Assembly (NCBI GenBank): GCA_041494885.1
Contig: JBGQBO010000012.1
Coordinates: 2,637 to 66,636, forward strand
Length of the DNA: 64,000 nucleotides
DNA from: Terriglobia bacterium
Lineage (GTDB): Bacteria > Acidobacteriota > Terriglobia > JAIQFV01
Direction: 5' to 3'
Part shown: piece after piece, positions 1 to 64,000 of the stretch
Position numbering within the stretch: the stretch's first letter is position 1
How the letters are laid out: each line of letters begins with the position of its first letter
Position numbers and translations under genes: made by a program
The notes under the pieces: model-generated
What the model was told of the DNA's origin: nothing
Databases searched by the model: none
Seen by the model: the letters and a program-made list of their open reading frames with translations, nothing else

Positions 1-658
1 ACTGCGCCGTGACCAGCGCATCATAAAAGGCGTCATACTCCCCGCGGGACATGGGACAATTGACATAATCCTCTCCCCCCTTGCCGTAGCGGGACGCCTT
101 AAAAGCAACTGAGAGGTCAATCGTCTCGGCATCGACAATGGGGCTGATGGCGTCGAAGAAATAGAGATGGTCCTGACCCGTCACCCGGCGAATATTTTCG
201 GACAGAGCATCCGAAGTGAGCGGACCGGTGGCCACAATCACAATCGGGTCCTCATCCTCCGGAAGCTCGATGAACTCATCTCGTCGAACGCGAATGCGCG
301 GGTGCCCTGAGATCCGTTCCGTCAGGAGGGCCGCAAACCCATCGCGATCGACCGACAAGGCGTGGCCGCTCGGAACACGGGTCTCATGGGCCACGGCAAT
401 CAGCAGAGAATTCAGCCGCCGCAATTCCTCCTTCAGCAGCCAGGGGGCGGAGAACTCGGCGTCGCTCTTCAGCGAGTTGCTGCAGACCAATTCGCCCAGC
501 CGATCCGTCCGATGCGCCGGAGTCGTCACCCGGGGACGCATTTCCCACAACTCGACACACGCAGACGGGCCGGCACCGCACGCATCCAGTTGGGTTGCGA
601 TTTGCCAGGCCGCCTCGCATCCTGCAAGCCCGCCTCCCACCACGATCATTTTTGGCAT
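1..658 (-). CDS. trmFO: FAD-dependent tRNA (uracil-54) methyltransferase TrmFO, 5' part (runs off the window edge)
   Basis: Not in the ORF track. Manual translation from ATG at 658 gives MPKMIVVGGGLAGCEAAWQIA...AELVCSNSL...AVDRDGF...ATGPLTSD...FFDAISPIV, the Gid/TrmFO signature. Confidence 0.9.
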   Translation of the reverse strand, partial: MPKMIVVGGGLAGCEAAWQIATQLDACGAGPSACVELWEMRPRVTTPAHRTDRLGELVCSNSLKSDAEFSAPWLLKEELRRLNSLLIAVAHETRVPSGHALSVDRDGFAALLTERISGHPRIRVRRDEFIELPEDEDPIVIVATGPLTSDALSENIRRVTGQDHLYFFDAISPIVDAETIDLSVAFKASRYGKGGEDYVNCPMSRGEYDAFYDALVTAQ

Positions 659-675
659 GGAAAGCAACCCGACCT

Positions 676-903
676 AGTTCAAAGTCCAAAGTCCAAGGTC
701 CAAAGTCCAAGGTCTAAAATAACCGGTTCAAAGTTCCAAGTTCAAATCGAAAGGTGCTTCTCAGTCACTTCGTGACCTTCGCCCTCTGACTTCTGACCTC
801 CGACTTCTGACTTCCGACTACCAATCTCTGGCTTCTCGCTTCCGGCCTCTGGCTTCTGGTGACTTCCTCTGACAACTGGCAACCGACAACTGACAACTGT
901 TTT
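676..903 (+). repeat. Composite heptamer-repeat element, copy A
   Basis: Degenerate 7-mer tandems (AAGTCCA/AAGTTCA, then TCTGACY, then CAACTGA) around a core TTCAAATCGAAAGGTGCTTCTCAGTCACTTC..TGACCTTCGCCCT shared with copies near 10074 and 42657. Confidence 0.85.
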
Positions 904-945
904 AAGCCAGAGATCTTTTCAAGTTCAAATCTCTTCAAGCCGGCC

Positions 946-1245
946 TCACTTCGATGCCTTGTCGATGCCCACCAGTTTATCCTGGCAATCGAACCAGATC
1001 TGAACGTACTTGTAGTGACCGACATTCTTATAGATGAACCAGCTACAGGGGTCTTCGCCCTTTTTCTCCCCTTTCGAATCCGGTTTCCCCAGGGTTTGGA
1101 CGACGATATCCTTGGTCATCCCGGGCTTTAGCCGCGCCAGATCATCTTCAGTCGCCGCAATGAGTTGTAACGTACTGAACAGGACCGCCGCAAAAAGAAT
1201 CAGCGAACAGGCCATCTTCCAATGTCTTCTTCTTAATCGTTTCAT
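946..1245 (-). CDS. Small exported protein, SmpA/OmlA (BamE)-like domain
   Basis: Signal peptide followed by LKPGMTKDIVVQTLGKP...W.Y, the typical SmpA/OmlA pattern. Confidence 0.65.
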   Translation of the reverse strand: MKRLRRRHWKMACSLILFAAVLFSTLQLIAATEDDLARLKPGMTKDIVVQTLGKPDSKGEKKGEDPCSWFIYKNVGHYKYVQIWFDCQDKLVGIDKASK

Positions 1246-1329
1246 GTGCTCCTCCTGCTTCCGTCTTGGATGTCGATTCCAGCCCCGGCGTTGTGACCCT
1301 TCTCCATGTTCTTCCAGACCGTGAAGAAC

Positions 1330-4300
1330 TCAATGGACAAAGTGAAAATCTTCAATCGATTTGATTCCTTCCAGATTGCCGGTTAATTTGAATTCAAAGT
1401 TATATCGGCGGGGCTTGATCCTCTTGCGCTGGCCCACCATCAAGAGTGTCATATCAGCCACATTCCGGTAAAGGTCACGGATGGAAATTCGTCCGAAAAT
1501 CTGGGCCAGAAAATTTGATCCCCGTGGAATTTCAGGCAGGGATCCTTTGACGTTGATGATCATTTCTTCGGTCGAGGTATTGACCGTCCCGGTGGCAATC
1601 AAATCAAACAATTCAGATTTGAAATCACTGTGCTCCAGCCGTGCCGAACCATCCGGCGAGAAGGTGACGTCAGCGGACCAGGAATTGAAACGCTTGAACT
1701 GAGGGGGATCGATGGTTTGAAAGATTCGCCCCAGGTTAAAGCCGAATAACCCTTCGTGCACCAGGGTGGCCATCGAGAGGAGGCGCTGCGGCAGGCCGGC
1801 ATAATGCAGGGTCCCATGGGAAGCCTCAAAATGCGCCTTGCCCACCAGCGACGCCAGCAGGTTCTTCGGGTCGGTATTGCGGGTTGTCAAATCCGCCACA
1901 ACCGTAAGCTTTCCCTCCACCGGGATCTGGATATCGAGAACCTCGTCGAGAAACGGTCCCATGGGCACGTCCTTCGATTCAAACTTCAAATGCTCCTCAT
2001 TCGTTCGCGAGTCCCAGGTGAGGGTGGCGGTACTCGTACTCTCGCCTGCCGCCACTTCCATTGGATCCAACTGAAAGACGCCCGCCTTCCAACTCCCATG
2101 CGCTCGAAAGTTCTTGATGGGCTGATGGAAAAACACTCCGCTCGAGGCCTTGACATCGATGACCATGCGGTTGCCAGGGGACTCTGTGGGATGCGCCTCC
2201 TGTCCCGGTGACATACGGGCGAGGGTAATCACCAGGGCGTCGAGATTCAGGTTGTCCACTTCCGCGGTCAGATTGGGTTGAGGCCCGTCGAGATTCAAGG
2301 TTCCGGTCACGCGCATGGGGACTTTATTGACGATCGCCAGGAAATCCCTGGCAGAAACGCCGTTGGTCCCGGCCGTCAGATCTCCGGTCAGACTGGTGGG
2401 TCCCCAGGGCATCCCATCCACCGAGACGTCCGCAAGTCTCAAAGTCGAATTCAATTGTGGATCCCCCGGACTGCCCGACAGCTTGACAGACCCGGAGGCC
2501 GAACCGCTGCGAAAACTCAAAGGGGTTTCCGGCAGCTTGATGAACTTCAAGAGAGTCGTAACGGGAGCGAACTGGTCCATTGAGGTGGTGAGGGCCATTT
2601 GTGTTCCCTGTGAACCCGAAAAATCCAATGTTCCATGAACGGCCAGGGGAAGATCGCCCAGGTTGAGTCTACCGTCACTGATGGTGAAGGATTGGTTCTT
2701 CCATATCCCGTTGAGAGAAAGCTGACTGGGAGTGCCCGCGGGTTTTTCGAACGTATTGCGGAGTTTTAATTCCGTTGATTCAGGGGAGCGTGCCTCGGCG
2801 CGAACCTCAAGCTGGTCGTGTCTTTCTCCCTGTATTGACAGGGTAAACGGGAACTGCCCCTTTGCGGCGACCTGATCCTTCCAGGACGAGGGCAATAATA
2901 TGGACATTTGCGGAAACGCGGCCAGCATTTGCGCCTTGAGATTCCATCGCTCCCCCAATTCATTTAACTGCTCAACGCCTCCATCCAACGATACGGTGGA
3001 GTCTCCCACAGACCCCTCCAGGCGATGAAACCTGAGCCGATCGCCACTATAAGTCAGCCCGCCGGAAAAGCCCGTAAGCGGCAATGCGACGTTGGACAGA
3101 ACGGCATTGGCATTCCGGAGATTTCGCATCTGCAGTGAAAACTCGGGAAGCCCGCCCGCTTCTTTCAAAAAGACAGGATCGTCGCTGGCCCCGGACTCGC
3201 CATCCATTCCTGACGATTGAGCGCCCGGTCCGAGGGTTGGACTTACACGTCGCCCACTGCCGGCGGGATATTCCAGCTGAATGTTGGCAACACCCTCGAC
3301 CTCCTTGATCTGTCCCACAATCGGCAGATCGACACGATCAATCCAGTGTGCAGACGCGAACTCCCCGTAACGGCGCAGATCCATGGAAGGAGACCTAAGG
3401 TGCAAAGCGAGCAGCGAGAACTCCCGGGGATCCATGACCGCTTCTAGTTCGAAGGGGGAATCGCCCAAGGATCCTGAAACCCGTTCCGCGCAGAGGGCCT
3501 TGTCATAAAATTCGTGCGCGCAAACCACCTTGTCCTTCAGCACCACCTGACCCTCCACGTTTTGAAGTGGTGTGGAGAGGCCGGCGAGTTGAATCCGCGT
3601 CCCGGTCAGGGCCATGGTCCCGGTCACATCCGGATGATCCAGGTCGCCCGTCACCAGTAATTGCAAATGCCCTTCTCCGCTCACGCTCGGCACGCGATCC
3701 AACCATCTCGCGGAAGTGAGGTATCCCTGGCTTCGAAGCTGTTTCAAGTAGGGATAGACCTTGCCCAAAGGGAGCGACGGCAAAGCGAGTTTCATCTCCA
3801 TCCTGTCCTTCTCGTCGACCCAGCCCGAGGCCTGCAAAGGAGAGCCGAAAAACTGTGCGCTCAGCGATTCAAGCTGTGTCTTCTTGCCGATGGATCGCAT
3901 CACTGAAACTATGTCCTTCAACTGAAGGTCAATGGAATCGTTCCGGTACTGGCCGTTCTTCAGTTCCCCGCGCCAGTCCAGGGTCGGGTCATCGAGCTTC
4001 CCGGCCCATATCAACTGGGCTTGCGCCGTGCCCGTCAGTCCCGAAAAAATCCGCCGGCCGAACTCATCAAGTTCCACATCGATCAACGACCGGAACGGTT
4101 CAACGAACTCAAACTCACCCGTAGACAACGTGGTCTCCAAGCGAGGCATCAGGTTTTGCAAGTTATAAACGCGGCCGTTCATCTCAAAATGAGTCGAGGC
4201 CAACTCCCCCTGCAGTTTTTTGAACCGAACCTCTCCCGTCACCAGACTTAGCAGACCTTCGAGTGAAGCTGATTTGAAGTCGATCCATTTTCTAGCGTTC

Positions 4301-5256
4301 TTCACTGCCTCCTGACTGGGACCCGGAGAGGCGGGCACCCCGGGAGGCGCTCCTTCAACAGCCATTCTCAGCTGTTCGGCCTTGGAGCGTAAATGGATGG
4401 AGATGGGAGAGGCTCCTTGTCCCTCCATCTTTAAATCCAGGTCATAGAATCCCTCTAAGCCCTTTACAGGGATCTTCGGAGAACCCAAATAGGCGTTCAA
4501 AATCCGCAGATTGAAATGCTTCAGCGCCAGGTCGAGATTGCCGCTCAGCGTGCTGAGATCGTCAGGAACAAATACGGCGAAGTTTCCCTTGACCTCAAGA
4601 TTCGATTCCGGGTGGTCGTCATCGATGGCATCCATTTGCAAGCGGGTTTTGCGCCGGATATCAAGGGTCGAAATGGAAAAGTTACGAAGGCGGATATGCT
4701 GTACCAGGGGCAGGGCCAGTGCCTGATCTTGAAATGTGGCGACTACGTTCCTTAATTCTACGCCGGTCTTCTCGAGATCGATAGCGTTGTCCGGATCGTT
4801 TCCGGCGGTCACGAGATCGGCAATATTCCAACGCCCGTCCGGCAGGCGCGCTGCCAGAAAATCGCCATCCTCCACCCGGATAAGATTCAGCACGATGCGA
4901 CCGCGCAACAGCGCCCAGGGGCTCAACTCCATCTTCACCTCATCGCCCCTGAAAAAAGGATGCCCCTCGTGATCCTGGATGTTCAAACCGGCCACCCACA
5001 GCGTGGGCCGCCCGAACAGGTTGGTGTTGATGCGATCGAAGGTCACAGGATACCGAAGGGCATCGCTGAGGTGTTTTTCAAAAAAGTGTTTGGAGTACTG
5101 GCTCCCCAGAAAAACCGGAACGACAAATTCAAAGAACAGAAAAACGAGTGCGAGCAGCAAGAGCTCCAGGCGCGTCGCCCTCGAGCGGTGATGCCAAAAA
5201 TCCAGGGCTTTTGCCTTGAAACCGTGCGGCGTGTTCTCTCTTTCTTTTTTCGTCAT
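1330..5256 (-). CDS. Large AsmA-family (YhdP/TamB-like) envelope protein
   Basis: Single N-terminal TM, AsmA-type motif (LSPWALLRG...DGRWNIADL) and a long beta-rich repeat body. Start moved to ATG 5256 because 5283-5349 is a REP doublet. Confidence 0.8.
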   Translation of the reverse strand: MTKKERENTPHGFKAKALDFWHHRSRATRLELLLLALVFLFFEFVVPVFLGSQYSKHFFEKHLSDALRYPVTFDRINTNLFGRPTLWVAGLNIQDHEGHPFFRGDEVKMELSPWALLRGRIVLNLIRVEDGDFLAARLPDGRWNIADLVTAGNDPDNAIDLEKTGVELRNVVATFQDQALALPLVQHIRLRNFSISTLDIRRKTRLQMDAIDDDHPESNLEVKGNFAVFVPDDLSTLSGNLDLALKHFNLRILNAYLGSPKIPVKGLEGFYDLDLKMEGQGASPISIHLRSKAEQLRMAVEGAPPGVPASPGPSQEAVKNARKWIDFKSASLEGLLSLVTGEVRFKKLQGELASTHFEMNGRVYNLQNLMPRLETTLSTGEFEFVEPFRSLIDVELDEFGRRIFSGLTGTAQAQLIWAGKLDDPTLDWRGELKNGQYRNDSIDLQLKDIVSVMRSIGKKTQLESLSAQFFGSPLQASGWVDEKDRMEMKLALPSLPLGKVYPYLKQLRSQGYLTSARWLDRVPSVSGEGHLQLLVTGDLDHPDVTGTMALTGTRIQLAGLSTPLQNVEGQVVLKDKVVCAHEFYDKALCAERVSGSLGDSPFELEAVMDPREFSLLALHLRSPSMDLRRYGEFASAHWIDRVDLPIVGQIKEVEGVANIQLEYPAGSGRRVSPTLGPGAQSSGMDGESGASDDPVFLKEAGGLPEFSLQMRNLRNANAVLSNVALPLTGFSGGLTYSGDRLRFHRLEGSVGDSTVSLDGGVEQLNELGERWNLKAQMLAAFPQMSILLPSSWKDQVAAKGQFPFTLSIQGERHDQLEVRAEARSPESTELKLRNTFEKPAGTPSQLSLNGIWKNQSFTISDGRLNLGDLPLAVHGTLDFSGSQGTQMALTTSMDQFAPVTTLLKFIKLPETPLSFRSGSASGSVKLSGSPGDPQLNSTLRLADVSVDGMPWGPTSLTGDLTAGTNGVSARDFLAIVNKVPMRVTGTLNLDGPQPNLTAEVDNLNLDALVITLARMSPGQEAHPTESPGNRMVIDVKASSGVFFHQPIKNFRAHGSWKAGVFQLDPMEVAAGESTSTATLTWDSRTNEEHLKFESKDVPMGPFLDEVLDIQIPVEGKLTVVADLTTRNTDPKNLLASLVGKAHFEASHGTLHYAGLPQRLLSMATLVHEGLFGFNLGRIFQTIDPPQFKRFNSWSADVTFSPDGSARLEHSDFKSELFDLIATGTVNTSTEEMIINVKGSLPEIPRGSNFLAQIFGRISIRDLYRNVADMTLLMVGQRKRIKPRRYNFEFKLTGNLEGIKSIEDFHFVH

Positions 5257-5282
5257 TTTCGAAATTACTTGTGGAATCTGTG

Positions 5283-5349
5283 GTGGGGCGGACGTCTCGT
5301 CTGCCTTTGTATGGGTCAGATACGCGGGCAGACGGGACGTCTGCCCCAC
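5283..5349. repeat. REP-like inverted doublet
   Basis: GTGGGGCGGACGTCTCGTCTGCC ... GGCAGACGGGACGTCTGCCCCAC; a related unit lies at about 39651-39674. Confidence 0.7.
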
Positions 5350-5370
5350 TCCAAAGAGTACGCCCAGGCC

Positions 5371-5832
5371 CTACGGTTTGAACACCATGAGGAACAGAAT
5401 AACCACCAGCAGCACAAAATTGATTCCCGAGAGCATATTCCAACGGGCCACGATCTTCGAAAAGATCACCGCAAAATCCTCCCCACCCTGTTCCGCCAAT
5501 GCCATCACCTTTCTGGAAATGGGGGCTTGTGCAGCCACCGCCAGGTAAAGCACCACAAAAAACAAAATGACCGAATACAAGAGCCACGGATTGGTATTTA
5601 GCTTTAGAGGGACTGGGGCCCCGACCCCCATCCAAAACCCACTGATCAACACCAGGAGGGCTCCCAGGTGCAGGGTCCACGTATTCGTCCGGTGCAGGGT
5701 CTTCATTGCAAACAGGGTCACCTTGGAATCACCCGTCAACACGGCCTGATTCATGCAGACCCACCCTGCCACCACACCGCCTAAGACGAGCGCACCACCG
5801 AGAACATGAATCCACAACAACCATTGAACCAT
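5371..5832 (-). CDS. DUF2269-like membrane protein
   Basis: Four TM helices, N-terminal H (WIHVLG) and C-terminal LMVFKP motif. Confidence 0.75.
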   Translation of the reverse strand: MVQWLLWIHVLGGALVLGGVVAGWVCMNQAVLTGDSKVTLFAMKTLHRTNTWTLHLGALLVLISGFWMGVGAPVPLKLNTNPWLLYSVILFFVVLYLAVAAQAPISRKVMALAEQGGEDFAVIFSKIVARWNMLSGINFVLLVVILFLMVFKP

Positions 5833-5995
5833 TGCTTCCCGCTTCTCTTTAGATGCTTATTTTGCCGGCCTTGGCCAGCTGGCGGTTTCCCGTTGGCCCG
5901 CTGATGATGGACGGCGTTTGGCCGGTCCCATTCCGCGTCCTCCGGGTAGAGCTTGAAAGATCCTCCAGGAGCCCTCCGTATGAGATCGCTCTCCC

Positions 5996-7993
5996 TTACC
6001 ATCCCATGAGGTAGCGCTCTCGCCGCACATCCGCGCCGCCGAACAGGGTTTCGAATTTCGGGTCCACGCCCACAGCCGTCATGCCCGTGTACATTCCATA
6101 GGGTCCGAGGACAGTCACCTGGTGTCCTTTGGCCCGCAACGCGTCAACGACGCCCGGGGCAATCCTGCTCTCCAGGGTTAAATCGCCCGGCTTGTCCTGG
6201 TGATTATCAAAGGAACTGAATGGATGGTCGGTGTTAAAGCGGGGCGCTTCAATGGCCTGTTGGATGGGCATTTTGAAATCAATCAGATCGAGCAGAACGT
6301 TAAGGACTTGTTGATCCTGGCTATCGCCACCAGGGGTGGAGAGGGCGAGATAAGGCTTGAGTTTCTTTGCGGACACCCCTTCCGTCGAAATGACATTGGT
6401 TTTCGATCCGCCCTCCGGCGCCCCTGGAGGGTCCGCGTGCAGGGGCGAGTCGGTGTCCGAGATCAGGACGATGGTCGGCGTCAGGGTCGTCCGTGGGCGC
6501 TTTCCCCCGACCAGATAGTTCGGGGATTTCTCGTCCAGCGAAAAGACCTGGGCGCGGTTGGAGAGTGGAACACCGGTATCGCCGGCAATGAAGGCCCCCC
6601 CCAGAATCCACCCCGAGGAGGGAGAGGCAGAGAACAAGTTGCCATCCTTGTCGACCGCATTCACACACGTCGTGTCACCGGAGACAAAACCGACGGCCGG
6701 ATCGCCCTGGACACCGGAAAAATTGCTTCCCTGACTTGGTTTGGAACCGTTCAAGCCGGGGGACGAGTCCCGTTGTTCCGCGATTCCTTCAAACCTCCAG
6801 GGATCGCCGGGACGATGATCCAGAGCGGCTTTGTGTTTGTCGATGAGCGCGCGGCGAGTGGCTGCATATTCCTTCGAGAGCAATCCTTTTGCGGGAACTT
6901 TGACAAAGTCGGGATCGCCAAAGTACTCATTGCGGTCGTCGTAGGCTAACTTGATGGCTTCCGTCACGGTGTGGATGAACTCGGTGGAGTCGAGTCCCAT
7001 ATCCGTAAGGTTAAAGCCCTCAAGGATATTCAGCGCCATTAAGAGCACTGGCCCCTGATCCCAGAATCCCGCCTTGTAGATTTGATATCCGCGATAGTTA
7101 GTGGTCGTGGGCTCTTCGATCTTGCCGTGATACTGTGCGAGATCATCGGCCGTGATGACTCCGCCCGCCTTCAAATCGGCCTCTGCAATGCGGCGTCCGA
7201 TATCTCCCTTGTAGAACGCGTCGCGCCCGGCTTCAATGGCCTTGCGACGGTTATGGGAGATCCGGAATTCCGTGCGTTCAGCAGCGACGATGGCACGGAA
7301 AGTTTTTGCCAGATTCGGCTGGCGGAACATCTCTCCCACTTCCGGCGTTTTGCCGCCGGGAAAATAGGTGGCCATGGTGTCCGGGTACTTTTCGCAATAC
7401 TTCCGGTTTTGTTCCCAGTAGTGCTCCAACCCCTCGACAAAAGGGAACCCGTCCGCAAGTTCGATGGCCGGTTGCATCACCTGTTCCAGGGACATCGTGC
7501 CGTAGTTTTCCAGCGCGAGCGCGAGCGAATCCATCACGGCGGGAAGGGTGGCGGCGAGCGGCCCATTGCCGGGGATCTTCCCTTGTCCGAGATCCACCAG
7601 CGGAAGCTCCACTCCCGCGTTGTTCTTGAAATGAGCGGCCTTCCTCTCGTCCTCCGTCATCTTCTTAAAAAATTCCGGTTTCAAATCCCGGGGGGCGGTT
7701 CCCTGCCCGTTGATCACGACAACTTTTTTCGTCCGCGCGTCGTAGATCATGAGGGGAACTTCCCCCCCAAAGCCGAAATGTGAGACTTCCACCACGGAAG
7801 AGGCAAAAACCGTCGCCGCACCCGCATCAATGGCATTGCCTCCAAGCTCCAGGATCCGTATCCCTGCCGCGACGGAATAATATCGGCCGGAACCGACGAT
7901 TCCGTGGGCCCCTCGAATTTCGGGACGAAAGGTCTGTGGATACAGAGGAGAGGCGGCCAGAAGCAGTGCAGCCATGATCAAAAGCTTTAACAT
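5996..7993 (-). CDS. ggt: Gamma-glutamyltransferase family protein (exported)
   Basis: GGNAIDA, FYKG, nucleophile motif DTTCVNAVD, GKRPRTTLTP, TPGGD. Signal peptide follows ATG 7993, which has an AAGGA RBS. Confidence 0.9.
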   Translation of the reverse strand: MLKLLIMAALLLAASPLYPQTFRPEIRGAHGIVGSGRYYSVAAGIRILELGGNAIDAGAATVFASSVVEVSHFGFGGEVPLMIYDARTKKVVVINGQGTAPRDLKPEFFKKMTEDERKAAHFKNNAGVELPLVDLGQGKIPGNGPLAATLPAVMDSLALALENYGTMSLEQVMQPAIELADGFPFVEGLEHYWEQNRKYCEKYPDTMATYFPGGKTPEVGEMFRQPNLAKTFRAIVAAERTEFRISHNRRKAIEAGRDAFYKGDIGRRIAEADLKAGGVITADDLAQYHGKIEEPTTTNYRGYQIYKAGFWDQGPVLLMALNILEGFNLTDMGLDSTEFIHTVTEAIKLAYDDRNEYFGDPDFVKVPAKGLLSKEYAATRRALIDKHKAALDHRPGDPWRFEGIAEQRDSSPGLNGSKPSQGSNFSGVQGDPAVGFVSGDTTCVNAVDKDGNLFSASPSSGWILGGAFIAGDTGVPLSNRAQVFSLDEKSPNYLVGGKRPRTTLTPTIVLISDTDSPLHADPPGAPEGGSKTNVISTEGVSAKKLKPYLALSTPGGDSQDQQVLNVLLDLIDFKMPIQQAIEAPRFNTDHPFSSFDNHQDKPGDLTLESRIAPGVVDALRAKGHQVTVLGPYGMYTGMTAVGVDPKFETLFGGADVRRERYLMGW

Positions 7994-8275
7994 ATGGGTG
8001 TCCTTAATTGGAGATGAAGTGTGAAATTCGAAGGAGGATTTGTGAACCCCTGGGAAGCACTTGGCAAACAACTCATTATTCATCTTTGCGGCAGGGCGAT
8101 CCGGCATGGGTCAAATAATTAGCGACGCCAGGCTTACAAGGTTACAGAATCAAGTTTAATGTAATTTCCGGGACTTGAACCCCGCGGAAAGGATCGAACC
8201 TCAGTTCCCTCCCATGCAAATTATGGAATTCAACTTCATCTCGCGTCAGGCCGCGGGTCCGGCTGTCACTCCTGA

Positions 8276-9445
8276 TTATCCACGTGTTGAGGAAACCGCC
8301 CTGTCCCTGGCGACCTTTTCGATCTCTGTCAGCACCGCGTCGATCTCGTCATCGGTGTTGTAAAAGTGCGGAGACAGGCGAATGCCGGCCCCGGGGCGAT
8401 AATCAACCAGGAAGTTCCGCCGAACGAGGTCCTGAGCCACTTCCGGTGCATAAGGCAGATCGACCGACACAGTGCCCCCACGCTGATCCGGATCGCGCGG
8501 GGAATTCACCTTTAAACCCGCCTCATCGGCCAGCGCAATCAGCCTGCTGGTCTGACGAATAGAATTCTCGCGGATAGCAGACACTCCGACTTGATTGATG
8601 ATCTCCAAGCCGGCTTTGGCGGCATAGTGCGCCGGGATTGGTGGCGTTCCCGAAAGAAATCGCCAGACATCATGACGACGGCGGATGGGAGGGGGTTCAA
8701 AATCAAAGGGCGATTCGTGCGAGAGCCATCCTGTCAGCGCCGGTTCCAGCTTTTCATACAAGTCCGGACGGACATAAAGGAACGCATTTCCGGGGCCGCC
8801 ACACAGCCATTTCAAGCAGCCCCCGATGACCACGTCGACGTTCAACGCCTTCACGTCGATGGGCAGGATGCCCGCTGATTGATAGACGTCCAGTATGACA
8901 AGGGCGCCCACCTGGTGGGCCTGATCGATAATCCGACGGACATCCTGAATGTACGCGCTCTTGAAAATCACATGCGAGATGGGCACCAGCAAGGTCTCTT
9001 CGTCGATAGCCGCGAGCATTAACTCCGTCGGCGTATGAATGCCGTCGGGGCTGGGAACCGTCACGAAACGTGCGCCTTGCCGTGTGGCTTGTTGGTAGAG
9101 GTACAACACGGAAGGAAAATTCATCGCCTCACACACAATCTTGTTTCGGGGCGTCTTAAACTCGAAGCAGGACAGCACCTGGGCCTGGGTCAAGGTCACA
9201 TTGGTTTGCATCACCACTTCATCCGACCCGGCCCCGATCAGAGGAGCCACCAGGTTTCCCACCGCGGAGGGGATCATCCACCACGCTTCCTCCCACGCCC
9301 GCACCCCCCGATTCGCCCAGGTGTCGGCATATTCGCGCAAATCGTCATAGGTCTTGCGCGGCATGGCGCCGAGGGAATTCGAAATCATGTAGCAGGTCGA
9401 TTCAAGGATTGGAAATTCCTTGCGCCATTGAAGAGGGGAACTCAT
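8276..9445 (-). CDS. Kynureninase-like PLP enzyme (aminotransferase class V)
   Basis: NSLGAMP, W...GVRAW, DVYQSAG, GCLKWLCGGPG, LSPHFYN motifs. Confidence 0.8.
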   Translation of the reverse strand: MSSPLQWRKEFPILESTCYMISNSLGAMPRKTYDDLREYADTWANRGVRAWEEAWWMIPSAVGNLVAPLIGAGSDEVVMQTNVTLTQAQVLSCFEFKTPRNKIVCEAMNFPSVLYLYQQATRQGARFVTVPSPDGIHTPTELMLAAIDEETLLVPISHVIFKSAYIQDVRRIIDQAHQVGALVILDVYQSAGILPIDVKALNVDVVIGGCLKWLCGGPGNAFLYVRPDLYEKLEPALTGWLSHESPFDFEPPPIRRRHDVWRFLSGTPPIPAHYAAKAGLEIINQVGVSAIRENSIRQTSRLIALADEAGLKVNSPRDPDQRGGTVSVDLPYAPEVAQDLVRRNFLVDYRPGAGIRLSPHFYNTDDEIDAVLTEIEKVARDRAVSSTRG

Positions 9446-9565
9446 GGGATTGTTCCTCAAGTCAAGTTGAGTTCAGGGGGTAGCACAGTGGGCTCGACCC
9501 AGGGTGCCTCGTGGGGGGGCTTATCCCGGGCATCCCGGCCGGTTGCTTCGACGGACTCGTTGAGG

Positions 9566-9952
9566 TCACACCAGCTTGGCTGCACGCTCGATGTCGGAGA
9601 CGGCCACCACGATCAAAGCCTTGCCCATCCCTTTGACGATGGACCCGTAAATGTACTCGATGTTGATATTGTTTTCGGCCAGCTTCCGCGTCAGACGTCC
9701 CAGCGAACCGGGCCGATCCGCCACACGCAGTGCAAGCACTGACTCCTCCGTGAATTTCAGGTTCATGGTCGTAAGCACACGCTTGGCCGTCTCGTGGCTG
9801 CTGGTCACCATGCGGAGGGGTGTCTGTGATTTTGATTCCGGGGCCATGATCGCGGAGATATTGACCGCGAGTTTGGAGAGCTCTGTGCACAGTTCTGCCA
9901 GCGCGCCGGGCTTGTTTTCCAACATCACCGTAAGTTGTTTGCTGATGGGCAT
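9566..9952 (-). CDS. Tandem ACT-domain protein
   Basis: Two ACT repeats (LENKPGALA; DRPGSLG...NINIEYIY). Confidence 0.85.
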   Translation of the reverse strand: MPISKQLTVMLENKPGALAELCTELSKLAVNISAIMAPESKSQTPLRMVTSSHETAKRVLTTMNLKFTEESVLALRVADRPGSLGRLTRKLAENNINIEYIYGSIVKGMGKALIVVAVSDIERAAKLV

Positions 9953-10073
9953 GGGCTCCTCTCCGGTACCTTGATTTGATTGAAACGGTATGGGACAAAA
10001 CCTGTCAATGGCTGCGGGGATTGTACTCGGTTGATGTGTTAAATCACAAAGGGTTTTTGAGAAAGGCAGGTCT

Positions 10074-10290
10074 CAGTTGTCAATTCTCAGAGGAAGTCAC
10101 CAGAAGCGTGAAACCAGAAATCAGAAGTCGGAGGTCAGAGGTCAGAAGTCAAAGGGCGAAGGTCAAGAAGTGACTGAGAAGCACCTTTCGATTTGAACTT
10201 GAAACTTTGAACCTTGAACATTGAACTCAGTACTTGGGACTTTGGACTCTGAAATTTCAACCTTGAACTTTGAACTCAGTTCTTTGGACC
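10074..10290 (-). repeat. Composite heptamer-repeat element, copy B (inverted)
   Basis: Reverse complement carries the same core and 7-mer arrays as copy A; shadow ORFs give the same peptide (SKFQVQIERCFSVTS). Confidence 0.85.
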
Positions 10291-10369
10291 ATGAAGTTTG
10301 GACGCAGATTTTCTGATATACTGCCCTCTCGATCCCGTTCCAAATGCCCCACGAAAAACGAGACTTTTC

Positions 10370-12193
10370 ATGTCCTCTGAAGCGACTGTTGTCCATTTCT
10401 TTTGGAAGCATACGCGCACTCGAGCCGAGCAAACCGCCTTCAGGGTGAAGCGCAACGGCCGGTACATTGATATTACCTGGGGGGAATTTGGCCGCACGGT
10501 CCGCCACCTCGCTCTGGCTTTCGCGCAACACGGAGTGCAGCCAGGCGACGTCGTGGCGATTCTTTCGAACAATCGACCGGAATGGGCGATGGCTGACCTG
10601 GCGGTCCTGACCCTGAATGCGATTTCCGTCTCGATTTATGCCACCAATTTGCCCAAGGATATCGCCTACATTCTAAACCATTCCGAGGCGAAGCTGGTCG
10701 TCGTCGAAAATCGGAAGCAACTCGAAAAGATCAACGAAGTCCGCCCCCAGGTCCCCGCCCTCAAGACGGCTGTGATCATTGATGAGACGGGGATGAGCGG
10801 CCGGGATGACTTCCTCATCCCTTGGAGCGACTTGTTGATCGAAGGGGAACGCCTTGCGGCATCCCCCCGCGCCAAGCTGGACGACCAGCTCGATTCGCTG
10901 CGGCCGGAACAACTCGCCATTGTCATCTACACGTCGGGGACGACGGGCCCACCCAAGGGGGTCATGCTGACCCACGACAATCTGATGTATGTGTGTCAGA
11001 CACTGTCCACGCTCAACATGATTTCCGACCGCGATGTGTTCTTTTCCTTTCTTCCGCTGGCACACGCCCTGGAACGAATCGGAAGCCTCTTTGTTCCCGT
11101 CTACCTGGGAGCACAGGTCGGCTATGCGGAACGGATGGAGACGGTGCCGGAAAACCTTGCAGAAGTGGCGCCTACGATCGTAACGGGAGTTCCGCGATTC
11201 TTTGAAAAAACCCATCAGCGGATCATGGCGGCTGTGAATTCCAGCCCGTCTTACAAACGCGCGCTGTTTCAATGGGCCATTGGGGTTGGACGGCAGGTGA
11301 CTCCTTATCAAATCGCGAAGCTCCCCCTGCCTCCCAGTCTGCGGCTCAGGCGATGGCTGGCGGAACGATTGGCCTTTCAAAAACTCAGGAGACGATTGGG
11401 GGGCCGCCTCCGGTTCTTTGCCTCCGGGGGAGCTCCCTTGTCGAGGGACATTGCGGAGTTTTTTTACGCGGTGGGATTGCCCATCTTTGAAGGATATGGC
11501 GCCACCGAAACGACCTCACCCACCACCGTCAGCGACTTTGACCATTTCAAGTTCGGAACCGTGGGAAAGCCCCTCCCGGGAGTGGAGGTCAAGGTGGCCG
11601 AGGACGGCGAAATCCTGATCCGCGGCCGCAATGTTTTCCAAGGATATTTCAAGGATCCTCGCGCCAGTGAGGAAGCTGTTGTCGAGGGCTGGTATCATTC
11701 CGGCGACATTGGGCGGATCGATGATGAAGGTTTTTTGACTATTCTGGACCGGAAAAAAGAGTTGATCATTACCTCGGCCGGGAAAAATATTTCTCCCCAA
11801 AACATTGAAAACCTCCTGAAACATGATCTCCTCATCAGCCAGGCGGTGGTGATTGGCGATCGCCGTAATTACCTGACGGCGCTACTGACGCTGAACGCCG
11901 AAGTGCTTCCTCAACTGGCGCGCCAACTGGGAATAGGCGAGGGAACGTACCGTGAACTGACACGGCACCCGAGGGTGATAGACCGTATCGCCGGCATCGT
12001 GAATCGGGTTAACCAGCAATTGGCGCGCTTTGAGCAGGTCAAGAAGTTTCGAATCCTTTCCGTTGATTTCTCAGAAGCGACGGGAGAACTGACTCCGACG
12101 CTGAAGCTGCGGCGTAAGTTCATCGCCGAGAAGTATGCCCTCGAAATTACCAGCCTCTACGAGGAGAGCCAGGTCGCGCAAGCGGGTCATTAG
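10370..12193 (+). CDS. fadD: Long-chain fatty acid-CoA ligase
   Basis: YTSGTTGPPKG, EGYGATET, HSGDIG and TPTLKLRR adenylation motifs. Confidence 0.9.
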   Translation: MSSEATVVHFFWKHTRTRAEQTAFRVKRNGRYIDITWGEFGRTVRHLALAFAQHGVQPGDVVAILSNNRPEWAMADLAVLTLNAISVSIYATNLPKDIAYILNHSEAKLVVVENRKQLEKINEVRPQVPALKTAVIIDETGMSGRDDFLIPWSDLLIEGERLAASPRAKLDDQLDSLRPEQLAIVIYTSGTTGPPKGVMLTHDNLMYVCQTLSTLNMISDRDVFFSFLPLAHALERIGSLFVPVYLGAQVGYAERMETVPENLAEVAPTIVTGVPRFFEKTHQRIMAAVNSSPSYKRALFQWAIGVGRQVTPYQIAKLPLPPSLRLRRWLAERLAFQKLRRRLGGRLRFFASGGAPLSRDIAEFFYAVGLPIFEGYGATETTSPTTVSDFDHFKFGTVGKPLPGVEVKVAEDGEILIRGRNVFQGYFKDPRASEEAVVEGWYHSGDIGRIDDEGFLTILDRKKELIITSAGKNISPQNIENLLKHDLLISQAVVIGDRRNYLTALLTLNAEVLPQLARQLGIGEGTYRELTRHPRVIDRIAGIVNRVNQQLARFEQVKKFRILSVDFSEATGELTPTLKLRRKFIAEKYALEITSLYEESQVAQAGH

Positions 12194-12371
12194 AGATTCT
12201 CATCCCTCCGGGACACTGAGGGGAGACCCAGGACAATTCACTCCCGGATGATCAGGGCGTGGCAGCCTCACCCAACAAACCGGACACGTCACCCGGTGAG
12301 ACAAGGTTCTCCCTTGAAAGCACGCACTCTTTCCCCTATGCTTCAGTCTGCCTTCCACAGGAGCACACTCC

Positions 12372-13676
12372 ATGTTGGCTTCGTTTTCCTCCGGACGACG
12401 CACTGGGATCGTGGCGGGATGTCGGACCCCGTTTATAAAAGCGTGGACTCATTTCAGCCATTTGAGTGCCGTTAATCTGGGCAAAATCGCCGTGACGGAA
12501 CTGTTGGCGCGCGGGGGGATCGCCGTCAATCAGATTGACCAGTTGATCTTTGGCGTGGTGATTCCGGCACTCAAGATGCCCAACATCGCGCGTGAGATTG
12601 GATTGAGCTGCGGAATTCCTCCCGCGGTGCCCGCATACACGGTCTCCCTAGCCTGCATTTCGTCACTGGTGGCGATCGCCAACGGCGTCGATCAAATTGC
12701 GGCGGGATTGGCGGACGTCATTGTGGCCGGTGGAGCCGAATCGCTTTCCGATGTCCCCCTGTCCTTCGCCCGGCGGCCGCGCGACCTGTTCCTAGAGCTC
12801 AATCGCGCACGCACCTTTGGGCAAAAACTCTCTATAGGCCTGAAGTTCAGAGTTCGAGATTTTATCCCCGATACTCCGGCGTTGGAGGAACCCTCGACCG
12901 GATTGACCATGGGACAGTCGGCCGAACAGATGGCTCAAATCAACGGAATCTCCCGACAAGAACAGGACGATTTCGCCCTCCTGAGTCACCTCCGCGCCTC
13001 GGCCGCTCAGCGCAGCGGAATCCTCCGAAGCGAAATCGCCCCTGCCTTTCTGGTCGAAGAGAAAAAAGTGGTGTTAGAGGACAATATCATCCGCCACGAC
13101 GCTACTTTGGAATCGATGGCGGGGTTAAAACCGGTTTTCGACCGCCGTTATGGAACCATCACAGCCGCGAACGCCAGCCCCCTCACCGATGGGGCTGCTG
13201 CCGTTCTGCTCGTGAGTGAAGAGAAGGCAAAAGCCCTTGGCATAAAACCGCTGGCTTTCATCCGGTCTTATGCGTTTTCAGCACACTCCCCCAGGGATCA
13301 GATGTTGATGGGCCCGGCCTATGCCACTCCCGTGGCGTTGGATCGTGCGGGAATCCAATGGGACGACCTTTCCGTCGTTGAAATGCACGAAGCCTTCGCC
13401 GCCTCGGTCCTGGCGACCATCAAAATGTTTGAATCGAGGAAGTGGGCGGAGGAGAAATTGAATCGAAGCGAGCCCATCGGCGACGTGGATTATGAAAAAC
13501 TCAACCGCCACGGTGGTTCAATTGCCATTGGCCATCCTTTTGCTGCGACCGGGGCGCGCATGGTGACGACCCTGGCGAACGAACTCGATCGAACGCAATC
13601 AAAGTTTGGGTTAGTGACGGCTTGTGCGGCCGGAGGTCACGGTGCCGCCCTGGTGCTGGAAGGAAACGACACCTAG
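12372..13676 (+). CDS. fadI: Acetyl-CoA C-acyltransferase (thiolase), FadI type
   Basis: RTPF, catalytic SLACISS, MHEAFA, GHPFAATG, CAAGG motifs; AGGAG RBS. Confidence 0.9.
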   Translation: MLASFSSGRRTGIVAGCRTPFIKAWTHFSHLSAVNLGKIAVTELLARGGIAVNQIDQLIFGVVIPALKMPNIAREIGLSCGIPPAVPAYTVSLACISSLVAIANGVDQIAAGLADVIVAGGAESLSDVPLSFARRPRDLFLELNRARTFGQKLSIGLKFRVRDFIPDTPALEEPSTGLTMGQSAEQMAQINGISRQEQDDFALLSHLRASAAQRSGILRSEIAPAFLVEEKKVVLEDNIIRHDATLESMAGLKPVFDRRYGTITAANASPLTDGAAAVLLVSEEKAKALGIKPLAFIRSYAFSAHSPRDQMLMGPAYATPVALDRAGIQWDDLSVVEMHEAFAASVLATIKMFESRKWAEEKLNRSEPIGDVDYEKLNRHGGSIAIGHPFAATGARMVTTLANELDRTQSKFGLVTACAAGGHGAALVLEGNDT

Positions 13677-13712
13677 AGACGTCCTGTCGGGACGTCCCCA
13701 CCCACGTCCATC

Positions 13713-14882
13713 ATGTTGAATGACATCACGATCCTTGACCTTTCCCGGCACCTTCCGGGACCTTATGCCACTATGGTGCTGGGAGATTGGGGAGCAAAAG
13801 TCATCAAAATAGAAGAGCCGATGCTGGGGGATGCGGTTCGATGGACACCCCCCTTCGTGGAGGGGACATCAGCCCTTTTTCTCCAGTTGAACAGGAATAA
13901 GAAAGGGCTCACACTCAATCTGAAAACCCCCGAGGCAAGGGAGATACTGTTGAAGCTCTCCCGCGAGGCCGACGTCCTTGTGGAAAGCTTTCGTCCGGGG
14001 GTCGCGAGCCGGTTTGGAATCGATTATGAGACGCTGAAACAGCACAATCCGCGGCTGGTCTATTGCTCCATCTCAGGGTTCGGACAGACCGGTCCGTATC
14101 GCGATCGGGCTGGACATGACATCAATTACATTGCCCGCGCCGGACTGCTCGGATTGAACACGGATGCCCGCGGTATCCCCATTATCCCGCCCGTTCAAAT
14201 CGCCGACCTGGCCTCCGGCGCCATGCTTTGTCTTGCTGGGATTCTGATCGCCTTGCACGCGCGCCAGACCTCCGGCGAGGGAAAGTTTGTCGACGTATCG
14301 ATGCTGGAGGGGACCATGGCATTATTGCCGATCGCCCTCTCTCACTGGATGGCGGGGGAGCCGATGCGTGTGGGTGAAAAGACGGAGCTCACTGGCACCG
14401 TTCCCTTTTACAACGTGTACCAGACGGCCGATGGAAGGTTTCTGGCTCTGGGCGCGATCGAGCCTAAATTCTGGGAAAATTTTTGCAGGGCAATCCGCCG
14501 GCCCGAGTTGACCTCCCAGCAGTTTGCATCAGGAGCGGAGCGCGAGCGGGTGTTTCAGGAGGTCACTCAAACCCTGGCATCGCGGACGCTGGCCGAGTGG
14601 GTCGCAGTCTTCGAAGGACTTGATGTCTGCTGTGAACCAGTGGAATCTCTCGACGAAGTCCTGGCAAACCCGCACCTCCGGCATCGAGGCATGGTTCAGC
14701 AGGCTGCCCATCCCTCCGGGGGGGTCTTCAAACAATTGGGGACGGCGTTGAAGTTTTCAGATGTTGAGGCGCCTCCCTCTCAACCTGCCCCGAAGCTGGG
14801 GGAGCACACTGACGAAATTCTGTCCCAGTTGGGATATTCCAGATCAGAAATCTCAAATCTCAGGACCCAGGGGGCAATCTGA
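13713..14882 (+). CDS. CaiB/BaiF family III CoA-transferase, alpha-methylacyl-CoA racemase-like
   Basis: LPGPY, LNRNKK, AGHDINY, GAIEPKFW, APKLGEHT motifs. Confidence 0.85.
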   Translation: MLNDITILDLSRHLPGPYATMVLGDWGAKVIKIEEPMLGDAVRWTPPFVEGTSALFLQLNRNKKGLTLNLKTPEAREILLKLSREADVLVESFRPGVASRFGIDYETLKQHNPRLVYCSISGFGQTGPYRDRAGHDINYIARAGLLGLNTDARGIPIIPPVQIADLASGAMLCLAGILIALHARQTSGEGKFVDVSMLEGTMALLPIALSHWMAGEPMRVGEKTELTGTVPFYNVYQTADGRFLALGAIEPKFWENFCRAIRRPELTSQQFASGAERERVFQEVTQTLASRTLAEWVAVFEGLDVCCEPVESLDEVLANPHLRHRGMVQQAAHPSGGVFKQLGTALKFSDVEAPPSQPAPKLGEHTDEILSQLGYSRSEISNLRTQGAI

Positions 14883-17029
14883 TGCCCGCATTCAATCTCT
14901 CCGTTGACGAGAATCATATTGCCATTCTTCGTTTTGACCTTGAAGGCGAGAAGGTCAACAAACTCACCACCGAGGTCATTCGTGAGGCCGAAGAGGTTTT
15001 TGAGGAGATCCGGCATCGCTCTGACATCCGGGCGGTTGTCTTCATAAGCGGCAAGGAAGACAATTTCATCGCCGGTGCCGACATCCATGAATTCCTGAAG
15101 TTCGAATCTGCAGCCCAGGCTACGGAGGCCTCTCGTTACGGACAGAAGGCCCTGCAGAAGATCGCAGACATGAAGATCCCGGTCGTCGCCGCCATCCAGG
15201 GCGCCTGCCTCGGGGGCGGCATGGAGGTGGCGCTCGCCTGCCATTACCGGATTTGTACCGACGACAAGAAAACCCAGTTGGGACAGCCTGAGGTGCAGTT
15301 GGGCTTGCTGCCGGGAGCGGGTGGGACCCAGCGCTTGCCCTCACTTGTTGGGATTCAAAACGCCATTGAGGTTGCCACCAGCGGCCGCAATTACCGGCCA
15401 AAACAAGCGCTCAAGAAGGGGCTCGTTGACGAGGTGGTTCCCCGGCCCCTGCTCCTGAGCATCGCCGCAACTCGCGCCGGCGAACTCGCGGAAGGGAAAC
15501 TCATCCCCCCTCGCCATCTGCCCCGCGGACTGAAAGCGTGGGCACTTGAACGCAATCCCCTGGGACGCCGACTGCTCTTCCGCCAGGCCAAGAAAATTAT
15601 CCGGGAGAAGACGCATGGCCACTATCCCGCGCCCCTCAGTGCCCTCGAAGCCATCCGGGTGGGCGTCTCAGACGGACCTGCGAAAGGATTCCTGGCGGAA
15701 TCCAAGGGATTTGGCGACCTCGCCATGACCGGTGCCTGCCGCCATTTGATCCATCTCTTCTTTGCAACCACCGATGTGAAGAAGGATCCGGGTATCGATG
15801 ACTCTTCCATCAGGCCTCAACCGGTCGACCGGGTCGGCATTCTGGGCGCCGGATTCATGGGAGCGGGCATCGCCGCGGTCTCCTCCAGTGCCGGTCTGAG
15901 CGCTCGCTTGCGGGATGTCTCAGAGGAAGCCTGCCTGAAGGGACTCACGGCTTGTTACAAGGTATTCGAAGATCGCTTTCGTCGAAGATCAATCTCCAGG
16001 TTGGAACTCCAGGAATTAAAGGATCGCGTTTCGGCCACCTCCGAGTTCACCGGCTTTTCGACCTGTAATCTGACCATTGAGGCGGTCTTTGAAGACATTG
16101 AACTCAAGCACCAGGTGATCCGGGAGATCGAGCCGCATCTTCGGGACGACGCCGTCCTCGGTTCGAATACCTCTTCGATTGCGATCACCCGGCTTGCGGA
16201 AGCCTCGCGGCGGCCGGAGCAATTCATCGGGTTGCACTTCTTCTCTCCCGTTCACAAGATGCCTCTGTTGGAGATCATCGTGACTCGACAAACCTCCAAG
16301 CAGGCGATCGCCACCTCAGTCGAGTACGGAAAGAAAATCGGGAAGTTTCCCATTGTGGTTAACGACGGCGTGGGATTCTACACCTCCCGGATCCTGGCGC
16401 CGTATATGAACGAAGCTTCATTCATCCTGGAGGACGGTGCGGCCGTCGAGGCCTTGGACCACGCCATGGTCGATTTCGGTTTTCCAGTGGGGCCTATGAC
16501 CCTGCTGGATGAAGTCGGCATCGACGTGGCCGCGAAAGTGGGAAAAATCATGCTTGAGGCGTTTGGAGAGCGGCTGAAGCCTCCCTCCAGCATGGGGCAG
16601 TTGGTGAAGGACGCAAGGCTCGGACGCAAGAACAAGAAGGGGTTCTATCAGTACATCACCACCCGTCAGGGAGAAACCAAGAAAGCGGGAGTAGACCCGA
16701 CGATCTACGATCTGCTTCCCGGCGGAAGGAATCGAAAAACCATCGCCGTCAACGATGTCCAATTACGCCTCTCCATGGCGATGCTGAACGAATGCGCCCG
16801 TTGCCTGGAGGAAGGCATCCTGCGTTCTCCGCGAGACGGTGACATCGGCGCCGTGATGGGACTGGGTTTCCCGCCCTTCCGGGGGGGGCCTTTTCGATAT
16901 ATGGATTCTCTCGGGTTGGAGAATGTCGTCCGCCACCTGGACTCACTCCAGAAAAAATGGGGGGACCGCTTTAAGCCATCGGAAATGATCGTTCGGTTGG
17001 CGCAGGAGAATAAGAAGTTCTATTCATGA
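14882..17029 (+). CDS. fadJ: Fatty acid oxidation complex alpha subunit (enoyl-CoA hydratase / 3-hydroxyacyl-CoA dehydrogenase)
   Basis: [41 protein letters not shown]; translationally coupled to the upstream gene (TGATG). Confidence 0.92.
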
Positions 17030-17083
17030 GCCAAGTCCATTGATTCCGCCCGGTCCGCACCGTGGCTGGGTTATTGAATCGTT

Positions 17084-17164
17084 GGGGCGCACAGTCCGCC
17101 ATGGCGGACGTCCCACGCGGCACTGGAAACATCTAAACTCGGGGGGCGCACGACTGTGCGCCCC
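17084..17164. repeat. Two REP-like palindromes
   Basis: GGGGCGCACAGTCCGCCATGGCGGACGTCCC and GGGGCGCACGACTGTGCGCCCC. Confidence 0.6.
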
Positions 17165-17190
17165 ACAAGGCCGAAACCAAGGATTCCCTC

Positions 17191-19041
17191 ATGCCCTCCA
17201 AAAACCTCTTCACAGAGAATGATGACCTCCAATTTCACTTCCACCATGGCATCGACTGGAACCCGTTGATTGCCGCCTGGCACGATGAGGGGGAAGGCCC
17301 GCTCAACGCCGGCGAAACGAAGCAGCAGTATGAGGAAGCATTAAGTTTGGTCGGTGAATTCTGTGCCCGGGAAGTGGCGCCTCGCGCCGCCGGAATCGAC
17401 CAGGCGGGGATTCGATGGAAAGATGGAGATGTTATCCTTCCGGACGGTCTCGTTACGAATCTGGAGGCGGCAAAACAACTGGGCATCCTTGCGGTCAGTC
17501 TTCCCAAGGCACTCGGAGGCTGGAACTTTCCTTATACCGTGAATGCCATGATGGTCGAAATGATCTCAACCGCGTGTCCCAACACGCTCAGTTTCCTCGC
17601 TTTTTATCAAAGCCCCGCCATGATGCTGCTTCGCTTTGCGAGCGATGAGATCAAGGAACGATATATCCCTAAATTGGCGAGCGGTGAGATTTCGGGTTCT
17701 GTCGCCATGACGGAACCGGAAGCCGGGAGCGATGTAGGCGCGCTGACAACGGCGGCGGTCGATGCAGGGGATGGGGCCTGGCGCATCACCGGGCGGAAGC
17801 AGTTCATCACCAACGGGTGTGGAGACATCGCGCTGGTCCTGACCCGCACGGATCCCCGCTCGAAAGGACTGGAAGGACTCTCCATGCATCTGGTCCCCCG
17901 CTATATCGAGCGCGAAGGCCAGCGCGTCAGAAATTTCGAAATTGGAAAACCGGAACACAAGATGTCGCTTCGTGGCTCGCCGACCCTGGAACAGTACTTT
18001 GATCACTCCATCGGATATCTGATCGGAGAAGCGGGCAAGGGCTGGGAGTATATCCTGTCCTTTATGAACGAGGCGCGGGTTGCGGTCGGAATCCAGGCCC
18101 TTGGGATCTGTCAGTCCGCCTACCGCAAGGCCTATGACTATGCCCGGCAGCGCCAACAAATGGGTAAGGCCATAGCCCAGCACGAACTCGTGGCCGACAT
18201 GCTGTTGGACATGGATTTGGAAATCCGGGCGCTGCGCGCCATGATTTACGAGGCCACACAGACCGAGGACCGGCGGGTCGGATTGCAGAAACTCCTGGCA
18301 GAAGGAAAGTTGAGTGAGGCCGAGATCAAGACGGTGAAGCCATTGATCAAGAAACTGGAACATTCATCTCGCGAGCTGACCCCGTTGATCAAGTACTGGG
18401 GAGCGGAGAAGGCGGTCGAGATCAGCCGGAAGGCCCTTCAAATTCATGGGGGCTATGGAATTTTCGAATCGTATGAAGTGGAGCGGCATTTACGCAACTC
18501 CGTCATCACGGCGATCTATGAAGGAACGTCCCAAATTCAGGCCCTCATGGCGCTCAAAGACCAGCTCAACTGGGCCATGTCCCGTCCCAAAGACTTTGTG
18601 AGTGCCCGTCTGGCTCTAAAGGCGGCCAAGTCAAGGGCCGGCGCGGCCACGAAGAACCTGCTGGCAATCCGGGACGAAATCTCAAGCGCGATCCAATATC
18701 TGGTCCTGGATATCCTTCGTGAGAAAAAGAAAGGGGCCAAGGGATCCGGGAAGGACTTAGGTTGGATCCAAATGATCCGGCAAGGAAAGTCGGCGTTTTC
18801 AAGGGATGATCTGAAACACTTCAGTTATGCCCTGCTGAGTGCAGAGCGGCTCGCCACGATGTTTTCTCTCTATCATGGCGCTCGTTTGCTGAAGGCCCTG
18901 GCGAATCATACGGACGATGAAAAACGGACGACGCTGGCGGATCGCTACCTTCGAAGAAGACGGGCCGTGGTCGAATCCCTGGGTGGACAAATCCGAAGCG
19001 GGGACCGAAGCACGCTGGAATACATCCAGGAAAATTTGTAG
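17191..19041 (+). CDS. Acyl-CoA dehydrogenase (long type with C-terminal extension)
   Basis: AMTEPEAGSD, GRKQFIT, LQIHGGYG, IYEGTSQIQ motifs. Confidence 0.92.
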   Translation: MPSKNLFTENDDLQFHFHHGIDWNPLIAAWHDEGEGPLNAGETKQQYEEALSLVGEFCAREVAPRAAGIDQAGIRWKDGDVILPDGLVTNLEAAKQLGILAVSLPKALGGWNFPYTVNAMMVEMISTACPNTLSFLAFYQSPAMMLLRFASDEIKERYIPKLASGEISGSVAMTEPEAGSDVGALTTAAVDAGDGAWRITGRKQFITNGCGDIALVLTRTDPRSKGLEGLSMHLVPRYIEREGQRVRNFEIGKPEHKMSLRGSPTLEQYFDHSIGYLIGEAGKGWEYILSFMNEARVAVGIQALGICQSAYRKAYDYARQRQQMGKAIAQHELVADMLLDMDLEIRALRAMIYEATQTEDRRVGLQKLLAEGKLSEAEIKTVKPLIKKLEHSSRELTPLIKYWGAEKAVEISRKALQIHGGYGIFESYEVERHLRNSVITAIYEGTSQIQALMALKDQLNWAMSRPKDFVSARLALKAAKSRAGAATKNLLAIRDEISSAIQYLVLDILREKKKGAKGSGKDLGWIQMIRQGKSAFSRDDLKHFSYALLSAERLATMFSLYHGARLLKALANHTDDEKRTTLADRYLRRRRAVVESLGGQIRSGDRSTLEYIQENL

Positions 19042-19063
19042 GGCGACCAGATTGATCGCGCTA

Positions 19064-19798
19064 TTAAAGATCCTGTAAAAACGGATTGGACCTCCGTTCG
19101 CGGCCGATCGTCGTCGCGGGTCCGTGGCCGGGATAGACGAGGGTGGAGTCATCGTATTTCCGTAGAATCCGGGCCAACGACTCCATGATCGTTTCGAATG
19201 AGCCTCCCCACAGATCCGTCCGTCCGATGGACGAGAGAAACAGCGTGTCACCCGTGAAGAGGACTTGCTTTGCGCTCTCGTTCCCATTCCGGGAGGAAAC
19301 AGGTTCCATCCCCGAACCCGCCCTGCTGTTAACAGGACGTATGCCCCTCTTCTCTCCGATACCCGTGAATTCTGTTTCAAACGTCAAACTCCCCGGGGTG
19401 TGTCCAGGCGTGTGCATCACCTCACAAACAATCGATCCGCACCGTATGACGTCACCGGTTTCGAGGTAGGCATCCACCTTTGACGTCGGTGGTTCGGGGA
19501 TGCCGATCATGGCCGCCTGCCTCTTCAGATTTTCGAGAAGAGGCAGATCCGCCTTGTGGAGGCAAACCTCGGCCCCCGTATGGTCGCGCAGTTCGGCGTT
19601 CGCCCCGACATGATCGATGTGAGTATGCGTATTGAATATCTTGCGAAGCTTGAGGTCGTGTTGCTTCAGCACCGCCAGGATGCGCTCCACCTCATCGCCG
19701 GGATCAATGACGATTGCTTCGCGCGTCGCCTCATCGCCCAGGATGGCACAGTTGCATTGCAGCAGACCGACTGGAAAGGTTTCGAAGATCATTTTCAA
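19064..19798 (-). CDS. MBL-fold metallo-hydrolase (glyoxalase II-like)
   Basis: THTHIDH, PGHTPG, TGDTLF, PGHG; carries a roughly 25-aa low-complexity insertion. Confidence 0.9.
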   Translation of the reverse strand: MKMIFETFPVGLLQCNCAILGDEATREAIVIDPGDEVERILAVLKQHDLKLRKIFNTHTHIDHVGANAELRDHTGAEVCLHKADLPLLENLKRQAAMIGIPEPPTSKVDAYLETGDVIRCGSIVCEVMHTPGHTPGSLTFETEFTGIGEKRGIRPVNSRAGSGMEPVSSRNGNESAKQVLFTGDTLFLSSIGRTDLWGGSFETIMESLARILRKYDDSTLVYPGHGPATTIGRERRSNPFLQDL

Positions 19799-20054
19799 GA
19801 CTCCAAGAGATTCAGATTCTTTTGGGACACGGACTCACGCAGACAAACGCGGATCGCATATAGAAATAATGGAGTCTTACCTTTCTTGGATTCAACCTTA
19901 GGGGATACAGCCCCCTTTCTGATTAGCACCGGCGCATAATGGAGTGCTGTCATCTCACAGGGTCGATCCATACAGGGAATTATAGCATGGACGCCACCCC
20001 ATCAATTCGCAATCTCACGTTGACGTAAGCTGTAACTCAAAGATAATTCACCAC

Positions 20055-20082
20055 TTGACACCACACGTGGGCGTTGTAGAAT
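20055..20082 (+). promoter_or_regulatory. Sigma70-type promoter of the tes locus
   Basis: TTGACA (20055-20060), 16 nt spacer, TAGAAT (20077-20082). Confidence 0.65.
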
Positions 20083-20088
20083 TCAGTC

Positions 20089-20199
20089 CTCGGTCGGGCC
20101 CTGCCCCATCGGGGCCTATGAGACGATGTCTCGAGACCAAACCGCAAGCCAACTTTCGGCTGGCTCTAGGCGTAAAACGCCACGTAGTTGCCGACCGGG
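20089..20199 (+). ncRNA. Candidate structured 5' leader RNA (multi-stem junction)
   Basis: Closing stem CGGTCGG/CCGACCG encloses four hairpins; no match to a riboswitch family I recognise. Confidence 0.4.
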
Positions 20200-20333
20200 C
20201 GGCTGCCGGACCTGAACGAATTCCAGTCTTCCAGAGTCTCAGGGGGAGAAGACTTCTTCAATCCAGGTTAGATCGAGCGGTCCATCAGGGAGGCGTTTCA
20301 AATCCAGCAGAATATGAATTCGAGGAGGAGTAA

Positions 20334-21989
20334 GTGAGTACACAGACAATTCAGGACCCATCCCAGGCTGTCAACCTGCCGTCGGCAGAGGAAAAAGAGG
20401 ATCGGTTTCAATTTGTACAGCATCAGGTCATACAGCCCAAAACGACCTACACGGGCGCGCGCATTGACCCGCCCCACGTCGGACTGCCGAAGGTGACGCA
20501 ATCCCTTTGCCCGGAATGCACGAAGCTGATAGATGCCCTGGTCTTCGAAGAAGACGGCAAGGTCATGATGGAAAAGACCTGCCCTGAGCACGGATACGTG
20601 AAGGACGTCTGTTATTCAGACGCAAAGATGTACTTGAAAATGGAGCGGTGGCACTTTGGCGACAACCGGGGGGTTTCCAATCCTGCAATCCCCGACGCCA
20701 CGCGATGCCCGGAGCAGTGCGGCTTGTGCTCGATGCACACCTCCCACACCGGTCTGGCCAACGTCGACCTGACGAACCGCTGCAATTTGACATGCCCAGT
20801 CTGCTTCGCCAATGCCAATGCCTCGGGCTACCTCTACGAACCCTCGTTAGAGCACATCCGGAAGATGCTGCAGGCGCTGCGGAACGAGCGGCCCGTGGCC
20901 TGCCGGGTGGTCCAGTTTTCCGGCGGCGAACCCACCCTGCATCCCCGATTCATCGAGATCCTCCGGATGGCGGCCGAGATGGGCTTCTCTCATCTCCAGG
21001 CGGCCACCAACGGCATTAAGTTCCTCGACCTGGATTTCGCTATGGCGGCCAAGGAGGCCGGCCTGCACACCCTCTATCTTCAGTTCGACGGGGTTTGCGA
21101 CGACATCTACAAACGAACCCGCGGTGAATCCCTGTATGAGCAAAAACTCAAGGTCATCGAAAACTGCCGCAAGGCCGGGTTGAAGATCTGCTTTGTCCCC
21201 ACTATTGTGAAGGGATTGAACGATCATCAGATTGGCGACATCGTCCGGCTCGCTATCGAAAACGTGGATTGTACCAGCGCTATCAGTTTCCAGCCGGTCA
21301 CTTTTACCGGGCGCATTGCCAAGAGGGAACGGGAAGCCAAGCGCTTTACGATGACGGACGTAGCGCGGTGCGTCGAGGAGCAGACCGGACTGGCCGAACG
21401 CTACGAGGATTGGTTCCCACTGTCCTGTGTCACCCCCTTTTCAAAACTCCTCAGCGCCGTCAAAGGCGAAGAGACGACGCAGTTGAGCAGTCATCCTCAT
21501 TGTTCCATCGGCACTTATCTCTTTGTGAGTGAAGACCGCAAGGAAGCTGTGCCGATCACGCGGTTTGTCGACATCGGCGCCATGCTCCAGGCCATCGACG
21601 GCATTTCCCGCGAAACGAGTCGTGCGACGTTCAAGTTCTTCACCAAGATCAAGGTGTGGCAATCTTTGCAGAAGTACTTCAAACCGGAGCGCGCGCCCAA
21701 AGGGTTGACCTTTGCCAAGTTCCTGCAAACCCTGCAGGGTATGACCGACAAGAAATACGGCCGCGGAGGGAACGACGGCACGTTCACTTACCGGACGTTG
21801 ATGGTCGCCGGGATGCATTTCATGGATTCCTATAATTACGACGTCGAGCGCGTGAAGCGGTGCATCATTCATTACGCCGCGCCGAACGGCCTGATCTACC
21901 CCTTCTGCGCATATAATTCCGGACCCACGTTCCGGGAAATGATCGAGAAGAAGTACTCGGTGCCATTCAAAAAGAACGGTTCACACTAG
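20334..21989 (+). CDS. tes: Radical SAM tetraether lipid synthase (Tes / MJ0619 family) homolog
   Basis: SLCPEC..KTCPEHG rubredoxin-like site, CPEQCGLCSMH auxiliary cluster, NRCNLTCPVCFANA radical SAM motif, HPHC and GMHFMDSYNYDVERVKRCIIHY..PFCAYN C-terminal cluster region. GTG start with GAGGAG RBS. Confidence 0.85.
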   Translation: MSTQTIQDPSQAVNLPSAEEKEDRFQFVQHQVIQPKTTYTGARIDPPHVGLPKVTQSLCPECTKLIDALVFEEDGKVMMEKTCPEHGYVKDVCYSDAKMYLKMERWHFGDNRGVSNPAIPDATRCPEQCGLCSMHTSHTGLANVDLTNRCNLTCPVCFANANASGYLYEPSLEHIRKMLQALRNERPVACRVVQFSGGEPTLHPRFIEILRMAAEMGFSHLQAATNGIKFLDLDFAMAAKEAGLHTLYLQFDGVCDDIYKRTRGESLYEQKLKVIENCRKAGLKICFVPTIVKGLNDHQIGDIVRLAIENVDCTSAISFQPVTFTGRIAKREREAKRFTMTDVARCVEEQTGLAERYEDWFPLSCVTPFSKLLSAVKGEETTQLSSHPHCSIGTYLFVSEDRKEAVPITRFVDIGAMLQAIDGISRETSRATFKFFTKIKVWQSLQKYFKPERAPKGLTFAKFLQTLQGMTDKKYGRGGNDGTFTYRTLMVAGMHFMDSYNYDVERVKRCIIHYAAPNGLIYPFCAYNSGPTFREMIEKKYSVPFKKNGSH

Positions 21990-22101
21990 AAAGTAATTTC
22001 CGCGAGGCCGGCTGCCGGCCGGCCTTGCGCGACAGAGACTCGGGCTTCCCCTTGAGAAAATCCCAATTCAGGAAACAACGTAGAGGAAGGATTTTCCCGA
22101 T

Positions 22102-23742
22102 ATGTATACACGTGATGGCGCTCGCATCAAGACAGCTAAGCGACCGAATGTTCCTAGGCGAACCCAGCCGGCGCCTCCCACCCCCCATGACTTCGAACGG
22201 TACCTCAGCCATCCCCTGACCCGCAAAATCCTGAAGCGGCTGACGACGGGTCCTAATGGGCGCACGCCCATGGAGAAGATCTTCTATTCCTACCGGAACC
22301 CTGACGCGTCCCTTTCCGAAAGGATCAAGTACGCCCCCGTGCACAAGGCCATGGATTATTTTGTCGCCCGGACGCACACATCGCCGGAGCAGGCCGTGGA
22401 GAGAGTCTTTCATCACTGGCCGACGGTTCGAACGCTTCTGAACACCGCGCGTTCCGTGGCGACCCACGGTTTGCTGACCCCCCAGCGGTTTATCGCTCCC
22501 CTGCTGGTCGTCTGGAACATTACCAACGCCTGCAACCTCTCATGCAAACACTGCTACCAGGACGCGATTCACAAGCGCGGTACCGACGAACTGACCCGGG
22601 CTGAAAAATTGAACGTGGTCGACCAGCTTTCGGAGAACCTCGTGCCTCTGATCGCCCTAGCGGGCGGCGAGCCCCTGGTGGACCCCGATGTTTGGGCTGT
22701 TCTGGAGCGGGCTCAACAGAAGTTCGTGTACGCGACGCTCGCCACCAATGGAACCCTGCTGACTCCCCGCAACTGTGAGCGCCTGGCCTCCCTGGGCGTC
22801 AAATACGTCGAAGTCTCCCTGGACTCCATCGATCCGGCCGTTCATGACGGCTTTCGTCAGATGAAGGGCGCCTGGGCCCGGTCCATTGAGGGAATCAAGA
22901 ACGTGAATGCGGCGGGCATGCGATGCGGGATCGCCTGCTGCTTCACCCGGGATACGGTGGAACAGGCGCAGGAGATGATTAACCTGGCCATTTCCCTGAG
23001 CGCCAACACCTTCGTTCATTTCAATTTCATCCCCGTGGGACGGGGTGTGGAAATGGCCCACGAAGATATGTCCCCGTCGCAACGCGAAGGCCTCTTGCGA
23101 CTCCTTCTAAAAACATTGAACGAAGGAAAGATCAGTGTCATGTCGACAGCGCCTCAATTCGGGCGGGCTTGCCTGATGTTCGGAGATCCGGAGGGGATGA
23201 TGGCGATGGGACACGGCGGATCCGGCCGGGGCCAGCAGGCACGCGTCGTCTCCAAGTACATCGGCGGCTGCGGGGCCCACCGCTGTTATTGTTCGATCCA
23301 ACCCAACGGCCAGGTCAACCCGTGCGTCTATATGCCTACCCGGACCATCGGCGACCTCCGAACGACTCCCTTCACAGAAATCTGGAACCAGCCGCTGGAA
23401 GCGATCCTGAGTGACCGGGACGATCGGGGCGATCACTGCGGGGTCTGCGACTATCGCTTCTTCTGTGGAGGATGCCGCGCGCGGGCCGAGAGCTACACGG
23501 GGGACGTCCAGGCGGGTGATCCGGGATGCATTTACAATGAGCATATGTGGAACGAGATCCTTTCTCGCCGCCAGCATGAACTGAATACCCTGAACGACCT
23601 CACCGCCCGAAGGGTGGGTGTCGGTGGCCGGAGCTCAGGAACTTCTATATTGCCGACTGAATCGCGCCATACTCCCGATCCAGGATCGCCGGCGGCCGAC
23701 TCGAATGCGCCCGCCGAGTTAGGCTCGCACCCTTCTGCATGA
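22102..23742 (+). CDS. Radical SAM/SPASM protein, candidate GMGT synthase (Gms)-like
   Basis: Helical N-terminal extension, PQRFIAPLLVVWNITNACNLSCKHCY, SPASM GGCGAHRCY..PC..CGVC.YRFFCGGCRARA..DPGC; directly downstream of tes. The radical SAM/SPASM family call is secure; the Gms call is inferred. Confidence 0.7.
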   Translation: MYTRDGARIKTAKRPNVPRRTQPAPPTPHDFERYLSHPLTRKILKRLTTGPNGRTPMEKIFYSYRNPDASLSERIKYAPVHKAMDYFVARTHTSPEQAVERVFHHWPTVRTLLNTARSVATHGLLTPQRFIAPLLVVWNITNACNLSCKHCYQDAIHKRGTDELTRAEKLNVVDQLSENLVPLIALAGGEPLVDPDVWAVLERAQQKFVYATLATNGTLLTPRNCERLASLGVKYVEVSLDSIDPAVHDGFRQMKGAWARSIEGIKNVNAAGMRCGIACCFTRDTVEQAQEMINLAISLSANTFVHFNFIPVGRGVEMAHEDMSPSQREGLLRLLLKTLNEGKISVMSTAPQFGRACLMFGDPEGMMAMGHGGSGRGQQARVVSKYIGGCGAHRCYCSIQPNGQVNPCVYMPTRTIGDLRTTPFTEIWNQPLEAILSDRDDRGDHCGVCDYRFFCGGCRARAESYTGDVQAGDPGCIYNEHMWNEILSRRQHELNTLNDLTARRVGVGGRSSGTSILPTESRHTPDPGSPAADSNAPAELGSHPSA

Positions 23743-23853
23743 AGCACGGGAACCCATGAGTCCCCCTCTTCATGCGAATTCACTTGCGATGTGAATGCCT
23801 CCCCTCCTGCCTAACCAATGCGACGTTTTGACCGGGTGCCGCAGATCACCTGT

Positions 23854-23882
23854 TTGACAAACGCCTTTCCTCTCCCTAACAT
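23854..23882 (+). promoter_or_regulatory. Sigma70-type promoter
   Basis: TTGACA (23854-23859), 17 nt spacer, TAACAT (23877-23882). Confidence 0.6.
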
Positions 23883-23899
23883 CAAACCTCCGGCTGTCT

Positions 23900-24061
23900 G
23901 GGCATCCGCGGTCGCGGACAGTGCGCCCTGGTGGCGGGTCTCATATGAACAACTCCTGTGAGAATGAGAATCAACTCAACAACCGATTGAGACGTAACCA
24001 ATTCTAAAGCGCTCTATATTCCGATCACCCCCGGGCAGACTGTCCGCCACCGCGGATGCCC
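23900..24061. repeat. Long imperfect inverted repeat (REPIN-like)
   Basis: GGCATCCGCGGTCGCGGACAGTGCGCCC (23901-23928) pairs with GGGCAGACTGTCCGCCACCGCGGATGCC (24033-24060). Confidence 0.75.
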
Positions 24062-24083
24062 CGCGGGTTCTCCTGCAACTTAA

Positions 24084-25184
24084 ATGATTTCTCCAAAGTC
24101 AATCCTCATCATTCGCTGGGCGCGCCTGGGTGATGTGATTCTGTCGGAGCCCGCCGTGCGGTTGTGTCGCCAGATTTTTCCCGATGCCCGCATCAGTTAC
24201 CTCACTGGACACCGGTGCGCGCCGGTTCTGACCATGTTCCCGGATGTGGATGAGATTATTGCTTTGGATCGGGTGGCCCTGAGGGATGGAAACAAGATAT
24301 CGTCCATTGGAAGGATCTTTCGATTTGCCAATGAACTCCGAAACCGGAAATTCGATCTGGCCATTGACCTGATCGGATTTCGCGAATCCGAACTGCTCGT
24401 CTTTTGGAGCGGCGCCCGCTGGCGGGTCGGCCTGAAGCGATTTCAAAAACCCTACTGGAGATTCTGCTTTAATCTGCCTCCCGTGGCCGAGGACAAATCT
24501 CTTCTTGTCGCTGAAATGTTCCATACCGTGGTTCAGAGCCTTGCCTCCAACCCCTCTTTTCGACGGGCAATCGGTGGACATTCATCCGAATCCGCCGCGG
24601 ATGAATTTCCACTTTCTCCAATCGGGGACTGCATCATCCCCCGCCTCGAAGTGACGACTGCCGCTGAAGCAAAGGCGTGCGAATTCTGGATCCAACAGGG
24701 CCTGGATCAACTGGATGAGGTATACGGATTTCAGATGTCGGCCTCGGGGGAAATTCGAACGTGGCCGGTGGAGCGATTCATCGATCTGGCGGCTCGCATC
24801 GTCATCCATGCCCGGGGAAAAAACCGCCGTGCGGGGTTTGTAAACTTTTCTGCCGCTCACGAAGCCTCATTGTGCGAGGAGATGACCCGGGACATGCAGT
24901 CGGCCGGAAACTTCGCGGTGGCAGCCATCGGTCCACAGGATCGAGCCGAAGCGATTCCCCAGCTCGCCGGGTTGTTGAAACGCTGCACCGCGGTCGTGAG
25001 CAACGACACCGGACCCATGCATTTGAGTGCAGCCGTCGGCACCCCGACGCTGGGTCTGTTCAGTATCGGGGTCACGGAACATTATCGGCCTTTGGGTGCA
25101 AAGTGCGGCTTTCTTAAGAAAAACCCCCTCTCGCAACTTACAGTGGAAGAGGTCTGGAAAGAATTGGTCCGCATGTTGGAATGA
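24084..25184 (+). CDS. Glycosyltransferase family 9 (ADP-heptose:LPS heptosyltransferase-like)
   Basis: ILIIRWARLGDVIL, RTWP.ERF and SNDTGPMHLSAAVGTPTLGLF motifs. Confidence 0.9.
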   Translation: MISPKSILIIRWARLGDVILSEPAVRLCRQIFPDARISYLTGHRCAPVLTMFPDVDEIIALDRVALRDGNKISSIGRIFRFANELRNRKFDLAIDLIGFRESELLVFWSGARWRVGLKRFQKPYWRFCFNLPPVAEDKSLLVAEMFHTVVQSLASNPSFRRAIGGHSSESAADEFPLSPIGDCIIPRLEVTTAAEAKACEFWIQQGLDQLDEVYGFQMSASGEIRTWPVERFIDLAARIVIHARGKNRRAGFVNFSAAHEASLCEEMTRDMQSAGNFAVAAIGPQDRAEAIPQLAGLLKRCTAVVSNDTGPMHLSAAVGTPTLGLFSIGVTEHYRPLGAKCGFLKKNPLSQLTVEEVWKELVRMLE

Positions 25185-25364
25185 ACCGTGATGCCCTCCT
25201 CAGCCCGGCTGGGTCGCTGTCACTTGTGGTATAATTAAATCCTCCGTGCGGAGATTTTTGGGTTCGCCGAGCGAACTGTGAGAACGGGACGAGGTCCGTC
25301 GCAGACTCGCCAGCCCAGGTCTCCCAATACATTTCGAAGTCAAGTTAGGGGCCCGCGTCATTGA

Positions 25365-27461
<2,097 letters not shown>

Positions 27462-27486
27462 GTCCGCGCTCGAATCTAAGGTCTCA

Positions 27487-28023
27487 TTATCGGCCGAAAC
27501 CTCCCCCCGGTCCTGAAAAAGTGTAGATCACCTTTTCCGCCGTGTCTGCCGTCGGCCCGTAAACTGACGGCACGAGAATATTGAGCAGGCGGAGGTAAAC
27601 CAACAACTGCCCCCGATGATGGGTGGAGTGGTTGATTCTTCTCGTGAGCACCCACGCCCGCGACCGGGGCACATCAAAAAAGGTTGTGATCTCCTGCCAC
27701 CACGGATCTGACTTTTCCCGCATCATTTCAAGCCGGCGCCCGGCGTCGGCGTGATACTTCTCAATAAAGCCTTGCTTGCTCCTTTGGGTGGGATTGGGAT
27801 CCCCTGTGTCCACTCCGAGCATGGTCTTCATCCAGCGCCCCTCGGATTGAACCTGGTGCTCCATTTGCTCAAGGACTCTGCGTGACTTGGGGTGCGGCCG
27901 AAAATCCATGTTCGATTCGGGGAATGACGACCAGATGCCGATGATCTTCATGATCTCCGTTTCGTAGGTATCAAGCAGAAAATTGTAAGTGCTCTCTCTG
28001 TTTTGTGACAAGGCAACCTCCAT
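27487..28023 (-). CDS. DinB family protein
   Basis: FRPHPKSR...H and HSTHHRGQL.VYLR..VPSVYGP motifs. Confidence 0.85.
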   Translation of the reverse strand: MEVALSQNRESTYNFLLDTYETEIMKIIGIWSSFPESNMDFRPHPKSRRVLEQMEHQVQSEGRWMKTMLGVDTGDPNPTQRSKQGFIEKYHADAGRRLEMMREKSDPWWQEITTFFDVPRSRAWVLTRRINHSTHHRGQLLVYLRLLNILVPSVYGPTADTAEKVIYTFSGPGGGFGR

Positions 28024-28077
28024 TTGTCATCATGCCAGGATCCAGACGACTCGAATAAGAATATCCTTCAGTTTCTT

Positions 28078-28440
28078 CTATGTTCTCCGCGGATCAGAGC
28101 GGGTGCTTGACACCGGGTTCTTTTTTTCAATCCGCTTCAGGTACACATCGATCTCTTTGACCGTCTGCCCATCGCCGTGCTGTTCAGCGAGCCGGCGCCC
28201 CGTGAGGAATGAATCCTTCGCCGCCTCGAGATTTCCGGACCTTTCCAGGGCTTTTCCCATCTCCCGGTAGGCGGCGGCATAATCGGGCTTGAGTTCAATC
28301 ACACGCTTGAGGGAGACGGCCGCTTCTTCAAATCGTCCGGCCTTCATGTATTCCTGCGCCAAACCGTAGTGAACGAGTTCATCTTCGGGAGTCAACTCCG
28401 CCAGTTCAAGAAAGTCATTGATCCTGGAATCCGGTTCCAT
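28078..28440 (-). CDS. Small TPR protein
   Basis: Two TPR units (YGLAQEY; PDYAAAYREMGKAL). Confidence 0.8.
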   Translation of the reverse strand: MEPDSRINDFLELAELTPEDELVHYGLAQEYMKAGRFEEAAVSLKRVIELKPDYAAAYREMGKALERSGNLEAAKDSFLTGRRLAEQHGDGQTVKEIDVYLKRIEKKNPVSSTRSDPRRT

Positions 28441-28560
28441 GATGACTCTACCTGTATTTTTGAAATTCGACTGGACGCAGACCAACACAGATGAATGCTG
28501 GGTGAACAACAGCTAACCGCATTTGCAGTTCGCTTCCATCCATAGATTATCGGGACGCCC

Positions 28561-29403
28561 CTACCGATCGTTCATAAAGAGCTGATTCATAAAAGCGTAT
28601 TTGACTGGGCTTTCCAGGGTGGCATAGGTCCCCTGCTCCAGAAGTTCGCGGGCGATTTGCTGGACCAATCCCATCGTCGCGCACATCGGCTTGGACCCAA
28701 CGCTGACGCGTGCGACCCCCATCTCCTGGAGTTTTGGAATCGCAGGGCAGCCCGGACCCGCAAGGATGTTCAGCGGCCCATCGATGGCCTTGACGAGACG
28801 GGTAATGGTTTCAGCATCAATCACCCCCGGAACAAACAGGCAGTCAGCACCCGCCTTTCGGTATGCATTCGCACGGCGGACCGCATGGTTGAACCGGCCC
28901 GCCGGCTCTCCAACTCCCGCCAGAAAGACGTCTGTGCGGGCGTTGATGACAAGCGGTACGCCAGCCGATGCGGCCATTTCGCGTATCGCCCGGATCTTGT
29001 CCGACTGGACATCGACCTCTTCGAGTTCCGGGAGGGTTTCTCCTTTCCCGTCCTCAAAATTGATCCCGACTGCGCCGGTCGCCATCACCGCCCTGACGTT
29101 CTCAACAATGGCCTCAATCGTTTTCCCGTATCCTGCTTCGAAGTCTGCGGTCACGGGCAGGTCGACCGCTCGGGCGATCCGTCTCACGGATTCGACCATC
29201 TCAGGGCAACTGATGTACTGACCATCCGCATATCCCAGTGAAAAAGCGATCCCAGCGCTGCTGGTTGCAATAGCCCGCGCGCCGGCTTCTTCCACCAGGC
29301 GCGCGCTCGCCACATCCCACACGTTGGGAAGAACCAGGATATGTCCGCCCTGATGAAGCCCGCGAAAATAGTGTGCCTTTTCTACCTGCGTCTGAATGGC
29401 CAT
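28561..29403 (-). CDS. Isocitrate lyase / PEP mutase family protein
   Basis: LPNVWD, ATSS, DFEAGYG, NFEDG, INARTD, AGADCLFVPG motifs. Confidence 0.9.
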   Translation of the reverse strand: MAIQTQVEKAHYFRGLHQGGHILVLPNVWDVASARLVEEAGARAIATSSAGIAFSLGYADGQYISCPEMVESVRRIARAVDLPVTADFEAGYGKTIEAIVENVRAVMATGAVGINFEDGKGETLPELEEVDVQSDKIRAIREMAASAGVPLVINARTDVFLAGVGEPAGRFNHAVRRANAYRKAGADCLFVPGVIDAETITRLVKAIDGPLNILAGPGCPAIPKLQEMGVARVSVGSKPMCATMGLVQQIARELLEQGTYATLESPVKYAFMNQLFMNDR

Positions 29404-29494
29404 ACGGCAATCCTTCTTCAGTGGGTTGATGAGTCTTGAACGTCAGGCAAGGATACCGTTTTTTCAAAGCGGTCTCAAGAGGACTGTGGGGGAC

Positions 29495-29526
29495 GTAGGG
29501 GTGCCCGCCGCGGCGGGCGCCCCTAC
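29495..29526. repeat. GTAG-type REP palindrome
   Basis: GTAGGGGTGCCCGCCGCGGCGGGCGCCCCTAC. Confidence 0.8.
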
Positions 29527-29570
29527 AGGAAATCATCGGAGTGCTCCACAGAAGACCCTTGGCAGGAATC

Positions 29571-32066
29571 CTACTTCCCCCTCACCCAGGCTGCGCGGAC
29601 GGGCGCGGGCATTTCTGAATCTCGACCTTTGATGGATTTCCAGATGATCTCATTTAGTTCGAGATCAGGAGCAGAATCCTCCCTTGTGAAATCGAATGCG
29701 GCACTGCGCTGGGATCCCGGTGAGGTTGCAGGGTTCTTTTCATCGAGCGGCACTGGGACAGGAAGGGCGGTGAAGGGCTTGAGATCCGCGGTCTCGGTAA
29801 AGGAGTTCCACATGGGTGTTGCCGCCGCGTCGTACTGGCTCATGGGCGGCAGCCCGAGAACCAGCTCGATCGTGCGAAGCATCGAAGAAGTGGAGTACAT
29901 GGTCGAGTCGACGAAACCATGTTTGGTGTAAGGGCTGACCACCAGCGCCACGGTGCGATGGGCATCGACGTGGTCGGGCCCGTTCTGGGCGTCGTCTTCG
30001 ACCACGAAGATCGCCGTACTTTTCCAATAAACGCTCTGTGAAACGGCTTCCACCAGCCGACCCAAAGCCAGGTCATTGTCGGCCACAAAGGCCCGAGGTG
30101 TCGGTTTTCCCGCCGCCGTCCCCTCGGTATGATCGTTCGGAAGCCGAAGGATTTGGAGGCGGGGAAGATGGCCCTTCTCTTCGAACTCACGGAACTCTCG
30201 AAGCCATTCATCCACGCGTTTCTGGTCAGGGTAATTGAGATCCCAAGGGCGATACATGGGGTCAAAATGACCTTCCAGGCTTTTTTCACGGGCGCGCGAG
30301 GGAAGTTCGGGGGACTTGGAGGCCTCGATGAACTCCCCGTAGCTTCGATAACTCACACCGGCCCGGGCCGCATAGTCCCACAGAAATCCCCGCGTGGGGT
30401 TGGAGACCTCAACGCCTCCTTCATAATCGTACTCGCGGCCCCGCTCGGAGTAGTTCGTGGGCCAGGTCTTTTCCACGTAGTCCGTCGCATAGGCCGCCAT
30501 CGACCAGTTGTGGCCATCGGCGCTTACTTCGGCATTAGCATAGAAATTATCAAGCAAAACAAACTGTCGCACCAGCGCATGATGGTTGGGTGTCACTTCA
30601 TCGCCAAATAGCGCCAGATTCGGGTCACCATTGCCTTCTTTGATGTCGCCGAAAACCTGGTCGTAGGTTCGGTTCTCTTTAATGATGTAGATGACATGCT
30701 TGATGGGTGAATCCTCCCCCGCCCTTCGAGGAATGGCCGTCAGGACTGGAGAGGTCTTCAGAATCGGCTGGTACGGTGAATTTCCGTAAACTTGCGCGGT
30801 GAATCTCTTTAACGCCGCCGGCCCCGGGACGGGGATGATACTCAATACTCCGGCGAACATGCGGCCAATGTATTCGGTTTCCTTGGTTCGTTTTACATTT
30901 GGGTTTGGACCCCGCGGATTGGCTTTCGACGCCAATCCCTTTCCGCTGGTCACATAGAGCGTTTTGTCGTCCGGGCTCAACACCAGGGCCGTGGGGTACC
31001 ATCCCACCGGGATAAAGCCGTCGACAACACTCCGGGCGCGTCCTTGCCCGGCAAGTGCGATCACCGCCACGGCATTGTTATCGGCATTGGCCACGAATAA
31101 CCTTCTGCCATCATGGCTCATGGCGATCGCGTTGGTAGTGGACCCGATGGGAGAGTTCGGATAGAGCGCCACCGAGATGGTCTCAATGGTCCGGTGAGCC
31201 GCGAGGTCCACGACTGACACGGAATTCGAATTGGCATTCGCCACGTAAAGACGTTTCCCGTTGGGAGCGAGGACAAGGTCGTTGGGATGGTCACCCACGG
31301 TAATCCGACGGATTTCATTCAGGGCAACCGTATCTACTACAGACACGGACCGAGAACCCCAATTGCTGACGTATACTTGGTGGCCATCGGGCGAGACCAC
31401 GCAGGTGTAAGGATGATCGCCCACCCCAATTTTTCGGGCAACACTCTTCGTTTTCAGATCCACGACCGCGAGCTCATTGGACAGATTAAGCGCCGTATAG
31501 AGCCTACTTCCCTGGGCATCGAGGCACAGGCCGGAGGCGAACAGGGACTGCTCCCGGTCCCCGATCACGATTTCTTCGGCCCGGGGTTGGATTCCGCGGT
31601 CCGTGCCATAAATAAAAATCTTGTTGTCCCCTCCTCCTGAGGCATACAGCTTCTTTCCATCACTGGAAAATTGCAGTCCGAGCCAGGCACGCTCCATGGG
31701 GATGGACAGAACCTTTTCCTGCTGCTCCACATCAATGACCGTCAAACCCTGGGCCCCGTAACCATTGTTGGTGGTCACCACGAGTTTTCCGTCAGGGCTG
31801 ACTGCAATTCGCAACGGGAGATCACCCAGCGACACGTGGGTTCCGGCCGGGGTCAGCTTCCACCCGTTCGGAAGCAGGTGTCCCTCGGGCTCTCCCGCCT
31901 TGGCAGGCAGCGGGGAGGGAGTGATACGAGCAGGTTGGACCGAACCTACGGAACCCTCTGGCGGTTGTTTTTCCTGGGCGGGCAAAGGGACATCGCCGAA
32001 GGTCAAAACCAAGCACAACAACACTAAAGCGAAGTATCGAATTTCAGTACGCGAGCAAGAAAACAT
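29571..32066 (-). CDS. Exported YncE/YVTN beta-propeller fused to a phosphoesterase (alkaline phosphatase superfamily)
   Basis: Signal peptide, YVTN-like repeats, IKHVIYIIKENRTYD, NDHT, EDDAQNGPDHVDAHR. Confidence 0.88.
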   Translation of the reverse strand: MFSCSRTEIRYFALVLLCLVLTFGDVPLPAQEKQPPEGSVGSVQPARITPSPLPAKAGEPEGHLLPNGWKLTPAGTHVSLGDLPLRIAVSPDGKLVVTTNNGYGAQGLTVIDVEQQEKVLSIPMERAWLGLQFSSDGKKLYASGGGDNKIFIYGTDRGIQPRAEEIVIGDREQSLFASGLCLDAQGSRLYTALNLSNELAVVDLKTKSVARKIGVGDHPYTCVVSPDGHQVYVSNWGSRSVSVVDTVALNEIRRITVGDHPNDLVLAPNGKRLYVANANSNSVSVVDLAAHRTIETISVALYPNSPIGSTTNAIAMSHDGRRLFVANADNNAVAVIALAGQGRARSVVDGFIPVGWYPTALVLSPDDKTLYVTSGKGLASKANPRGPNPNVKRTKETEYIGRMFAGVLSIIPVPGPAALKRFTAQVYGNSPYQPILKTSPVLTAIPRRAGEDSPIKHVIYIIKENRTYDQVFGDIKEGNGDPNLALFGDEVTPNHHALVRQFVLLDNFYANAEVSADGHNWSMAAYATDYVEKTWPTNYSERGREYDYEGGVEVSNPTRGFLWDYAARAGVSYRSYGEFIEASKSPELPSRAREKSLEGHFDPMYRPWDLNYPDQKRVDEWLREFREFEEKGHLPRLQILRLPNDHTEGTAAGKPTPRAFVADNDLALGRLVEAVSQSVYWKSTAIFVVEDDAQNGPDHVDAHRTVALVVSPYTKHGFVDSTMYSTSSMLRTIELVLGLPPMSQYDAAATPMWNSFTETADLKPFTALPVPVPLDEKNPATSPGSQRSAAFDFTREDSAPDLELNEIIWKSIKGRDSEMPAPVRAAWVRGK

Positions 32067-32224
32067 TAGGCCTCCAGATTGAGAGTGCAAGTATGGGCTT
32101 TCTTATGGTGATGGGTGACAATGGCATCCTGAATACGGCGTGGGAGTATTGAATTTTGGCTGCAGCAATTTCTCAAGAATTAAAGGCTGGTCCGTAAAAA
32201 AATTCAAGCAGAAAAAGAGGGGGG

Positions 32225-32258
32225 TGTAGGGGCGTCCGCCGTGGCGGACGCCCCTACA
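32225..32258. repeat. GTAG-type REP palindrome
   Basis: Perfect hairpin TGTAGGGGCGTCCGCC-GT-GGCGGACGCCCCTACA. Confidence 0.85.
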
Positions 32259-32413
32259 ATTATTTTAAGAGTCCCTGGGATTGTCGCAAGGAGGTTTCAA
32301 ACCAACTGGGGCAGGAAATTGTCGGGGCACCGATCTGCTTCAGCCACATGCTCTGAGATTATCCTCAAGTAAAGCATCCTCGGTGCCCCAAATTCTACTC
32401 GGGGGGATTTTCT

Positions 32414-34546
32414 TTAATGGCCGGCATTCGCCGCCGTGACCAGCCGCGACGGGACCACATACGTCGTGGCGATCGCCTTCAAGGAATCAGGATCCGAAAC
32501 CACTGTATAGGTATAAGCATGGTTTGTCCCACGTACCACCGCCCCGCTCGTACTCGGGAAGAAAGGGGGTGCATAGGCACTGTTTGCATATCGACGATCA
32601 AACAGCACGTTGCGAACCGTGCTCGAATTCCCTAACGTCATGATGTTATTCTGGATGCGTCCCCCAACGATATTGATGTTGTTGGCGTACACACCATTAG
32701 TACCAATGGTGATTCCTCCGCTCCCACCGTTACTCAGAGTCGCCATGGAAGCGTCTACTTCGATATTTCGTGAGGAAATACCACCAACGTCCAGAAAGAT
32801 GTTGCCGGTGGCTGTGTAGATCCCGAGAGCTTGGCCATTGTCGTTACCCGGAATCAGGGTTCCAGGAGGACTGTTCGGAGGTACACCCGGAGCCACCTGC
32901 CCTTGGGTCATTGTAACCGGCCGTGTGTTGTAAATCAGATCCCCCGTAATAGTAATATTTCCTGTTGCGGTGATGGTCATTGCGGCGTGATCCTGTACTG
33001 CCGGAAGTCCCGCACCCGGGCCGTGCAAACTATTGATATTTCCATTCACGTACAAGGAGAGAGAGGTTGCAGGCTGGATTGCGAGCGGCCGATTCGGATT
33101 CACCGGATAGGCGTTAGTCGGCAATCCACAAGCGCTGAGCGTGCTCCCGCCTCTCGTGACGGTTGTAGAACCTGTTGGGCATTGGCCGGTCGGCAGCAGG
33201 TTGTAAGTCACCGTCGTGGTGTTGGACCCTTGAGTGATCGAATAGATCTGTAAGCCTGCGGTCCTGGCATCCAGTGTCATGTTGTCGACGCTGCCGTTGA
33301 CATAGATGCCTGCGCCTGCAGTGGTGGTCGTCGTAATGTGGGTGTAAGGGTCTGTGTACTGAGTGACAGGAACGTACACTCCGGTTGTCCCGGATGAATA
33401 AGCGGCGCCACTTGCATTCACTAAGCCGACAACGTTCCGTTGAGGTGCGCAAGTGCTTTGCAGGCAAGCCGGAGAGGGTTGAATCACCGGGTTTCCGTTG
33501 CTGTCCACGATATTGTTAGGATCGAAGCCGGCCCCATTGAAAACTGCGGCCGCCTGGTTGTTGGAATTTCCCGGCAACGGAACCGCCGTGGTTCCGCGGG
33601 TAAAGCCGGACATGAACTGCGGTGCGATCGTCTGCCCCCCCGACGTCGCGGAAGCCGCGTTGCGATCCACACAGGAGCTGAAATAGTAGCATGCGTTCTG
33701 ATTCACACTGCTGACTTGGTCGGTGAAGACGTAGTTCGGGCTGCCGGTGGAAAACCCCCATTCTCCGTTTGTGTGAACACGTCCCGTGATGGTGCCGTGG
33801 AGGAGCGTCGATCCACTGTGGGGGTCGTAATTGTCGATAAACATCCCATAGCCCGCAAAGGAAAAGAGGAGATTGAAATACTGAGTGGCGGTGTCGATGA
33901 CATCGACATCAACGCTGTAGGTAATGGTGCCCTTTTCAATCACCGAGCTGGCCGCAATATTTCCGGCCCCTCCCGGAACATCCCCATTGGAGGTAATCTG
34001 ATAGGCGAACATATACAGTTCATTCCGTGAAGCATTCTGAGCAAAAGGTTGCGCAGGAGCCTGAACATTGACGCAACTGAAAGACGTACGGGGTTGGCCG
34101 GCACCATCATTGGTGGTGTCAATGGTATACCTTGCTCCCGAATCCCCATAGCTGGAATACGAACTTAAAGTCCGGGCATTGCCATTGCCCGCATTACCCA
34201 GCGCTGTGTTCTTAATCCCATTGCTGAAATCCTGAGTGCATGGAAAAACAGTTTGCGTATAATCCGCCAGGTTAGGCGGCGTGGCTGCTTTCAGGGCGTT
34301 GACCAGGGCTGTCCGCATTACGCTGACTCCGGCATCCGCGGCGTAAAAGGCGGTCTTGGAGTTGCGCATGGTGCCACTGATGAACACGTCGCTGGAGGTG
34401 GTCAGCATGATGGAAAGCCCGAGAAGCATGGTCACACCCAGGAAGATGAGCGCCGTGATAAGTGCTACACCTTTTTTGTCCCTGCCCTTGGCATGCACGC
34501 GACGCCTCAGGATACGAAGTCCGCGGGAGAGCTTTTCGTGCTTCAT
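32414..34546 (-). CDS. Large PilX-like minor pilin with a beta-rich (ComZ/DUF4900-like) domain
   Basis: KG/VALITAL prepilin site without Glu5, AFYAADAG PilX motif, GRVHTNG and FDRR...PPFFP motifs. Confidence 0.75.
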   Translation of the reverse strand: MKHEKLSRGLRILRRRVHAKGRDKKGVALITALIFLGVTMLLGLSIMLTTSSDVFISGTMRNSKTAFYAADAGVSVMRTALVNALKAATPPNLADYTQTVFPCTQDFSNGIKNTALGNAGNGNARTLSSYSSYGDSGARYTIDTTNDGAGQPRTSFSCVNVQAPAQPFAQNASRNELYMFAYQITSNGDVPGGAGNIAASSVIEKGTITYSVDVDVIDTATQYFNLLFSFAGYGMFIDNYDPHSGSTLLHGTITGRVHTNGEWGFSTGSPNYVFTDQVSSVNQNACYYFSSCVDRNAASATSGGQTIAPQFMSGFTRGTTAVPLPGNSNNQAAAVFNGAGFDPNNIVDSNGNPVIQPSPACLQSTCAPQRNVVGLVNASGAAYSSGTTGVYVPVTQYTDPYTHITTTTTAGAGIYVNGSVDNMTLDARTAGLQIYSITQGSNTTTVTYNLLPTGQCPTGSTTVTRGGSTLSACGLPTNAYPVNPNRPLAIQPATSLSLYVNGNINSLHGPGAGLPAVQDHAAMTITATGNITITGDLIYNTRPVTMTQGQVAPGVPPNSPPGTLIPGNDNGQALGIYTATGNIFLDVGGISSRNIEVDASMATLSNGGSGGITIGTNGVYANNINIVGGRIQNNIMTLGNSSTVRNVLFDRRYANSAYAPPFFPSTSGAVVRGTNHAYTYTVVSDPDSLKAIATTYVVPSRLVTAANAGH

Positions 34547-34563
34547 AGTGACACCTCAATTCG

Positions 34564-35694
34564 TCAGTTAACCTTGTTGCGGAGAGCAACCGTGGTGGTT
34601 AAAGTACTAAGCCGAAATGTCTTGGTCGGATCTATGGCGCTTTGATATCGATCAATGCGATCGCTTGAAGTTCTTCCCGCCAGAGTCACTTCCAACGACT
34701 CGATCAGTGAAAAATCATTGCCCGCAGGAGGGTTAGTGGGGCTCCCCGGTCGCGTATAATTTGCCGGATCATTGAACACCCCCGTCGCCAACCGAGCTCT
34801 CTGCGAGAAACTAAGTAGGTTCGATACCAACTGAAGCGTCGAGTCTGATACTGAAGTCCTGGTGGTCCTTTGCAGTTGGGGCCGGAGAGGGTCCGTCGTA
34901 TCCACCTCATAAATCACGGGGGGGGCCAATTTCACAACCATGGCACCAAATGGAAAGGAGGTGCCCAGTTTTGAAAACACGGTCAATCCAGATCTTATGG
35001 TCCTATTATCGGCTGTCCCGACTTTCGTAATTTGAACCCGCGCTCCAGCTCCAGCCGTTGCAGAATCAGCGGTCAGGGTGAGCGGGGCGATCTGGCCATA
35101 GTTTGGATCGCTGGTGTCCGTGTTCACGATAACAATAAAGGTCCCTGAAGTCAGCAAACCGGCGGTTTTAGTGGCGGCTTGACTCGGAGTTAGCCCCGGA
35201 AATGGCGCAGGATCGAGATACAACGTTGCAGTGTTGTCGATGCGGAGTGGCACTCCAGGAGGGTTTGTCCCATTTAATGTGGACAGCGTGGTGGGAGGAA
35301 GATAATTATTGGCATCGTCCTCCTTAAAACCTTGATAGACAGTGATGGAATCGAAGTTGCCGTTATCATTCTTCCGGACAATCACGGGAGCTGGAAATCT
35401 TTGAGAGCCCCCCGACGATAGGTTTGCGCCCGCGTTCAGCAAATCGGCTGAAATCAGCTCCAGCCCGGAGCGCAGGCCCAAGTTCAATTCGGTGACTTCC
35501 TGCTGCAACTTGTAAACCACGGCGTGCTTGTTGAAGAGGGAGAACACCATCCCGCCCAGAACCACCATGAGAATGATCCCTACTAGCATTTCCAAGAGGG
35601 TAAAGCCGGAGGAATTGGTCCTTCGCTTCATGCACGGGGTGGGCTCGCGGTGGTGGGAGTCAACCCTTGAGGCTATTGAATCATTTAGCATCAT
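34564..35694 (-). CDS. PilW-like minor pilin
   Basis: G/FTLLE prepilin motif, LR...DLLNAG helix, C-terminal TVALRN. Confidence 0.8.
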   Translation of the reverse strand: MMLNDSIASRVDSHHREPTPCMKRRTNSSGFTLLEMLVGIILMVVLGGMVFSLFNKHAVVYKLQQEVTELNLGLRSGLELISADLLNAGANLSSGGSQRFPAPVIVRKNDNGNFDSITVYQGFKEDDANNYLPPTTLSTLNGTNPPGVPLRIDNTATLYLDPAPFPGLTPSQAATKTAGLLTSGTFIVIVNTDTSDPNYGQIAPLTLTADSATAGAGARVQITKVGTADNRTIRSGLTVFSKLGTSFPFGAMVVKLAPPVIYEVDTTDPLRPQLQRTTRTSVSDSTLQLVSNLLSFSQRARLATGVFNDPANYTRPGSPTNPPAGNDFSLIESLEVTLAGRTSSDRIDRYQSAIDPTKTFRLSTLTTTVALRNKVN

Positions 35695-35761
35695 AACTTA
35701 CTCACTTTTCGCAAAAGAAGAGAACTTGGAAGATCATCCTCACGAAACCTCTGCTGTCTTT

Positions 35762-36415
35762 CTACCGGATGGCTCTCATTCGGATCACTTGTCGAAAATT
35801 ATTCACCGTTCCCGGAGAATCCGGATCCGACAATTTGTTTGTCTTGACAGCCACCTCCACCGTGATCTGAGTCGCTCCGTTGATGGGTGTATTGCTTTCA
35901 ATCAACCATCTCCGTCGATAGCTCACCTGAGTGGGTTCTCCACCCAGATTGCCGGTCGTCGTGGTCCCGTCGATCGTCGTGGTCTCTGTGGGATACCCAC
36001 CTGTATCATCAGGGCCCCCGGTCCGGGTGATGGACCCATTCCGCTGGTTGAGATAAACCGCATCAAAATATGAGACCGTATGGTTTCCGGTCGCATCAAC
36101 GACAAGGGCAGTCACGTCGTTACCGAGCGATCCCCCTGCATGGGCAAGTGGATCATTGACGTCATACGAGCGGAGTTCTTCCAGCTTTTCAGAAGCCAAC
36201 TGCGTCAGAGAAGTCAGTCGATTGGATGACCGGTTCACCACGATGCTGGTGGCTATGAGATTGGCCATCGCGATGAAACCAAAAAGAAGAACAAACAGTG
36301 CGATCATCAACTCGAGAATGGAGAAGCCACGCTCCATCCTGAATCGAACAGACTGCCGGTCATTCGTTCGGTCATCGGGAGAGGCACCATTTGACAAATG
36401 TGAGTTCATAGGCAT
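35762..36415 (-). CDS. PilV-like minor pilin
   Basis: G/FSILE motif, LASEKLEELR, YRRRW. Confidence 0.8.
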   Translation of the reverse strand: MPMNSHLSNGASPDDRTNDRQSVRFRMERGFSILELMIALFVLLFGFIAMANLIATSIVVNRSSNRLTSLTQLASEKLEELRSYDVNDPLAHAGGSLGNDVTALVVDATGNHTVSYFDAVYLNQRNGSITRTGGPDDTGGYPTETTTIDGTTTTGNLGGEPTQVSYRRRWLIESNTPINGATQITVEVAVKTNKLSDPDSPGTVNNFRQVIRMRAIR

Positions 36416-36423
36416 GTCCCTAC

Positions 36424-37017
36424 CTAGTGGTTCTGCACAATGCGCGCGCGTCCCAGAACGGAGATGAACACAGAATAATCCTTGCCCGTCTTGCTATTCG
36501 ACATATCCGCGTACGGCTCGCCCTGAGTCACATCAAAGCCCGTGGAGGTCACGGTACCGCTGAAGTCACACAGCAGGGTTCCTTCTTTAGCAAGCTGTAC
36601 TCCTTTGGACAGGATAACGGGACCGCCGCGGTTTACAAAGTTGGCCGCGTGAAGTGGATTTTGAGGATCGGCCGCCTCATCTCTCTGGATCTGCATCTGA
36701 GGGATCGGATTCTTCGTAAAAATGATCTTATATTGTCGGCCTTGTGCAACGGCGTTGTACCGGGCAGTCTGAACGGTGGTCTGGACAACCCGGATGTCGC
36801 CCTGCAAATTGAAATTCTCTCGCATCTGAATCAACCGCGGAAAAGCAATGGAACCCACTGTGAGTATCAACGAAGCGACGACTATCATTTCCAACATCGA
36901 GAAGCCGTGGTTCGAACCCATTCGGCGAAGACCCCGCCGCGCCCCGGAAGGCCCACTGGCCCTGGCAATGATCCCTCGGACCGAATGTTTCATGGGAAAA
37001 CCGCCTCTGTTCTTCAT
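36424..37017 (-). CDS. FimT/FimU (GspH)-like minor pilin
   Basis: G/FSMLE motif, ARYNAV helix, C-terminal ISVLGR. Confidence 0.8.
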   Translation of the reverse strand: MKNRGGFPMKHSVRGIIARASGPSGARRGLRRMGSNHGFSMLEMIVVASLILTVGSIAFPRLIQMRENFNLQGDIRVVQTTVQTARYNAVAQGRQYKIIFTKNPIPQMQIQRDEAADPQNPLHAANFVNRGGPVILSKGVQLAKEGTLLCDFSGTVTSTGFDVTQGEPYADMSNSKTGKDYSVFISVLGRARIVQNH

Positions 37018-37636
37018 TTCTTTGCCCGCCTCTCCTTGCAGACATCATCCGACTAAACTGGCAAGATATAGTTTCGAATACGATTGTTACAAAAACGTGT
37101 CACACGGGCTTAAACTCGCGATTCCGTGTGCGGGTTGAGTTCATTCCGGATCTGCGAAAGAGACAAAGAGGTCATTATCGTTCACCGTGGCACATATTAC
37201 GGTAGCGCAGTCCATGCTGAAGATTGTGACGCCAATCACAAATCGGAATAAAACTTAACCCCCGGAATTGCTCAATCCCCGGGCCATTCTTGCTGTGAAA
37301 CGACAAGGCCACTCCCTCCCACGAGGGTTTTTGGATCGAAACCACCGACGCTCGGGGATGAAGTGAGTCAACCGCGGGATTCAACCCTTGCTGGGCCGAG
37401 TGAATCCTGAATTCATGGACGGGTGAGCGGGATTGAAGTAGAATCGTTCTTTCCGGTACAGTGTCCTTATCGCCTCCATGACCAGGAAGAAAAGAGCTCC
37501 GTCAGTCTATCATAAAGGGTGAAAAAATCATCCGGAAATCTCCCCCAGCCCGGCGACACCCGATGGGGCCGCCCCCGGGCCATTTCCCACACCACCTCGC
37601 GGGTCCACAGGCCTGCTTGTTGACGGCGGCAGCATC

Positions 37637-39649
37637 ATGATCGAATTCAGTCAAGACGTGTGTTCCACTCTGGCTCGGAGCGCGACCCGGGAGTGGCTTG
37701 AGGTCAATGGTTTAGGCGGATTCGCCAGCTCTACGCTGTGCGGCATGAACACCCGCCGCTATCATGGGTTGCTGGTAGCCGCGCTGGAGCCCCCGGTCAA
37801 GCGATTTGTGCTGCTCTCCAGATTCGAGGAGACGCTGGTGTTGGAGGGCGCCCGAATCGATCTGAGTTCCAACCAATTTCCAGGAGCCATCCATCCTCAG
37901 GGATACCAGTTCCTGGTTCGATTTCAAAGACACTTCTTCCCGGTTTCTACCTTCCTCGTGGGCGCCTGGCGGATCCAAAAGACGGTCTTCATGGTCCACG
38001 GCCACAATGCCACCTGTATCGAATATGTTTTCAACGGGCCGGCAGAGTCGGAAGCCCAGTTTGATATTCGCCCGCTTCTGGCCTATCGCGATTACCATTC
38101 CCTGACACACGAAAACGACTCCCTTCAACGGGAACCCGAAATCGGAGAACACCACGTGAAGTTTTCTCCCTACCCGGGACTCCCTCCGTTGGTGGTGCGA
38201 CATACCGCGGATTTCTTTTCGCGGGATGGGTACTGGTACAAGAACTTCGAATACGTCCGGGAGCAGGAGCGCGGGCTCGATTTTTCGGAGGATCTGTTCA
38301 GTCCTGGGTACTTCAGGACCCTCGTCGAGAACGGGACCTCTCTCTGGTTTTTTGCCAGTGCGGAAGAATGGTCTGATCTGACCCGAGACGCCGAGTTCCA
38401 ACGCTTCGCAGTGATTAAACAGCGGGAACTGGAACGACGTCAGGGGTTGATGAAGGGAATCAAATCGACAGAGGACGCCTCTTTCTACCTGCGCCAAGCC
38501 GCGAATCAATTTCTGGTGCGACGGGGAAAGGATTTCCAAACCGTCATTGCCGGTTACCCCTGGTTTACGGATTGGGGGCGGGACACCATGATTTCGATCC
38601 CGGGGCTGCTCTTTGTGACGAACGACTATCCCGTAGCCCGGGAGATTATGACCACCTTTGTTCGTTCCATGCGCGACGGTTTGATCCCCAATCGATTTGT
38701 GGATCACCCGGAGGCCGGACAAGACGCTGAATACAACACCGCGGACGCCACACTGTGGCTGTTCCATCTGGTGTACGAACTGGCCCGGCGAACCGACGAT
38801 GTGAAATTCGTGAAACAGAGCTTTTATGACGCCTTGGTCGAGAGCTTCGAGTGTCATCGCCGGGGAACGCGATTTGGAATTCACATGTCGGATGACGCGC
38901 TTCTCTCAGCCGGCACGGAAGCGGATCAACTCACATGGATGGATGCCGGGATCAGAGATCTGACGTTCACGCCACGGCAGGGGAAAGCCGTGGAGATTTG
39001 CGCCCTATGGTGTAATGCCCTGAAAGTGCTGGAATTTCTTGCCAGGAAACTGGGTGACCGTAAAAGAGCAAAGGAATTGGGATCGCTCGCCCGCCAGGCG
39101 CAGAAAAGCTTCACTGAGGTTTTCTGGAACCCTGCGGCGGGATATTTGAATGACGTGGTCAACGAAGGCGGGATTGACGCTTCACTCCGGCCCAATCAAT
39201 TATTCGCCATGACGCTTCCCTTCTCCCCCCTTGAGAGGCAGCACCGCAAACCCGTCGTGGCGGTTGTCACCAAGAACCTGTTGACCCCCTTCGGGCTGCG
39301 AACCCTGGCAAGGAACGACCCGCACTATCGCGGGCTGTACCAGGGGAATGCTTACGATCGCGATAGTTCCTATCACCAGGGCACGGTGTGGCCGTGGCTG
39401 CTGGGGCCATATGCAACTGCGTTTTTGAACGCCCATACGCGCACCGCCGGGAATAAGAAGCATGTCCGCGGCCTTCTCGAACCGCTGATTCAATACATGC
39501 TGAACGAGGGGGTTGGTCAGATTCCTGAGATTTTCGATGGCGACATCCAAGTGCCCGCTGACGATTCCCTCCGGCCAGCGGGCAAGGGCTGCTTCGCGCA
39601 AGCCTGGAGCGTGGCCGAAATTCATCGCGTCTTGGTGGAAGAGGTTTAG
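37637..39649 (+). CDS. Amylo-alpha-1,6-glucosidase (glycogen debranching enzyme, archaeal type)
   Basis: EWLEVNGLGG, TRRYHGLL, AGYPWFTDWGRDT, LRPNQ, YHQGTVWPWL, QAWSVAE. Confidence 0.92.
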   Translation: MIEFSQDVCSTLARSATREWLEVNGLGGFASSTLCGMNTRRYHGLLVAALEPPVKRFVLLSRFEETLVLEGARIDLSSNQFPGAIHPQGYQFLVRFQRHFFPVSTFLVGAWRIQKTVFMVHGHNATCIEYVFNGPAESEAQFDIRPLLAYRDYHSLTHENDSLQREPEIGEHHVKFSPYPGLPPLVVRHTADFFSRDGYWYKNFEYVREQERGLDFSEDLFSPGYFRTLVENGTSLWFFASAEEWSDLTRDAEFQRFAVIKQRELERRQGLMKGIKSTEDASFYLRQAANQFLVRRGKDFQTVIAGYPWFTDWGRDTMISIPGLLFVTNDYPVAREIMTTFVRSMRDGLIPNRFVDHPEAGQDAEYNTADATLWLFHLVYELARRTDDVKFVKQSFYDALVESFECHRRGTRFGIHMSDDALLSAGTEADQLTWMDAGIRDLTFTPRQGKAVEICALWCNALKVLEFLARKLGDRKRAKELGSLARQAQKSFTEVFWNPAAGYLNDVVNEGGIDASLRPNQLFAMTLPFSPLERQHRKPVVAVVTKNLLTPFGLRTLARNDPHYRGLYQGNAYDRDSSYHQGTVWPWLLGPYATAFLNAHTRTAGNKKHVRGLLEPLIQYMLNEGVGQIPEIFDGDIQVPADDSLRPAGKGCFAQAWSVAEIHRVLVEEV

Positions 39650-39690
39650 CGTGCGGCAGACGTCCTCGTCTGCCTTATTCTTGGGAGTTT

Positions 39691-39752
39691 AGGGACAGAC
39701 ACCTTCTCCTAATAAACTTTTCAAGGATAGAGCAAAACAGGTGTCTGTCCCT
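39691..39752. mobile_element. 62-bp MITE-like element, copy 1
   Basis: 14-bp terminal inverted repeats AGGGACAGACACCT...AGGTGTCTGTCCCT; near-identical copy at 41715-41777 and a partial copy at about 39771-39802. Confidence 0.65.
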
Positions 39753-39842
39753 TGTTCATTTTGTCCATTTCAGGGATGGAGCCAAAACAGGCGCCTGTCC
39801 CTCTTGCTCCTTGTGGCTCGCTGGTCTTGGAGAACAAAAAAG

Positions 39843-40247
39843 ATGAAAAAACTGGAAATGCTGAGGCCGCTGGCACTCCTGCTGTTGCGTTGGGGGATCG
39901 GGATTGTCTTCATCTATCATGGCTATCCCAAGGTGGCTCACTCGCAACAATGGACGCAATCATTCGCCCATATGGGTTTCCCATCTTACTTTGCTTACAT
40001 CGCAGGGGTGCTGGAGCTTCTTGGGGGAGCCCTTTTGATCGCCGGGCTTTTCACTCGAGTCTCCGGCCTTCTTCTGGCGGGTGAAATGGCCATTGCTCTT
40101 TGGCGGGTGCATCTTCCGCAAGGCTCCCTCTTGAATGTCGGAAACTACCAACTCCCCTTGTTGCTGGCGGTGGCCGCATTCACGCTGGCGGCGGTGGGAG
40201 CGGGTGCTATTTCGCTGGATTACGCCATCTTTCGCAACAAAGCCTGA
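39843..40247 (+). CDS. DoxX family membrane protein
   Basis: LLLLR..G..F..HG..K, ELLGG..L..GL.TR, GAG.ISLD motifs. Confidence 0.9.
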   Translation: MKKLEMLRPLALLLLRWGIGIVFIYHGYPKVAHSQQWTQSFAHMGFPSYFAYIAGVLELLGGALLIAGLFTRVSGLLLAGEMAIALWRVHLPQGSLLNVGNYQLPLLLAVAAFTLAAVGAGAISLDYAIFRNKA

Positions 40248-40407
40248 GAGGCAATGTGGCCCGGCCTGCCGAGAAACACCAGCCTGGACAGAATTGTTTT
40301 CGTCCTGGGGGTTCATTGGCTGCCTCGCAAAGACCACCGCCACAAAACTCCTCACCCCGGATGACACACTTGATTCTGCCCCAACTCAATGTTTACGGAG
40401 GTTCTTG

Positions 40408-41154
40408 ATGAAGCCATTTGAACACCGCCGAAGATTCTTAATCAAAAGCGGTTTGCAGATAACCGGAGCCGCGTTCACAACATCCCTTTTATTTCCTTTC
40501 CAGAAAGAATCAAAGCATCCTAAGAGCAAAGGCGCGGAGGAAACAGCCCTCGAGGACATCGCCCCTCCAGAAGATCTCATGCGCGAACACGGAGTTCTAA
40601 ACCGGGTGCTCTTGATCTACGATGAGATTCAGCACCGCTTGAACGTCGGAAAGGAATTCCCGCTAGAAGCTCTTTTAGGAGCGGCCGGGATCATCCGGAA
40701 TTTCATTGAAAACTACCATGAGAAGCTTGAAGAGGATTATCTCTTCCCGCGATTCGAAAAGGCCGGGAAGCTGGTCGAGCTGGTGCGGGTGCTGCGGGAG
40801 CAACATCAAGCCGGGCGGCAGTTAACAGCGAGGATTCAGAAAGGTGGAACGGCGGCCATGCTCAAGGACGAAGGAGGACGAAAGGCCCTGGCCGCGGATC
40901 TCAGCCTCTTCATCCGAATGTACCGGCCTCACGAGGCGCGCGAAGATACCGTTCTCTTCCCCGCCATCCGGACCGTTGTGTCCCCGCGCGAGTTTGACGA
41001 GCTGGGAGACCAGTTCGAGGACAAGGAACATATACTGTTTGGCAAAGAAGGTTTTGAGGGCATTGTTGTCGAGGTTGCAAAACTCGAGAGCGCACTGGGC
41101 ATTTACGAATTGTCTCAATTCACGCCGAAGGAACCACCCCGCAGTGGAAGCTGA
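40408..41154 (+). CDS. Hemerythrin-like (HHE) domain protein with probable Tat signal
   Basis: RRRFL N-terminus; LMREH, YHEKLEE.YLFP, EQH, HEARED.VLFP motifs. Confidence 0.85.
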   Translation: MKPFEHRRRFLIKSGLQITGAAFTTSLLFPFQKESKHPKSKGAEETALEDIAPPEDLMREHGVLNRVLLIYDEIQHRLNVGKEFPLEALLGAAGIIRNFIENYHEKLEEDYLFPRFEKAGKLVELVRVLREQHQAGRQLTARIQKGGTAAMLKDEGGRKALAADLSLFIRMYRPHEAREDTVLFPAIRTVVSPREFDELGDQFEDKEHILFGKEGFEGIVVEVAKLESALGIYELSQFTPKEPPRSGS

Positions 41155-41250
41155 AGATATTCAAACTGCCAATACATACGGGATTTGACAAGAGATCGGG
41201 CGTGCTGCCATTCTCAGCACAGCGGCGGAGCCTGGAGTTCCCAATTCAGC

Positions 41251-41521
41251 AGCACCCCGATTCATCGGGGTGTCAGCAAATTCGGAAAAATCAATGAAAA
41301 CCGTTTCAACGGTTTACCGAGAGAACCAAAGCTCTGTTTGGAATAGAGAGCGGTCATTGGTCTCTTCATGTCCTGAATTCCGAAGTTTGGTGAGAGATGC
41401 GCCCTGGCCAAGATACTTCGGAATTCCATTGGATGTGAGTCCCGCTACAATAGGAAACCGAAGAATCGGTCAAAGAGCCGGATAGGAGAGATCGGCAGAC
41501 ACCCCGATTTATCGGGGTGCT
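41251..41521. mobile_element. Non-autonomous element bounded by palindromic 24-bp inverted ends
   Basis: AGCACCCCGATTCATCGGGGTGTC and GACACCCCGATTTATCGGGGTGCT (22/24 as inverted repeats); internal palindrome AAACCGTTTCAACGGTTT. Confidence 0.55.
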
Positions 41522-41714
41522 TAAAGAATTTTAGTAGCGAGCAACGTTTAAGGACGACTTCGCGCTTTGCCTCACAGCCTTATTCCAATTGAAGTGAACA
41601 GCCGGTCATCTGCGGGACGACACGCTGAGCCCACCGCCCAAGCGGCACTTGCGCACCCACTCCCACCGCACGGGTCTGGAAATCATCCTTCTTTACCGGG
41701 GGAATCTGAAAGTC

Positions 41715-41777
41715 AGGGACAGACACCTTCTCCTAAGAAACTTTGCAAGGATGTAGCCAAAACAGATGTCTGTCCCT
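41715..41777. mobile_element. MITE-like element, copy 2
   Basis: AGGGACAGACACCTTCTCCTAAGAAACTTTGCAAGGATGTAGCCAAAACAGATGTCTGTCCCT, 12 bp from the tRNA CCA end. Confidence 0.65.
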
Positions 41778-41789
41778 ATTGTTCAAATC

Positions 41790-41883
41790 TGGCGGAGAGG
41801 GCGGGATTCGAACCCGCGCGGGAGCTTTTGGCCCCCAAACCGCTTTCGAGGCGGCCCCGTTATGACCACTTCGGTACCTCTCC
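41790..41883 (-). tRNA. tRNA-Ser (anticodon CGA)
   Basis: GGAGAGG acceptor stem, anticodon loop CT-CGA-AA, long variable arm, GGTTCGAATCC T-arm, encoded CCA. Confidence 0.97.
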
Positions 41884-41950
41884 GCACTTCCACGAAGCGC
41901 CCGTCAAAATACGATAACTTCTATCAAAGAGCAATTCAGTTTCTCGCGGT

Positions 41951-42460
41951 CTAGCTTCTTTTTCCAGCAAAAAAATCCTTCATCAGGGCGCGGCATGATT
42001 CCTTGAGCACCCCGCGGGTCACCTCGACCTGGTGGTTCAAGCGGCGATCACCCGCCAGATGAAACAAGCTGTCCACGGCACCCGCTTTCTCGTCGGCGGC
42101 GCCGTAAACCAGGCGCCTGATGCGGGCGAGCAGGATGCCTCCCACACACATGGAACACGGCTCAATTGTAACATACAGAGTGGCTTCGTTGAGTCGATAG
42201 TTCCCGAGACGGCGACCGGCTTCCCGCAACGCGAGGATCTCAGCATGCGCTGTAGCGTCTTCGAGAGCGATGGGCCGGTTGTGCGCTCCCGCAATGACAT
42301 GACCTCTCAGTTCGATCACACATCCGACGGGGACTTCTCCTTCCTCCCGGGCGGCCCGCGCCTCCTCAAGGGCCAAAGCCATGAAGAAGTCATCGGAGGG
42401 AGTTTCCAACTCCCGCAAAGCTCTTGCCCCTGTGTTGCTCCGCCCGCGTTGACGGATCAT
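41951..42460 (-). CDS. tadA: tRNA adenosine(34) deaminase
   Basis: EVPVG, TAHAE, NYRL, EPCSMC, LNH, FF motifs. Confidence 0.93.
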   Translation of the reverse strand: MIRQRGRSNTGARALRELETPSDDFFMALALEEARAAREEGEVPVGCVIELRGHVIAGAHNRPIALEDATAHAEILALREAGRRLGNYRLNEATLYVTIEPCSMCVGGILLARIRRLVYGAADEKAGAVDSLFHLAGDRRLNHQVEVTRGVLKESCRALMKDFFAGKRS

Positions 42461-42656
42461 ACTGTGTCCTTCCTTGAAGGACGAGCAGGCTGCTCGCCCG
42501 AAAAGTCGCAGGCCACTTCCATCTCTCTTAATAGGGGCACGACGACAATAAGGCACCCTTTTCTCACGAACGTTTCCCCACTCATGAATCGGACGGAACA
42601 AACCGACCCAAACACAGGCTGACTTCCGCCGGCTAAAGGATTATAGCACTGAGAAA

Positions 42657-42900
42657 AAGGTTCCAAGTTCAAGGTTCCAAGTTCAAAGTTGAAATCTCAG
42701 AGTCGAAAGTCCCAAGTCCAAGCTCCAAAGTTCTAAGTTCAAAGTTCAAGGTTCCAAGTTCAAAGTTCAAATCGAAAGGCTTCTCTCAGTCTCTTCCTTC
42801 CCTTCGCCCTCTGACTCCTGACCTCTGACCTCTGATTATCCGCTTCCGATTACTTCCTCTGGCAACTGACAACTGTTTTCCTGACACCCGACACCTGATC
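42657..42900 (+). repeat. Composite heptamer-repeat element, copy C
   Basis: AAGTTCC/AAGTTCA array, core TTCAAATCGAAAGG..TCTCAGTC.CTTC..CCTTCGCCCTCTGAC, then CAACTGA units. Confidence 0.85.
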
Positions 42901-42991
42901 CCCGGAACCTCTCCTCTCTTGAGAATAAAACGTTGTCACTCACTTTTCCAAGGCGCTATACTACGCAGCATTCACATCAAGGAGACCTCTG

Positions 42992-43456
42992 ATGTCACCC
43001 ATTACCTTTACCTTGAACGGGAAACAGCAATCTGTCGATGTCAGTCCCGAAATGCCGTTGCTTTGGGTATTGCGCGATACGCTGGGTTTGACCGGAACCA
43101 AGTATGGCTGTGGTATGGCCTTGTGCGGTGCCTGTACGGTGCACTTGGAGGGGGAAGCCATTCGCTCATGTGTCACCCCTATCTCCGATGTTGCCGGGAA
43201 GAAGGTGGTCACGATCGAAGGCCTCTCACCCGAAAACAACCACGCGCTTCAGAAGGCCTGGATCGCTGAAGAAGTACCGCAATGTGGCTACTGCCAGCCG
43301 GGGCAAATCATGAACTCTGCCGCCCTTCTCGCGAAAACTCCCAACCCTTCAGATGCCGACATTGATGCCGCGATGTCGGGGAATATATGCCGCTGCGGAA
43401 CATACCAGCGGATTCGCAGTGCCATCCATCGCGCGGCCGCCGGAGGTGCAAAATGA
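42992..43456 (+). CDS. 2Fe-2S subunit, isoquinoline 1-oxidoreductase alpha (IorA)-like
   Basis: [28 protein letters not shown] motifs. Confidence 0.92.
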
Positions 43457-45579
43457 GTACGACATCAAAAGTGACGCGTCGAAATTTCATGAAGGTCGGG
43501 GCCCTGGCCGGCACCGGATTGGTCATCGCCTTCTATTTACCCTCCAGTCACGAACTGAACACGTCAGCCGATTCCGCGGGAGGCTCTTTCGCCCCAAACG
43601 CCTTCCTGCAAATCGAGCCCGACGGCAAGATTACAGTGTGGGTGACCAAGTCAGAAATGGGGCAAGGAATTCAGACCTCTTTGCCCATGCTGGTCGCAGA
43701 AGAACTGGAAGCGGATTGGGCGACGATTCACATCAAACAGGCCGACGCCAATCCCAAGTACGGCGATCAAGGGACAGGCGGCAGCGAGAGTATCCGCACC
43801 ATGTGGACCCCTCTGCGCAAGGCGGGCGCCACGGCGCGCACGATGTTGATTGCCGCGGCAGCGCAGACTTGGGGAGTGGATAAATCGACCTGCAAGGCCA
43901 AGAGTGGTGCAGTCATCCATGCGCCCAGCGGACGAAAGCTCACATATGGCGAATTGGCCATAAAAGCATCCAAGTTGCCGGTCCCCACAACGGTCGCATT
44001 AAAAGATCCCAAGGATTTCACCATCATCGGCAAGAAGACGCCTCGGCTGGATACCCGGGAAAAGGTGGAAGGCAAAGCCGTGTTTGGTCTGGATGTAAGA
44101 GTCCCGGGCATGCTGTATGCGACCCTGGCGCAATGTCCTGTGTTTGGTGGTAAGGTGGTGAGCTTTGATGCCACCAAGGCCAAGGCCATCAAAGGCGTGC
44201 GCGACGTGGTCAAGGTCCGTGATGGGATCGCCGTGATCGCCGAGAACACCTGGCTGGCGATGGAGGGGCGGCGGGCCTTGGACATCAAGTGGGATGAGGG
44301 GCCCAATACAGGGATGAGCAGTCCCACCATATCCAGAATGTTTGCGGAGCAGTCTAAACAGCCCGGCCTGGTGGCGCGCAGTGTGGGTGACGCGGCCAAG
44401 GCGCTGGCAAGCGCGCCGAATATCCTTGAGTCCCTTTATGAATTCCCCTACCTGGCCCATGCCACCATGGAGCCCATGAACTGCACTGCCGACGCCCGCG
44501 CTGACCGGTGCGAGATTTGGGCCCCCACCCAATTTCCGTCCTGGGGGCAGGAGATGGCAGCACACCTCCTTGGACTGAAACCGGAGAAGGTTACAGTGCA
44601 CGTCACGCTGCTGGGTGGAGGATTCGGCCGCCGCGCCAATCCCGATTTCATGGTCCAGGCCGCTGAAATCTCCAAGGCAGCCGGTGCCCCGGTCATGCTG
44701 GTGTGGACACGCGAGGACGATATGCAGCATGATTTCTATCGCCCCACCTCCTCTCAACTCCTTCGTGCCGGGATCGACAACAAGGGCTTCCCGGTGGCCT
44801 GGCATCATCACATTCTTGGGCCGTCCATTGACGCTCAAATGAACCCCAACTTCAAGGGTTTGGATAAAGGTGCCGTTGATGTGGCGGCTTCCCTTCCCTA
44901 TGCCGTCCCCAACATCCATGTTGATTTCTTGAATGTGAGCATTCCGGTGCCGGTGGGTTGGTGGAGATCGGTGTGGGCTTCGCAGCATGCTTACGCCAAC
45001 GAGTGCTTTCTGGACGAAATCGCCTTCGCTTCGAGAAGCGATCCGTATGAGTTCCGCATGAAATTGCTGGCCAACGAACCCCGGTACAAGGGGGTGTTGA
45101 AGCTGGCGGCCACCAAAGCGGGCTGGGGGAAAAAACTTCCCGAAGAAAGGGGAATGGGAATCGCGGTTGTGAAATCGTTTGGAACTTACGTGGCCCAGGT
45201 CGCGGAGGTCACGGTGGAATTTAAGAAGGTTACGGTGCATCGTGTCGTGTGCGCCGTGGATTGTGGCCATTATGTAAATCCCGATACCATCGAGGCCCAG
45301 ATGCAGAGCGCCATTGTCATGGGGCTGACCGCCGCATTGAAAGGCGAGATTACGATCGACCGGGGCCGGGTCATGCAAGGCAACTTTAATGATTACCCCG
45401 TGCTGCGGATGGATGAAATGCCGGTCATCGAGACCTACATTGTGCCGAGTCAGGAAAAACCCGGTGGGATCGGGGAGCCCGGGCTGCCTCCAATAGCCCC
45501 GGCGGTCTCCAACGCCATCTTTGCCTCCATCGGCAAGCGCATCCGGAGATTGCCGATTCGCTCGACCTACCCGACTTGA
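43453..45579 (+). CDS. Molybdopterin-binding subunit, IorB / aldehyde oxidoreductase-like, Tat signal
   Basis: TRRNFMK, EMGQG, TGGS.S, HATMEP, GGGFGRR, WRSV, GGIGEP; overlaps the upstream gene (ATGA). Confidence 0.92.
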
Positions 45580-45619
45580 TTCATCGCTGAGACGCCGAGC
45601 TTTTTAAAACCGCTTTGGT

Positions 45620-45656
45620 AGCCCCGGCCCCGCCTTGCGGGGCGCCGGGGGCTTTT
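45620..45656 (+). terminator. Intrinsic terminator
   Basis: GC-rich stem AGCCCCGGC..CCCGC-CTT-GCGGG..GCCGGGGGCT followed by a T run. Confidence 0.7.
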
Positions 45657-45800
45657 GTCCGATGGCTTACCCCCCCCCGCCTCACCTCGTGGGACGCCGC
45701 GGTGAGTTCACTTCAGATTCCACTTCAATGTAAGTTAGCAATTTCCTATTTTCTAAACGAGAGAATGCGAAGGACAGGTCCCTATTCCATTTTTGAGCTT

Positions 45801-46166
45801 TTAAGGATCAGTCTGTACGCGCGACTTGTAATACCAGTTGATCAGGAAAAGGACACCCACCAGGAACATCGGCCCGGAGATTATCAAATAGGCCGACCAA
45901 TGAAAACGCCCCCAGAACCTCACAATATAGAACAGTCCACAGGCGGGGAACAGGATTCCCCCCACCCATTCCCAGCGCCAGGAAATGGCCAGGACGATCA
46001 GAATGACACCGGTCGGGATTAGATGCATCAGCAGGGCCAACAACATCTTCCTGAATCCATAGCCTTCATTAAACACATCGAGCGCAAACAGGCTGATAAA
46101 AAGCGCAAAAAGAATACACAGGATCCTCGGCGTCCAGAACAGCAGTCGCTCCATAGGGCGGTTCAT
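45801..46166 (-). CDS. Small hydrophobic membrane protein
   Basis: WTPRIL..F..F.S.FALDVF..HLIP..WRWE pattern with 4 TM segments; AGAAAGAAGG RBS. Confidence 0.75.
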   Translation of the reverse strand: MNRPMERLLFWTPRILCILFALFISLFALDVFNEGYGFRKMLLALLMHLIPTGVILIVLAISWRWEWVGGILFPACGLFYIVRFWGRFHWSAYLIISGPMFLVGVLFLINWYYKSRVQTDP

Positions 46167-46385
46167 AGTGGCCTTCTTTCTTGATCCAATCGATTTTCAT
46201 GCCGGATACCTGGATAATTCACCGTTTGGACGGACTGTCGGATCGGAGAGCCAGCAAGGTGAACTACCACGTAATTCAATAAAACGGGCCATGCAGCATT
46301 TTTTTCGAACCAGTCTCCCTCTTCCGAAGTCAATAGTTTTAAGAGCAATTCGGCTCCTGATCCTTATCTTGGTAGATCCGTGGCT

Positions 46386-47816
46386 TCATCGTCTGATACC
46401 TCGTCTGACGCTGCGATACCTCGACCTTCCCAAGAGACGAATGCCGGCTCTCTTAAGCCTTCTCTTCGTCGACACAGTCGGCCTCGCTGCGCTTTCCATC
46501 CTTATTGGCTCAACTTGGCGGTCTCCGCAGTGGCGCCGGAAGGGCTTCTTCTCGCGATAGGAGCGGGCGAGTTCAAGATAGATCCCCAGGTCCCGGTCGA
46601 GGTCCGACTGGGTGCCGTCAAAGTAAAAATTTCGGATGGGGATCCCGCCGTAGTCGCGGCTGACCTTGGGATAGATGGCTTCGCTCACAATGCCGTTCAT
46701 GCAGGTAAAGGGGCTGATGTCGATGACGCCGTCGGCCCCGTGAAGGGCATGGTAGGCCGCCAGACCGATACTCAAAACCATTTCGCCCAGCACCCCGGAG
46801 GCGGGCAGGTAAGGCCAAGCCAGCTTGATAATCTCCTCTACCCGCGGCTCATCGTGGCCCTCAAAGTCCTCCCGAAAGGGCGCCAGCAAAGCCTGTTCGT
46901 CCGCTTCTTGGAAGTGTTCACGCACATTGGCGCCCAACATCTCCAGCGAAAATGTTCGCCCAACGAGCCGCAGCCGGCGCCGTTGTTCCTCGTTGGTGTA
47001 ATAGATCCATTCGCTGATGTGGCTGAGTGAGGCCTGTGCGCCATAGCTCTCCAGGCGGCGGATCAAGTCCTCGTTGGAGAAGGTATTCAACCGACAAAAA
47101 ATCTCACCCACCACGCCAATAAGGGGAACGTCGGGGTCGTCGCAGATGGGGATCGCGCGAAAGCGGTCGCGCGCCCGAGTCATGGATTTGACCAGAGAGC
47201 GAAGGTGGCAGCCTGGATCATCACAGCCCGCCTCCATGGTCTCGCAAAGGTCGGTCAGGCTTTCCTGGAAAGCGTGGTCGGCCGCGCCGGGCGTGGTCTC
47301 GTAAGGCCGCGTCTTGAGCAAGAGCCGGTGAATAGTGTCAGATGCCACGACCGCACGCCAGGCCAGTCGCATAAACTTGTCAGCAATGTTTCCGAGGTCG
47401 GCGTAGCCGTTCTTGTCCGTAGGCGAGATGATTTCGATCTGGGGGTAGCCCGCCTGACGCAGCACTTTCTTGAGGGATGGGGCGTACTGTCCGAACCGGC
47501 AAGGCCCGTCCGTTGTCGGAATGAAGAAGGCCGCACGTGCCGGATCGAATCCCGGCTCCTGGATGACACGAAAAAGGTCGCCGAGGACCACCTTGGCAGG
47601 ATAGCACTCGTCGCCGCTGGTGACCTTACTCCCCAGTTCCAGTGTGCGGCTGTCCGACCGCGGCGTGACATACGCTTCAACGCCGAGCCGGCGGAATACG
47701 GCCGCAAGCATTTCCGAGCTACCCTCCGCCATGACCGCGAGATAGAGCTTCTTGCCGGCCAGCGGGTTCGAGGATTCGACCTGGTTGCTCACATGACAGC
47801 GGTGGAAGATGGGCAT
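46386..47816 (-). CDS. 2-hydroxyacyl-CoA dehydratase-like reductase subunit, PlsR/Ger C-terminal type
   Basis: GDECYP, GPCRFGQY, IGVVGEIF, GE..L, PFTCM Fe-S motifs; overlaps the upstream gene. Confidence 0.75.
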   Translation of the reverse strand: MPIFHRCHVSNQVESSNPLAGKKLYLAVMAEGSSEMLAAVFRRLGVEAYVTPRSDSRTLELGSKVTSGDECYPAKVVLGDLFRVIQEPGFDPARAAFFIPTTDGPCRFGQYAPSLKKVLRQAGYPQIEIISPTDKNGYADLGNIADKFMRLAWRAVVASDTIHRLLLKTRPYETTPGAADHAFQESLTDLCETMEAGCDDPGCHLRSLVKSMTRARDRFRAIPICDDPDVPLIGVVGEIFCRLNTFSNEDLIRRLESYGAQASLSHISEWIYYTNEEQRRRLRLVGRTFSLEMLGANVREHFQEADEQALLAPFREDFEGHDEPRVEEIIKLAWPYLPASGVLGEMVLSIGLAAYHALHGADGVIDISPFTCMNGIVSEAIYPKVSRDYGGIPIRNFYFDGTQSDLDRDLGIYLELARSYREKKPFRRHCGDRQVEPIRMESAARPTVSTKRRLKRAGIRLLGRSRYRSVRRGIRR

Positions 47817-50800
47817 CGAAGAAATCCTTTGCTATCGAGATAGGCTTCACAGCGCGTGATAAATCCGGCGTCGTTCGAGTGGCCGTCGAACTGAAGCACC
47901 AGGGAGGGCTTGCCCGCAGCGTCGTTCAGAAATGACTTAATATAGGAATCCGGCCCGCACTTGAAATTGGAGATGTAGACAAGGTGCAGATTGGGGAACC
48001 GGCGGGCAAGGTGTGCCGCGGCGAGGATGCGCCGGCCGGAGTTCCAGTACATGTTCGAATTAACCTCAGTGATGTCTTCCCCATCGAGCGACAGAAAATC
48101 CATGGGAATCACGTTGACCCCGTACAGCAGGCGCAGTTTCCTGGGGATATCGCAGTTGACGCCGCGGTCGTAGAGGTTGTAAGCGCGTCCCACCAGGATC
48201 ACACCCGGCTCGCCGCTTTGCCTCAGACCGTCCAGCACCTTTTCCCCGGCGGCGAGTGAAGCGCCCACAAACTCGTCCTGGGCGGCGTAGGCGGCCATTA
48301 AAGCCCGGTCGCTCTGACGGCGGGAGATCAGAAGCCGCTCGGCGAATGCGGCCAGTTCTTTCTCCACGAACTTCCGCCCGGAGCGGAAATGCACCGTGGG
48401 TATAAGAAACCTGTTGTGCGCCTGCTCAATCTGCGGCACAACCCGCATTACAAAAGGCAGCGTCTGGTTCCAGGGACAGAAATGCGATGGAATTTCGGAA
48501 TCGGGCGCCTCCGCATTGATGGCGTTGGGCAATAGAATGTAATCCACTTTCTGGTCGAGCAATTCCCGGACGTGTCCGTGGGCCACCTGGACGGGAAAAC
48601 AAGGCTGGGCGATCGCCAGCTCTTCTCCGCTTACGGCCACCCTGCGGTCGGTGGGTGACGATACCACCACATCGAAACCCAGCTCCTGGAAGTAGGTACC
48701 CCAGAACGGGAAAGACTCGTAGTAAAACATGGCGCGGGGGATCCCCACCTTCAACCGATCACCCCCGGGCGGCACGAGCACTTTTTCAAAAAGCCTCTCG
48801 CGGTATTCGATCAGGTCGTTGATGACCGGTTTGCGGTCGGAAACCGAACGCTTCCGAAACTTGTCTGAGCACTGGTCGCCCCAGTAGGACCGTTCTCCCT
48901 CAACCAGAAATTCCTTCATGTCGCAATAGTTCGAGCAGGCGTGGCAGACAAAGTCACGCGAAGTGAATTGGAGCCGTGAGAGGTCGTAACCCCGGAAGCG
49001 GCTGGGACGTCGAGCGTCCCGCATTCGATCTCGCGCTAGGAGCGCCATGCCGATGGCGCCGATCACGCCATTGTGGGGAGGGACAATGATACGCTTCCCC
49101 AATATTTGCGAGAACGCCGCAGCGACGGCGTCGTTGTAGGCCGTGCCGCCCTGGAAGAAGATGACATTGCCCGTCTTGCGGTCGCGCACCACGCGGTTGA
49201 GATAATTGAGCGCGACGGAATAGGCCAGCCCCGCCACCAGGTCAGCCAAGCCGGCGCCCCTGAGCCTCAGCGCCGTGACATCCCGCTCCATAAAGACGGT
49301 GCACCGTTCACCCAGTTGGGCGGGACGGGCGGAGGAGAGCGCCAGTTGGGCAAACTGGCCCTTGATGGAAATCCCCAGTTTCTCAGCCTGCTCCTCGAGA
49401 AACGAGCCGGTGCCCGCTGCACAAGCCTCATTCATGGCGAAGTCCACGACGACACCTTTCTCCAAGCTGATGAACTTGGAGTCCTGTCCGCCGATCTCGA
49501 AGATGGTGTCCACGGGCTCGATCCTATTTTGCTGACAAACGTGCATCGCGCCGGTTTTGTGTGCCGTAATCTCGTCATTCACGGTATCTGCACCAACCAG
49601 TTCACCGATCAGCTCGCGTCCGGAGCCCGTCGTTCCCACGCCATGGATGTCGAGGGAAGATCCGAGCTCCGCCTCGATGGTCTTCAGCCCGCGGCTCACG
49701 ACCTCAATGGGCCGGCCCTCGGTGTAAAGATAAATCTCCTTCAGCAGGTTTCCTTCCGCGTCGGTCACCACGAGATTTGTGCTGACTGAACCGACATCGA
49801 TGCCGAGGTAAGCCTCGATTCGTTGTCCTGGCGACGGGAGATCCACTTGCTTCACCTGGTTGCGCAGCAGGAGTACATTGGCCATTGAAAGTGGATGACC
49901 ACACGCGAACTCCCTTCCTGTCGCTTTTTCCTCCTCCAACAGGTGGATGGACTTGAAGGGCCTCTTCCTCCGTTCTTCCGCCTCGAAGAGAGCGGCACCC
50001 AACGCACCCATCCAGTTGAAGAGTTCGGGGATTAGAAAGTCCTCTTCTTTAAGCTTGAATGCTTCGCGCAGGGCATTGCAAACACCCTGATTGAGCGCGA
50101 CCGCGCCGATGAAGGCCACGGGCGGGATAACCGGCCTACCCCGCACGATGCTCGATTTGAAATTCCGCGCCACGGCGTCGCAGAGCCCGCGCAAAATCTG
50201 ATCCGTCTTGTATCCCTTCTGCTGGGCGTGAATCATGTCGCTCTTCGCAAACACAGAACAACGGCCAGCGATGCGCGCGGCACAGCTGGCCCTGCATGCG
50301 GCGGGGCCCACCTCTTCGATGGAGTACAGCAGGCGTGACGCCTGCTGGTCGATAAACGAACCCGTCCCTGCTGCGCACTCGGCACTGCTTTGGTAGTCCA
50401 CAATTCCCAGGCGCTTGCCGGTGTCCTTGGGCTCCAGTCGCAGGTACTTCGACGACTCGCCACCCATCTCAAACACAGTGCGCACTTCGGGGCAAAGGGT
50501 GCGCAAGCCCTTCGCAACGGCGCGAAACTCGTTTTCTACAGAGATACCAAGGATCCTGGCGATGAGCCGGCCACCTGAACCTGTCACCCGGATCCCCTCG
50601 ATTGCTTGCTCCGGGACATGGGCGATAAATTCTTTTAACAAAAGATAAGCCGCCTCCACAGGGGTGCCTTGAATGCGCTGATAGCGCGAGAGAATTAAGG
50701 GGCGATCGGCCAGACCGCCTGCCTTGGGAAATAAGGCGGAGAAGAACGCCCCCGATTTCTCAACGAGGGCGTGAAGCACAATCTCGTCGGCCGGATTGCC

Positions 50801-50857
50801 GACCGCAGCCATCTTCAAACTGACCGCCCCGATGTCCAGTCCTACATTGATGCTCAT
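47789..50857 (-). CDS. Double BadF/BadG/BcrA/BcrD ATPase plus DUF2229 domain protein, PlsA/Ger type
   Basis: Two activase domains (CAAGTGSF..CSVF; GIDVGS..CAAGTGSF..CTVF), FVCHACSNYC, VGIPRA..FW..F..LGF, CFP, FKCGPD, TRCEAY. Confidence 0.8.
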   Translation of the reverse strand: MSINVGLDIGAVSLKMAAVGNPADEIVLHALVEKSGAFFSALFPKAGGLADRPLILSRYQRIQGTPVEAAYLLLKEFIAHVPEQAIEGIRVTGSGGRLIARILGISVENEFRAVAKGLRTLCPEVRTVFEMGGESSKYLRLEPKDTGKRLGIVDYQSSAECAAGTGSFIDQQASRLLYSIEEVGPAACRASCAARIAGRCSVFAKSDMIHAQQKGYKTDQILRGLCDAVARNFKSSIVRGRPVIPPVAFIGAVALNQGVCNALREAFKLKEEDFLIPELFNWMGALGAALFEAEERRKRPFKSIHLLEEEKATGREFACGHPLSMANVLLLRNQVKQVDLPSPGQRIEAYLGIDVGSVSTNLVVTDAEGNLLKEIYLYTEGRPIEVVSRGLKTIEAELGSSLDIHGVGTTGSGRELIGELVGADTVNDEITAHKTGAMHVCQQNRIEPVDTIFEIGGQDSKFISLEKGVVVDFAMNEACAAGTGSFLEEQAEKLGISIKGQFAQLALSSARPAQLGERCTVFMERDVTALRLRGAGLADLVAGLAYSVALNYLNRVVRDRKTGNVIFFQGGTAYNDAVAAAFSQILGKRIIVPPHNGVIGAIGMALLARDRMRDARRPSRFRGYDLSRLQFTSRDFVCHACSNYCDMKEFLVEGERSYWGDQCSDKFRKRSVSDRKPVINDLIEYRERLFEKVLVPPGGDRLKVGIPRAMFYYESFPFWGTYFQELGFDVVVSSPTDRRVAVSGEELAIAQPCFPVQVAHGHVRELLDQKVDYILLPNAINAEAPDSEIPSHFCPWNQTLPFVMRVVPQIEQAHNRFLIPTVHFRSGRKFVEKELAAFAERLLISRRQSDRALMAAYAAQDEFVGASLAAGEKVLDGLRQSGEPGVILVGRAYNLYDRGVNCDIPRKLRLLYGVNVIPMDFLSLDGEDITEVNSNMYWNSGRRILAAAHLARRFPNLHLVYISNFKCGPDSYIKSFLNDAAGKPSLVLQFDGHSNDAGFITRCEAYLDSKGFLRCPSSTAVM

Positions 50858-50897
50858 GGCGAAACCTCATTGCGCTCTACGAATCAACCCGGCTTTA

Positions 50898-50956
50898 TGA
50901 ACCGGAGGCACTTCAGATCCACCCGGGGTCGGATGGGAGGTGATTCCTCCGGTTCA
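50898..50956 (-). terminator. Inverted repeat between the EEP gene and the plsA-like gene
   Basis: TGAACCGGAGG ... CCTCCGGTTCA. Confidence 0.4.
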
Positions 50957-51021
50957 CCAACCGTCTAACACCCATTTCTTCAGCTTCGTCTCTATTGTGT
51001 TTCTTATTCTTCCTTGCTGAC

Positions 51022-52122
51022 CTAATCCTTGCCCACCTGCAAAGTCGCCCTGACTCCGGCATGGTCTGAGGGCCAGAACCCGTGGATTCGGTCGTGCGGT
51101 TCAGCGCCCGCGAGCCTGGAGTTTAAGGCACGAATCTCGCCATGGAAGAAAACGAAGTCGATCCGCTGAGTCAGGGTCGAAATGGGATTGCGATCCCCGG
51201 GAGTCTGGCCCCAGGTGAAACCGGGATCGCGGTGATGTGTCGCTGCCCAGGCATCTCCAAAACCGGCGTTGATCATCTCCTGATAAGTCGCGAACGTTGG
51301 ATCATTTGGATTCGCCGCATCCGCATTGAAGTCACCCGCGATGATCACCGGCATCAAGGTGTTGGCGGGCCCCAGGATCAACTCCGCCGCCTGCGCCTGC
51401 TGAATCAGCGCCGTCACCGGCGCTTGCGGGATGACATTTTCCAGATGGGTGACGATGAATCGGAATGACTCATGATGAAAGGTCACATCCACCGATCCCC
51501 ACCCGCGGATGGAGGTCAGAGAACCGATGAGCGTCGGAAGGGTTAAAAGGGTCTGGAAGGATTGTGTCTGGACGTTCGAGAGCCGCAACCCGTCTTGATC
51601 CTGATGCTTCTCCGAGCGCGCCAAAATGACATCACTGTCCATCGCCTCTACGAACGTGGTTAGATCGGGCAGCGGCGCCTGTAAGATAAAATCATGCACG
51701 ACCACGACAGGAACGTAGTGTTGACCTTGGTCTTCGAGGGCATCGAGCAGTTCCTGCAGCATATCGAATTGGATATGGGTCGGGTTCGGGCCTGGACCGA
51801 CCCTCCATGTAGTCACCTCCTGCAGCCCGACCAGATCGGGTTGAGTTTCTGCAATTTGATGGGCAATCCCTTTCATGCGCAAGGGCGGGTTCGAGGCAAT
51901 AACGTTGTTCAGCGTGAGCTCGACAGCTGCAAGGAATTGGTCGAAGGTCTGAGCACCCAGGGCCTCTACGAAATCCGTCCCCTCGTCCACGTTATAGGTC
52001 ATGACTTTGATCGTGCGCTTTCCTTCTTTGTCCCGGTCGGCCTGCTTTCCTTGTGCAAACAGGACACCGGTGCACACCAACACAACACCAATGACAAGAA
52101 GAGATCGAAGAGTCCGTCGCAT
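51022..52122 (-). CDS. Exported endonuclease/exonuclease/phosphatase (EEP) family protein
   Basis: Signal peptide; MTYN, GLQE, THLE, GDFN, RIDF, SDH catalytic motifs. Confidence 0.9.
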   Translation of the reverse strand: MRRTLRSLLVIGVVLVCTGVLFAQGKQADRDKEGKRTIKVMTYNVDEGTDFVEALGAQTFDQFLAAVELTLNNVIASNPPLRMKGIAHQIAETQPDLVGLQEVTTWRVGPGPNPTHIQFDMLQELLDALEDQGQHYVPVVVVHDFILQAPLPDLTTFVEAMDSDVILARSEKHQDQDGLRLSNVQTQSFQTLLTLPTLIGSLTSIRGWGSVDVTFHHESFRFIVTHLENVIPQAPVTALIQQAQAAELILGPANTLMPVIIAGDFNADAANPNDPTFATYQEMINAGFGDAWAATHHRDPGFTWGQTPGDRNPISTLTQRIDFVFFHGEIRALNSRLAGAEPHDRIHGFWPSDHAGVRATLQVGKD

Positions 52123-52257
52123 AGCCTTTGCTCCTTTCCGGGTTATTAAACGGTTGGCTTTCTTTTCAGTGGGGCAGGGACTCTTTAGGGAGAGGAGAAA
52201 GGGGGTCATTCCCTGCCCGCTGGCGCCGAATGCCTCTGAGGATCACTTTTATCAATG

Positions 52258-52299
52258 CGCCTACTAAGTAAAGCGAGAATTACAGGAGAACTCCTTCAT
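52258..52299 (-). promoter_or_regulatory. Candidate ECF-dependent promoter motif, copy 1
   Basis: ATGAAGGAGTTCTCCTGTAATTCTCGCTTTACTTAGTAGGCG aligns without gaps to 63555-63596. Confidence 0.6.
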
Positions 52300-52595
52300 T
52301 TATTAGAGATGGTTTTCACAAATTTGGTATGATATTTATTTCAAATGAGTTACAACCTGCAAGATCTTTCAGTTGGCCTACCAAGAAAAAAGAGGATGGA
52401 GGTTTTGCGACCCAGTTGAGGTAATCGCAATTATCCTGTGTCACACTTTTCAACTCACCACACCGAGCAATGTTAGACCTCTGGAAAAACCCTCCATCGC
52501 ATTAAGATTTTTGGGGGATAGAGTCGCGTGGCAAGGCAAATTGATGCTAGAATAAATCAATGCCGGATGGTGCCCGCCAAACGGTGAGGAGGCGA

Positions 52596-53183
52596 ATGAT
52601 CACGACCCCCCTGAGCGATTTCAATCAGTTACTCGAAGAGTGGAATCATGGGGACAAGACTGCGCTGGACAAGTTGATTCCACTGGTTTATGGCGAACTG
52701 CGTCGAATCGCTCACCACTACATGATTCGAGAGCATCCCGGCCACTCGCTACAAAGTTCCGCTCTCATTAACGAGGCGTACATTCGTCTCACGGGCGTCA
52801 AGAAGATGCATTGGCAAAACCGGTCCCATTTTCTTGCGGTCGCAGCCCGATTGATGCGTCAGATCCTGGTGGACTATGCGCGGAGCCGTCACTACGCTAA
52901 GCGGGGAGGTGGCGCCCTGAGGGTTTCGCTGGACGGAGCGGCCGAGGTATCAACAGAAACACCTCTGGAGGTCATAGCAGTGGATCATGCGCTTCGAGAG
53001 CTGGAGACGCTTGATCTGCGTAAAGGTCAGATCGTCGAACTGCGCTATTTTGGAGGACTGAACATCGAAGAAACGGCAGCCGCGCTCGAGATCTCTCCGA
53101 CCACCGTTGAACGGGAATGGCGGGAAGCGAAGGCCTGGCTTTATCGAGCCCTGAGGCAGGAACATGTGATCCGTGAAAAGTGA
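52596..53183 (+). CDS. ECF sigma factor, TIGR02999 (kinase-associated) type
   Basis: L.PLVY.ELR.IA, HSLQSSALINEAY, WQNR.HF..AA..MR.ILVD.AR, VELRYFGGL, TVEREW..AKAWL. Confidence 0.92.
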   Translation: MITTPLSDFNQLLEEWNHGDKTALDKLIPLVYGELRRIAHHYMIREHPGHSLQSSALINEAYIRLTGVKKMHWQNRSHFLAVAARLMRQILVDYARSRHYAKRGGGALRVSLDGAAEVSTETPLEVIAVDHALRELETLDLRKGQIVELRYFGGLNIEETAAALEISPTTVEREWREAKAWLYRALRQEHVIREK

Positions 53184-53271
53184 CGAGCGACCAGTAAGCC
53201 TCGAAACTGTAAACGAGAGCTCTCGTGCGCGTTGCCTTGGCCAAACTCCAGATTGAATGCTGCCGAGATGC

Positions 53272-53473
53272 CAAAGGTCGGAGGTCAGAAGTCGGAAGTC
53301 AGAACAAAGACGCACTCAGTAATGTGGAATTTTCGAACTGGCGATCTTCAGTCTAATATCCGATTTTTGGCTTCTGACCTCTGACTTCTGAGCCCTGGTT
53401 ACACCCTCTGACAACTGACAACTGAGAACTGACAATTAGAAACTGATAACTGAGAACGGGCAACTGACAACCG
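53272..53473. repeat. Heptamer arrays (inverted pair plus CAACTGA array) between the ECF and kinase genes
   Basis: GGTCAGA/AGTCGGA units face TCTGACC/TCTGACT units, followed by about 9 degenerate ACAACTG/AGAACTG units ending 5 bp before the ATG. Confidence 0.8.
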
Positions 53474-53478
53474 TCTTT

Positions 53479-56244
53479 ATGGACTCTGAACGCTGGAAAC
53501 AAATCAACGAACTCTTTCGATCGGCCCTGGAGCGGATTCCCAGTGAGCGGGCGGCTTTCCTCGACCAGACCTGCGGCAGGGATGAAGCCTTGCGAAGCGA
53601 AGTTGAAACGCTTTTGGACGCCGACGCGAAAGCTGACAACTTTATTGAAAAGCCCGCGGCCCAGGTCGCCAGTGACTTGATCAAAGATCAGGGTCCCGAT
53701 TCGTGGGTGGGTCGAAAAATCGGCCCTTACAAGATTATCTCCCTGGCGGGCGCAGGCGGCATGGGCGAAGTTTATGTGGCACGCGATGTCAGGTTGGACC
53801 GACAAGTCGCTCTGAAGGTCCTGCCGGGTTACATCTTTAGCAATGCCGAGCGGTTGAATCGATTTGAACAGGAGGGTCGTGCTGTTTCCGCACTCAATCA
53901 CCCCAACATCCTCTCCATTTTTGACACCGGACACATCGACAATATCCACTTCATCGTCACCGAATACATCGAAGGTGAGACTCTAAGGCAGCGTCTTTCA
54001 CGAGCAGTCATGCCCCTGGGAGAAGCGCTTGGGGTAGCCATTCAAGTGGCCGGGGCGTTGACCGCAGCCCATCAGGCCGGGATTATTCATCGCGATATCA
54101 AGCCCGAGAATATCATGCTGCGGCCGGATGGTATCGTCAAAGTCCTGGACTTTGGCCTCTCCAAACGGACCGAACGGCCCGCCTCCAGTTCACAAGGTTC
54201 TTCCCAGGACAGAAACAATACCGACATCGGGATAGTCATGGGCACGGCGAATTACATGTCGCCGGAACAAGCGCGGGGAGAAATCGTGGACGCCCGAACG
54301 GATGTCTTCAGCTTGGGCACCGTGCTGTATGAAATGGTAACCGGCCGAACGCCCTTTGAAGGCGCCTCCAAGAATGAGGTGATCGCAGCGATTCTAAGCC
54401 AGGAAGCCCCGCCCCTGGCGCGGTTCTTGCGGGATATTCCCCCGGAGCTTGAGCGGATTGTCAGCAAAGCGCTGTGCAAAGACCGCGAAGCACGTTATCA
54501 GGGAATCAAGGATCTTCAGATCGATCTGAAAACCCTGAAAGCAGACTTGGAATTTGAGGCCAAACGGGACCGTTCCGCCCCAGCCGGATGGAGCCCTGGA
54601 GCCACTGGAAACAAAGGAGAGGCAATCACCCGGAGTCCCGCCGAACTCATCTCCCCAGCCTCTCCGAGAAGAGAGCACTACGCTAAGGATATTCGGCGCC
54701 GGATTCTCGTGCGCAATGTCATCATCGGCGTGCTCCTCGTGCTCGTTGGGGTGGGCCTGTACTTCAGGTTGCGGGGGGAAAAGAAATCCACCTACTCTCT
54801 CGCGGTCCTTCCGTTTACCAACGCGAGTTCGGACCCCGGTACGGAATACCTCCCGGACGGGATTACGGAAAGCCTCATTGATTCCTTCTCCCACCTGCCT
54901 CAATTACGGGTCATGGCGAGAACGACTGTGATCATTTACAAGGGCTCGAAAATGGACCCCCGCGAAATCGGTCGCAAACTTAGCGTGGACTATGTGGTCA
55001 CCGGAACCGTCATCCAGCGGGGCGATGCCTTGCTGGTTCAGGCGGATTTGATTGATGTGAAGACCGGCGTGGAGCTCTGGGGTGCCCATTACAACGTGAA
55101 GCTTTCTGACATTCTGATTGTCCAGGAAGGGATGGCTCGCGACATCTCGGAGAAGCTGTTGCCCCCGTTGACCGGGGAAGAGAAGAAGCGATTGACCAAG
55201 CGTTACACGGAGAGTACCGAGGCCTACAATCTCTACCTCAAAGGCCGTTACCACTGGCAGAAGCGGACCGTCTCGCAATTGACGAAAAGCATCGGCTATT
55301 TTCAGCAGGCCATTGAAAAAGACCCCCAATATGCGCTCGCCTATACCGGGATTGCCGATGCTTATGCCCTGCTGGGCTCAGTGGGATACGATGCTCTAAG
55401 ACCGCGAGAAGCCATGCCTCGGGCGGAGGTCGCTGCTCTCAAGGCCCTGCAGATTGATGACAGCCTAGCGGAAGCGCATACTTCATTGGCTTACATTCGA
55501 CTGATGTATGACTGGGACTGGCCGCAGTCCCAGAAGGAGTTCGAGCGGGCCATCCAGCTCAATCCGAATGATGCTAATGCGCACCATTGGTACTCTTATT
55601 GGTATGTGACCCGCGGGCAGTTTGATCAGGGGCTCACCGAGGTGCGCCGCGCCCTGGAGTTGGAACCTCTCTCCCCCACCATCAACGCCGCACTCGGAAG
55701 GCACTATTATTTTGCGCGCCGTTATGAGGAAGCCCTGGAGCAATGCCGGAAAACGCTCGACCTGGATCAAAACTTCGTGCTGGGCCGACTGCAGCTCGGA
55801 CTCACCCTGGAGCAGATGGGGAGATATCCGGAATCCATTGCGGAATTTCAGACGGTGAAACAGCTGATCGTCGCCTCTGTCCAAATGGAACAAAACCCCG
55901 GGGGACGAGGCCCGGGTGCTGACCTCAAGGAGATCCCCCGATTCGGAATTTGGGATACTCTGCTTGGGAATGTGTTTGCAGTTTCCGGGGAAAAAACGAA
56001 GGCCCGCAATGAGCTGGCCCAGCTTATAAGCCTCAGATCTACGGAGACGTATGTTCCAGCTTATTACCTCGGTGCCATTTGCGTCGGCCTGGGAAAGAAG
56101 GACGCGGCGTTCCAGTGGCTGGACCGGGCTTACCAGGAACGTTCCGAGGTGCTGGTCGATCTCAAGGTGGAACCCTACATGGACAGCCTTCGCTCGGATC
56201 CCCGTTATGCCGACCTGCTCCGCCGAGTGGGTCTCCCGCAGTGA
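53479..56244 (+). CDS. Ser/Thr protein kinase with TM, TolB-like and TPR domains (ECF-associated)
   Basis: N-terminal ERW..I.ELF..ALE helical domain, GAGGMG, HRDIKPEN, DFG, YMSPE, SLAVLPF, TPRs. Confidence 0.95.
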   Translation: MDSERWKQINELFRSALERIPSERAAFLDQTCGRDEALRSEVETLLDADAKADNFIEKPAAQVASDLIKDQGPDSWVGRKIGPYKIISLAGAGGMGEVYVARDVRLDRQVALKVLPGYIFSNAERLNRFEQEGRAVSALNHPNILSIFDTGHIDNIHFIVTEYIEGETLRQRLSRAVMPLGEALGVAIQVAGALTAAHQAGIIHRDIKPENIMLRPDGIVKVLDFGLSKRTERPASSSQGSSQDRNNTDIGIVMGTANYMSPEQARGEIVDARTDVFSLGTVLYEMVTGRTPFEGASKNEVIAAILSQEAPPLARFLRDIPPELERIVSKALCKDREARYQGIKDLQIDLKTLKADLEFEAKRDRSAPAGWSPGATGNKGEAITRSPAELISPASPRREHYAKDIRRRILVRNVIIGVLLVLVGVGLYFRLRGEKKSTYSLAVLPFTNASSDPGTEYLPDGITESLIDSFSHLPQLRVMARTTVIIYKGSKMDPREIGRKLSVDYVVTGTVIQRGDALLVQADLIDVKTGVELWGAHYNVKLSDILIVQEGMARDISEKLLPPLTGEEKKRLTKRYTESTEAYNLYLKGRYHWQKRTVSQLTKSIGYFQQAIEKDPQYALAYTGIADAYALLGSVGYDALRPREAMPRAEVAALKALQIDDSLAEAHTSLAYIRLMYDWDWPQSQKEFERAIQLNPNDANAHHWYSYWYVTRGQFDQGLTEVRRALELEPLSPTINAALGRHYYFARRYEEALEQCRKTLDLDQNFVLGRLQLGLTLEQMGRYPESIAEFQTVKQLIVASVQMEQNPGGRGPGADLKEIPRFGIWDTLLGNVFAVSGEKTKARNELAQLISLRSTETYVPAYYLGAICVGLGKKDAAFQWLDRAYQERSEVLVDLKVEPYMDSLRSDPRYADLLRRVGLPQ

Positions 56245-56445
56245 ATATTTTTTCGGGAGATGAAATCCGGGTGCCGCAGGCCTGTCGGGGGTGCCGCAGG
56301 CATGCGTTCTTGGCATGCCTGCGGAGGAACGTAGTTCTGTGGAAGAAAGCATCGGGTCGGACCAAGCTAAGTTGCTTTAGGATAAGAGAATAAGTTCCAA
56401 AACCGGGTATTTTCGAGGCTTAAACGGCCTTTTTCGCCCTCCAAA

Positions 56446-56640
56446 TCATCCCCATAAGCCGCTTCGTCCTCGCGCAACTGGCAATCCGCCCAGGCGGACA
56501 TCACGTCCCTTCCTCTGGCTCGCGCTCCCAACTGCTTCGACATAAGCGGGGCTGCCCACCGCCAGGCTGTCGCTCCATTGGCTCTGCCGCTCTAACTGCT
56601 TCCGTTGTAGGGCCTCTTCGATTTGCTCGCGGCAGGTTTC
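56446..56640 (-). pseudogene. Possible C-terminal remnant of a Y1/REP-associated transposase
   Basis: Fragment RQSQWSDSLAVGSPAYVE, then QLREDEAAY in another frame, resembles the tail of Y1_Tnp proteins; no HUH domain is left; REP-like palindromes lie at 56271-56324. Confidence 0.45.
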
Positions 56641-56839
56641 TCCGCGGATCCATGTTGCCGGGGGGTGGTGATTTCGGGGGCAAAAAACAGCTTCTAAACC
56701 CTGAATATTACCTTCTTTTTGATCATCGACAACCATTTCAATCAGTTGGCTTGGTCCGACCCCAAACATTGAATCATGATCCGGTGGCCCACAAAATGAA
56801 CACTCCTGTAAGTCGGCGTATGCGCCATCCCGCCAGGAT

Positions 56840-57172
56840 TCATTTCGATTTGGAAGGCTCCACGAGGCGGAGACGGATCAGCTTTTTGGCGAGAGTATAA
56901 ATGTCTTTCTGACTTCCGGCTTTGCGAATGCCAATAGCCACCACGATGACGATCACGAGGCCCCGGTCGACTCCGTAGATAATCCGGTATCGTTGGCCCA
57001 CTGCTCGAAGACTTCGATAGCCTGCCAGTTCTTCGATCAGTGGCTTGCCTTGCTTTTCAGGATCTTCCGCCAAATCATCGATGCGGCTGATGATTTTCTC
57101 CCGAATCCTGCGGTCTGAAATGCCCTTCAGCATTGTCAGGGCGGAGGGCGTAATTCTGATTGGGTAGCGCAC
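56840..57172 (-). CDS. Type II toxin, RelE/ParE family
   Basis: P..GKPL..L.GYRSLR..YRIIY..V..IG.R motif; GTG start 2 bp after the antitoxin stop. Confidence 0.9.
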   Translation of the reverse strand: MRYPIRITPSALTMLKGISDRRIREKIISRIDDLAEDPEKQGKPLIEELAGYRSLRAVGQRYRIIYGVDRGLVIVIVVAIGIRKAGSQKDIYTLAKKLIRLRLVEPSKSK

Positions 57173-57174
57173 CC

Positions 57175-57450
57175 TTAGAGCCTCTTCCTGGCTTTTTCCC
57201 AAGGGATGGACTTCCCTGCCTCCGCCTCCTTTATTCCCTGGCGCAAAGCAGTCATCTGCTCGTTATCTCCCAGGATCTCCAAGGTCTCAACGATCGCTTC
57301 GTAAAGATCCCACGGCAAGATGGCCAGAACAGGTTCTCCCCGCCGCGTTACCGAGATGGCCCCCGGTCTGCGCTGAAGCTTCTCCGGAAGGCTGGTCAAC
57401 TTGTTTCGGGCATCAATGATGGGCATCTCAGCCGCGTCAGCCGTATTCAT
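57175..57450 (-). CDS. Type II antitoxin, Phd/YefM family
   Basis: DARNKL..L, VTRRG.PV, YE...ETLEIL motifs. Confidence 0.9.
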   Translation of the reverse strand: MNTADAAEMPIIDARNKLTSLPEKLQRRPGAISVTRRGEPVLAILPWDLYEAIVETLEILGDNEQMTALRQGIKEAEAGKSIPWEKARKRL

Positions 57451-57493
57451 TCGTTTCTTCTCCTTTCCCCATGATGCACTGCTCAAGACAATC

Positions 57494-57533
57494 CGTACTA
57501 TGAAACGTACTGTATGGAGTACACATCTGTCAA
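57494..57533 (-). promoter_or_regulatory. Toxin-antitoxin promoter and operator
   Basis: TTGACA, 18 nt spacer, TACGTT on the minus strand, overlapped by three GTAC cores at 57495, 57507 and 57519. Confidence 0.65.
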
Positions 57534-57589
57534 GCCCTGTCTCAGTAACTCTCCAAGAAGCATGTATGTGCCACCCGGCTGCTCCAAAA

Positions 57590-57628
57590 GATCAAATTCC
57601 AAATTCCAAACAAAACCCAAATTCCAAA
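57590..57628 (+). repeat. Short AAATTCC heptamer array
   Basis: CAAATTCCAAATTCCAAACAAAACCCAAATTCCAAA. Confidence 0.6.
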
Positions 57629-57723
57629 GAAACAATTGTTGGTGCCTGACCACCACAGTTCTACGGGTCGGGGTCTCCCGCAATTCACCCGCCCAGCTAT
57701 GTTTGTACGTTGAGAGATATCGA

Positions 57724-59205
57724 CTAAGGCCCATGCTGATGATGCAGGTGATCATCGCCCTTCAACCGCAACCGCAGATACATCATGAAACCAAGCGGAT
57801 GATCCCCATAAAATGGCTTGATCGCTGAAGGTACCGCATAGCCTGTGAAGTTCCCCCCCCACCCGATTTTAATCCCCGCGACCTCTATGATATCTCGCGT
57901 GTACCCCAGCGTGTAAGCTTGGATGCGGAAAACCGACCCCACCGTGCGGGCGAGCAGATCCTTGACTTCAGGTTGGTTGTCGAAAAGTTCGTCCTTGTCG
58001 ACCAGCTCGATTCGTCCGGTGAGATAGTTCTTGTTCTGAAATTGAATGACCGATTCCACCAGGTACGAATTGATGTTGCGACGTTCCGCCACCTTGTGAT
58101 TGCGGCCCCAGATGAGGCTGGTCGCCCAATGCCCGGATGCGAAAGGCCGGTTGTAAGTCACCGAGGCCGTCGACCGAACGATGTCGCCGGCTTCGAGTTC
58201 CTCAGGATGCTTCAATCGACCCACGGACACTTGTGCGCTCCAGTTGCTCGCGGGTGTCAGGGTCAGCCGCGTGGACCAGGAATCGATCGCCCCGTGATCG
58301 ATGTTCCAGCGGTTCTCGTTGGGCTCGCGGCCATGAAATCCACTCCCCTCGATTCGAATCATGCCAAACTTGAGCCCTGCGGTGATCACTTCGTTGACAA
58401 TGTGGGAGGAATCCTGCAAATGATGCGAGAGCGTGGCCTGCGGAAGCTCCGCCGCGGAAACGCGATGCGGATAGGCCACCGGCCCGAGGGCGGGATCCCC
58501 CACCGGAGCAAAATAGAAATCGACCAGGGTCTTCTCGCCAAGAAGGCGAGCGTACTGCAGGCTCAGTTCCATAAAGAGGTCATGGGGATGCTGTCCGTCG
58601 ACGAGGGGCTGACCAAAAGCAGTCTCCCCGGTTTGAAAGAGCAAAGGATAACGGCGCTCCGTCACTGTGGCCGGTTCAAAGCTCAGCATTGCTCGAATCA
58701 TGAAGCTGCCGCTGCCCACCTGGCGGTGAGCCATCCCCATCAGCCCGTTTGAGGAGAAGAATTTGTCACCCCCGCGCGGACCGCTCTGCTGGATATCACC
58801 CATAAACGCCGAACCGTGAAACATGAAGTTCCAGGAGCGGGCGTTGACCATCTTCATGTGCATAGGTGAGGAACCCGGATTAACACTGGTGCCTGAACCC
58901 TGCTCCATTAAAAACATCCCTGAGGGGTTCAACACCGGCATTTCCATTTCCGGCATGGACATCTTTTCCATCTTCGAATGATCGTGTTCGGGCGTTTGAG
59001 TTTTCTCGGCCTTATCAGGAAGCGGGGCGGGGTGATGATGCTGTGCGGCTGGTTCTTCTTTTCCCTTCTCCTGCCACGTCTGAGCGTCCGCGAGGGGACC
59101 TCCCCGGTGCGGTTCCTGAGAGTAGGCTGGATGCACCAGGCACAGAGCGAGGAGCATGAGAAGTCGCAATGATCGTCCCCGTAATCCCAGCCAACGGCTA
59201 TTCAT
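57724..59205 (-). CDS. Exported His/Met-rich protein, probable outer-membrane beta-barrel
   Basis: Signal peptide, HHH and DHSKMEKMSMPEMEM stretch, SGTS..P, LFQTGET..D.QHPHDLFMEL, alternating beta strands, His-rich C-terminus. Confidence 0.7.
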   Translation of the reverse strand: MNSRWLGLRGRSLRLLMLLALCLVHPAYSQEPHRGGPLADAQTWQEKGKEEPAAQHHHPAPLPDKAEKTQTPEHDHSKMEKMSMPEMEMPVLNPSGMFLMEQGSGTSVNPGSSPMHMKMVNARSWNFMFHGSAFMGDIQQSGPRGGDKFFSSNGLMGMAHRQVGSGSFMIRAMLSFEPATVTERRYPLLFQTGETAFGQPLVDGQHPHDLFMELSLQYARLLGEKTLVDFYFAPVGDPALGPVAYPHRVSAAELPQATLSHHLQDSSHIVNEVITAGLKFGMIRIEGSGFHGREPNENRWNIDHGAIDSWSTRLTLTPASNWSAQVSVGRLKHPEELEAGDIVRSTASVTYNRPFASGHWATSLIWGRNHKVAERRNINSYLVESVIQFQNKNYLTGRIELVDKDELFDNQPEVKDLLARTVGSVFRIQAYTLGYTRDIIEVAGIKIGWGGNFTGYAVPSAIKPFYGDHPLGFMMYLRLRLKGDDHLHHQHGP

Positions 59206-59464
59206 CCGACCCCCTCTCTGCATCCTCTTACGCGTCTTCAGCGACTCAGGCGCGCTCCGGCGCCGGTACAATGATCATCATGAAAATGCAATTCTTCTTC
59301 ATTTTGCATTCTACACCTTATCTTCTTAATCCCTGGTCAACAGCAGATCATTCCCTTAACTTGCCCCTAAATTTGAGGGGGCGTATACTCGCGGGGAATC
59401 ATTTCATGACGGAATTGCAGAACCTCAGGAAGTTTCTACCCATCTATAGATCAGACCAGCAACA

Positions 59465-61945
59465 ATGAAGGAACCGATCGAAGAAGGAGCCGTCCTCTCT
59501 CACTACCGGGTTCTTTCTCATCTCGGTACTGGTGGGATGGGAGAGGTCTACCTCGCTGAAGACATGCGCCTGGGTCGCAAGGTGGCGCTGAAGTTGTTGC
59601 CGGCCGAGTTTATCCAGAATCAGGAACGGCTCCTCCGGTTCGAGCAGGAAGCGCGCGCCGCCTCCGCCTTGAATCATCCCAACATCATTACCATCTTCGA
59701 TGTCGGGCGCGCCGAAAACCTCCATTTCATTGCCACCGAGTTTATCGAAGGAGAAACGCTCCGCCACCAACTGGCGAAGGCAAAGATCACCCTGACCCGG
59801 GCCCTCGATATCGCCATTCAAGTGGCCGGCGCTTTAGCCGCTGCTCATCAAGCCGGGATCGTGCATCGCGACATCAAGCCCGAAAACATCATGCTGCGTC
59901 CGGATGGCTATGTCAAAGTCTTGGACTTTGGCCTGGCCAAGTTGACGGAGCCCGAGACTTGTGATTCAGAGTCGCCCACCCGGGCCACGGTCCAGACGGA
60001 GACGGGTGTGGTGGTGGGGACGGTAAGTTACATGTCTCCCGAGCAGGTCCGGGGAGTCACGGTGGATGCCCGCACCGACATCTTCAGCTTGGGCGCGGTG
60101 CTCTATGAAACGGTCGCTGGGGTCGGTCCCTTCGACGGCCCGAGCAAGAGTGAGGTGATTGCTGCGATTTTGGACCGCGAGCCCGCCCCCCTCGCCCGTT
60201 ATGCCCGCGATGTTTCGAACGAGGTTGAGAGGATTGTTAGCAAGGCATTGCGCAAGGATCGGGAGGCCCGTTATCAAACCGCCAAAGATTTTCAGATCGA
60301 CTTGAAAAGCCTGAAAGATGATTTGGAATTTGAGGCGAAACGCGTGCGGACGAGCCAGGCCAGCTCGAGCGGAACACAGGCAATCGTCAGGGGCGGAGAG
60401 GCGGCGGCCGTCGAGTCTGTCCCCCCTCCTGTACCCCAAGTGACGTCCAGCGCAGAGTATCTGGTCACTGAAATCAAACGCCACAAGTTGAGTACAATCC
60501 TGGTTCTTGCTCTGCTCCTCTTCGCAGTAATCGGTGCGATCTATATCCAAACCCGCAGCGGGAAAGCCATAAATTCTCTCGCGGTCCTCCCCTTTGTCAA
60601 CGTCACCGCAGATCCCAACACCGAATACCTTTCAGACGGGATCACCGAAAGTCTCATCAACAGCTTGGCCCAGTTGCCGAATCTCACGGTGATGTCACGA
60701 AGTTCGGTCTTTCAGTACAAAGGCCGCGAACTCGATGTCCAGGAGGCCGGCCGAAGACTCAAAGTCCAGGCCGTTCTGACGGGCAGGGTCTTGCAGCGTG
60801 GCGACGATCTCTCCATCAGCGCCGAACTCGTGGACGTGCGCAACAACAGCCACCTCTGGGGCGAACAGTATCAGCGGAAACTTTCAGATATCCTTCCCCT
60901 GCAAAGGAATATTGCCAGTGAAATTTCAGAGAAACTGCGGGTGAGGCTAACGGGCGCCGAGAAGGACCGATTAACGAAGAAATACACGGAGAACACAGAG
61001 GCTTATCAGTTGTACCTCAAGGGGCGATACTTTGCCGCCAAGTTTACCAAAGAAGGCCTGGACAAGGGACTCTACTATTTCAACCAGGCGATTGCCAAGG
61101 ATCCCACTTATGCACTGGCCTACGATGGGGTCGCTTATTACTATGTAACCGCCGCGGACTGGTTCCTTTCGCCCAGGGAAACCATGCCGAAGGCCAAAGC
61201 GGCGGCCCAAAGCGCCTTGAAGATTGACAATGCGCTTTCGGAGGCCCACACCTCCCTGGCTATAGTTTATTACTGGTACGACTACGACTGGGCGGCTGCT
61301 GAACGAGAATTGAAACGCGCCCTGGAGCTCAATCCCAACGATGCCTCCGCTCACCAGTTTTACGGCTCCTACCTGGCATGGACAGGTAGAGTCGACGAAG
61401 GAATTGCAGAGGCCAAGAGAGCCATTGAACTGGATCCTCTCTCGCCCCAGGTCAACACCTACATGGGCGTCAATCTTTACTTCGCTCGCCGCTACGAGGA
61501 AGCAACTCGACAGCTTCAAGAGGTCGTCCGGGCGAACCCGAATTACTGGTGGGCCCATGTGTTTCTGGGGAGATGCTACGAACAGACCGGAAGGCTTCCG
61601 GAAGCCATCGCGGAGTTCCAGAAGGCGAAATTGATCGAGGATGCCATCCCCGAGATCGACGCGTCGCTTGGCCATGCGTATGCCTTATCGGGCAAGCGGA
61701 GTGAGGCAGAGAAGGTGATCGAGACGTTGAAGCTGGGCTCCACGCGGAGCTACGTTTCACCTTACAATATGGCCATCGTCTATGCCGGCCTGGGTGAGAA
61801 AGACGAAACGCTCCAGTGGCTCGACAAGGCCTATGAGGAACGCCCTTATTACCTGGTCTGGTTAAAGGTGGACCCGGATCTGGACAACCTTCGATCTGAT
61901 TCGAGGTTTGTGGCACTGCTCCGGCGGGTGGGGTTTGAAAGATAG
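59465..61945 (+). CDS. Ser/Thr protein kinase with TM, TolB-like and TPR domains (paralog)
   Basis: GTGGMG, HRDIKPEN, DFG, YMSPE, SLAVLPF, TPRs; clearly paralogous to 53479-56244. Confidence 0.95.
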   Translation: MKEPIEEGAVLSHYRVLSHLGTGGMGEVYLAEDMRLGRKVALKLLPAEFIQNQERLLRFEQEARAASALNHPNIITIFDVGRAENLHFIATEFIEGETLRHQLAKAKITLTRALDIAIQVAGALAAAHQAGIVHRDIKPENIMLRPDGYVKVLDFGLAKLTEPETCDSESPTRATVQTETGVVVGTVSYMSPEQVRGVTVDARTDIFSLGAVLYETVAGVGPFDGPSKSEVIAAILDREPAPLARYARDVSNEVERIVSKALRKDREARYQTAKDFQIDLKSLKDDLEFEAKRVRTSQASSSGTQAIVRGGEAAAVESVPPPVPQVTSSAEYLVTEIKRHKLSTILVLALLLFAVIGAIYIQTRSGKAINSLAVLPFVNVTADPNTEYLSDGITESLINSLAQLPNLTVMSRSSVFQYKGRELDVQEAGRRLKVQAVLTGRVLQRGDDLSISAELVDVRNNSHLWGEQYQRKLSDILPLQRNIASEISEKLRVRLTGAEKDRLTKKYTENTEAYQLYLKGRYFAAKFTKEGLDKGLYYFNQAIAKDPTYALAYDGVAYYYVTAADWFLSPRETMPKAKAAAQSALKIDNALSEAHTSLAIVYYWYDYDWAAAERELKRALELNPNDASAHQFYGSYLAWTGRVDEGIAEAKRAIELDPLSPQVNTYMGVNLYFARRYEEATRQLQEVVRANPNYWWAHVFLGRCYEQTGRLPEAIAEFQKAKLIEDAIPEIDASLGHAYALSGKRSEAEKVIETLKLGSTRSYVSPYNMAIVYAGLGEKDETLQWLDKAYEERPYYLVWLKVDPDLDNLRSDSRFVALLRRVGFER

Positions 61946-62289
61946 TTGCCAGAAAGAAGCCATCAGCTTTCAGCCATCAGCTATCAGCAAGCAGTTGCCA
62001 GATAGCAGCTATCAGCGGTCAGCTATCAGCAAGCAGTTCTCAGTTGCCAGTTCTCAGTTGTCAGAAAACCAGCCATCAGCAAGGGCGGGAAGTTGACATG
62101 ACTTGCCGGACGTTGTTGGTTATCGAAGGCAGATCTGTCTGTGACGTCGACCATGAATGTGCAGACAAATTCCCTGGACCGATCGAACATCAAGGGCAGC
62201 TAAGGACTGTCAACTGCTTGCTGATAGCTGATAGCTGCTATCTGGCAACTGCTTGCTGATAGCTGAAAGCTGACCGCTGATGGCTGCTA
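61940..62289. repeat. Long inverted repeat built from CAGCTAT/CAGCCAT heptamers
   Basis: Left arm CAGCTATCAGCAAGCAGTTGCCAGATAGCAGCTATCAGC is the reverse complement of the right arm GCTGATAGCTGCTATCTGGCAACTGCTTGCTGATAGCTG; about 120 bp unique spacer. Confidence 0.85.
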
Positions 62290-62291
62290 CC

Positions 62292-62744
62292 TCAAACATC
62301 CAAGATCGAGATTTTCTCCACACCCAGAACCAGAGGGGACTCACAGTCGGAGACCAGTGACAGGGCGAACTCGGCGGCCTGCTTCGAGGAGTCGGCCATT
62401 CCCACAAACTCCCTTTCTTCCTCCCTATGCTTTGCGTCACCAATCCGCACTTTGAAAACTTGCGGCATCCTGAGGATCCCATTGGCTCCTTGAGCTGAAA
62501 GAGTCGATAGATCCCAGTGAGCAGGATACGGAGGAGCATCAGGAGCAAGCAAAGCGGACTGTGGAACGGCTATCCGGCTTTTTTCAAGACCCTTCAACTC
62601 TCTCATCGGCCCCTGAAATCGCCCGAGGAATGCAAATTTCGGTCCCACCACGACACGGCCTCTGAGAAAACGGAAGAGGTAAGTCAGTGCAATAATGTGG
62701 AAAGCGACTGAAACGCAGAAAAAGATCGCGGCAAACATTGACAT
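62292..62744 (-). CDS. Hypothetical protein with N-terminal TM segment
   Basis: 150-aa ORF filling the gap; no recognisable motif. Confidence 0.4.
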   Translation of the reverse strand: MSMFAAIFFCVSVAFHIIALTYLFRFLRGRVVVGPKFAFLGRFQGPMRELKGLEKSRIAVPQSALLAPDAPPYPAHWDLSTLSAQGANGILRMPQVFKVRIGDAKHREEEREFVGMADSSKQAAEFALSLVSDCESPLVLGVEKISILDV

Positions 62745-62914
62745 GGATTAAGATCTCTTTCCCGGCGGACCGGCTCTTTCGAAAGCAACAGTCAAAGTCC
62801 GGGTGCTACCCTCCCGGACGGGCCTCACCCAACTGAACCCTGAGCGCTCCACGTATCGAAGGGCGCTAAACAACCCTTTTGTCCCCGAATGAGCGCCATC
62901 ATTAGTCCTACATA

Positions 62915-63412
62915 TCACTTGTCAGAACCTGATTCTGTATCACCTCTCAACGAGTCCCCGGCACATAGAACCACCTTCTCCGGTTCTCCCCGTCGGTCAG
63001 CCTGCTCTACGCCGAGGGCCAGTTCCTGTTCCAGCGGTGATCGCCCCAATCTCCTCCCCACGCTGTCTCCCGTGAGCCACACCTCGGAGAGGAAAGACTG
63101 GTTCCCATAGCGTGTGAAAACAAGCATCGATTTATCCTTGAGCTTATCCTGGACCCGTGCCAAGGGCATGAGAGGCTGGATGATCACTGTGAGATCGCCC
63201 TCTCGTTTTTGAATCCGCACCATCCCCTGATAAAAATTGGGGAGATGGCGGGTCACCGCGTACTCCCCCGGAGGAAATATGTTATCCCCTACCGTAAACT
63301 GGAATGGGATGTGAAACCTTGACATGCCGCCATTCTGACCATGGGTGGGCTCGGCTCCCATGATGAATAACACACTCGCTACCAGAAAAATTCTCACTCT
63401 TTGACTTTTCAA
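62915..63412 (-). CDS. Exported hypothetical protein (IPF.F.VG..P.G.Y family)
   Basis: Signal peptide, IPFQFTVG...PPGEY, LVFTRYG..FLSEVW; GGAGGAG RBS, TTG start. Confidence 0.75.
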   Translation of the reverse strand: MKSQRVRIFLVASVLFIMGAEPTHGQNGGMSRFHIPFQFTVGDNIFPPGEYAVTRHLPNFYQGMVRIQKREGDLTVIIQPLMPLARVQDKLKDKSMLVFTRYGNQSFLSEVWLTGDSVGRRLGRSPLEQELALGVEQADRRGEPEKVVLCAGDSLRGDTESGSDK

Positions 63413-63554
63413 AGAGAGCTCCTCCCTGAATCTCTCTATTCGAGGCGAACCCTTCTACGGCCTCCCATGGATCTCGATCGGTCCGGAGTCGTCCTGGCAA
63501 CCGATTGTTCCCTCGCTAGGGTTCGCCTCGACTTCGCCCGAAGGCGGTTTGTCT

Positions 63555-63596
63555 CGCCTACCTCATAAGGCGAGAACGGCGTGAAAATCAGCTCAT
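63555..63596 (-). promoter_or_regulatory. Candidate ECF-dependent promoter motif, copy 2
   Basis: ATGAGCTGATTTTCACGCCGTTCTCGCCTTATGAGGTAGGCG. Confidence 0.6.
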
Positions 63597-63692
63597 CCCC
63601 GCCAACTTTTTTTTCGCTCGCCCCCTCGCCGCGCCAATTGGTGTTAGAATCGGCCCACGTCGGAGTGAATCTGACTGGAGGGAAAGGCTCCC

Positions 63693-64000
63693 ATGGACAC
63701 GCCCTCGCCGGAGAGAATCAACCAGTTACTGCTGGACTGGAGTAAGGGAGATAAAGCGGCTCTGGACGAGCTGGTTCCGCTTGTTTATGGAGAACTGCAC
63801 CGGCTGGCTCACCATTACATGGGTGGGGAGCATTCGGGACATACCCTTCAAACCTCGGCGCTCATTAACGAGGCCTATCTGAGGCTTATCGATATTCAAA
63901 GGATGCGGTGGCAGAACCGGGCCCACTTCTTCGCTGTAGCCGCTCAACTGATGCGCCGGATCCTGGTCGATTCCGCACGGGGCCTTCAGTATACCAAGCG
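63693..64000 (+). CDS. Second TIGR02999-type ECF sigma factor, 5' part (truncated by the window edge)
   Basis: Not in the ORF track. Manual translation MDTPSPERINQLLLDWSKGDKAALDELVPLVYGELHRLAHHYM...WQNRAHFFAVAAQLMRRILVD, paralogous to 52596-53183. Confidence 0.92.
   Translation, partial: MDTPSPERINQLLLDWSKGDKAALDELVPLVYGELHRLAHHYMGGEHSGHTLQTSALINEAYLRLIDIQRMRWQNRAHFFAVAAQLMRRILVDSARGLQYTK

Follow-up and report, generated by a model that had tools for sequence, protein, structure and literature searches.

Branched GDGTs (brGDGTs) and their H-bridged forms are widely used proxies for past temperature, pH and oxygen, and their producers and enzymes are partly known. Bacterial tes-gms clusters are reportedly depicted in SI Appendix Fig. 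S15 of the 2024 Garcia study. The closest characterized relative of the enzyme described here is MJ0619 (GDGT-MAS, Tes), for which lipid coupling in vitro and lipids bound in the structure have been reported, and which yields both macrocyclic archaeol and GDGT (Lloyd 2022). Acidobacterial homologues have been proposed as the enzymes of brGDGT and iso-diabolic acid synthesis (Zeng 2022; Halamka 2022), and Tes has been implicated in tetraesters by Chen et al. 2025 (Geochim Cosmochim Acta 401:190), as cited by a 2026 paper. When stringent criteria are applied, Tes homologues are found in only 3 of 14 iso-diabolic-acid-making acidobacteria (Sahonero-Canavesi 2022). The GMGT synthase, Gms, is reported to co-occur with Tes in 31 Acidobacteria (Garcia 2024), and archaeal Gms is described from obligate anaerobes only (Li 2024). 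Mss of Thermotoga and Thermoanaerobacter resembles Tes in its role, joining the fatty acyl chains of bacteria tail to tail by radical SAM chemistry; however, it is a separate protein, with no Tes found in Mss hosts and no Mss in acidobacteria (Sahonero-Canavesi 2022). In the literature searched, no bacterial homologue of Tes or Gms had a described activity, and a paper of February 2025 notes that the catalytic activity of bacterial Tes lacks experimental confirmation.

Within the window, the whole 64,000-nucleotide stretch of DNA analysed here, the tes gene occupies positions 20334..21989 on the + strand and encodes a 551 aa protein, exactly where a sequence-only reading had placed a bacterial Tes homologue. 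The start codon is GTG, lying immediately 3′ of an in-frame TAA with GAGGAGGAG close upstream. The product scores 591.3 bits against NF045702, the NCBIfam Tes equivalog (cut-off 450), through a match spanning residues 55-544 and model positions 2-485/486, and only 331 bits against the sister family TrsS (cut-off 490). Alignment with chain 7tol_A (MJ0619) gives an E-value of 3e-137 over query residues 50-546 and chain residues 20-509. The tes product is thereby confirmed to belong, over its full length, to the Tes/GDGT-MAS radical SAM family. This membership is one of sequence and fold; the protein cannot match MJ0619 exactly in function and form GDGT, because the host lacks genes for archaeol-type substrates. 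Relatives with Bryobacterales, Solibacter or Terriglobales in the title share 68-75% identity with it, and in a tree of 84 family members it falls in a 28-row clade (SH-aLRT 99) whose named members are bacterial, the four named members of the other, 56-row clade being archaeal. The family assignment is already known in that NCBI names some close relatives Tes, with the name "tetraether lipid synthase Tes" on 3 of 120 listed homologues. Upstream of the gene, a promoter-like site (TTGACA-16-TAGAAT, 11/12 positions; 20055..20082, + strand) lies at a distance of approximately 250 nt; it is weak evidence, as the three such sites found in 19700-25400 are not above chance (shuffle mean 2.2). An Rfam scan of 19500-25600 at E-values up to 1 assigns no family to the tes leader, and its sole matches are a weak TPP element before thiC and a chance-level sRNA.

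The metal sites of MJ0619 can be traced through the entire protein. A rubredoxin-like zinc-ribbon domain at residues 52-94 (20487..20615, + strand; Pfam PF23545, E 1.3e-18) carries C59, C62, C83 and H86, which align with the mononuclear iron ligands C9, C12, C33 and H36 of MJ0619 in an identical CX2CX20CX2H spacing. The N-terminal auxiliary [4Fe-4S] ligands C125, C129, C132 and H135 (20706..20747, + strand) align in 7TOL with C73, C77, C80 and a conserved His, and each is conserved in 49 of 57 aligned family members. The radical SAM core (residues 146-307; 20769..21254, + strand; Pfam PF04055, E 4.9e-28) contains C150, C154 and C157, aligned with the radical SAM cysteines of MJ0619 and invariant in all 57 sequences, while F158, R263, Q320, T323 and R327 align with its SAM-contact residues F106, R210, Q268, S271 and R275. 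The C-terminal cluster region (21492..21911, + strand) was delimited from the 7TOL alignment and the conservation table, and comprises C390, M494, C510, Y514 and C525. In this alignment M494 and Y514 correspond to Met439 and Tyr459 of MJ0619, of which Met439 is the only C-terminal cluster ligand named in the accessible text of Lloyd 2022. The three cysteines align with cysteines of the 7TOL chain, are kept in 55-56 of the 57 sequences, and on this basis are probable ligands of the C-terminal cluster.

The motifs on which the sequence-only reading relied are all present, with CPEC at 59, CPEH at 83, CxxxCxxC at 125 with His135 and the radical SAM CxxxCxxC at 150 in the N-terminal half, and HPHC at 387, GMHF at 493, KRC.IHY at 508 and PFC at 523 in the C-terminal half, a set that is far beyond chance. 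Its claim that they match the ligands of MJ0619 agrees with the 7TOL alignment, in which every published metal ligand is retained. It had also drawn attention to the Met and Tyr residues; both are indeed retained, but they do not carry decisive weight, as the M439A and Y459F/L variants of MJ0619 are still active (Lloyd 2022).

An AF2 model of the protein (pLDDT 88.9, pTM 0.90) has low confidence in an N-terminal extension of approximately 50 residues. Foldseek superposes the model on 7TOM and 7TOL with TM-scores of 0.92-0.93 by target length over 504-510 columns, an rmsd of 2.3-2.7 Å and an identity of 42-43%, and the runner-up reaches a TMq of only 0.33 through the radical SAM core alone. The fold is thus predicted to be kept throughout, down to the C-terminal domain that supplies the second lipid pocket. 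A short, non-Tes member of the family had been considered beforehand; the protein instead covers the whole Tes model, and its predicted fold matches 7TOM and 7TOL. Tes of the window therefore shares with MJ0619 (7TOL, 7TOM, NF045702) a four-domain architecture with ligand sets for a rubredoxin-like iron and three [4Fe-4S] clusters, and differs from it in the N-terminal extension, in the replacement of Ser271 by Thr323 and in residing in a bacterial host that lacks the archaeal lipid pathway.

Located 112 nt downstream on the same strand is a gene for a 546 aa radical SAM/SPASM protein (22102..23742, + strand) that domains, identity and model identify as a bacterial GMGT synthase homologue, here termed gms-like. 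The protein contains Radical_SAM (PF04055) and SPASM (PF13186) domains, and its best curated families, AhbD and NirJ2, match at 234 bits, below their cut-offs of 500. AhbD serves as the outgroup of the published Gms tree (Garcia 2024). Clusters P0369 and P0380 share 54-55% identity with the protein across approximately 90% of its sequence; their members include RMG52861.1 and MCS6953920.1, two proteins entered in Dataset S4 under "Gms Accession" with Mss no and Tes yes (Garcia 2024). By similarity rather than by a tree, the neighbour thus appears to belong within the authors' Gms clade, apart from AhbD. C144, C148 and C151, together with ten later cysteines after residue 350, are invariant in 38 of 38 aligned homologues, and the ten cysteines of the SPASM region are enough for two auxiliary clusters. 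The model begins with seven helical segments at residues 30-122 (pLDDT ~90), followed by the radical SAM core and then SPASM. This N-terminal helical domain of approximately 125 aa is conserved among homologues and absent from AhbD/NirJ-like matches elsewhere; a Pfam search with it returned no matching family. The N-terminal domain of Gms has been described as COG4001 (Garcia 2024) and as six helices (Li 2024), and SuiB, the reference structure used for Gms (Li 2024), is the best solved structural match of the model. The resemblance to Gms, drawn from bacterial accessions only, extends to the radical SAM core and SPASM, and the helical N-terminal domain may be a further shared feature. Unlike the described hosts of archaeal Gms, the present host encodes aerobic terminal oxidases, and the enzyme would act on a tetraether or tetraester that is branched and non-isoprenoid. 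Assignment of the neighbour as a GDGT ring synthase (Grs) was rejected, as Grs is a B12-binding radical SAM protein and the neighbour is a SPASM protein.

The scan of 19700-25400 found no promoter- or terminator-like consensus between tes and the gms-like gene. Directly 3′ of the tes stop codon is a GC-rich RNA hairpin with no U-run behind it (21999..22032, + strand), identified by folding and from the alignment of relatives. The intergenic fold has an energy of -43.1 kcal/mol (z -2.97), which none of 200 shuffles equalled, and the stem is kept in five of seven aligned relatives with variable loops; locus L011 has a different hairpin at the same place and L102 has no clear equivalent. This hairpin may be an attenuator or stability element between the two genes, and one of such strength could uncouple their expression.

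The arrangement is uncommon beyond the immediate relatives of this organism. Tes and gms adjoin in 3 of 80 related loci and in all four Tes-bearing genomes of the window's family, which represent two genera. Of the 12 Gms-bearing genomes in the survey, 11 have the two genes apart. The Tes homologues known from Ca. Solibacter usitatus and Ca. Koribacter versatilis come from the same phylum and carry the same proposal of iso-C15 coupling; the present locus differs from such relatives in the adjoining gms-like gene, an adjacency that the other 11 surveyed genomes with both genes do not show. Among the 80 related loci no recurrent lipid gene was found beside tes. The most frequent apparent neighbour family (37 of the 80) was rejected as an artefact, an Arg/Pro-rich antisense ORF to which Pfam assigns nothing; the next commonest neighbours are a MacB/FtsX permease (20), a histidine kinase (12) and a Mur ligase (9).

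A survey of 251 Acidobacteriota genomes shows that the two genes are linked in their distribution. Tes exceeds the cut-off in 38 of these genomes, and any member of the family is found in 152, mostly as a longer paralogue. Full-length Gms-like matches, of at least 624 bits, occur in 12 genomes, the next best match reaching 259 bits and lacking the N-terminal domain. All 12 are among the 38 Tes-bearing genomes, and the 213 genomes in which no Tes exceeds the cut-off gave no such match. Few independent events lie behind this co-occurrence, because the 12 genomes represent only four families (f20 with eight genomes, f54 with two, f43 and f1 with one each).

Further candidate genes for ether lipid synthesis are located elsewhere in the window, 25 kb from tes and outside the tes operon. 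The larger (47789..50857, - strand) encodes a Ger/PlsA-like ATP-dependent reductase of 1022 aa with two BcrAD_BadFG domains and DUF2229 ("BBD"), detected as PF01869 in two stretches and PF09989, and the BBD architecture defines the Ger core (Sahonero-Canavesi 2022). Its gene overlaps by 28 nt that of a 476 aa partner (46386..47816, - strand), which has only a weak DUF2229 match (28.4 bits) and is 50% identical to the partner of a second pair, on contig C73. The genome contains three BBD loci, each with a partner ORF, one in the window and the others on other contigs. As to the C-terminal D/H (HGD-D-like) modules of Ger, the two PF06050 matches of the genome are both on contig C13, away from the 476 aa partner. 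This organization, a BBD protein with a separate partner of 420-530 aa, differs from that of Ger, which is a single BBDHDDH chain. Three genes for heme-copper oxidase subunit I are also present. In the same genome, estimated as 98.9% complete, no GGGP synthase (PcrB/GGGPS), Fe-ADH_2 of the G1P-dehydrogenase type or CDP-archaeol synthase (CarS) was found in searches that each detected their archaeal controls; there being no archaeal lipid genes, the substrate of Tes should therefore be a bacterial lipid.

The genome additionally encodes two longer Tes paralogues, of 694 aa on contig C20 and 672 aa on contig C11, and the conservation table shows that the N-terminal auxiliary cluster is missing from both. 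A 431 aa radical SAM gene that follows the C20 paralogue was considered as a further Gms-like gene and rejected, being only 22% identical to the Gms-like protein of the window. The most informative context, absent from the sequence-only reading, is provided by the gms-like neighbour, the reductase genes of Ger/PlsA type and these two paralogues.

On balance, we lean towards reading the window as carrying a tes-gms unit of an uncultured member of the Acidobacteriota that would make membrane-spanning lipids, which may be H-bridged (brGMGT-type). Considerations against this reading are the separation of the two genes in most Gms-bearing genomes, the few families behind their co-occurrence, the heme-copper oxidases of a host compared with the obligate anaerobes that have archaeal Gms, the strong intergenic hairpin and the distance of the Ger-like genes from tes. 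If the mechanism follows that of MJ0619, 5′-deoxyadenosyl radicals generated one after the other would each take a hydrogen from the methyl group at the end of a lipid tail; the substrate radical formed first would be held on a sulfur of the C-terminal [4Fe-4S] cluster until the second attacks it, creating a C(sp3)-C(sp3) bond. The tails would be of bacterial type; iso-C15 chains, carried on glycerophospholipids and chemically identical to phytanyl chains at their ends, are the likeliest candidates, and the product of Tes would be a membrane-spanning lipid of the iso-diabolic acid type. The Gms-like enzyme would join two C30 chains to give an H-shaped, brGMGT-type lipid, and the Ger/PlsA-like reductases, at whatever stage, would turn ester into ether bonds. 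A more tentative suggestion, possible but rather doubtful at present, is that the lineage produces brGMGTs, H-shaped branched tetraethers, in soils exposed to oxygen at least from time to time.

An unlikely alternative, though the best of those considered, is that Tes couples ester-linked iso-C15 diacyl lipids and that synthesis stops at iso-diabolic tetraesters or mixed ester-ether lipids, with no brGDGT or H-bridge formed and the Gms-like enzyme acting elsewhere. A precedent exists in Ca. Koribacter versatilis, which has a Tes homologue only and, according to the 2026 paper citing Chen et al. 2025, made iso-diabolic tetraesters exclusively. Against this, the present genome has three Ger/PlsA-like loci, a combination said in the same 2026 paper to coincide with brGDGT production in S. 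usitatus, and the co-occurrence of the Gms-like protein with Tes in 12 of 12 genomes, together with their conserved adjacency, argues for one common lipid.

It is also conceivable, with a lower probability, that the long paralogues on C20 and C11 make iso-diabolic acid and that the true Tes has a narrower task, such as the step from trialkyl to dialkyl tetraether, in which the second bond is closed, or the formation of a one-lipid macrocycle. The true Tes is not the general acidobacterial coupling enzyme, because so few of the producers analysed under stringent criteria possess it, in agreement with its frequency in the present survey, and the two long paralogues of this genome could do the coupling instead. 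The long type is by far the more widespread in the surveyed genomes, the paralogue clade includes a member from Terriglobus roseus, subdivision 1 acidobacteria generally make iso-diabolic acid, and MJ0619 itself forms more than one product, as cited above. However, two of five long paralogues also lack C-terminal cluster ligands, and their chemistry is on less sure ground than the chemistry of a true Tes.

A function outside lipid synthesis, whether the methylation of pterins formerly ascribed to MJ0619 or some other radical SAM chemistry, is very improbable. The older assignment survives in annotation, as the sequence-only reading had warned, with "7,8-dihydro-6-hydroxymethylpterin dimethyltransferase" still the JGI name of 8 of 120 listed homologues; it could not be corroborated by Lloyd 2022, where lipids are the coupled and bound molecules, and the predicted fold of the window's protein retains the C-terminal lipid-pocket domain. 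Synthesis of genuine isoprenoid GDGTs from archaeal-type diethers can scarcely be entertained, since the clearance of the archaeal equivalog cut-off and the identity to MJ0619 are set against a nearly complete genome in which the archaeal lipid genes were not found.

Under the favoured tes-gms reading, this soil-type acidobacterium becomes a candidate source of climate-proxy lipids of bacterial origin, as its relatives already are in the literature. The suggestion made from the sequence, that the organism makes branched GDGTs or other membrane-spanning lipids, is accordingly reasonable but not new, having been in print for Acidobacteria since 2022, and the present findings leave unchanged the general picture published in 2022-2024. 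If the H-bridged product were correct, the organism would represent the first genome-defined bacterial source for brGMGT proxies, and Gms-type bridging would not be confined to obligate anaerobes. A complete Tes beside a Gms homologue also offers a small, defined gene set consisting of tes, gms and one Ger-like pair. The co-existence of a true Tes with the commoner long paralogue implies that gene surveys pooling both types mis-estimate which organisms can make these lipids. In two other genomes, G145 and G234, the two types are encoded approximately 6 kb apart; a shared island was considered and rejected, as the intervening genes of G145 are unrelated and encode an IS200-like element, a BNR/sortilin-like protein and unknowns.

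The tes gene (20334..21989, positive strand) encodes a 551 aa protein with a Pfam Radical_SAM domain (residues 146-307) and a zinc ribbon (PF23545, residues 52-94). Its GTG start codon lies immediately behind an in-frame TAA, with GAGGAGGAG just 5′ of it, and is probably assigned correctly, since close homologues (551-554 aa) align from residue 1. The protein scores 591.3 bits against the NCBIfam equivalog NF045702 (tetraether lipid synthase Tes; curated cut-off 450), covering model positions 2-485 of 486, and 331 bits against the sister family TrsS, below the TrsS cut-off of 490. The sequence-only reading had named this ORF a tetraether synthase (Tes, or GDGT-MAS) homologue from its motifs, every one of which is present where that reading had placed it; the observation is confirmed and, judged by sequence and predicted fold, the Tes family assignment is sound.

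The structure of the Methanocaldococcus jannaschii GDGT-MAS, MJ0619 (7TOL/7TOM), aligns with Tes residues 50-546 at an E value of 3e-137. Residues described in Lloyd et al. 2022 (PMC9433317) were carried through the 7TOL alignment, with residue number equal to chain index minus 20. [quoted passage not shown] The Met and Tyr claimed as retained are in place (Met439 as M494, Tyr459 as Y514), however this is a family signature rather than proof of activity, because the M439A and Y459F/L variants of MJ0619 are still active, as Lloyd et al. 2022 also show. An AlphaFold2 model of Tes, built on an alignment of 57 family members (mean pLDDT 88.9, pTM 0.90), has 7TOM and 7TOL as its top Foldseek matches, with TM-scores of 0.92-0.93 by target length and an rmsd of 2.3-2.7 Å over 504-510 columns at 42-43% identity; the next match has a TMq of 0.33 and covers the radical SAM core alone. 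As far as prediction reaches, this full-length match excludes a short non-Tes family member lacking the lipid-pocket domain, the case that the sequence-only reading had set against its own proposal.

The main addition to that finding is the neighbouring gene (22102..23742, positive strand), which starts 112 nt past tes and encodes a 546 aa protein with Radical_SAM and SPASM domains. Of the curated families, NirJ2 and AhbD score highest, at approximately 234 bits and far under their cut-offs; among solved structures, PqqE and SkfB are closest in sequence. Identification as a GDGT ring synthase (Grs) was rejected, as Grs proteins are B12-binding radical SAM enzymes and the neighbour is a SPASM protein. 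GMGT synthase (Gms) links the two chains within a GDGT; it belongs to the SPASM enzymes, is set apart by a helical N-terminal domain and has AhbD as outgroup (Garcia et al. 2024), and it has been modelled as a six-helix N-terminal domain, radical SAM core, bridging region and SPASM domain, aligned on SuiB (Li et al. 2024). In the AlphaFold2 model of the neighbour (pLDDT 81.1), seven helical segments (residues 30-122) precede the radical SAM core and SPASM domain, and SuiB is the best solved structure match. All 38 aligned homologues share the radical SAM cysteines and ten cysteines further along. Bins with Terriglobia, Bryobacterales and Acidoferrales titles hold homologues with 52-60% identity over approximately 90% of the length. 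Two of these homologue clusters include RMG52861.1 and MCS6953920.1, and Dataset S4 of Garcia et al. 2024 enters both as "Gms Accession", Mss (membrane-spanning lipid synthase) no and Tes yes. By sequence and model the protein fits the published description of Gms, its N-terminal helices being a possible counterpart of the Gms domain (COG4001); the comparison is with listed bacterial accessions and, for archaeal Gms, with the description only. Garcia et al. 2024 count 193 Gms homologues in bacteria, 31 of these in Acidobacteria encoding Tes; they describe bacterial gms as clustered with tes or mss and propose a role in brGMGT formation.

Co-occurrence was surveyed across 251 sampled Acidobacteriota genomes including the window's own (G000; 5.53 Mb, 127 contigs, 98.9% complete), three genomes flagged as unpublished entering only as non-carriers or sub-cut-off rows. 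The Tes model matches at E ≤ 1e-40 in 152 genomes and exceeds its cut-off in 38. A profile of the gms-like protein has full-length matches of at least 624 bits in 12 of the 251, the next best match (259 bits) beginning past the N-terminal domain. All 12 carriers, kin from four families (8, 2, 1 and 1) and not independent, are among the 38 Tes-positive genomes, against 0 of the remaining 213. In the 11 carriers besides G000 the two genes lie on separate contigs or 2.8 Mb apart. Within the DNA available at each locus, adjacency is seen at 3 of the best 80 of 283 loci; it is also seen in 4/4 genomes of the window's own family that carry Tes, and the two sets may overlap in part. These four genomes span two genera, the more distant having a protein pair 78% and 72% identical to the window's. 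Elsewhere in the class, outside this family, none of 25 genomes sampled had a Tes at E ≤ 1e-120. The stretch between tes and the gms-like gene has no consensus site resembling a promoter or terminator. A strong, GC-rich hairpin without a U-run (21999-22032, positive strand; z -2.97) lies just past the tes stop codon. Of 7 relatives aligned, 5 retain it, and within the genus the stem is conserved while the loops vary; a sixth relative, locus L011, has a different hairpin at the same place.

Tes relatives are encoded in 283 stretches (contigs, one genome per species), and 77 of the best 80 carry Acidobacteriota lineage titles, the other three being Castellaniella sp. (a 2,994-base contig), Verrucomicrobiia and "bacterium". 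Metagenome bins with Terriglobia or Acidobacteriia titles, and one short contig labelled Nitrospirota, supply the proteins with 93-100% identity; at the Bryobacterales, Solibacter and Terriglobales loci identity is 68-75%. Among 120 homologues listed, three bear the NCBI name "tetraether lipid synthase Tes" and eight the JGI name "7,8-dihydro-6-hydroxymethylpterin dimethyltransferase", bearing out an earlier remark on misannotation.

G000 also encodes two long paralogues (loci L096 and L097), of 694 aa (G000:C20:3428-5512, positive strand; 322 bits) and 672 aa (G000:C11:24981-26999, negative strand; 309 bits), which span the whole Tes model yet fall below its cut-off. A quick maximum-likelihood tree (LG+G4, SH-aLRT support only) was built from 84 rows: 75 of 150 listed representatives, picked by length (470-720 aa) with fragments and intein-bearing forms dropped, six acidobacterial homologues and three G000 proteins. 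The window's Tes groups with Bryobacterales-type proteins and a cluster holding a Phycisphaerae protein (14 rows, support 97); the paralogues group separately, with a protein of Terriglobus roseus (7 rows, support 100). Both clades nest in a larger one of 28 rows (support 99), distinct from a 56-row clade whose four organism-named members are all archaeal, these labels being thin, with organism names on only 2/10 and 4/10 of the proteins looked up. [quoted passage not shown] This long type, not true Tes, is the commoner in Acidobacteriota, making up most of the 152 positive genomes. At two loci in genomes of another family of the class (L098, G145:C18; L099, G234:C14), approximately 6 kb separates a long paralogue from a true Tes (67% identity to the window's) on the same strand, with unrelated genes, including an IS200-like transposase, in between.

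As to substrate, PcrB/GGGP synthase, Fe-ADH_2 (the family with G1P dehydrogenase) and CDP-archaeol synthase had no match in G000, with archaeal controls positive each time. An isoprenoid diether is therefore unlikely, leaving a bacterial glycerolipid. A Ger/PlsA-like (putative ester-to-ether reductase) pair lies 25 kb downstream of tes (within 46386-50857, negative strand), comprising a 1022 aa protein with two BcrAD_BadFG domains and DUF2229, the BBD core that defines Ger (Sahonero-Canavesi et al. 2022), and a 476 aa partner whose ORF overlaps the larger gene by 28 nt. Two further loci (G000:C73:737-5425 and G000:C22:18406-23651) bring the paralogous pairs to three, each with a partner of 420-530 aa; the C73 pair is 56% (large protein) and 50% (partner) identical to the window's and the C22 pair is more distant. 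These pairs are candidates for lipid ester-to-ether conversion. G000 also encodes at least three B12-binding radical SAM proteins, a class including ring synthases and lipid methylases, which are possible candidates for brGDGT methylation or cyclisation (G000:C80:7471-9075, 534 aa; G000:C5:777-2216, 479 aa; G000:C20:43521-45314, 597 aa). Three heme-copper oxidase subunit I genes indicate that the organism is not an obligate anaerobe.

By analogy, the most likely function of this Tes is tail-to-tail coupling of iso-branched bacterial lipids. Sequence, predicted fold, context and co-occurrence are observed, and each chemical step is inferred by analogy: coupling would follow the Tes mechanism, the product would then be bridged by the neighbouring Gms homologue, and the ether bonds would be formed by the Ger/PlsA-like enzymes. 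The idea is already published, tes-gms clusters in Acidobacteria included. Zeng et al. 2022 describe 456 bacterial Tes homologues, the best from Ca. Koribacter versatilis and Ca. Solibacter usitatus, and propose a role in brGDGT synthesis, and Halamka et al. 2022 demonstrate brGDGT production by S. usitatus and propose a pathway via PlsAR, Tes and Grs homologues. Sahonero-Canavesi et al. 2022 identify Mss and Ger, detect no Mss in acidobacteria, and find Tes homologues by stringent criteria in only 3/14 iso-diabolic acid-making acidobacteria. A February 2025 paper states that bacterial Tes homologue activity lacks experimental confirmation, and the literature searched contained no assay, enzymatic or genetic, of a bacterial Tes. 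A 2026 paper, citing Chen et al. 2025, relates that Tes is involved in tetraester synthesis and that brGDGT production coincides with Tes and Ger in S. usitatus, as against tetraesters only in Koribacter. The modest extra value here lies in a compact test set and in an instance of a true Tes coexisting with two long paralogues.

Just upstream of tes, a run of fatty-acid beta-oxidation-type genes (10298-19041, positive strand) encodes an acyl-CoA synthetase, thiolase, family III CoA-transferase, FadB-like hydratase/dehydrogenase and 616 aa acyl-CoA dehydrogenase. The last genes of this run are syntenic in the related loci L010 and L011, and an acyl-CoA dehydrogenase gene also comes after the C11 paralogue. 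A GT9 (heptosyltransferase-family) glycosyltransferase gene with its own promoter-like site (24084-25184, positive strand) lies 341 nt past the gms-like gene and likewise follows gms in L010 (77% identical), not in L011; connecting it to lipid head groups is speculative. Exactly at the 5′ end of the thiC ORF (25473-27461) there is a weak match to the TPP riboswitch (25448-25562, positive strand; 22.8 bits, gathering score 54.3, E 0.38). That position makes a diverged, real riboswitch plausible, in which case the thiC start is probably further downstream. Finally, 1330-5349 (negative strand) encodes a 1339 aa AsmA/YhdP-like protein; this family has been implicated in moving lipids to the outer membrane.

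Follow-up and report, generated by a model that had tools for sequence, protein, structure and literature searches.

Branched GMGTs (brGMGTs) occur in nature and require an enzyme that forms their H-bridge; we know of no producer or enzyme that has been demonstrated for them. The closest described systems are the archaeal GMGT synthases (Gms). Li et al. 2024 (PMC11186832) assayed the M. okinawensis enzyme (MoGms) in vitro and reported archaeal Gms only in obligate anaerobes, and Garcia et al. 2024 (PMC11214058) expressed those of T. guaymasensis, T. celer and P. furiosus in T. kodakarensis. The latter study also listed 193 bacterial Gms homologues, including 31 from Acidobacteria and 71 from Planctomycetes, described bacterial homologues in gene clusters with tes or mss, and put forward brGMGT synthesis as their role. 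In the Black Sea, Gms-homologue abundance in Planctomycetota tracked brGMGT-1a (PMC11868695). Our literature search found no bacterial Gms homologue that had been tested. Here, we analysed a window of 64,000 nucleotides from a Terriglobia bacterium (contig JBGQBO010000012.1), in which a tes gene is followed by a gms-like gene. The first-pass annotation had interpreted this pair as a bacterial lipid module and presented it as novel. While the interpretation is supported by our analyses, it is not new, as tes-linked acidobacterial and planctomycete Gms homologues had already been reported and read in the same way (Garcia et al. 2024, PMC11214058). Since the concept itself and the family both date from that 2024 publication, what the locus offers is a further candidate together with its context.

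The source genome is 98.9% complete and belongs to the Acidobacteriota (Terriglobia-like). The tes-like ORF begins with GTG, just 3' of a GGAGGAG Shine-Dalgarno sequence, and the gms-like ORF (protein label P0002) begins with ATG on the same strand, after a spacer of exactly 112 bp (21990-22101). The pair is preceded by genes for a CoA-transferase, FadJ, an acyl-CoA dehydrogenase and an MBL-fold hydrolase, and followed by genes for a GT9 glycosyltransferase, ThiC, a DinB-family protein and a PEP-mutase-family protein. PqqD, heme, PQQ or mycofactocin genes were not found among the annotated neighbours on either side, and the 112-bp and 341-bp spacers contain no credible precursor-peptide ORF. 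The ORF coordinates, neighbour domains and spacer ORFs thus agree with the earlier description of a 546-aa radical SAM/SPASM gene lying 112 bp after tes on the same strand, with none of these genes nearby. The tes-gms junction is not an assembly artefact, as it is bridged by independent metagenome contigs, one of 10,387 bp (run X2) spanning 20000-24300 with 40 differences and free of gaps, and one of 913 bp (run X3) spanning 21954-22866 with 0 differences.

Table 1 Features of the tes-gms-like locus (positions in the window).
Feature	Position	Strand	Basis
Two overlapping sigma-70-like promoter matches, ~250 nt upstream of tes start	20020..20082	+	scores 10/12 and 11/12
tes, tetraether lipid synthase homologue, 551 aa, Zn-ribbon + radical SAM	20334..21989	+	NF045702, PF23545, PF04055
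GC-rich hairpin in tes-gms spacer, no T tract after it	21999..22032	+	15-pair stem
gms-like, radical SAM/SPASM protein of the GMGT synthase family, 546 aa	22102..23742	+	homology, tree, NCBIfam scores
N-terminal all-helical cap domain, residues 30-122, separates Gms from AhbD	22189..22467	+	AlphaFold2 model, hhalign
CX3CX2C motif (C144, C148, C151), predicted radical SAM [4Fe-4S] cluster	22531..22554	+	Cys in 42/42 aligned homologues
SPASM region with predicted auxiliary-cluster cysteines (C390, C397, C408, C446, C449, C455, C458, C476)	23269..23529	+	PF13186, conservation counts
Pro/Ser-rich C-terminal tail, residues 508-546, predicted disordered, not common to relatives	23623..23739	+	pLDDT

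By family membership, the first gene encodes a Tes orthologue, as judged from its sequence. Its product scored 591.3 bits against NF045702 (equivalog cut-off 450), combines PF23545 with PF04055, and matched the structure of M. jannaschii Tes (GDGT-MAS, MJ0619; PDB 7TOL) with 461.5 bits and an E-value of 3e-137 over residues 50-546, so that the likeness extends to the full-length match and the Zn-ribbon plus radical SAM layout. It differs from M. jannaschii Tes in its bacterial host, and its substrate and product in bacteria are putative. Two longer Tes-like paralogues of 694 and 672 aa are encoded in the same genome, with scores of 322 and 309 bits that lie under the NF045702 cut-off.

Comparisons with MoGms, with curated families and in phylogenetic trees place the second gene product in the Gms family. 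Li et al. 2024 delimited Gms relative to MoGms by e < 1e-50, identity > 30% and length > 420 aa (PMC11186832); P0002, with its 546 aa, lies within these thresholds, as a single pairwise BLASTP comparison, not an nr search, with MoGms (reference P0312; UniRef100_F8AME3 / WP_013867022.1) gave 32% identity over 462 aa (residues 31-482 versus 10-465) and an E-value of 1e-76. When MoGms was used as a query against the source genome, the gms-like gene was the best match (245.6 bits; runner-up 59.6), and it is the sole such gene in the genome (next best match 37.9 bits). The NCBIfam scores of P0002 (AhbD 234.5, NirJ2 234.9 and TIGR04053 212.9 bits) resemble the pattern of the characterised MoGms (244.1, 228.8 and 247.2 bits), whereas four true AhbD proteins reached 568-597 bits against the TIGR04545 cut-off of 500.

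Garcia et al. 2024 recognised Gms by phylogenetic separation from an AhbD outgroup, by a clade shared with experimentally confirmed Gms, and by an N-terminal extension absent from AhbD, the COG4001 / six-helix cap domain of ~100 aa (PMC11214058). In a careful maximum-likelihood tree of 46 rows, 12 Ahb/NirJ-like rows were separated with a support of 100/99 from 34 rows including MoGms and P0002. Within these, P0002 grouped in an 11-row clade of Acidobacteriota and Planctomycetota (100/98), itself inside an 18-row bacterial clade (95/98). A quick tree of 77 rows showed the same topology, with an SH-aLRT of 99 for the Ahb-side split. MoGms and P0002 hence fall on the same side of the AhbD split, on a Gms-side backbone that is poorly resolved (supports 43-56). 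Both trees are without the Thermococcales enzymes (Tg-, Tc- and Pf-Gms), and confirmed Gms is represented by MoGms; among eight outgroup rows scanned with NCBIfam, four were AhbD above cut-off. In line with the first-pass annotation, the SPASM protein falls away from AhbD/AhbC/NirJ-like proteins, on the side of MoGms, and has the Gms-specific N-terminal domain.

Because the Radical_SAM domain begins at residue 139, roughly 130 residues lie ahead of the radical SAM core, matching the N-terminal extension of about 130 aa noted before; the motif quoted along with it is present as well ('...HGLLTPQRFIAPLLVVWNITNACNLSCKHCY...'). SPASM (PF13186) covers residues 390-449. In the AlphaFold2 model (pLDDT 88.3 and pTM 0.85 for the whole protein), the cap consists of 7 DSSP helices with a pLDDT of about 87-95. 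Aligning bacterial with archaeal Gms N-termini, rather than with the COG4001 model, by hhalign gave 98.75% (E 1.5e-16, 106 columns, 14% identity), compared to 0.19% for the reversed control, and an archaeal-only N-terminal HMM had the gms-like ORF as its sole match among 44,948 genome ORFs, at a marginal E-value of 0.077. On this profile evidence, the N-terminal helical domain is homologous to that of archaeal Gms.

The cysteines C144, C148 and C151 align with C123, C127 and C130 of MoGms. Further downstream, C390, C408, C455, C458 and C476 are cysteines in 42/42 homologues, followed by C446 (40/42), C449 (39/42), C357 (32/42) and C397 (31/42). C372 of MoGms, an AuxI cysteine that was mutated there, aligns to Ala392, a position with cysteine in 3 of the 42 homologues; instead, those 31 homologues, P0002 among them, carry a cysteine in the C397 column. 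The cysteine ligands required for a radical SAM cluster and for each of two auxiliary clusters are accordingly available, with a putative ligand-to-cluster assignment. The pLDDT is below 50 over residues 508-546, and the matches of relatives to P0002 stop near residue 486-497. Overall, the protein has the same four parts as archaeal Gms, namely a helical domain at the N-terminus, a radical SAM barrel, a bridging region and a SPASM domain, and likewise conserves the CX3CX2C and SPASM cysteines and occurs in a genome with tes. It differs in its bacterial host that encodes oxygen reductases, a presumed fatty-acid-derived substrate, a putative activity and a very divergent N-terminal domain, as well as in having ~20 extra N-terminal residues and the disordered tail of ~40 residues.

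To place the pair in a wider context, we compared 39 dereplicated bacterial gms-like loci with at least 2.5 kb of upstream sequence. A Tes-family gene was located directly upstream of the gms-like gene in eight loci and was not in the locus in the remaining 31; in four of the 39, this upstream partner was the longer Tes-like paralogue below the NCBIfam cut-off and not Tes proper. A Tes-family gene was the only recurrent neighbour. The tes-then-gms order on the same strand was shared by a relative (L139; 93%/83% identical), by L124 (76%/62%), which has tes and gms as the sole genes in common with the window, by L142, and by two planctomycete contigs (L102, L111). Full-length gms-like orthologues were detected in 11 of 150 other Acidobacteriota genomes (454-631 bits), while the next class of matches covered the core only and reached at most 193 bits. 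Tes above cut-off was present in 11/11 genomes with an orthologue versus 17/139 without, counts drawn from just three families besides that of the window, in which kin are not independent. In none of these 11 genomes was tes adjacent or nearby, and in one (G017) the genes were 2.77 Mb apart. Genome co-occurrence is therefore strict, whereas adjacency is patchy and the exception, so that the linkage to tes, whose conservation the first-pass annotation had set as a check, is conserved only in part. In the genome studied here, which has the predicted capacity for membrane-spanning lipids, tes lies directly upstream of the gms-like gene. The bacterial homologues of Garcia et al. 2024 (PMC11214058) agree with this locus in phyla, tes linkage and proposed brGMGT role; relative to the set as described there, our sample adds that adjacency is a minority arrangement and that a second type of partner, the Tes-like paralogue, exists.

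Since both genes lie on the same strand, 112 bp apart and with no intrinsic terminator between them, they probably form one transcript. A promoter scan upstream of tes returned 3 sites versus a shuffle mean of 2.0, a weak consensus match only, and found no promoter-like site within the spacer. As described before, the spacer holds a GC hairpin without a U tract: its stem includes one bulge and closes on a 3-nt loop, the 121-nt hairpin stretch has a z-score of -2.64 with 1 of 200 shuffles folding equally well, no T run lies 3' of the hairpin, and a terminator scan of the 112 bp returned no site. The family assignments could be right and the tandem still a lineage-specific juxtaposition, with the genes transcribed separately and the hairpin acting as a terminator, processing site or stabiliser. 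Such an arrangement would fit the stable hairpin and the fact that the majority of bacterial gms-like genes do not adjoin tes, but we consider it distinctly unlikely given the missing T tract, the lack of a promoter-like site in the spacer, and the recurrence of the tes-then-gms order in distant lineages.

On balance, we favour the reading of the locus as a two-gene lipid module, in which Tes and a bacterial member of the Gms family make H-shaped brGMGT. Tes, as a radical SAM enzyme, would join the ends of two lipid tails, resulting in a membrane-spanning lipid. The gms-like protein is built from a helical cap at its N-terminus, presumably the part that holds the lipid, a radical SAM barrel with the SAM-cleaving cluster, and a SPASM domain predicted to carry two auxiliary [4Fe-4S] clusters. 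On the model of archaeal Gms, it would first remove hydrogen from one alkyl chain of the Tes-made, brGDGT-type tetraether and park the resulting radical on an auxiliary cluster; the second chain would then be activated and a C-C bridge formed between the chains, yielding an H-shaped brGMGT 2 Da lighter.

A Gms-family enzyme might also modify the tails by a different C-C bond and never form the brGMGT H-bridge, for instance by closing a ring within the molecule, coupling tail to tail a second time, or bridging chains in tetraester or mixed ether/ester lipids. The first-pass annotation, too, had allowed for 'another tail modification', and the bacterial proteins form a clade of their own (95/98) with no more than 32-43% identity to the archaeal ones, their substrate chains are chemically unlike biphytanes, and an uncharacterised Tes-like paralogue replaces Tes as partner in 4/39 loci. 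We nevertheless regard it as somewhat unlikely, as architecture, N-terminal cap and cluster ligands are all Gms-type, natural brGMGTs need such an enzyme, the Black Sea abundances point the same way, and no data favour any particular alternative product. Much less probable, and disfavoured by the present data, is a tetrapyrrole enzyme of the AhbD/NirJ type, such as heme b synthase or a relative, with tes as a chance neighbour. NirJ2 and AhbD are indeed the best NCBIfam matches (~235 bits) and the nearest curated families, with a common radical SAM and SPASM core (~30-35% identity over residues 130-480), and Garcia et al. 2024 (PMC11214058) noted 36% identity between archaeal Gms and the AhbD of M. 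barkeri. The scores, however, are less than half of the 500-bit cut-offs and equal to those of proven Gms, AhbD and AhbC/NirJ lack the N-terminal cap, and the AhbD/AhbC/NirJ-like rows split off at 100/99. Moreover, the Ahb pathway partners are missing from the genome while ferrochelatase is present: PF17805 siroheme-decarboxylase (AhbA/B) had 0 matches in the 98.9%-complete genome with archaeal controls positive, and the search for AhbC found as its best match the gms-like gene itself (177 bits versus a cut-off of 650). Membership in AhbD heme b synthase (TIGR04545) was rejected on its 234.5 bits and the absent partners.

SPASM enzymes mostly modify peptides, and the fold of P0002 is similar to SuiB, PqqE and SkfB, so that a peptide (RiPP) or cofactor maturase of the PqqE or MftC type with an unrecognised substrate could be envisaged. 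Structurally, the model comes closest to the peptide cross-linking enzyme SuiB (PDB 5V1T; E 2.2e-17, TM 0.55/0.67), yet the two are 16% identical, and where SuiB binds its peptide substrate with an RRE domain, the gms-like protein has the helical cap. We rate a maturase as highly improbable, because a PqqD/RRE domain is absent from the protein and its neighbours, the two spacers contain no credible precursor ORF, and the sole recurrent neighbour is a Tes-family gene. PqqE, MftC and sactisynthase membership was likewise rejected, as maturase models scored at most 134 bits, far under their cut-offs, with no PqqD domain and no credible small ORF nearby. The same SuiB template (5V1T) served Li et al. 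2024 to place the MoGms clusters (PMC11186832).

Several observations run against the brGMGT reading. The presumed substrate chain is fatty-acid-derived and not isoprenoid. Three homologues of heme-copper oxidase subunit I are encoded in the host genome, and such oxygen reductases contrast with the report of archaeal Gms only in obligate anaerobes (Li et al. 2024, PMC11186832). The exceptional tes adjacency, the four loci with a Tes-like paralogue as partner, the narrow family basis of the co-occurrence counts, Ala392 in place of MoGms C372, the marginal archaeal N-terminal HMM and the weak tree backbone belong here as well. Because there are two Tes-family partners, Tes proper and the longer acidobacterial Tes-like paralogue, and the host has oxygen reductases, it is conceivable, though in our view rather unlikely, that bacterial Gms-clade enzymes are not all H-bridge synthases and that some carry out another type of C-C closure on tetraethers derived from fatty acids, e.g. 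ring closure or coupling. We know of no bacterial enzyme for such a reaction. If true, the Tes-like paralogue would represent a second, uncharacterised tetraether route.

For the preferred brGMGT module, the locus contributes the contrast between rare tes adjacency and strict genome co-occurrence, the Tes-like paralogue as an alternative partner in sister loci, and the oxygen reductases of the host. As brGMGTs and brGDGTs serve as proxies for palaeoclimate and redox state, this compact tes-gms pair, whose acidobacterial source genome is near-complete, would be a convenient co-expression construct for the brGMGT question.

In the host genome (5.53 Mb, completeness 98.9%), the gene for the Tes protein P0001 (gene 1) lies 112 bp ahead of the gene for the Gms-like radical SAM/SPASM protein P0002 (gene 2). 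ORF calls and spacer folding confirmed this arrangement as described by the first-pass annotation, with the SPASM gene on the same strand as tes and a 15-pair GC hairpin in the spacer that no T run follows. A site scan of the spacer found no terminator-like or promoter-like sites. Contigs from two sequencing runs confirm the tes-gms junction: one of 10,387 bp from run X2 spanned 20000–24300 without gaps and with 40 differences, and one of 913 bp from run X3 spanned 21954–22866 with 0 differences. The runs listed as containing DNA of the locus were mostly sediment metagenomes, and none of those listed contained its RNA; the nearest database protein, at 96% identity, is labelled as a Terriglobia MAG, and the named relatives in our tree are Acidobacteriota. 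Just upstream on the same strand (window 13713–19041) are genes for fatty-acid beta-oxidation (a family III CoA-transferase, FadJ and a 616-aa acyl-CoA dehydrogenase), whose synteny extends to the close relative L139 and not to other gms loci. An Rfam scan of 19700–25600 returned nothing significant; a weak TPP riboswitch match at 25448–25562 (22.8 bits, E 0.37) stayed under the gathering score and lies across the GTG listed as the thiC start (25473). Since the ThiC family match covers the protein only from residue 60 onwards, the gene probably starts further downstream.

Features of the tes-gms locus and related genes of the host genome (G000; C, contig; positions without a contig refer to the window, C12:2637-66636)
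Feature	Position	Strand	Evidence or remark
Gene 1, tes (P0001), 551 aa	20334-21989	+	ORF
Gene 2, gms-like (P0002), 546 aa	22102-23742	+	ORF
GC hairpin in tes-gms spacer	21999-22032		z -2.64
Two promoter-like matches	20020-20082		count barely exceeds shuffles
Tes-like paralogue (L002), 694 aa	C20:3608-5167		outside window
Tes-like paralogue (L003), 672 aa	C11:25242-26777		outside window
Heme-copper oxidase subunit I (PF00115) homologue	C41:37381-38823		489 bits
Heme-copper oxidase subunit I (PF00115) homologue	C2:203641-204969		488 bits
Heme-copper oxidase subunit I (PF00115) homologue	C10:83311-84642		196 bits

P0001 combines a Zn-ribbon with a radical SAM domain, scored 591.3 bits on the NF045702 model 'tetraether lipid synthase Tes' (cut-off 450) and aligned over residues 50–546 with the crystallised M. 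jannaschii GDGT-MAS (461.5 bits, E 3e-137). Both longer Tes-like paralogues keep the Zn-ribbon and radical SAM layout and score below the same cut-off (322 and 309 bits); the copy on contig C20 is followed by a 431-aa radical SAM gene without any NCBIfam family match. NF045702 matched at E<=1e-60 in 93 of 151 Acidobacteriota genomes and exceeded the cut-off in only 29, and, as judged from sequence, the Tes-like paralogue type is widespread in this sample. PF06050, searched in place of a model for PlsA/Ger-type ether-lipid enzymes, was uninformative: it matched two ordinary dehydratase-type ORFs of 436–444 aa, and the T. maritima control was negative.

P0002 contains a Radical_SAM domain (139–295) and a SPASM domain (390–449) and has no paralogue in the genome (next match, 37.9 bits). 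The biochemically characterised Methanothermococcus okinawensis GMGT synthase MoGms (P0312), which converts GDGT-0 to GMGT-0 in vivo and in vitro (PMC11186832), was recovered by a search from an archaeal relative and identified by its UniRef name (UniRef100_F8AME3, WP_013867022.1). The two proteins share 32% identity over 462 residues (E 1e-76); the alignment, which opens at P0002 residue 31 and MoGms residue 10, therefore covers the N-terminal domain. Reciprocally, gene 2 was the best match of MoGms in the host genome (245.6 bits; next, 59.6). This reciprocity, together with a tree split from Ahb/NirJ-like rows, upheld the original Gms-like call, and P0002 is very probably a member of the Gms family.

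The reading of P0002 as a heme-pathway enzyme of the Ahb type draws on its best NCBIfam scores, NirJ2 (234.9 bits) and AhbD (234.5 bits), neither of which reached the cut-offs of 500; P0002 scored below cut-off on every NCBIfam model. MoGms itself is equally sub-threshold (AhbD 244.1, NirJ2 228.8), whereas four true AhbD proteins scored 568–597 bits; a label such as 'NirJ2/AhbD-like' thus points to the lack of a Gms model rather than to membership. Moreover, the PF17805 siroheme-decarboxylase domain (archaeal controls positive) and AhbC are absent from the genome, and ferrochelatase is present. P0002 is very unlikely to be a peptide maturase, no family model having scored above cut-off. The earlier statement that precursor peptide and PqqD are missing held, in that we found no PqqD/RRE domain and no credible small ORF nearby. 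Membership in the Gms family thus remained the preferred assignment.

Gms has been defined partly by an N-terminal extension of ~100 aa (COG4001) that is missing from AhbD (Garcia et al., PMC11214058). When an HMM of 24 archaeal N-terminal sequences was run on 44,948 six-frame ORFs of the host genome, the sole match was the gene 2 ORF (residues 37–129), at only E 0.077. Profile-profile comparison of 28 bacterial with 24 archaeal N-termini gave 98.75% probability (E 1.5e-16, 106 columns), compared with 0.19% for the reversed control. In an AlphaFold2 model built from a 42-row alignment (pLDDT 88.3, pTM 0.85), residues 30–122 form seven DSSP helices; the radical SAM barrel comes next, then a bridging segment and SPASM, and residues 508–546 are disordered. 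The model's best PDB match was SuiB, also the template of Li et al. (PMC11186832).

For phylogeny, 74 of the 171 homologue loci L028–L198, selected for a spread of identity levels and of named taxa (97 were left out), were combined with P0002, MoGms and an M. vulcanius homologue. MoGms served as the anchor; the Thermococcales Gms tested by Garcia et al. was not in the set, and a search of genome contigs yielded no Thermococcales among the 80 stretches kept from at least 600 matches listed. A quick tree of these 77 rows separated 14 Ahb/NirJ-like rows from the 63 others (SH-aLRT 99), and a careful tree of a 46-row subset reproduced the split (100/99). There, P0002 fell within an 11-row clade of Acidobacteriota and Planctomycetota (100/98), itself part of a bacterial clade of 18 rows (95/98); between the archaeal groups, backbone support was poor (43–56). 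Five metagenome loci (L187, L189, L192, L194 and L198) formed a tight clade of 405–416-aa proteins without the N-terminal cap domain, which nested on the Gms side of the quick tree (own support 100) on a long stem (0.96); L189 scored 261 bits for NirJ2 and 247 for AhbD, both below cut-off.

Two further observations concern individual homologues. The gms-like protein of L077, a record titled Candidatus Xenobia bacterium, is near-identical to that of metagenome locus L120 and nests among Acidobacteriota sequences; the contig may be mis-binned or reflect recent transfer. L163 (2520–5537) and L160 carry open frames of 1005 aa or more with the Gms-like protein at the end and no Pfam domains in the first ~600 residues, probably because the start was set too far upstream in GC-rich DNA and not through fusion.

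Cysteine conservation was assessed in 42 homologues. C144, C148, C151, C390, C408, C455, C458 and C476 were Cys in all 42, C446 in 40 and C449 in 39. Among the MoGms cysteines mutated by Li et al. (PMC11186832), C370 and C438 align with C390 and C455 of P0002. In contrast, MoGms C372 corresponds to Ala392, a column with Cys in only 3 of 42; P0002 and 30 others instead carry Cys at the C397 column.

Among 150 other Acidobacteriota genomes, a full-length gms orthologue (454–631 bits) occurred in 11, the next class of matches reaching at most 193 bits over the core only. Tes exceeded its cut-off in 11 of 11 orthologue-bearing genomes versus 17 of 139 without, although these 11 are not independent since they represent only three families, with eight genomes from one, in which every sampled genome has both genes. 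In none was tes near gms (another contig in ten, 2.77 Mb away in G017). Adjacency was scored starting from the 74 fetched loci that matched P0002 with 360 bits or more and also covered its N-terminus. After dereplication at 95% identity, 58 remained; the 39 whose upstream sequence extended for 2.5 kb or more were retained and the other 19 dropped, among them L102 and L148, both with tes upstream. In 4/39 (L111, L124, L139, L142) Tes proper was the immediate upstream gene, in the same orientation, and in another 4/39 (L077, L083, L120, L123) this place was taken by a longer Tes-like paralogue, 60–62% identical to the host C20 copy; the remaining 31 lacked a Tes-family gene. The pair is therefore recurrent rather than the rule, whereas co-occurrence at the genome level was strict in our sample. 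The tes-SPASM linkage noted at the outset accordingly stood as a recurrent arrangement, with a Tes-family gene upstream in 8/39, and did not extend to the majority of loci.

In a sister subclade 59–61% identical to P0002 (L077, L083, L120 and L123, also L122, L125, L126, L140 and L146), the gms-like gene directly follows the C20-type Tes-like paralogue in place of Tes proper. L124 unites a divergent Tes-like gene, tes and gms. Five archaeal loci (L047–L049, L052, L056) had tes within a few kb. ORF clustering of 41 bacterial loci and the window, muddied by long antisense ORFs, recovered only the Tes-family neighbour as recurrent. L139 has the entire upstream neighbourhood in common with the window and L124 tes and gms alone; by tblastn of window proteins against all loci, flanks were common only to L139, and the downstream GT9 gene was not conserved beside gms.

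Garcia et al. (PMC11214058) reported 1,149 Gms sequences, 193 of them bacterial (31 from Acidobacteria, 71 from Planctomycetes), with tes and/or mss in 90% of those bacterial genomes and gms clustered with tes or mss, and suggested that bacterial homologues may make H-shaped branched tetraethers (brGMGTs). PMC11868695 repeats this proposal, connects brGMGT-1a in the Black Sea with homologues from planctomycetes, and quotes m/z 1020 against 1022 as an example of the 2-Da difference from the tetraether. A 2026 review describes archaeal Gms enzymes only, and no experiment on a bacterial Gms was found in the literature searched. Our analyses support the interpretation of a bacterial tes-gms module; its novelty did not survive, the concept having been in print since 2024. 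Homology and genomic context moderately favour a role in which P0002 would cross-link both chains of a branched tetraether made by Tes, yielding a brGMGT.

To this picture, our analysis makes modest additions: tes is seldom adjacent to gms, its place in sister loci is taken by a Tes-like gene, and a cap-less clade lies inside the Gms side. A further addition is the presence of three heme-copper oxidase homologues in a Gms-bearing bacterium, because of which this host, in contrast to the archaeal Gms hosts described as obligate anaerobes (Li et al. 2024, PMC11186832), is probably not an obligate anaerobe.
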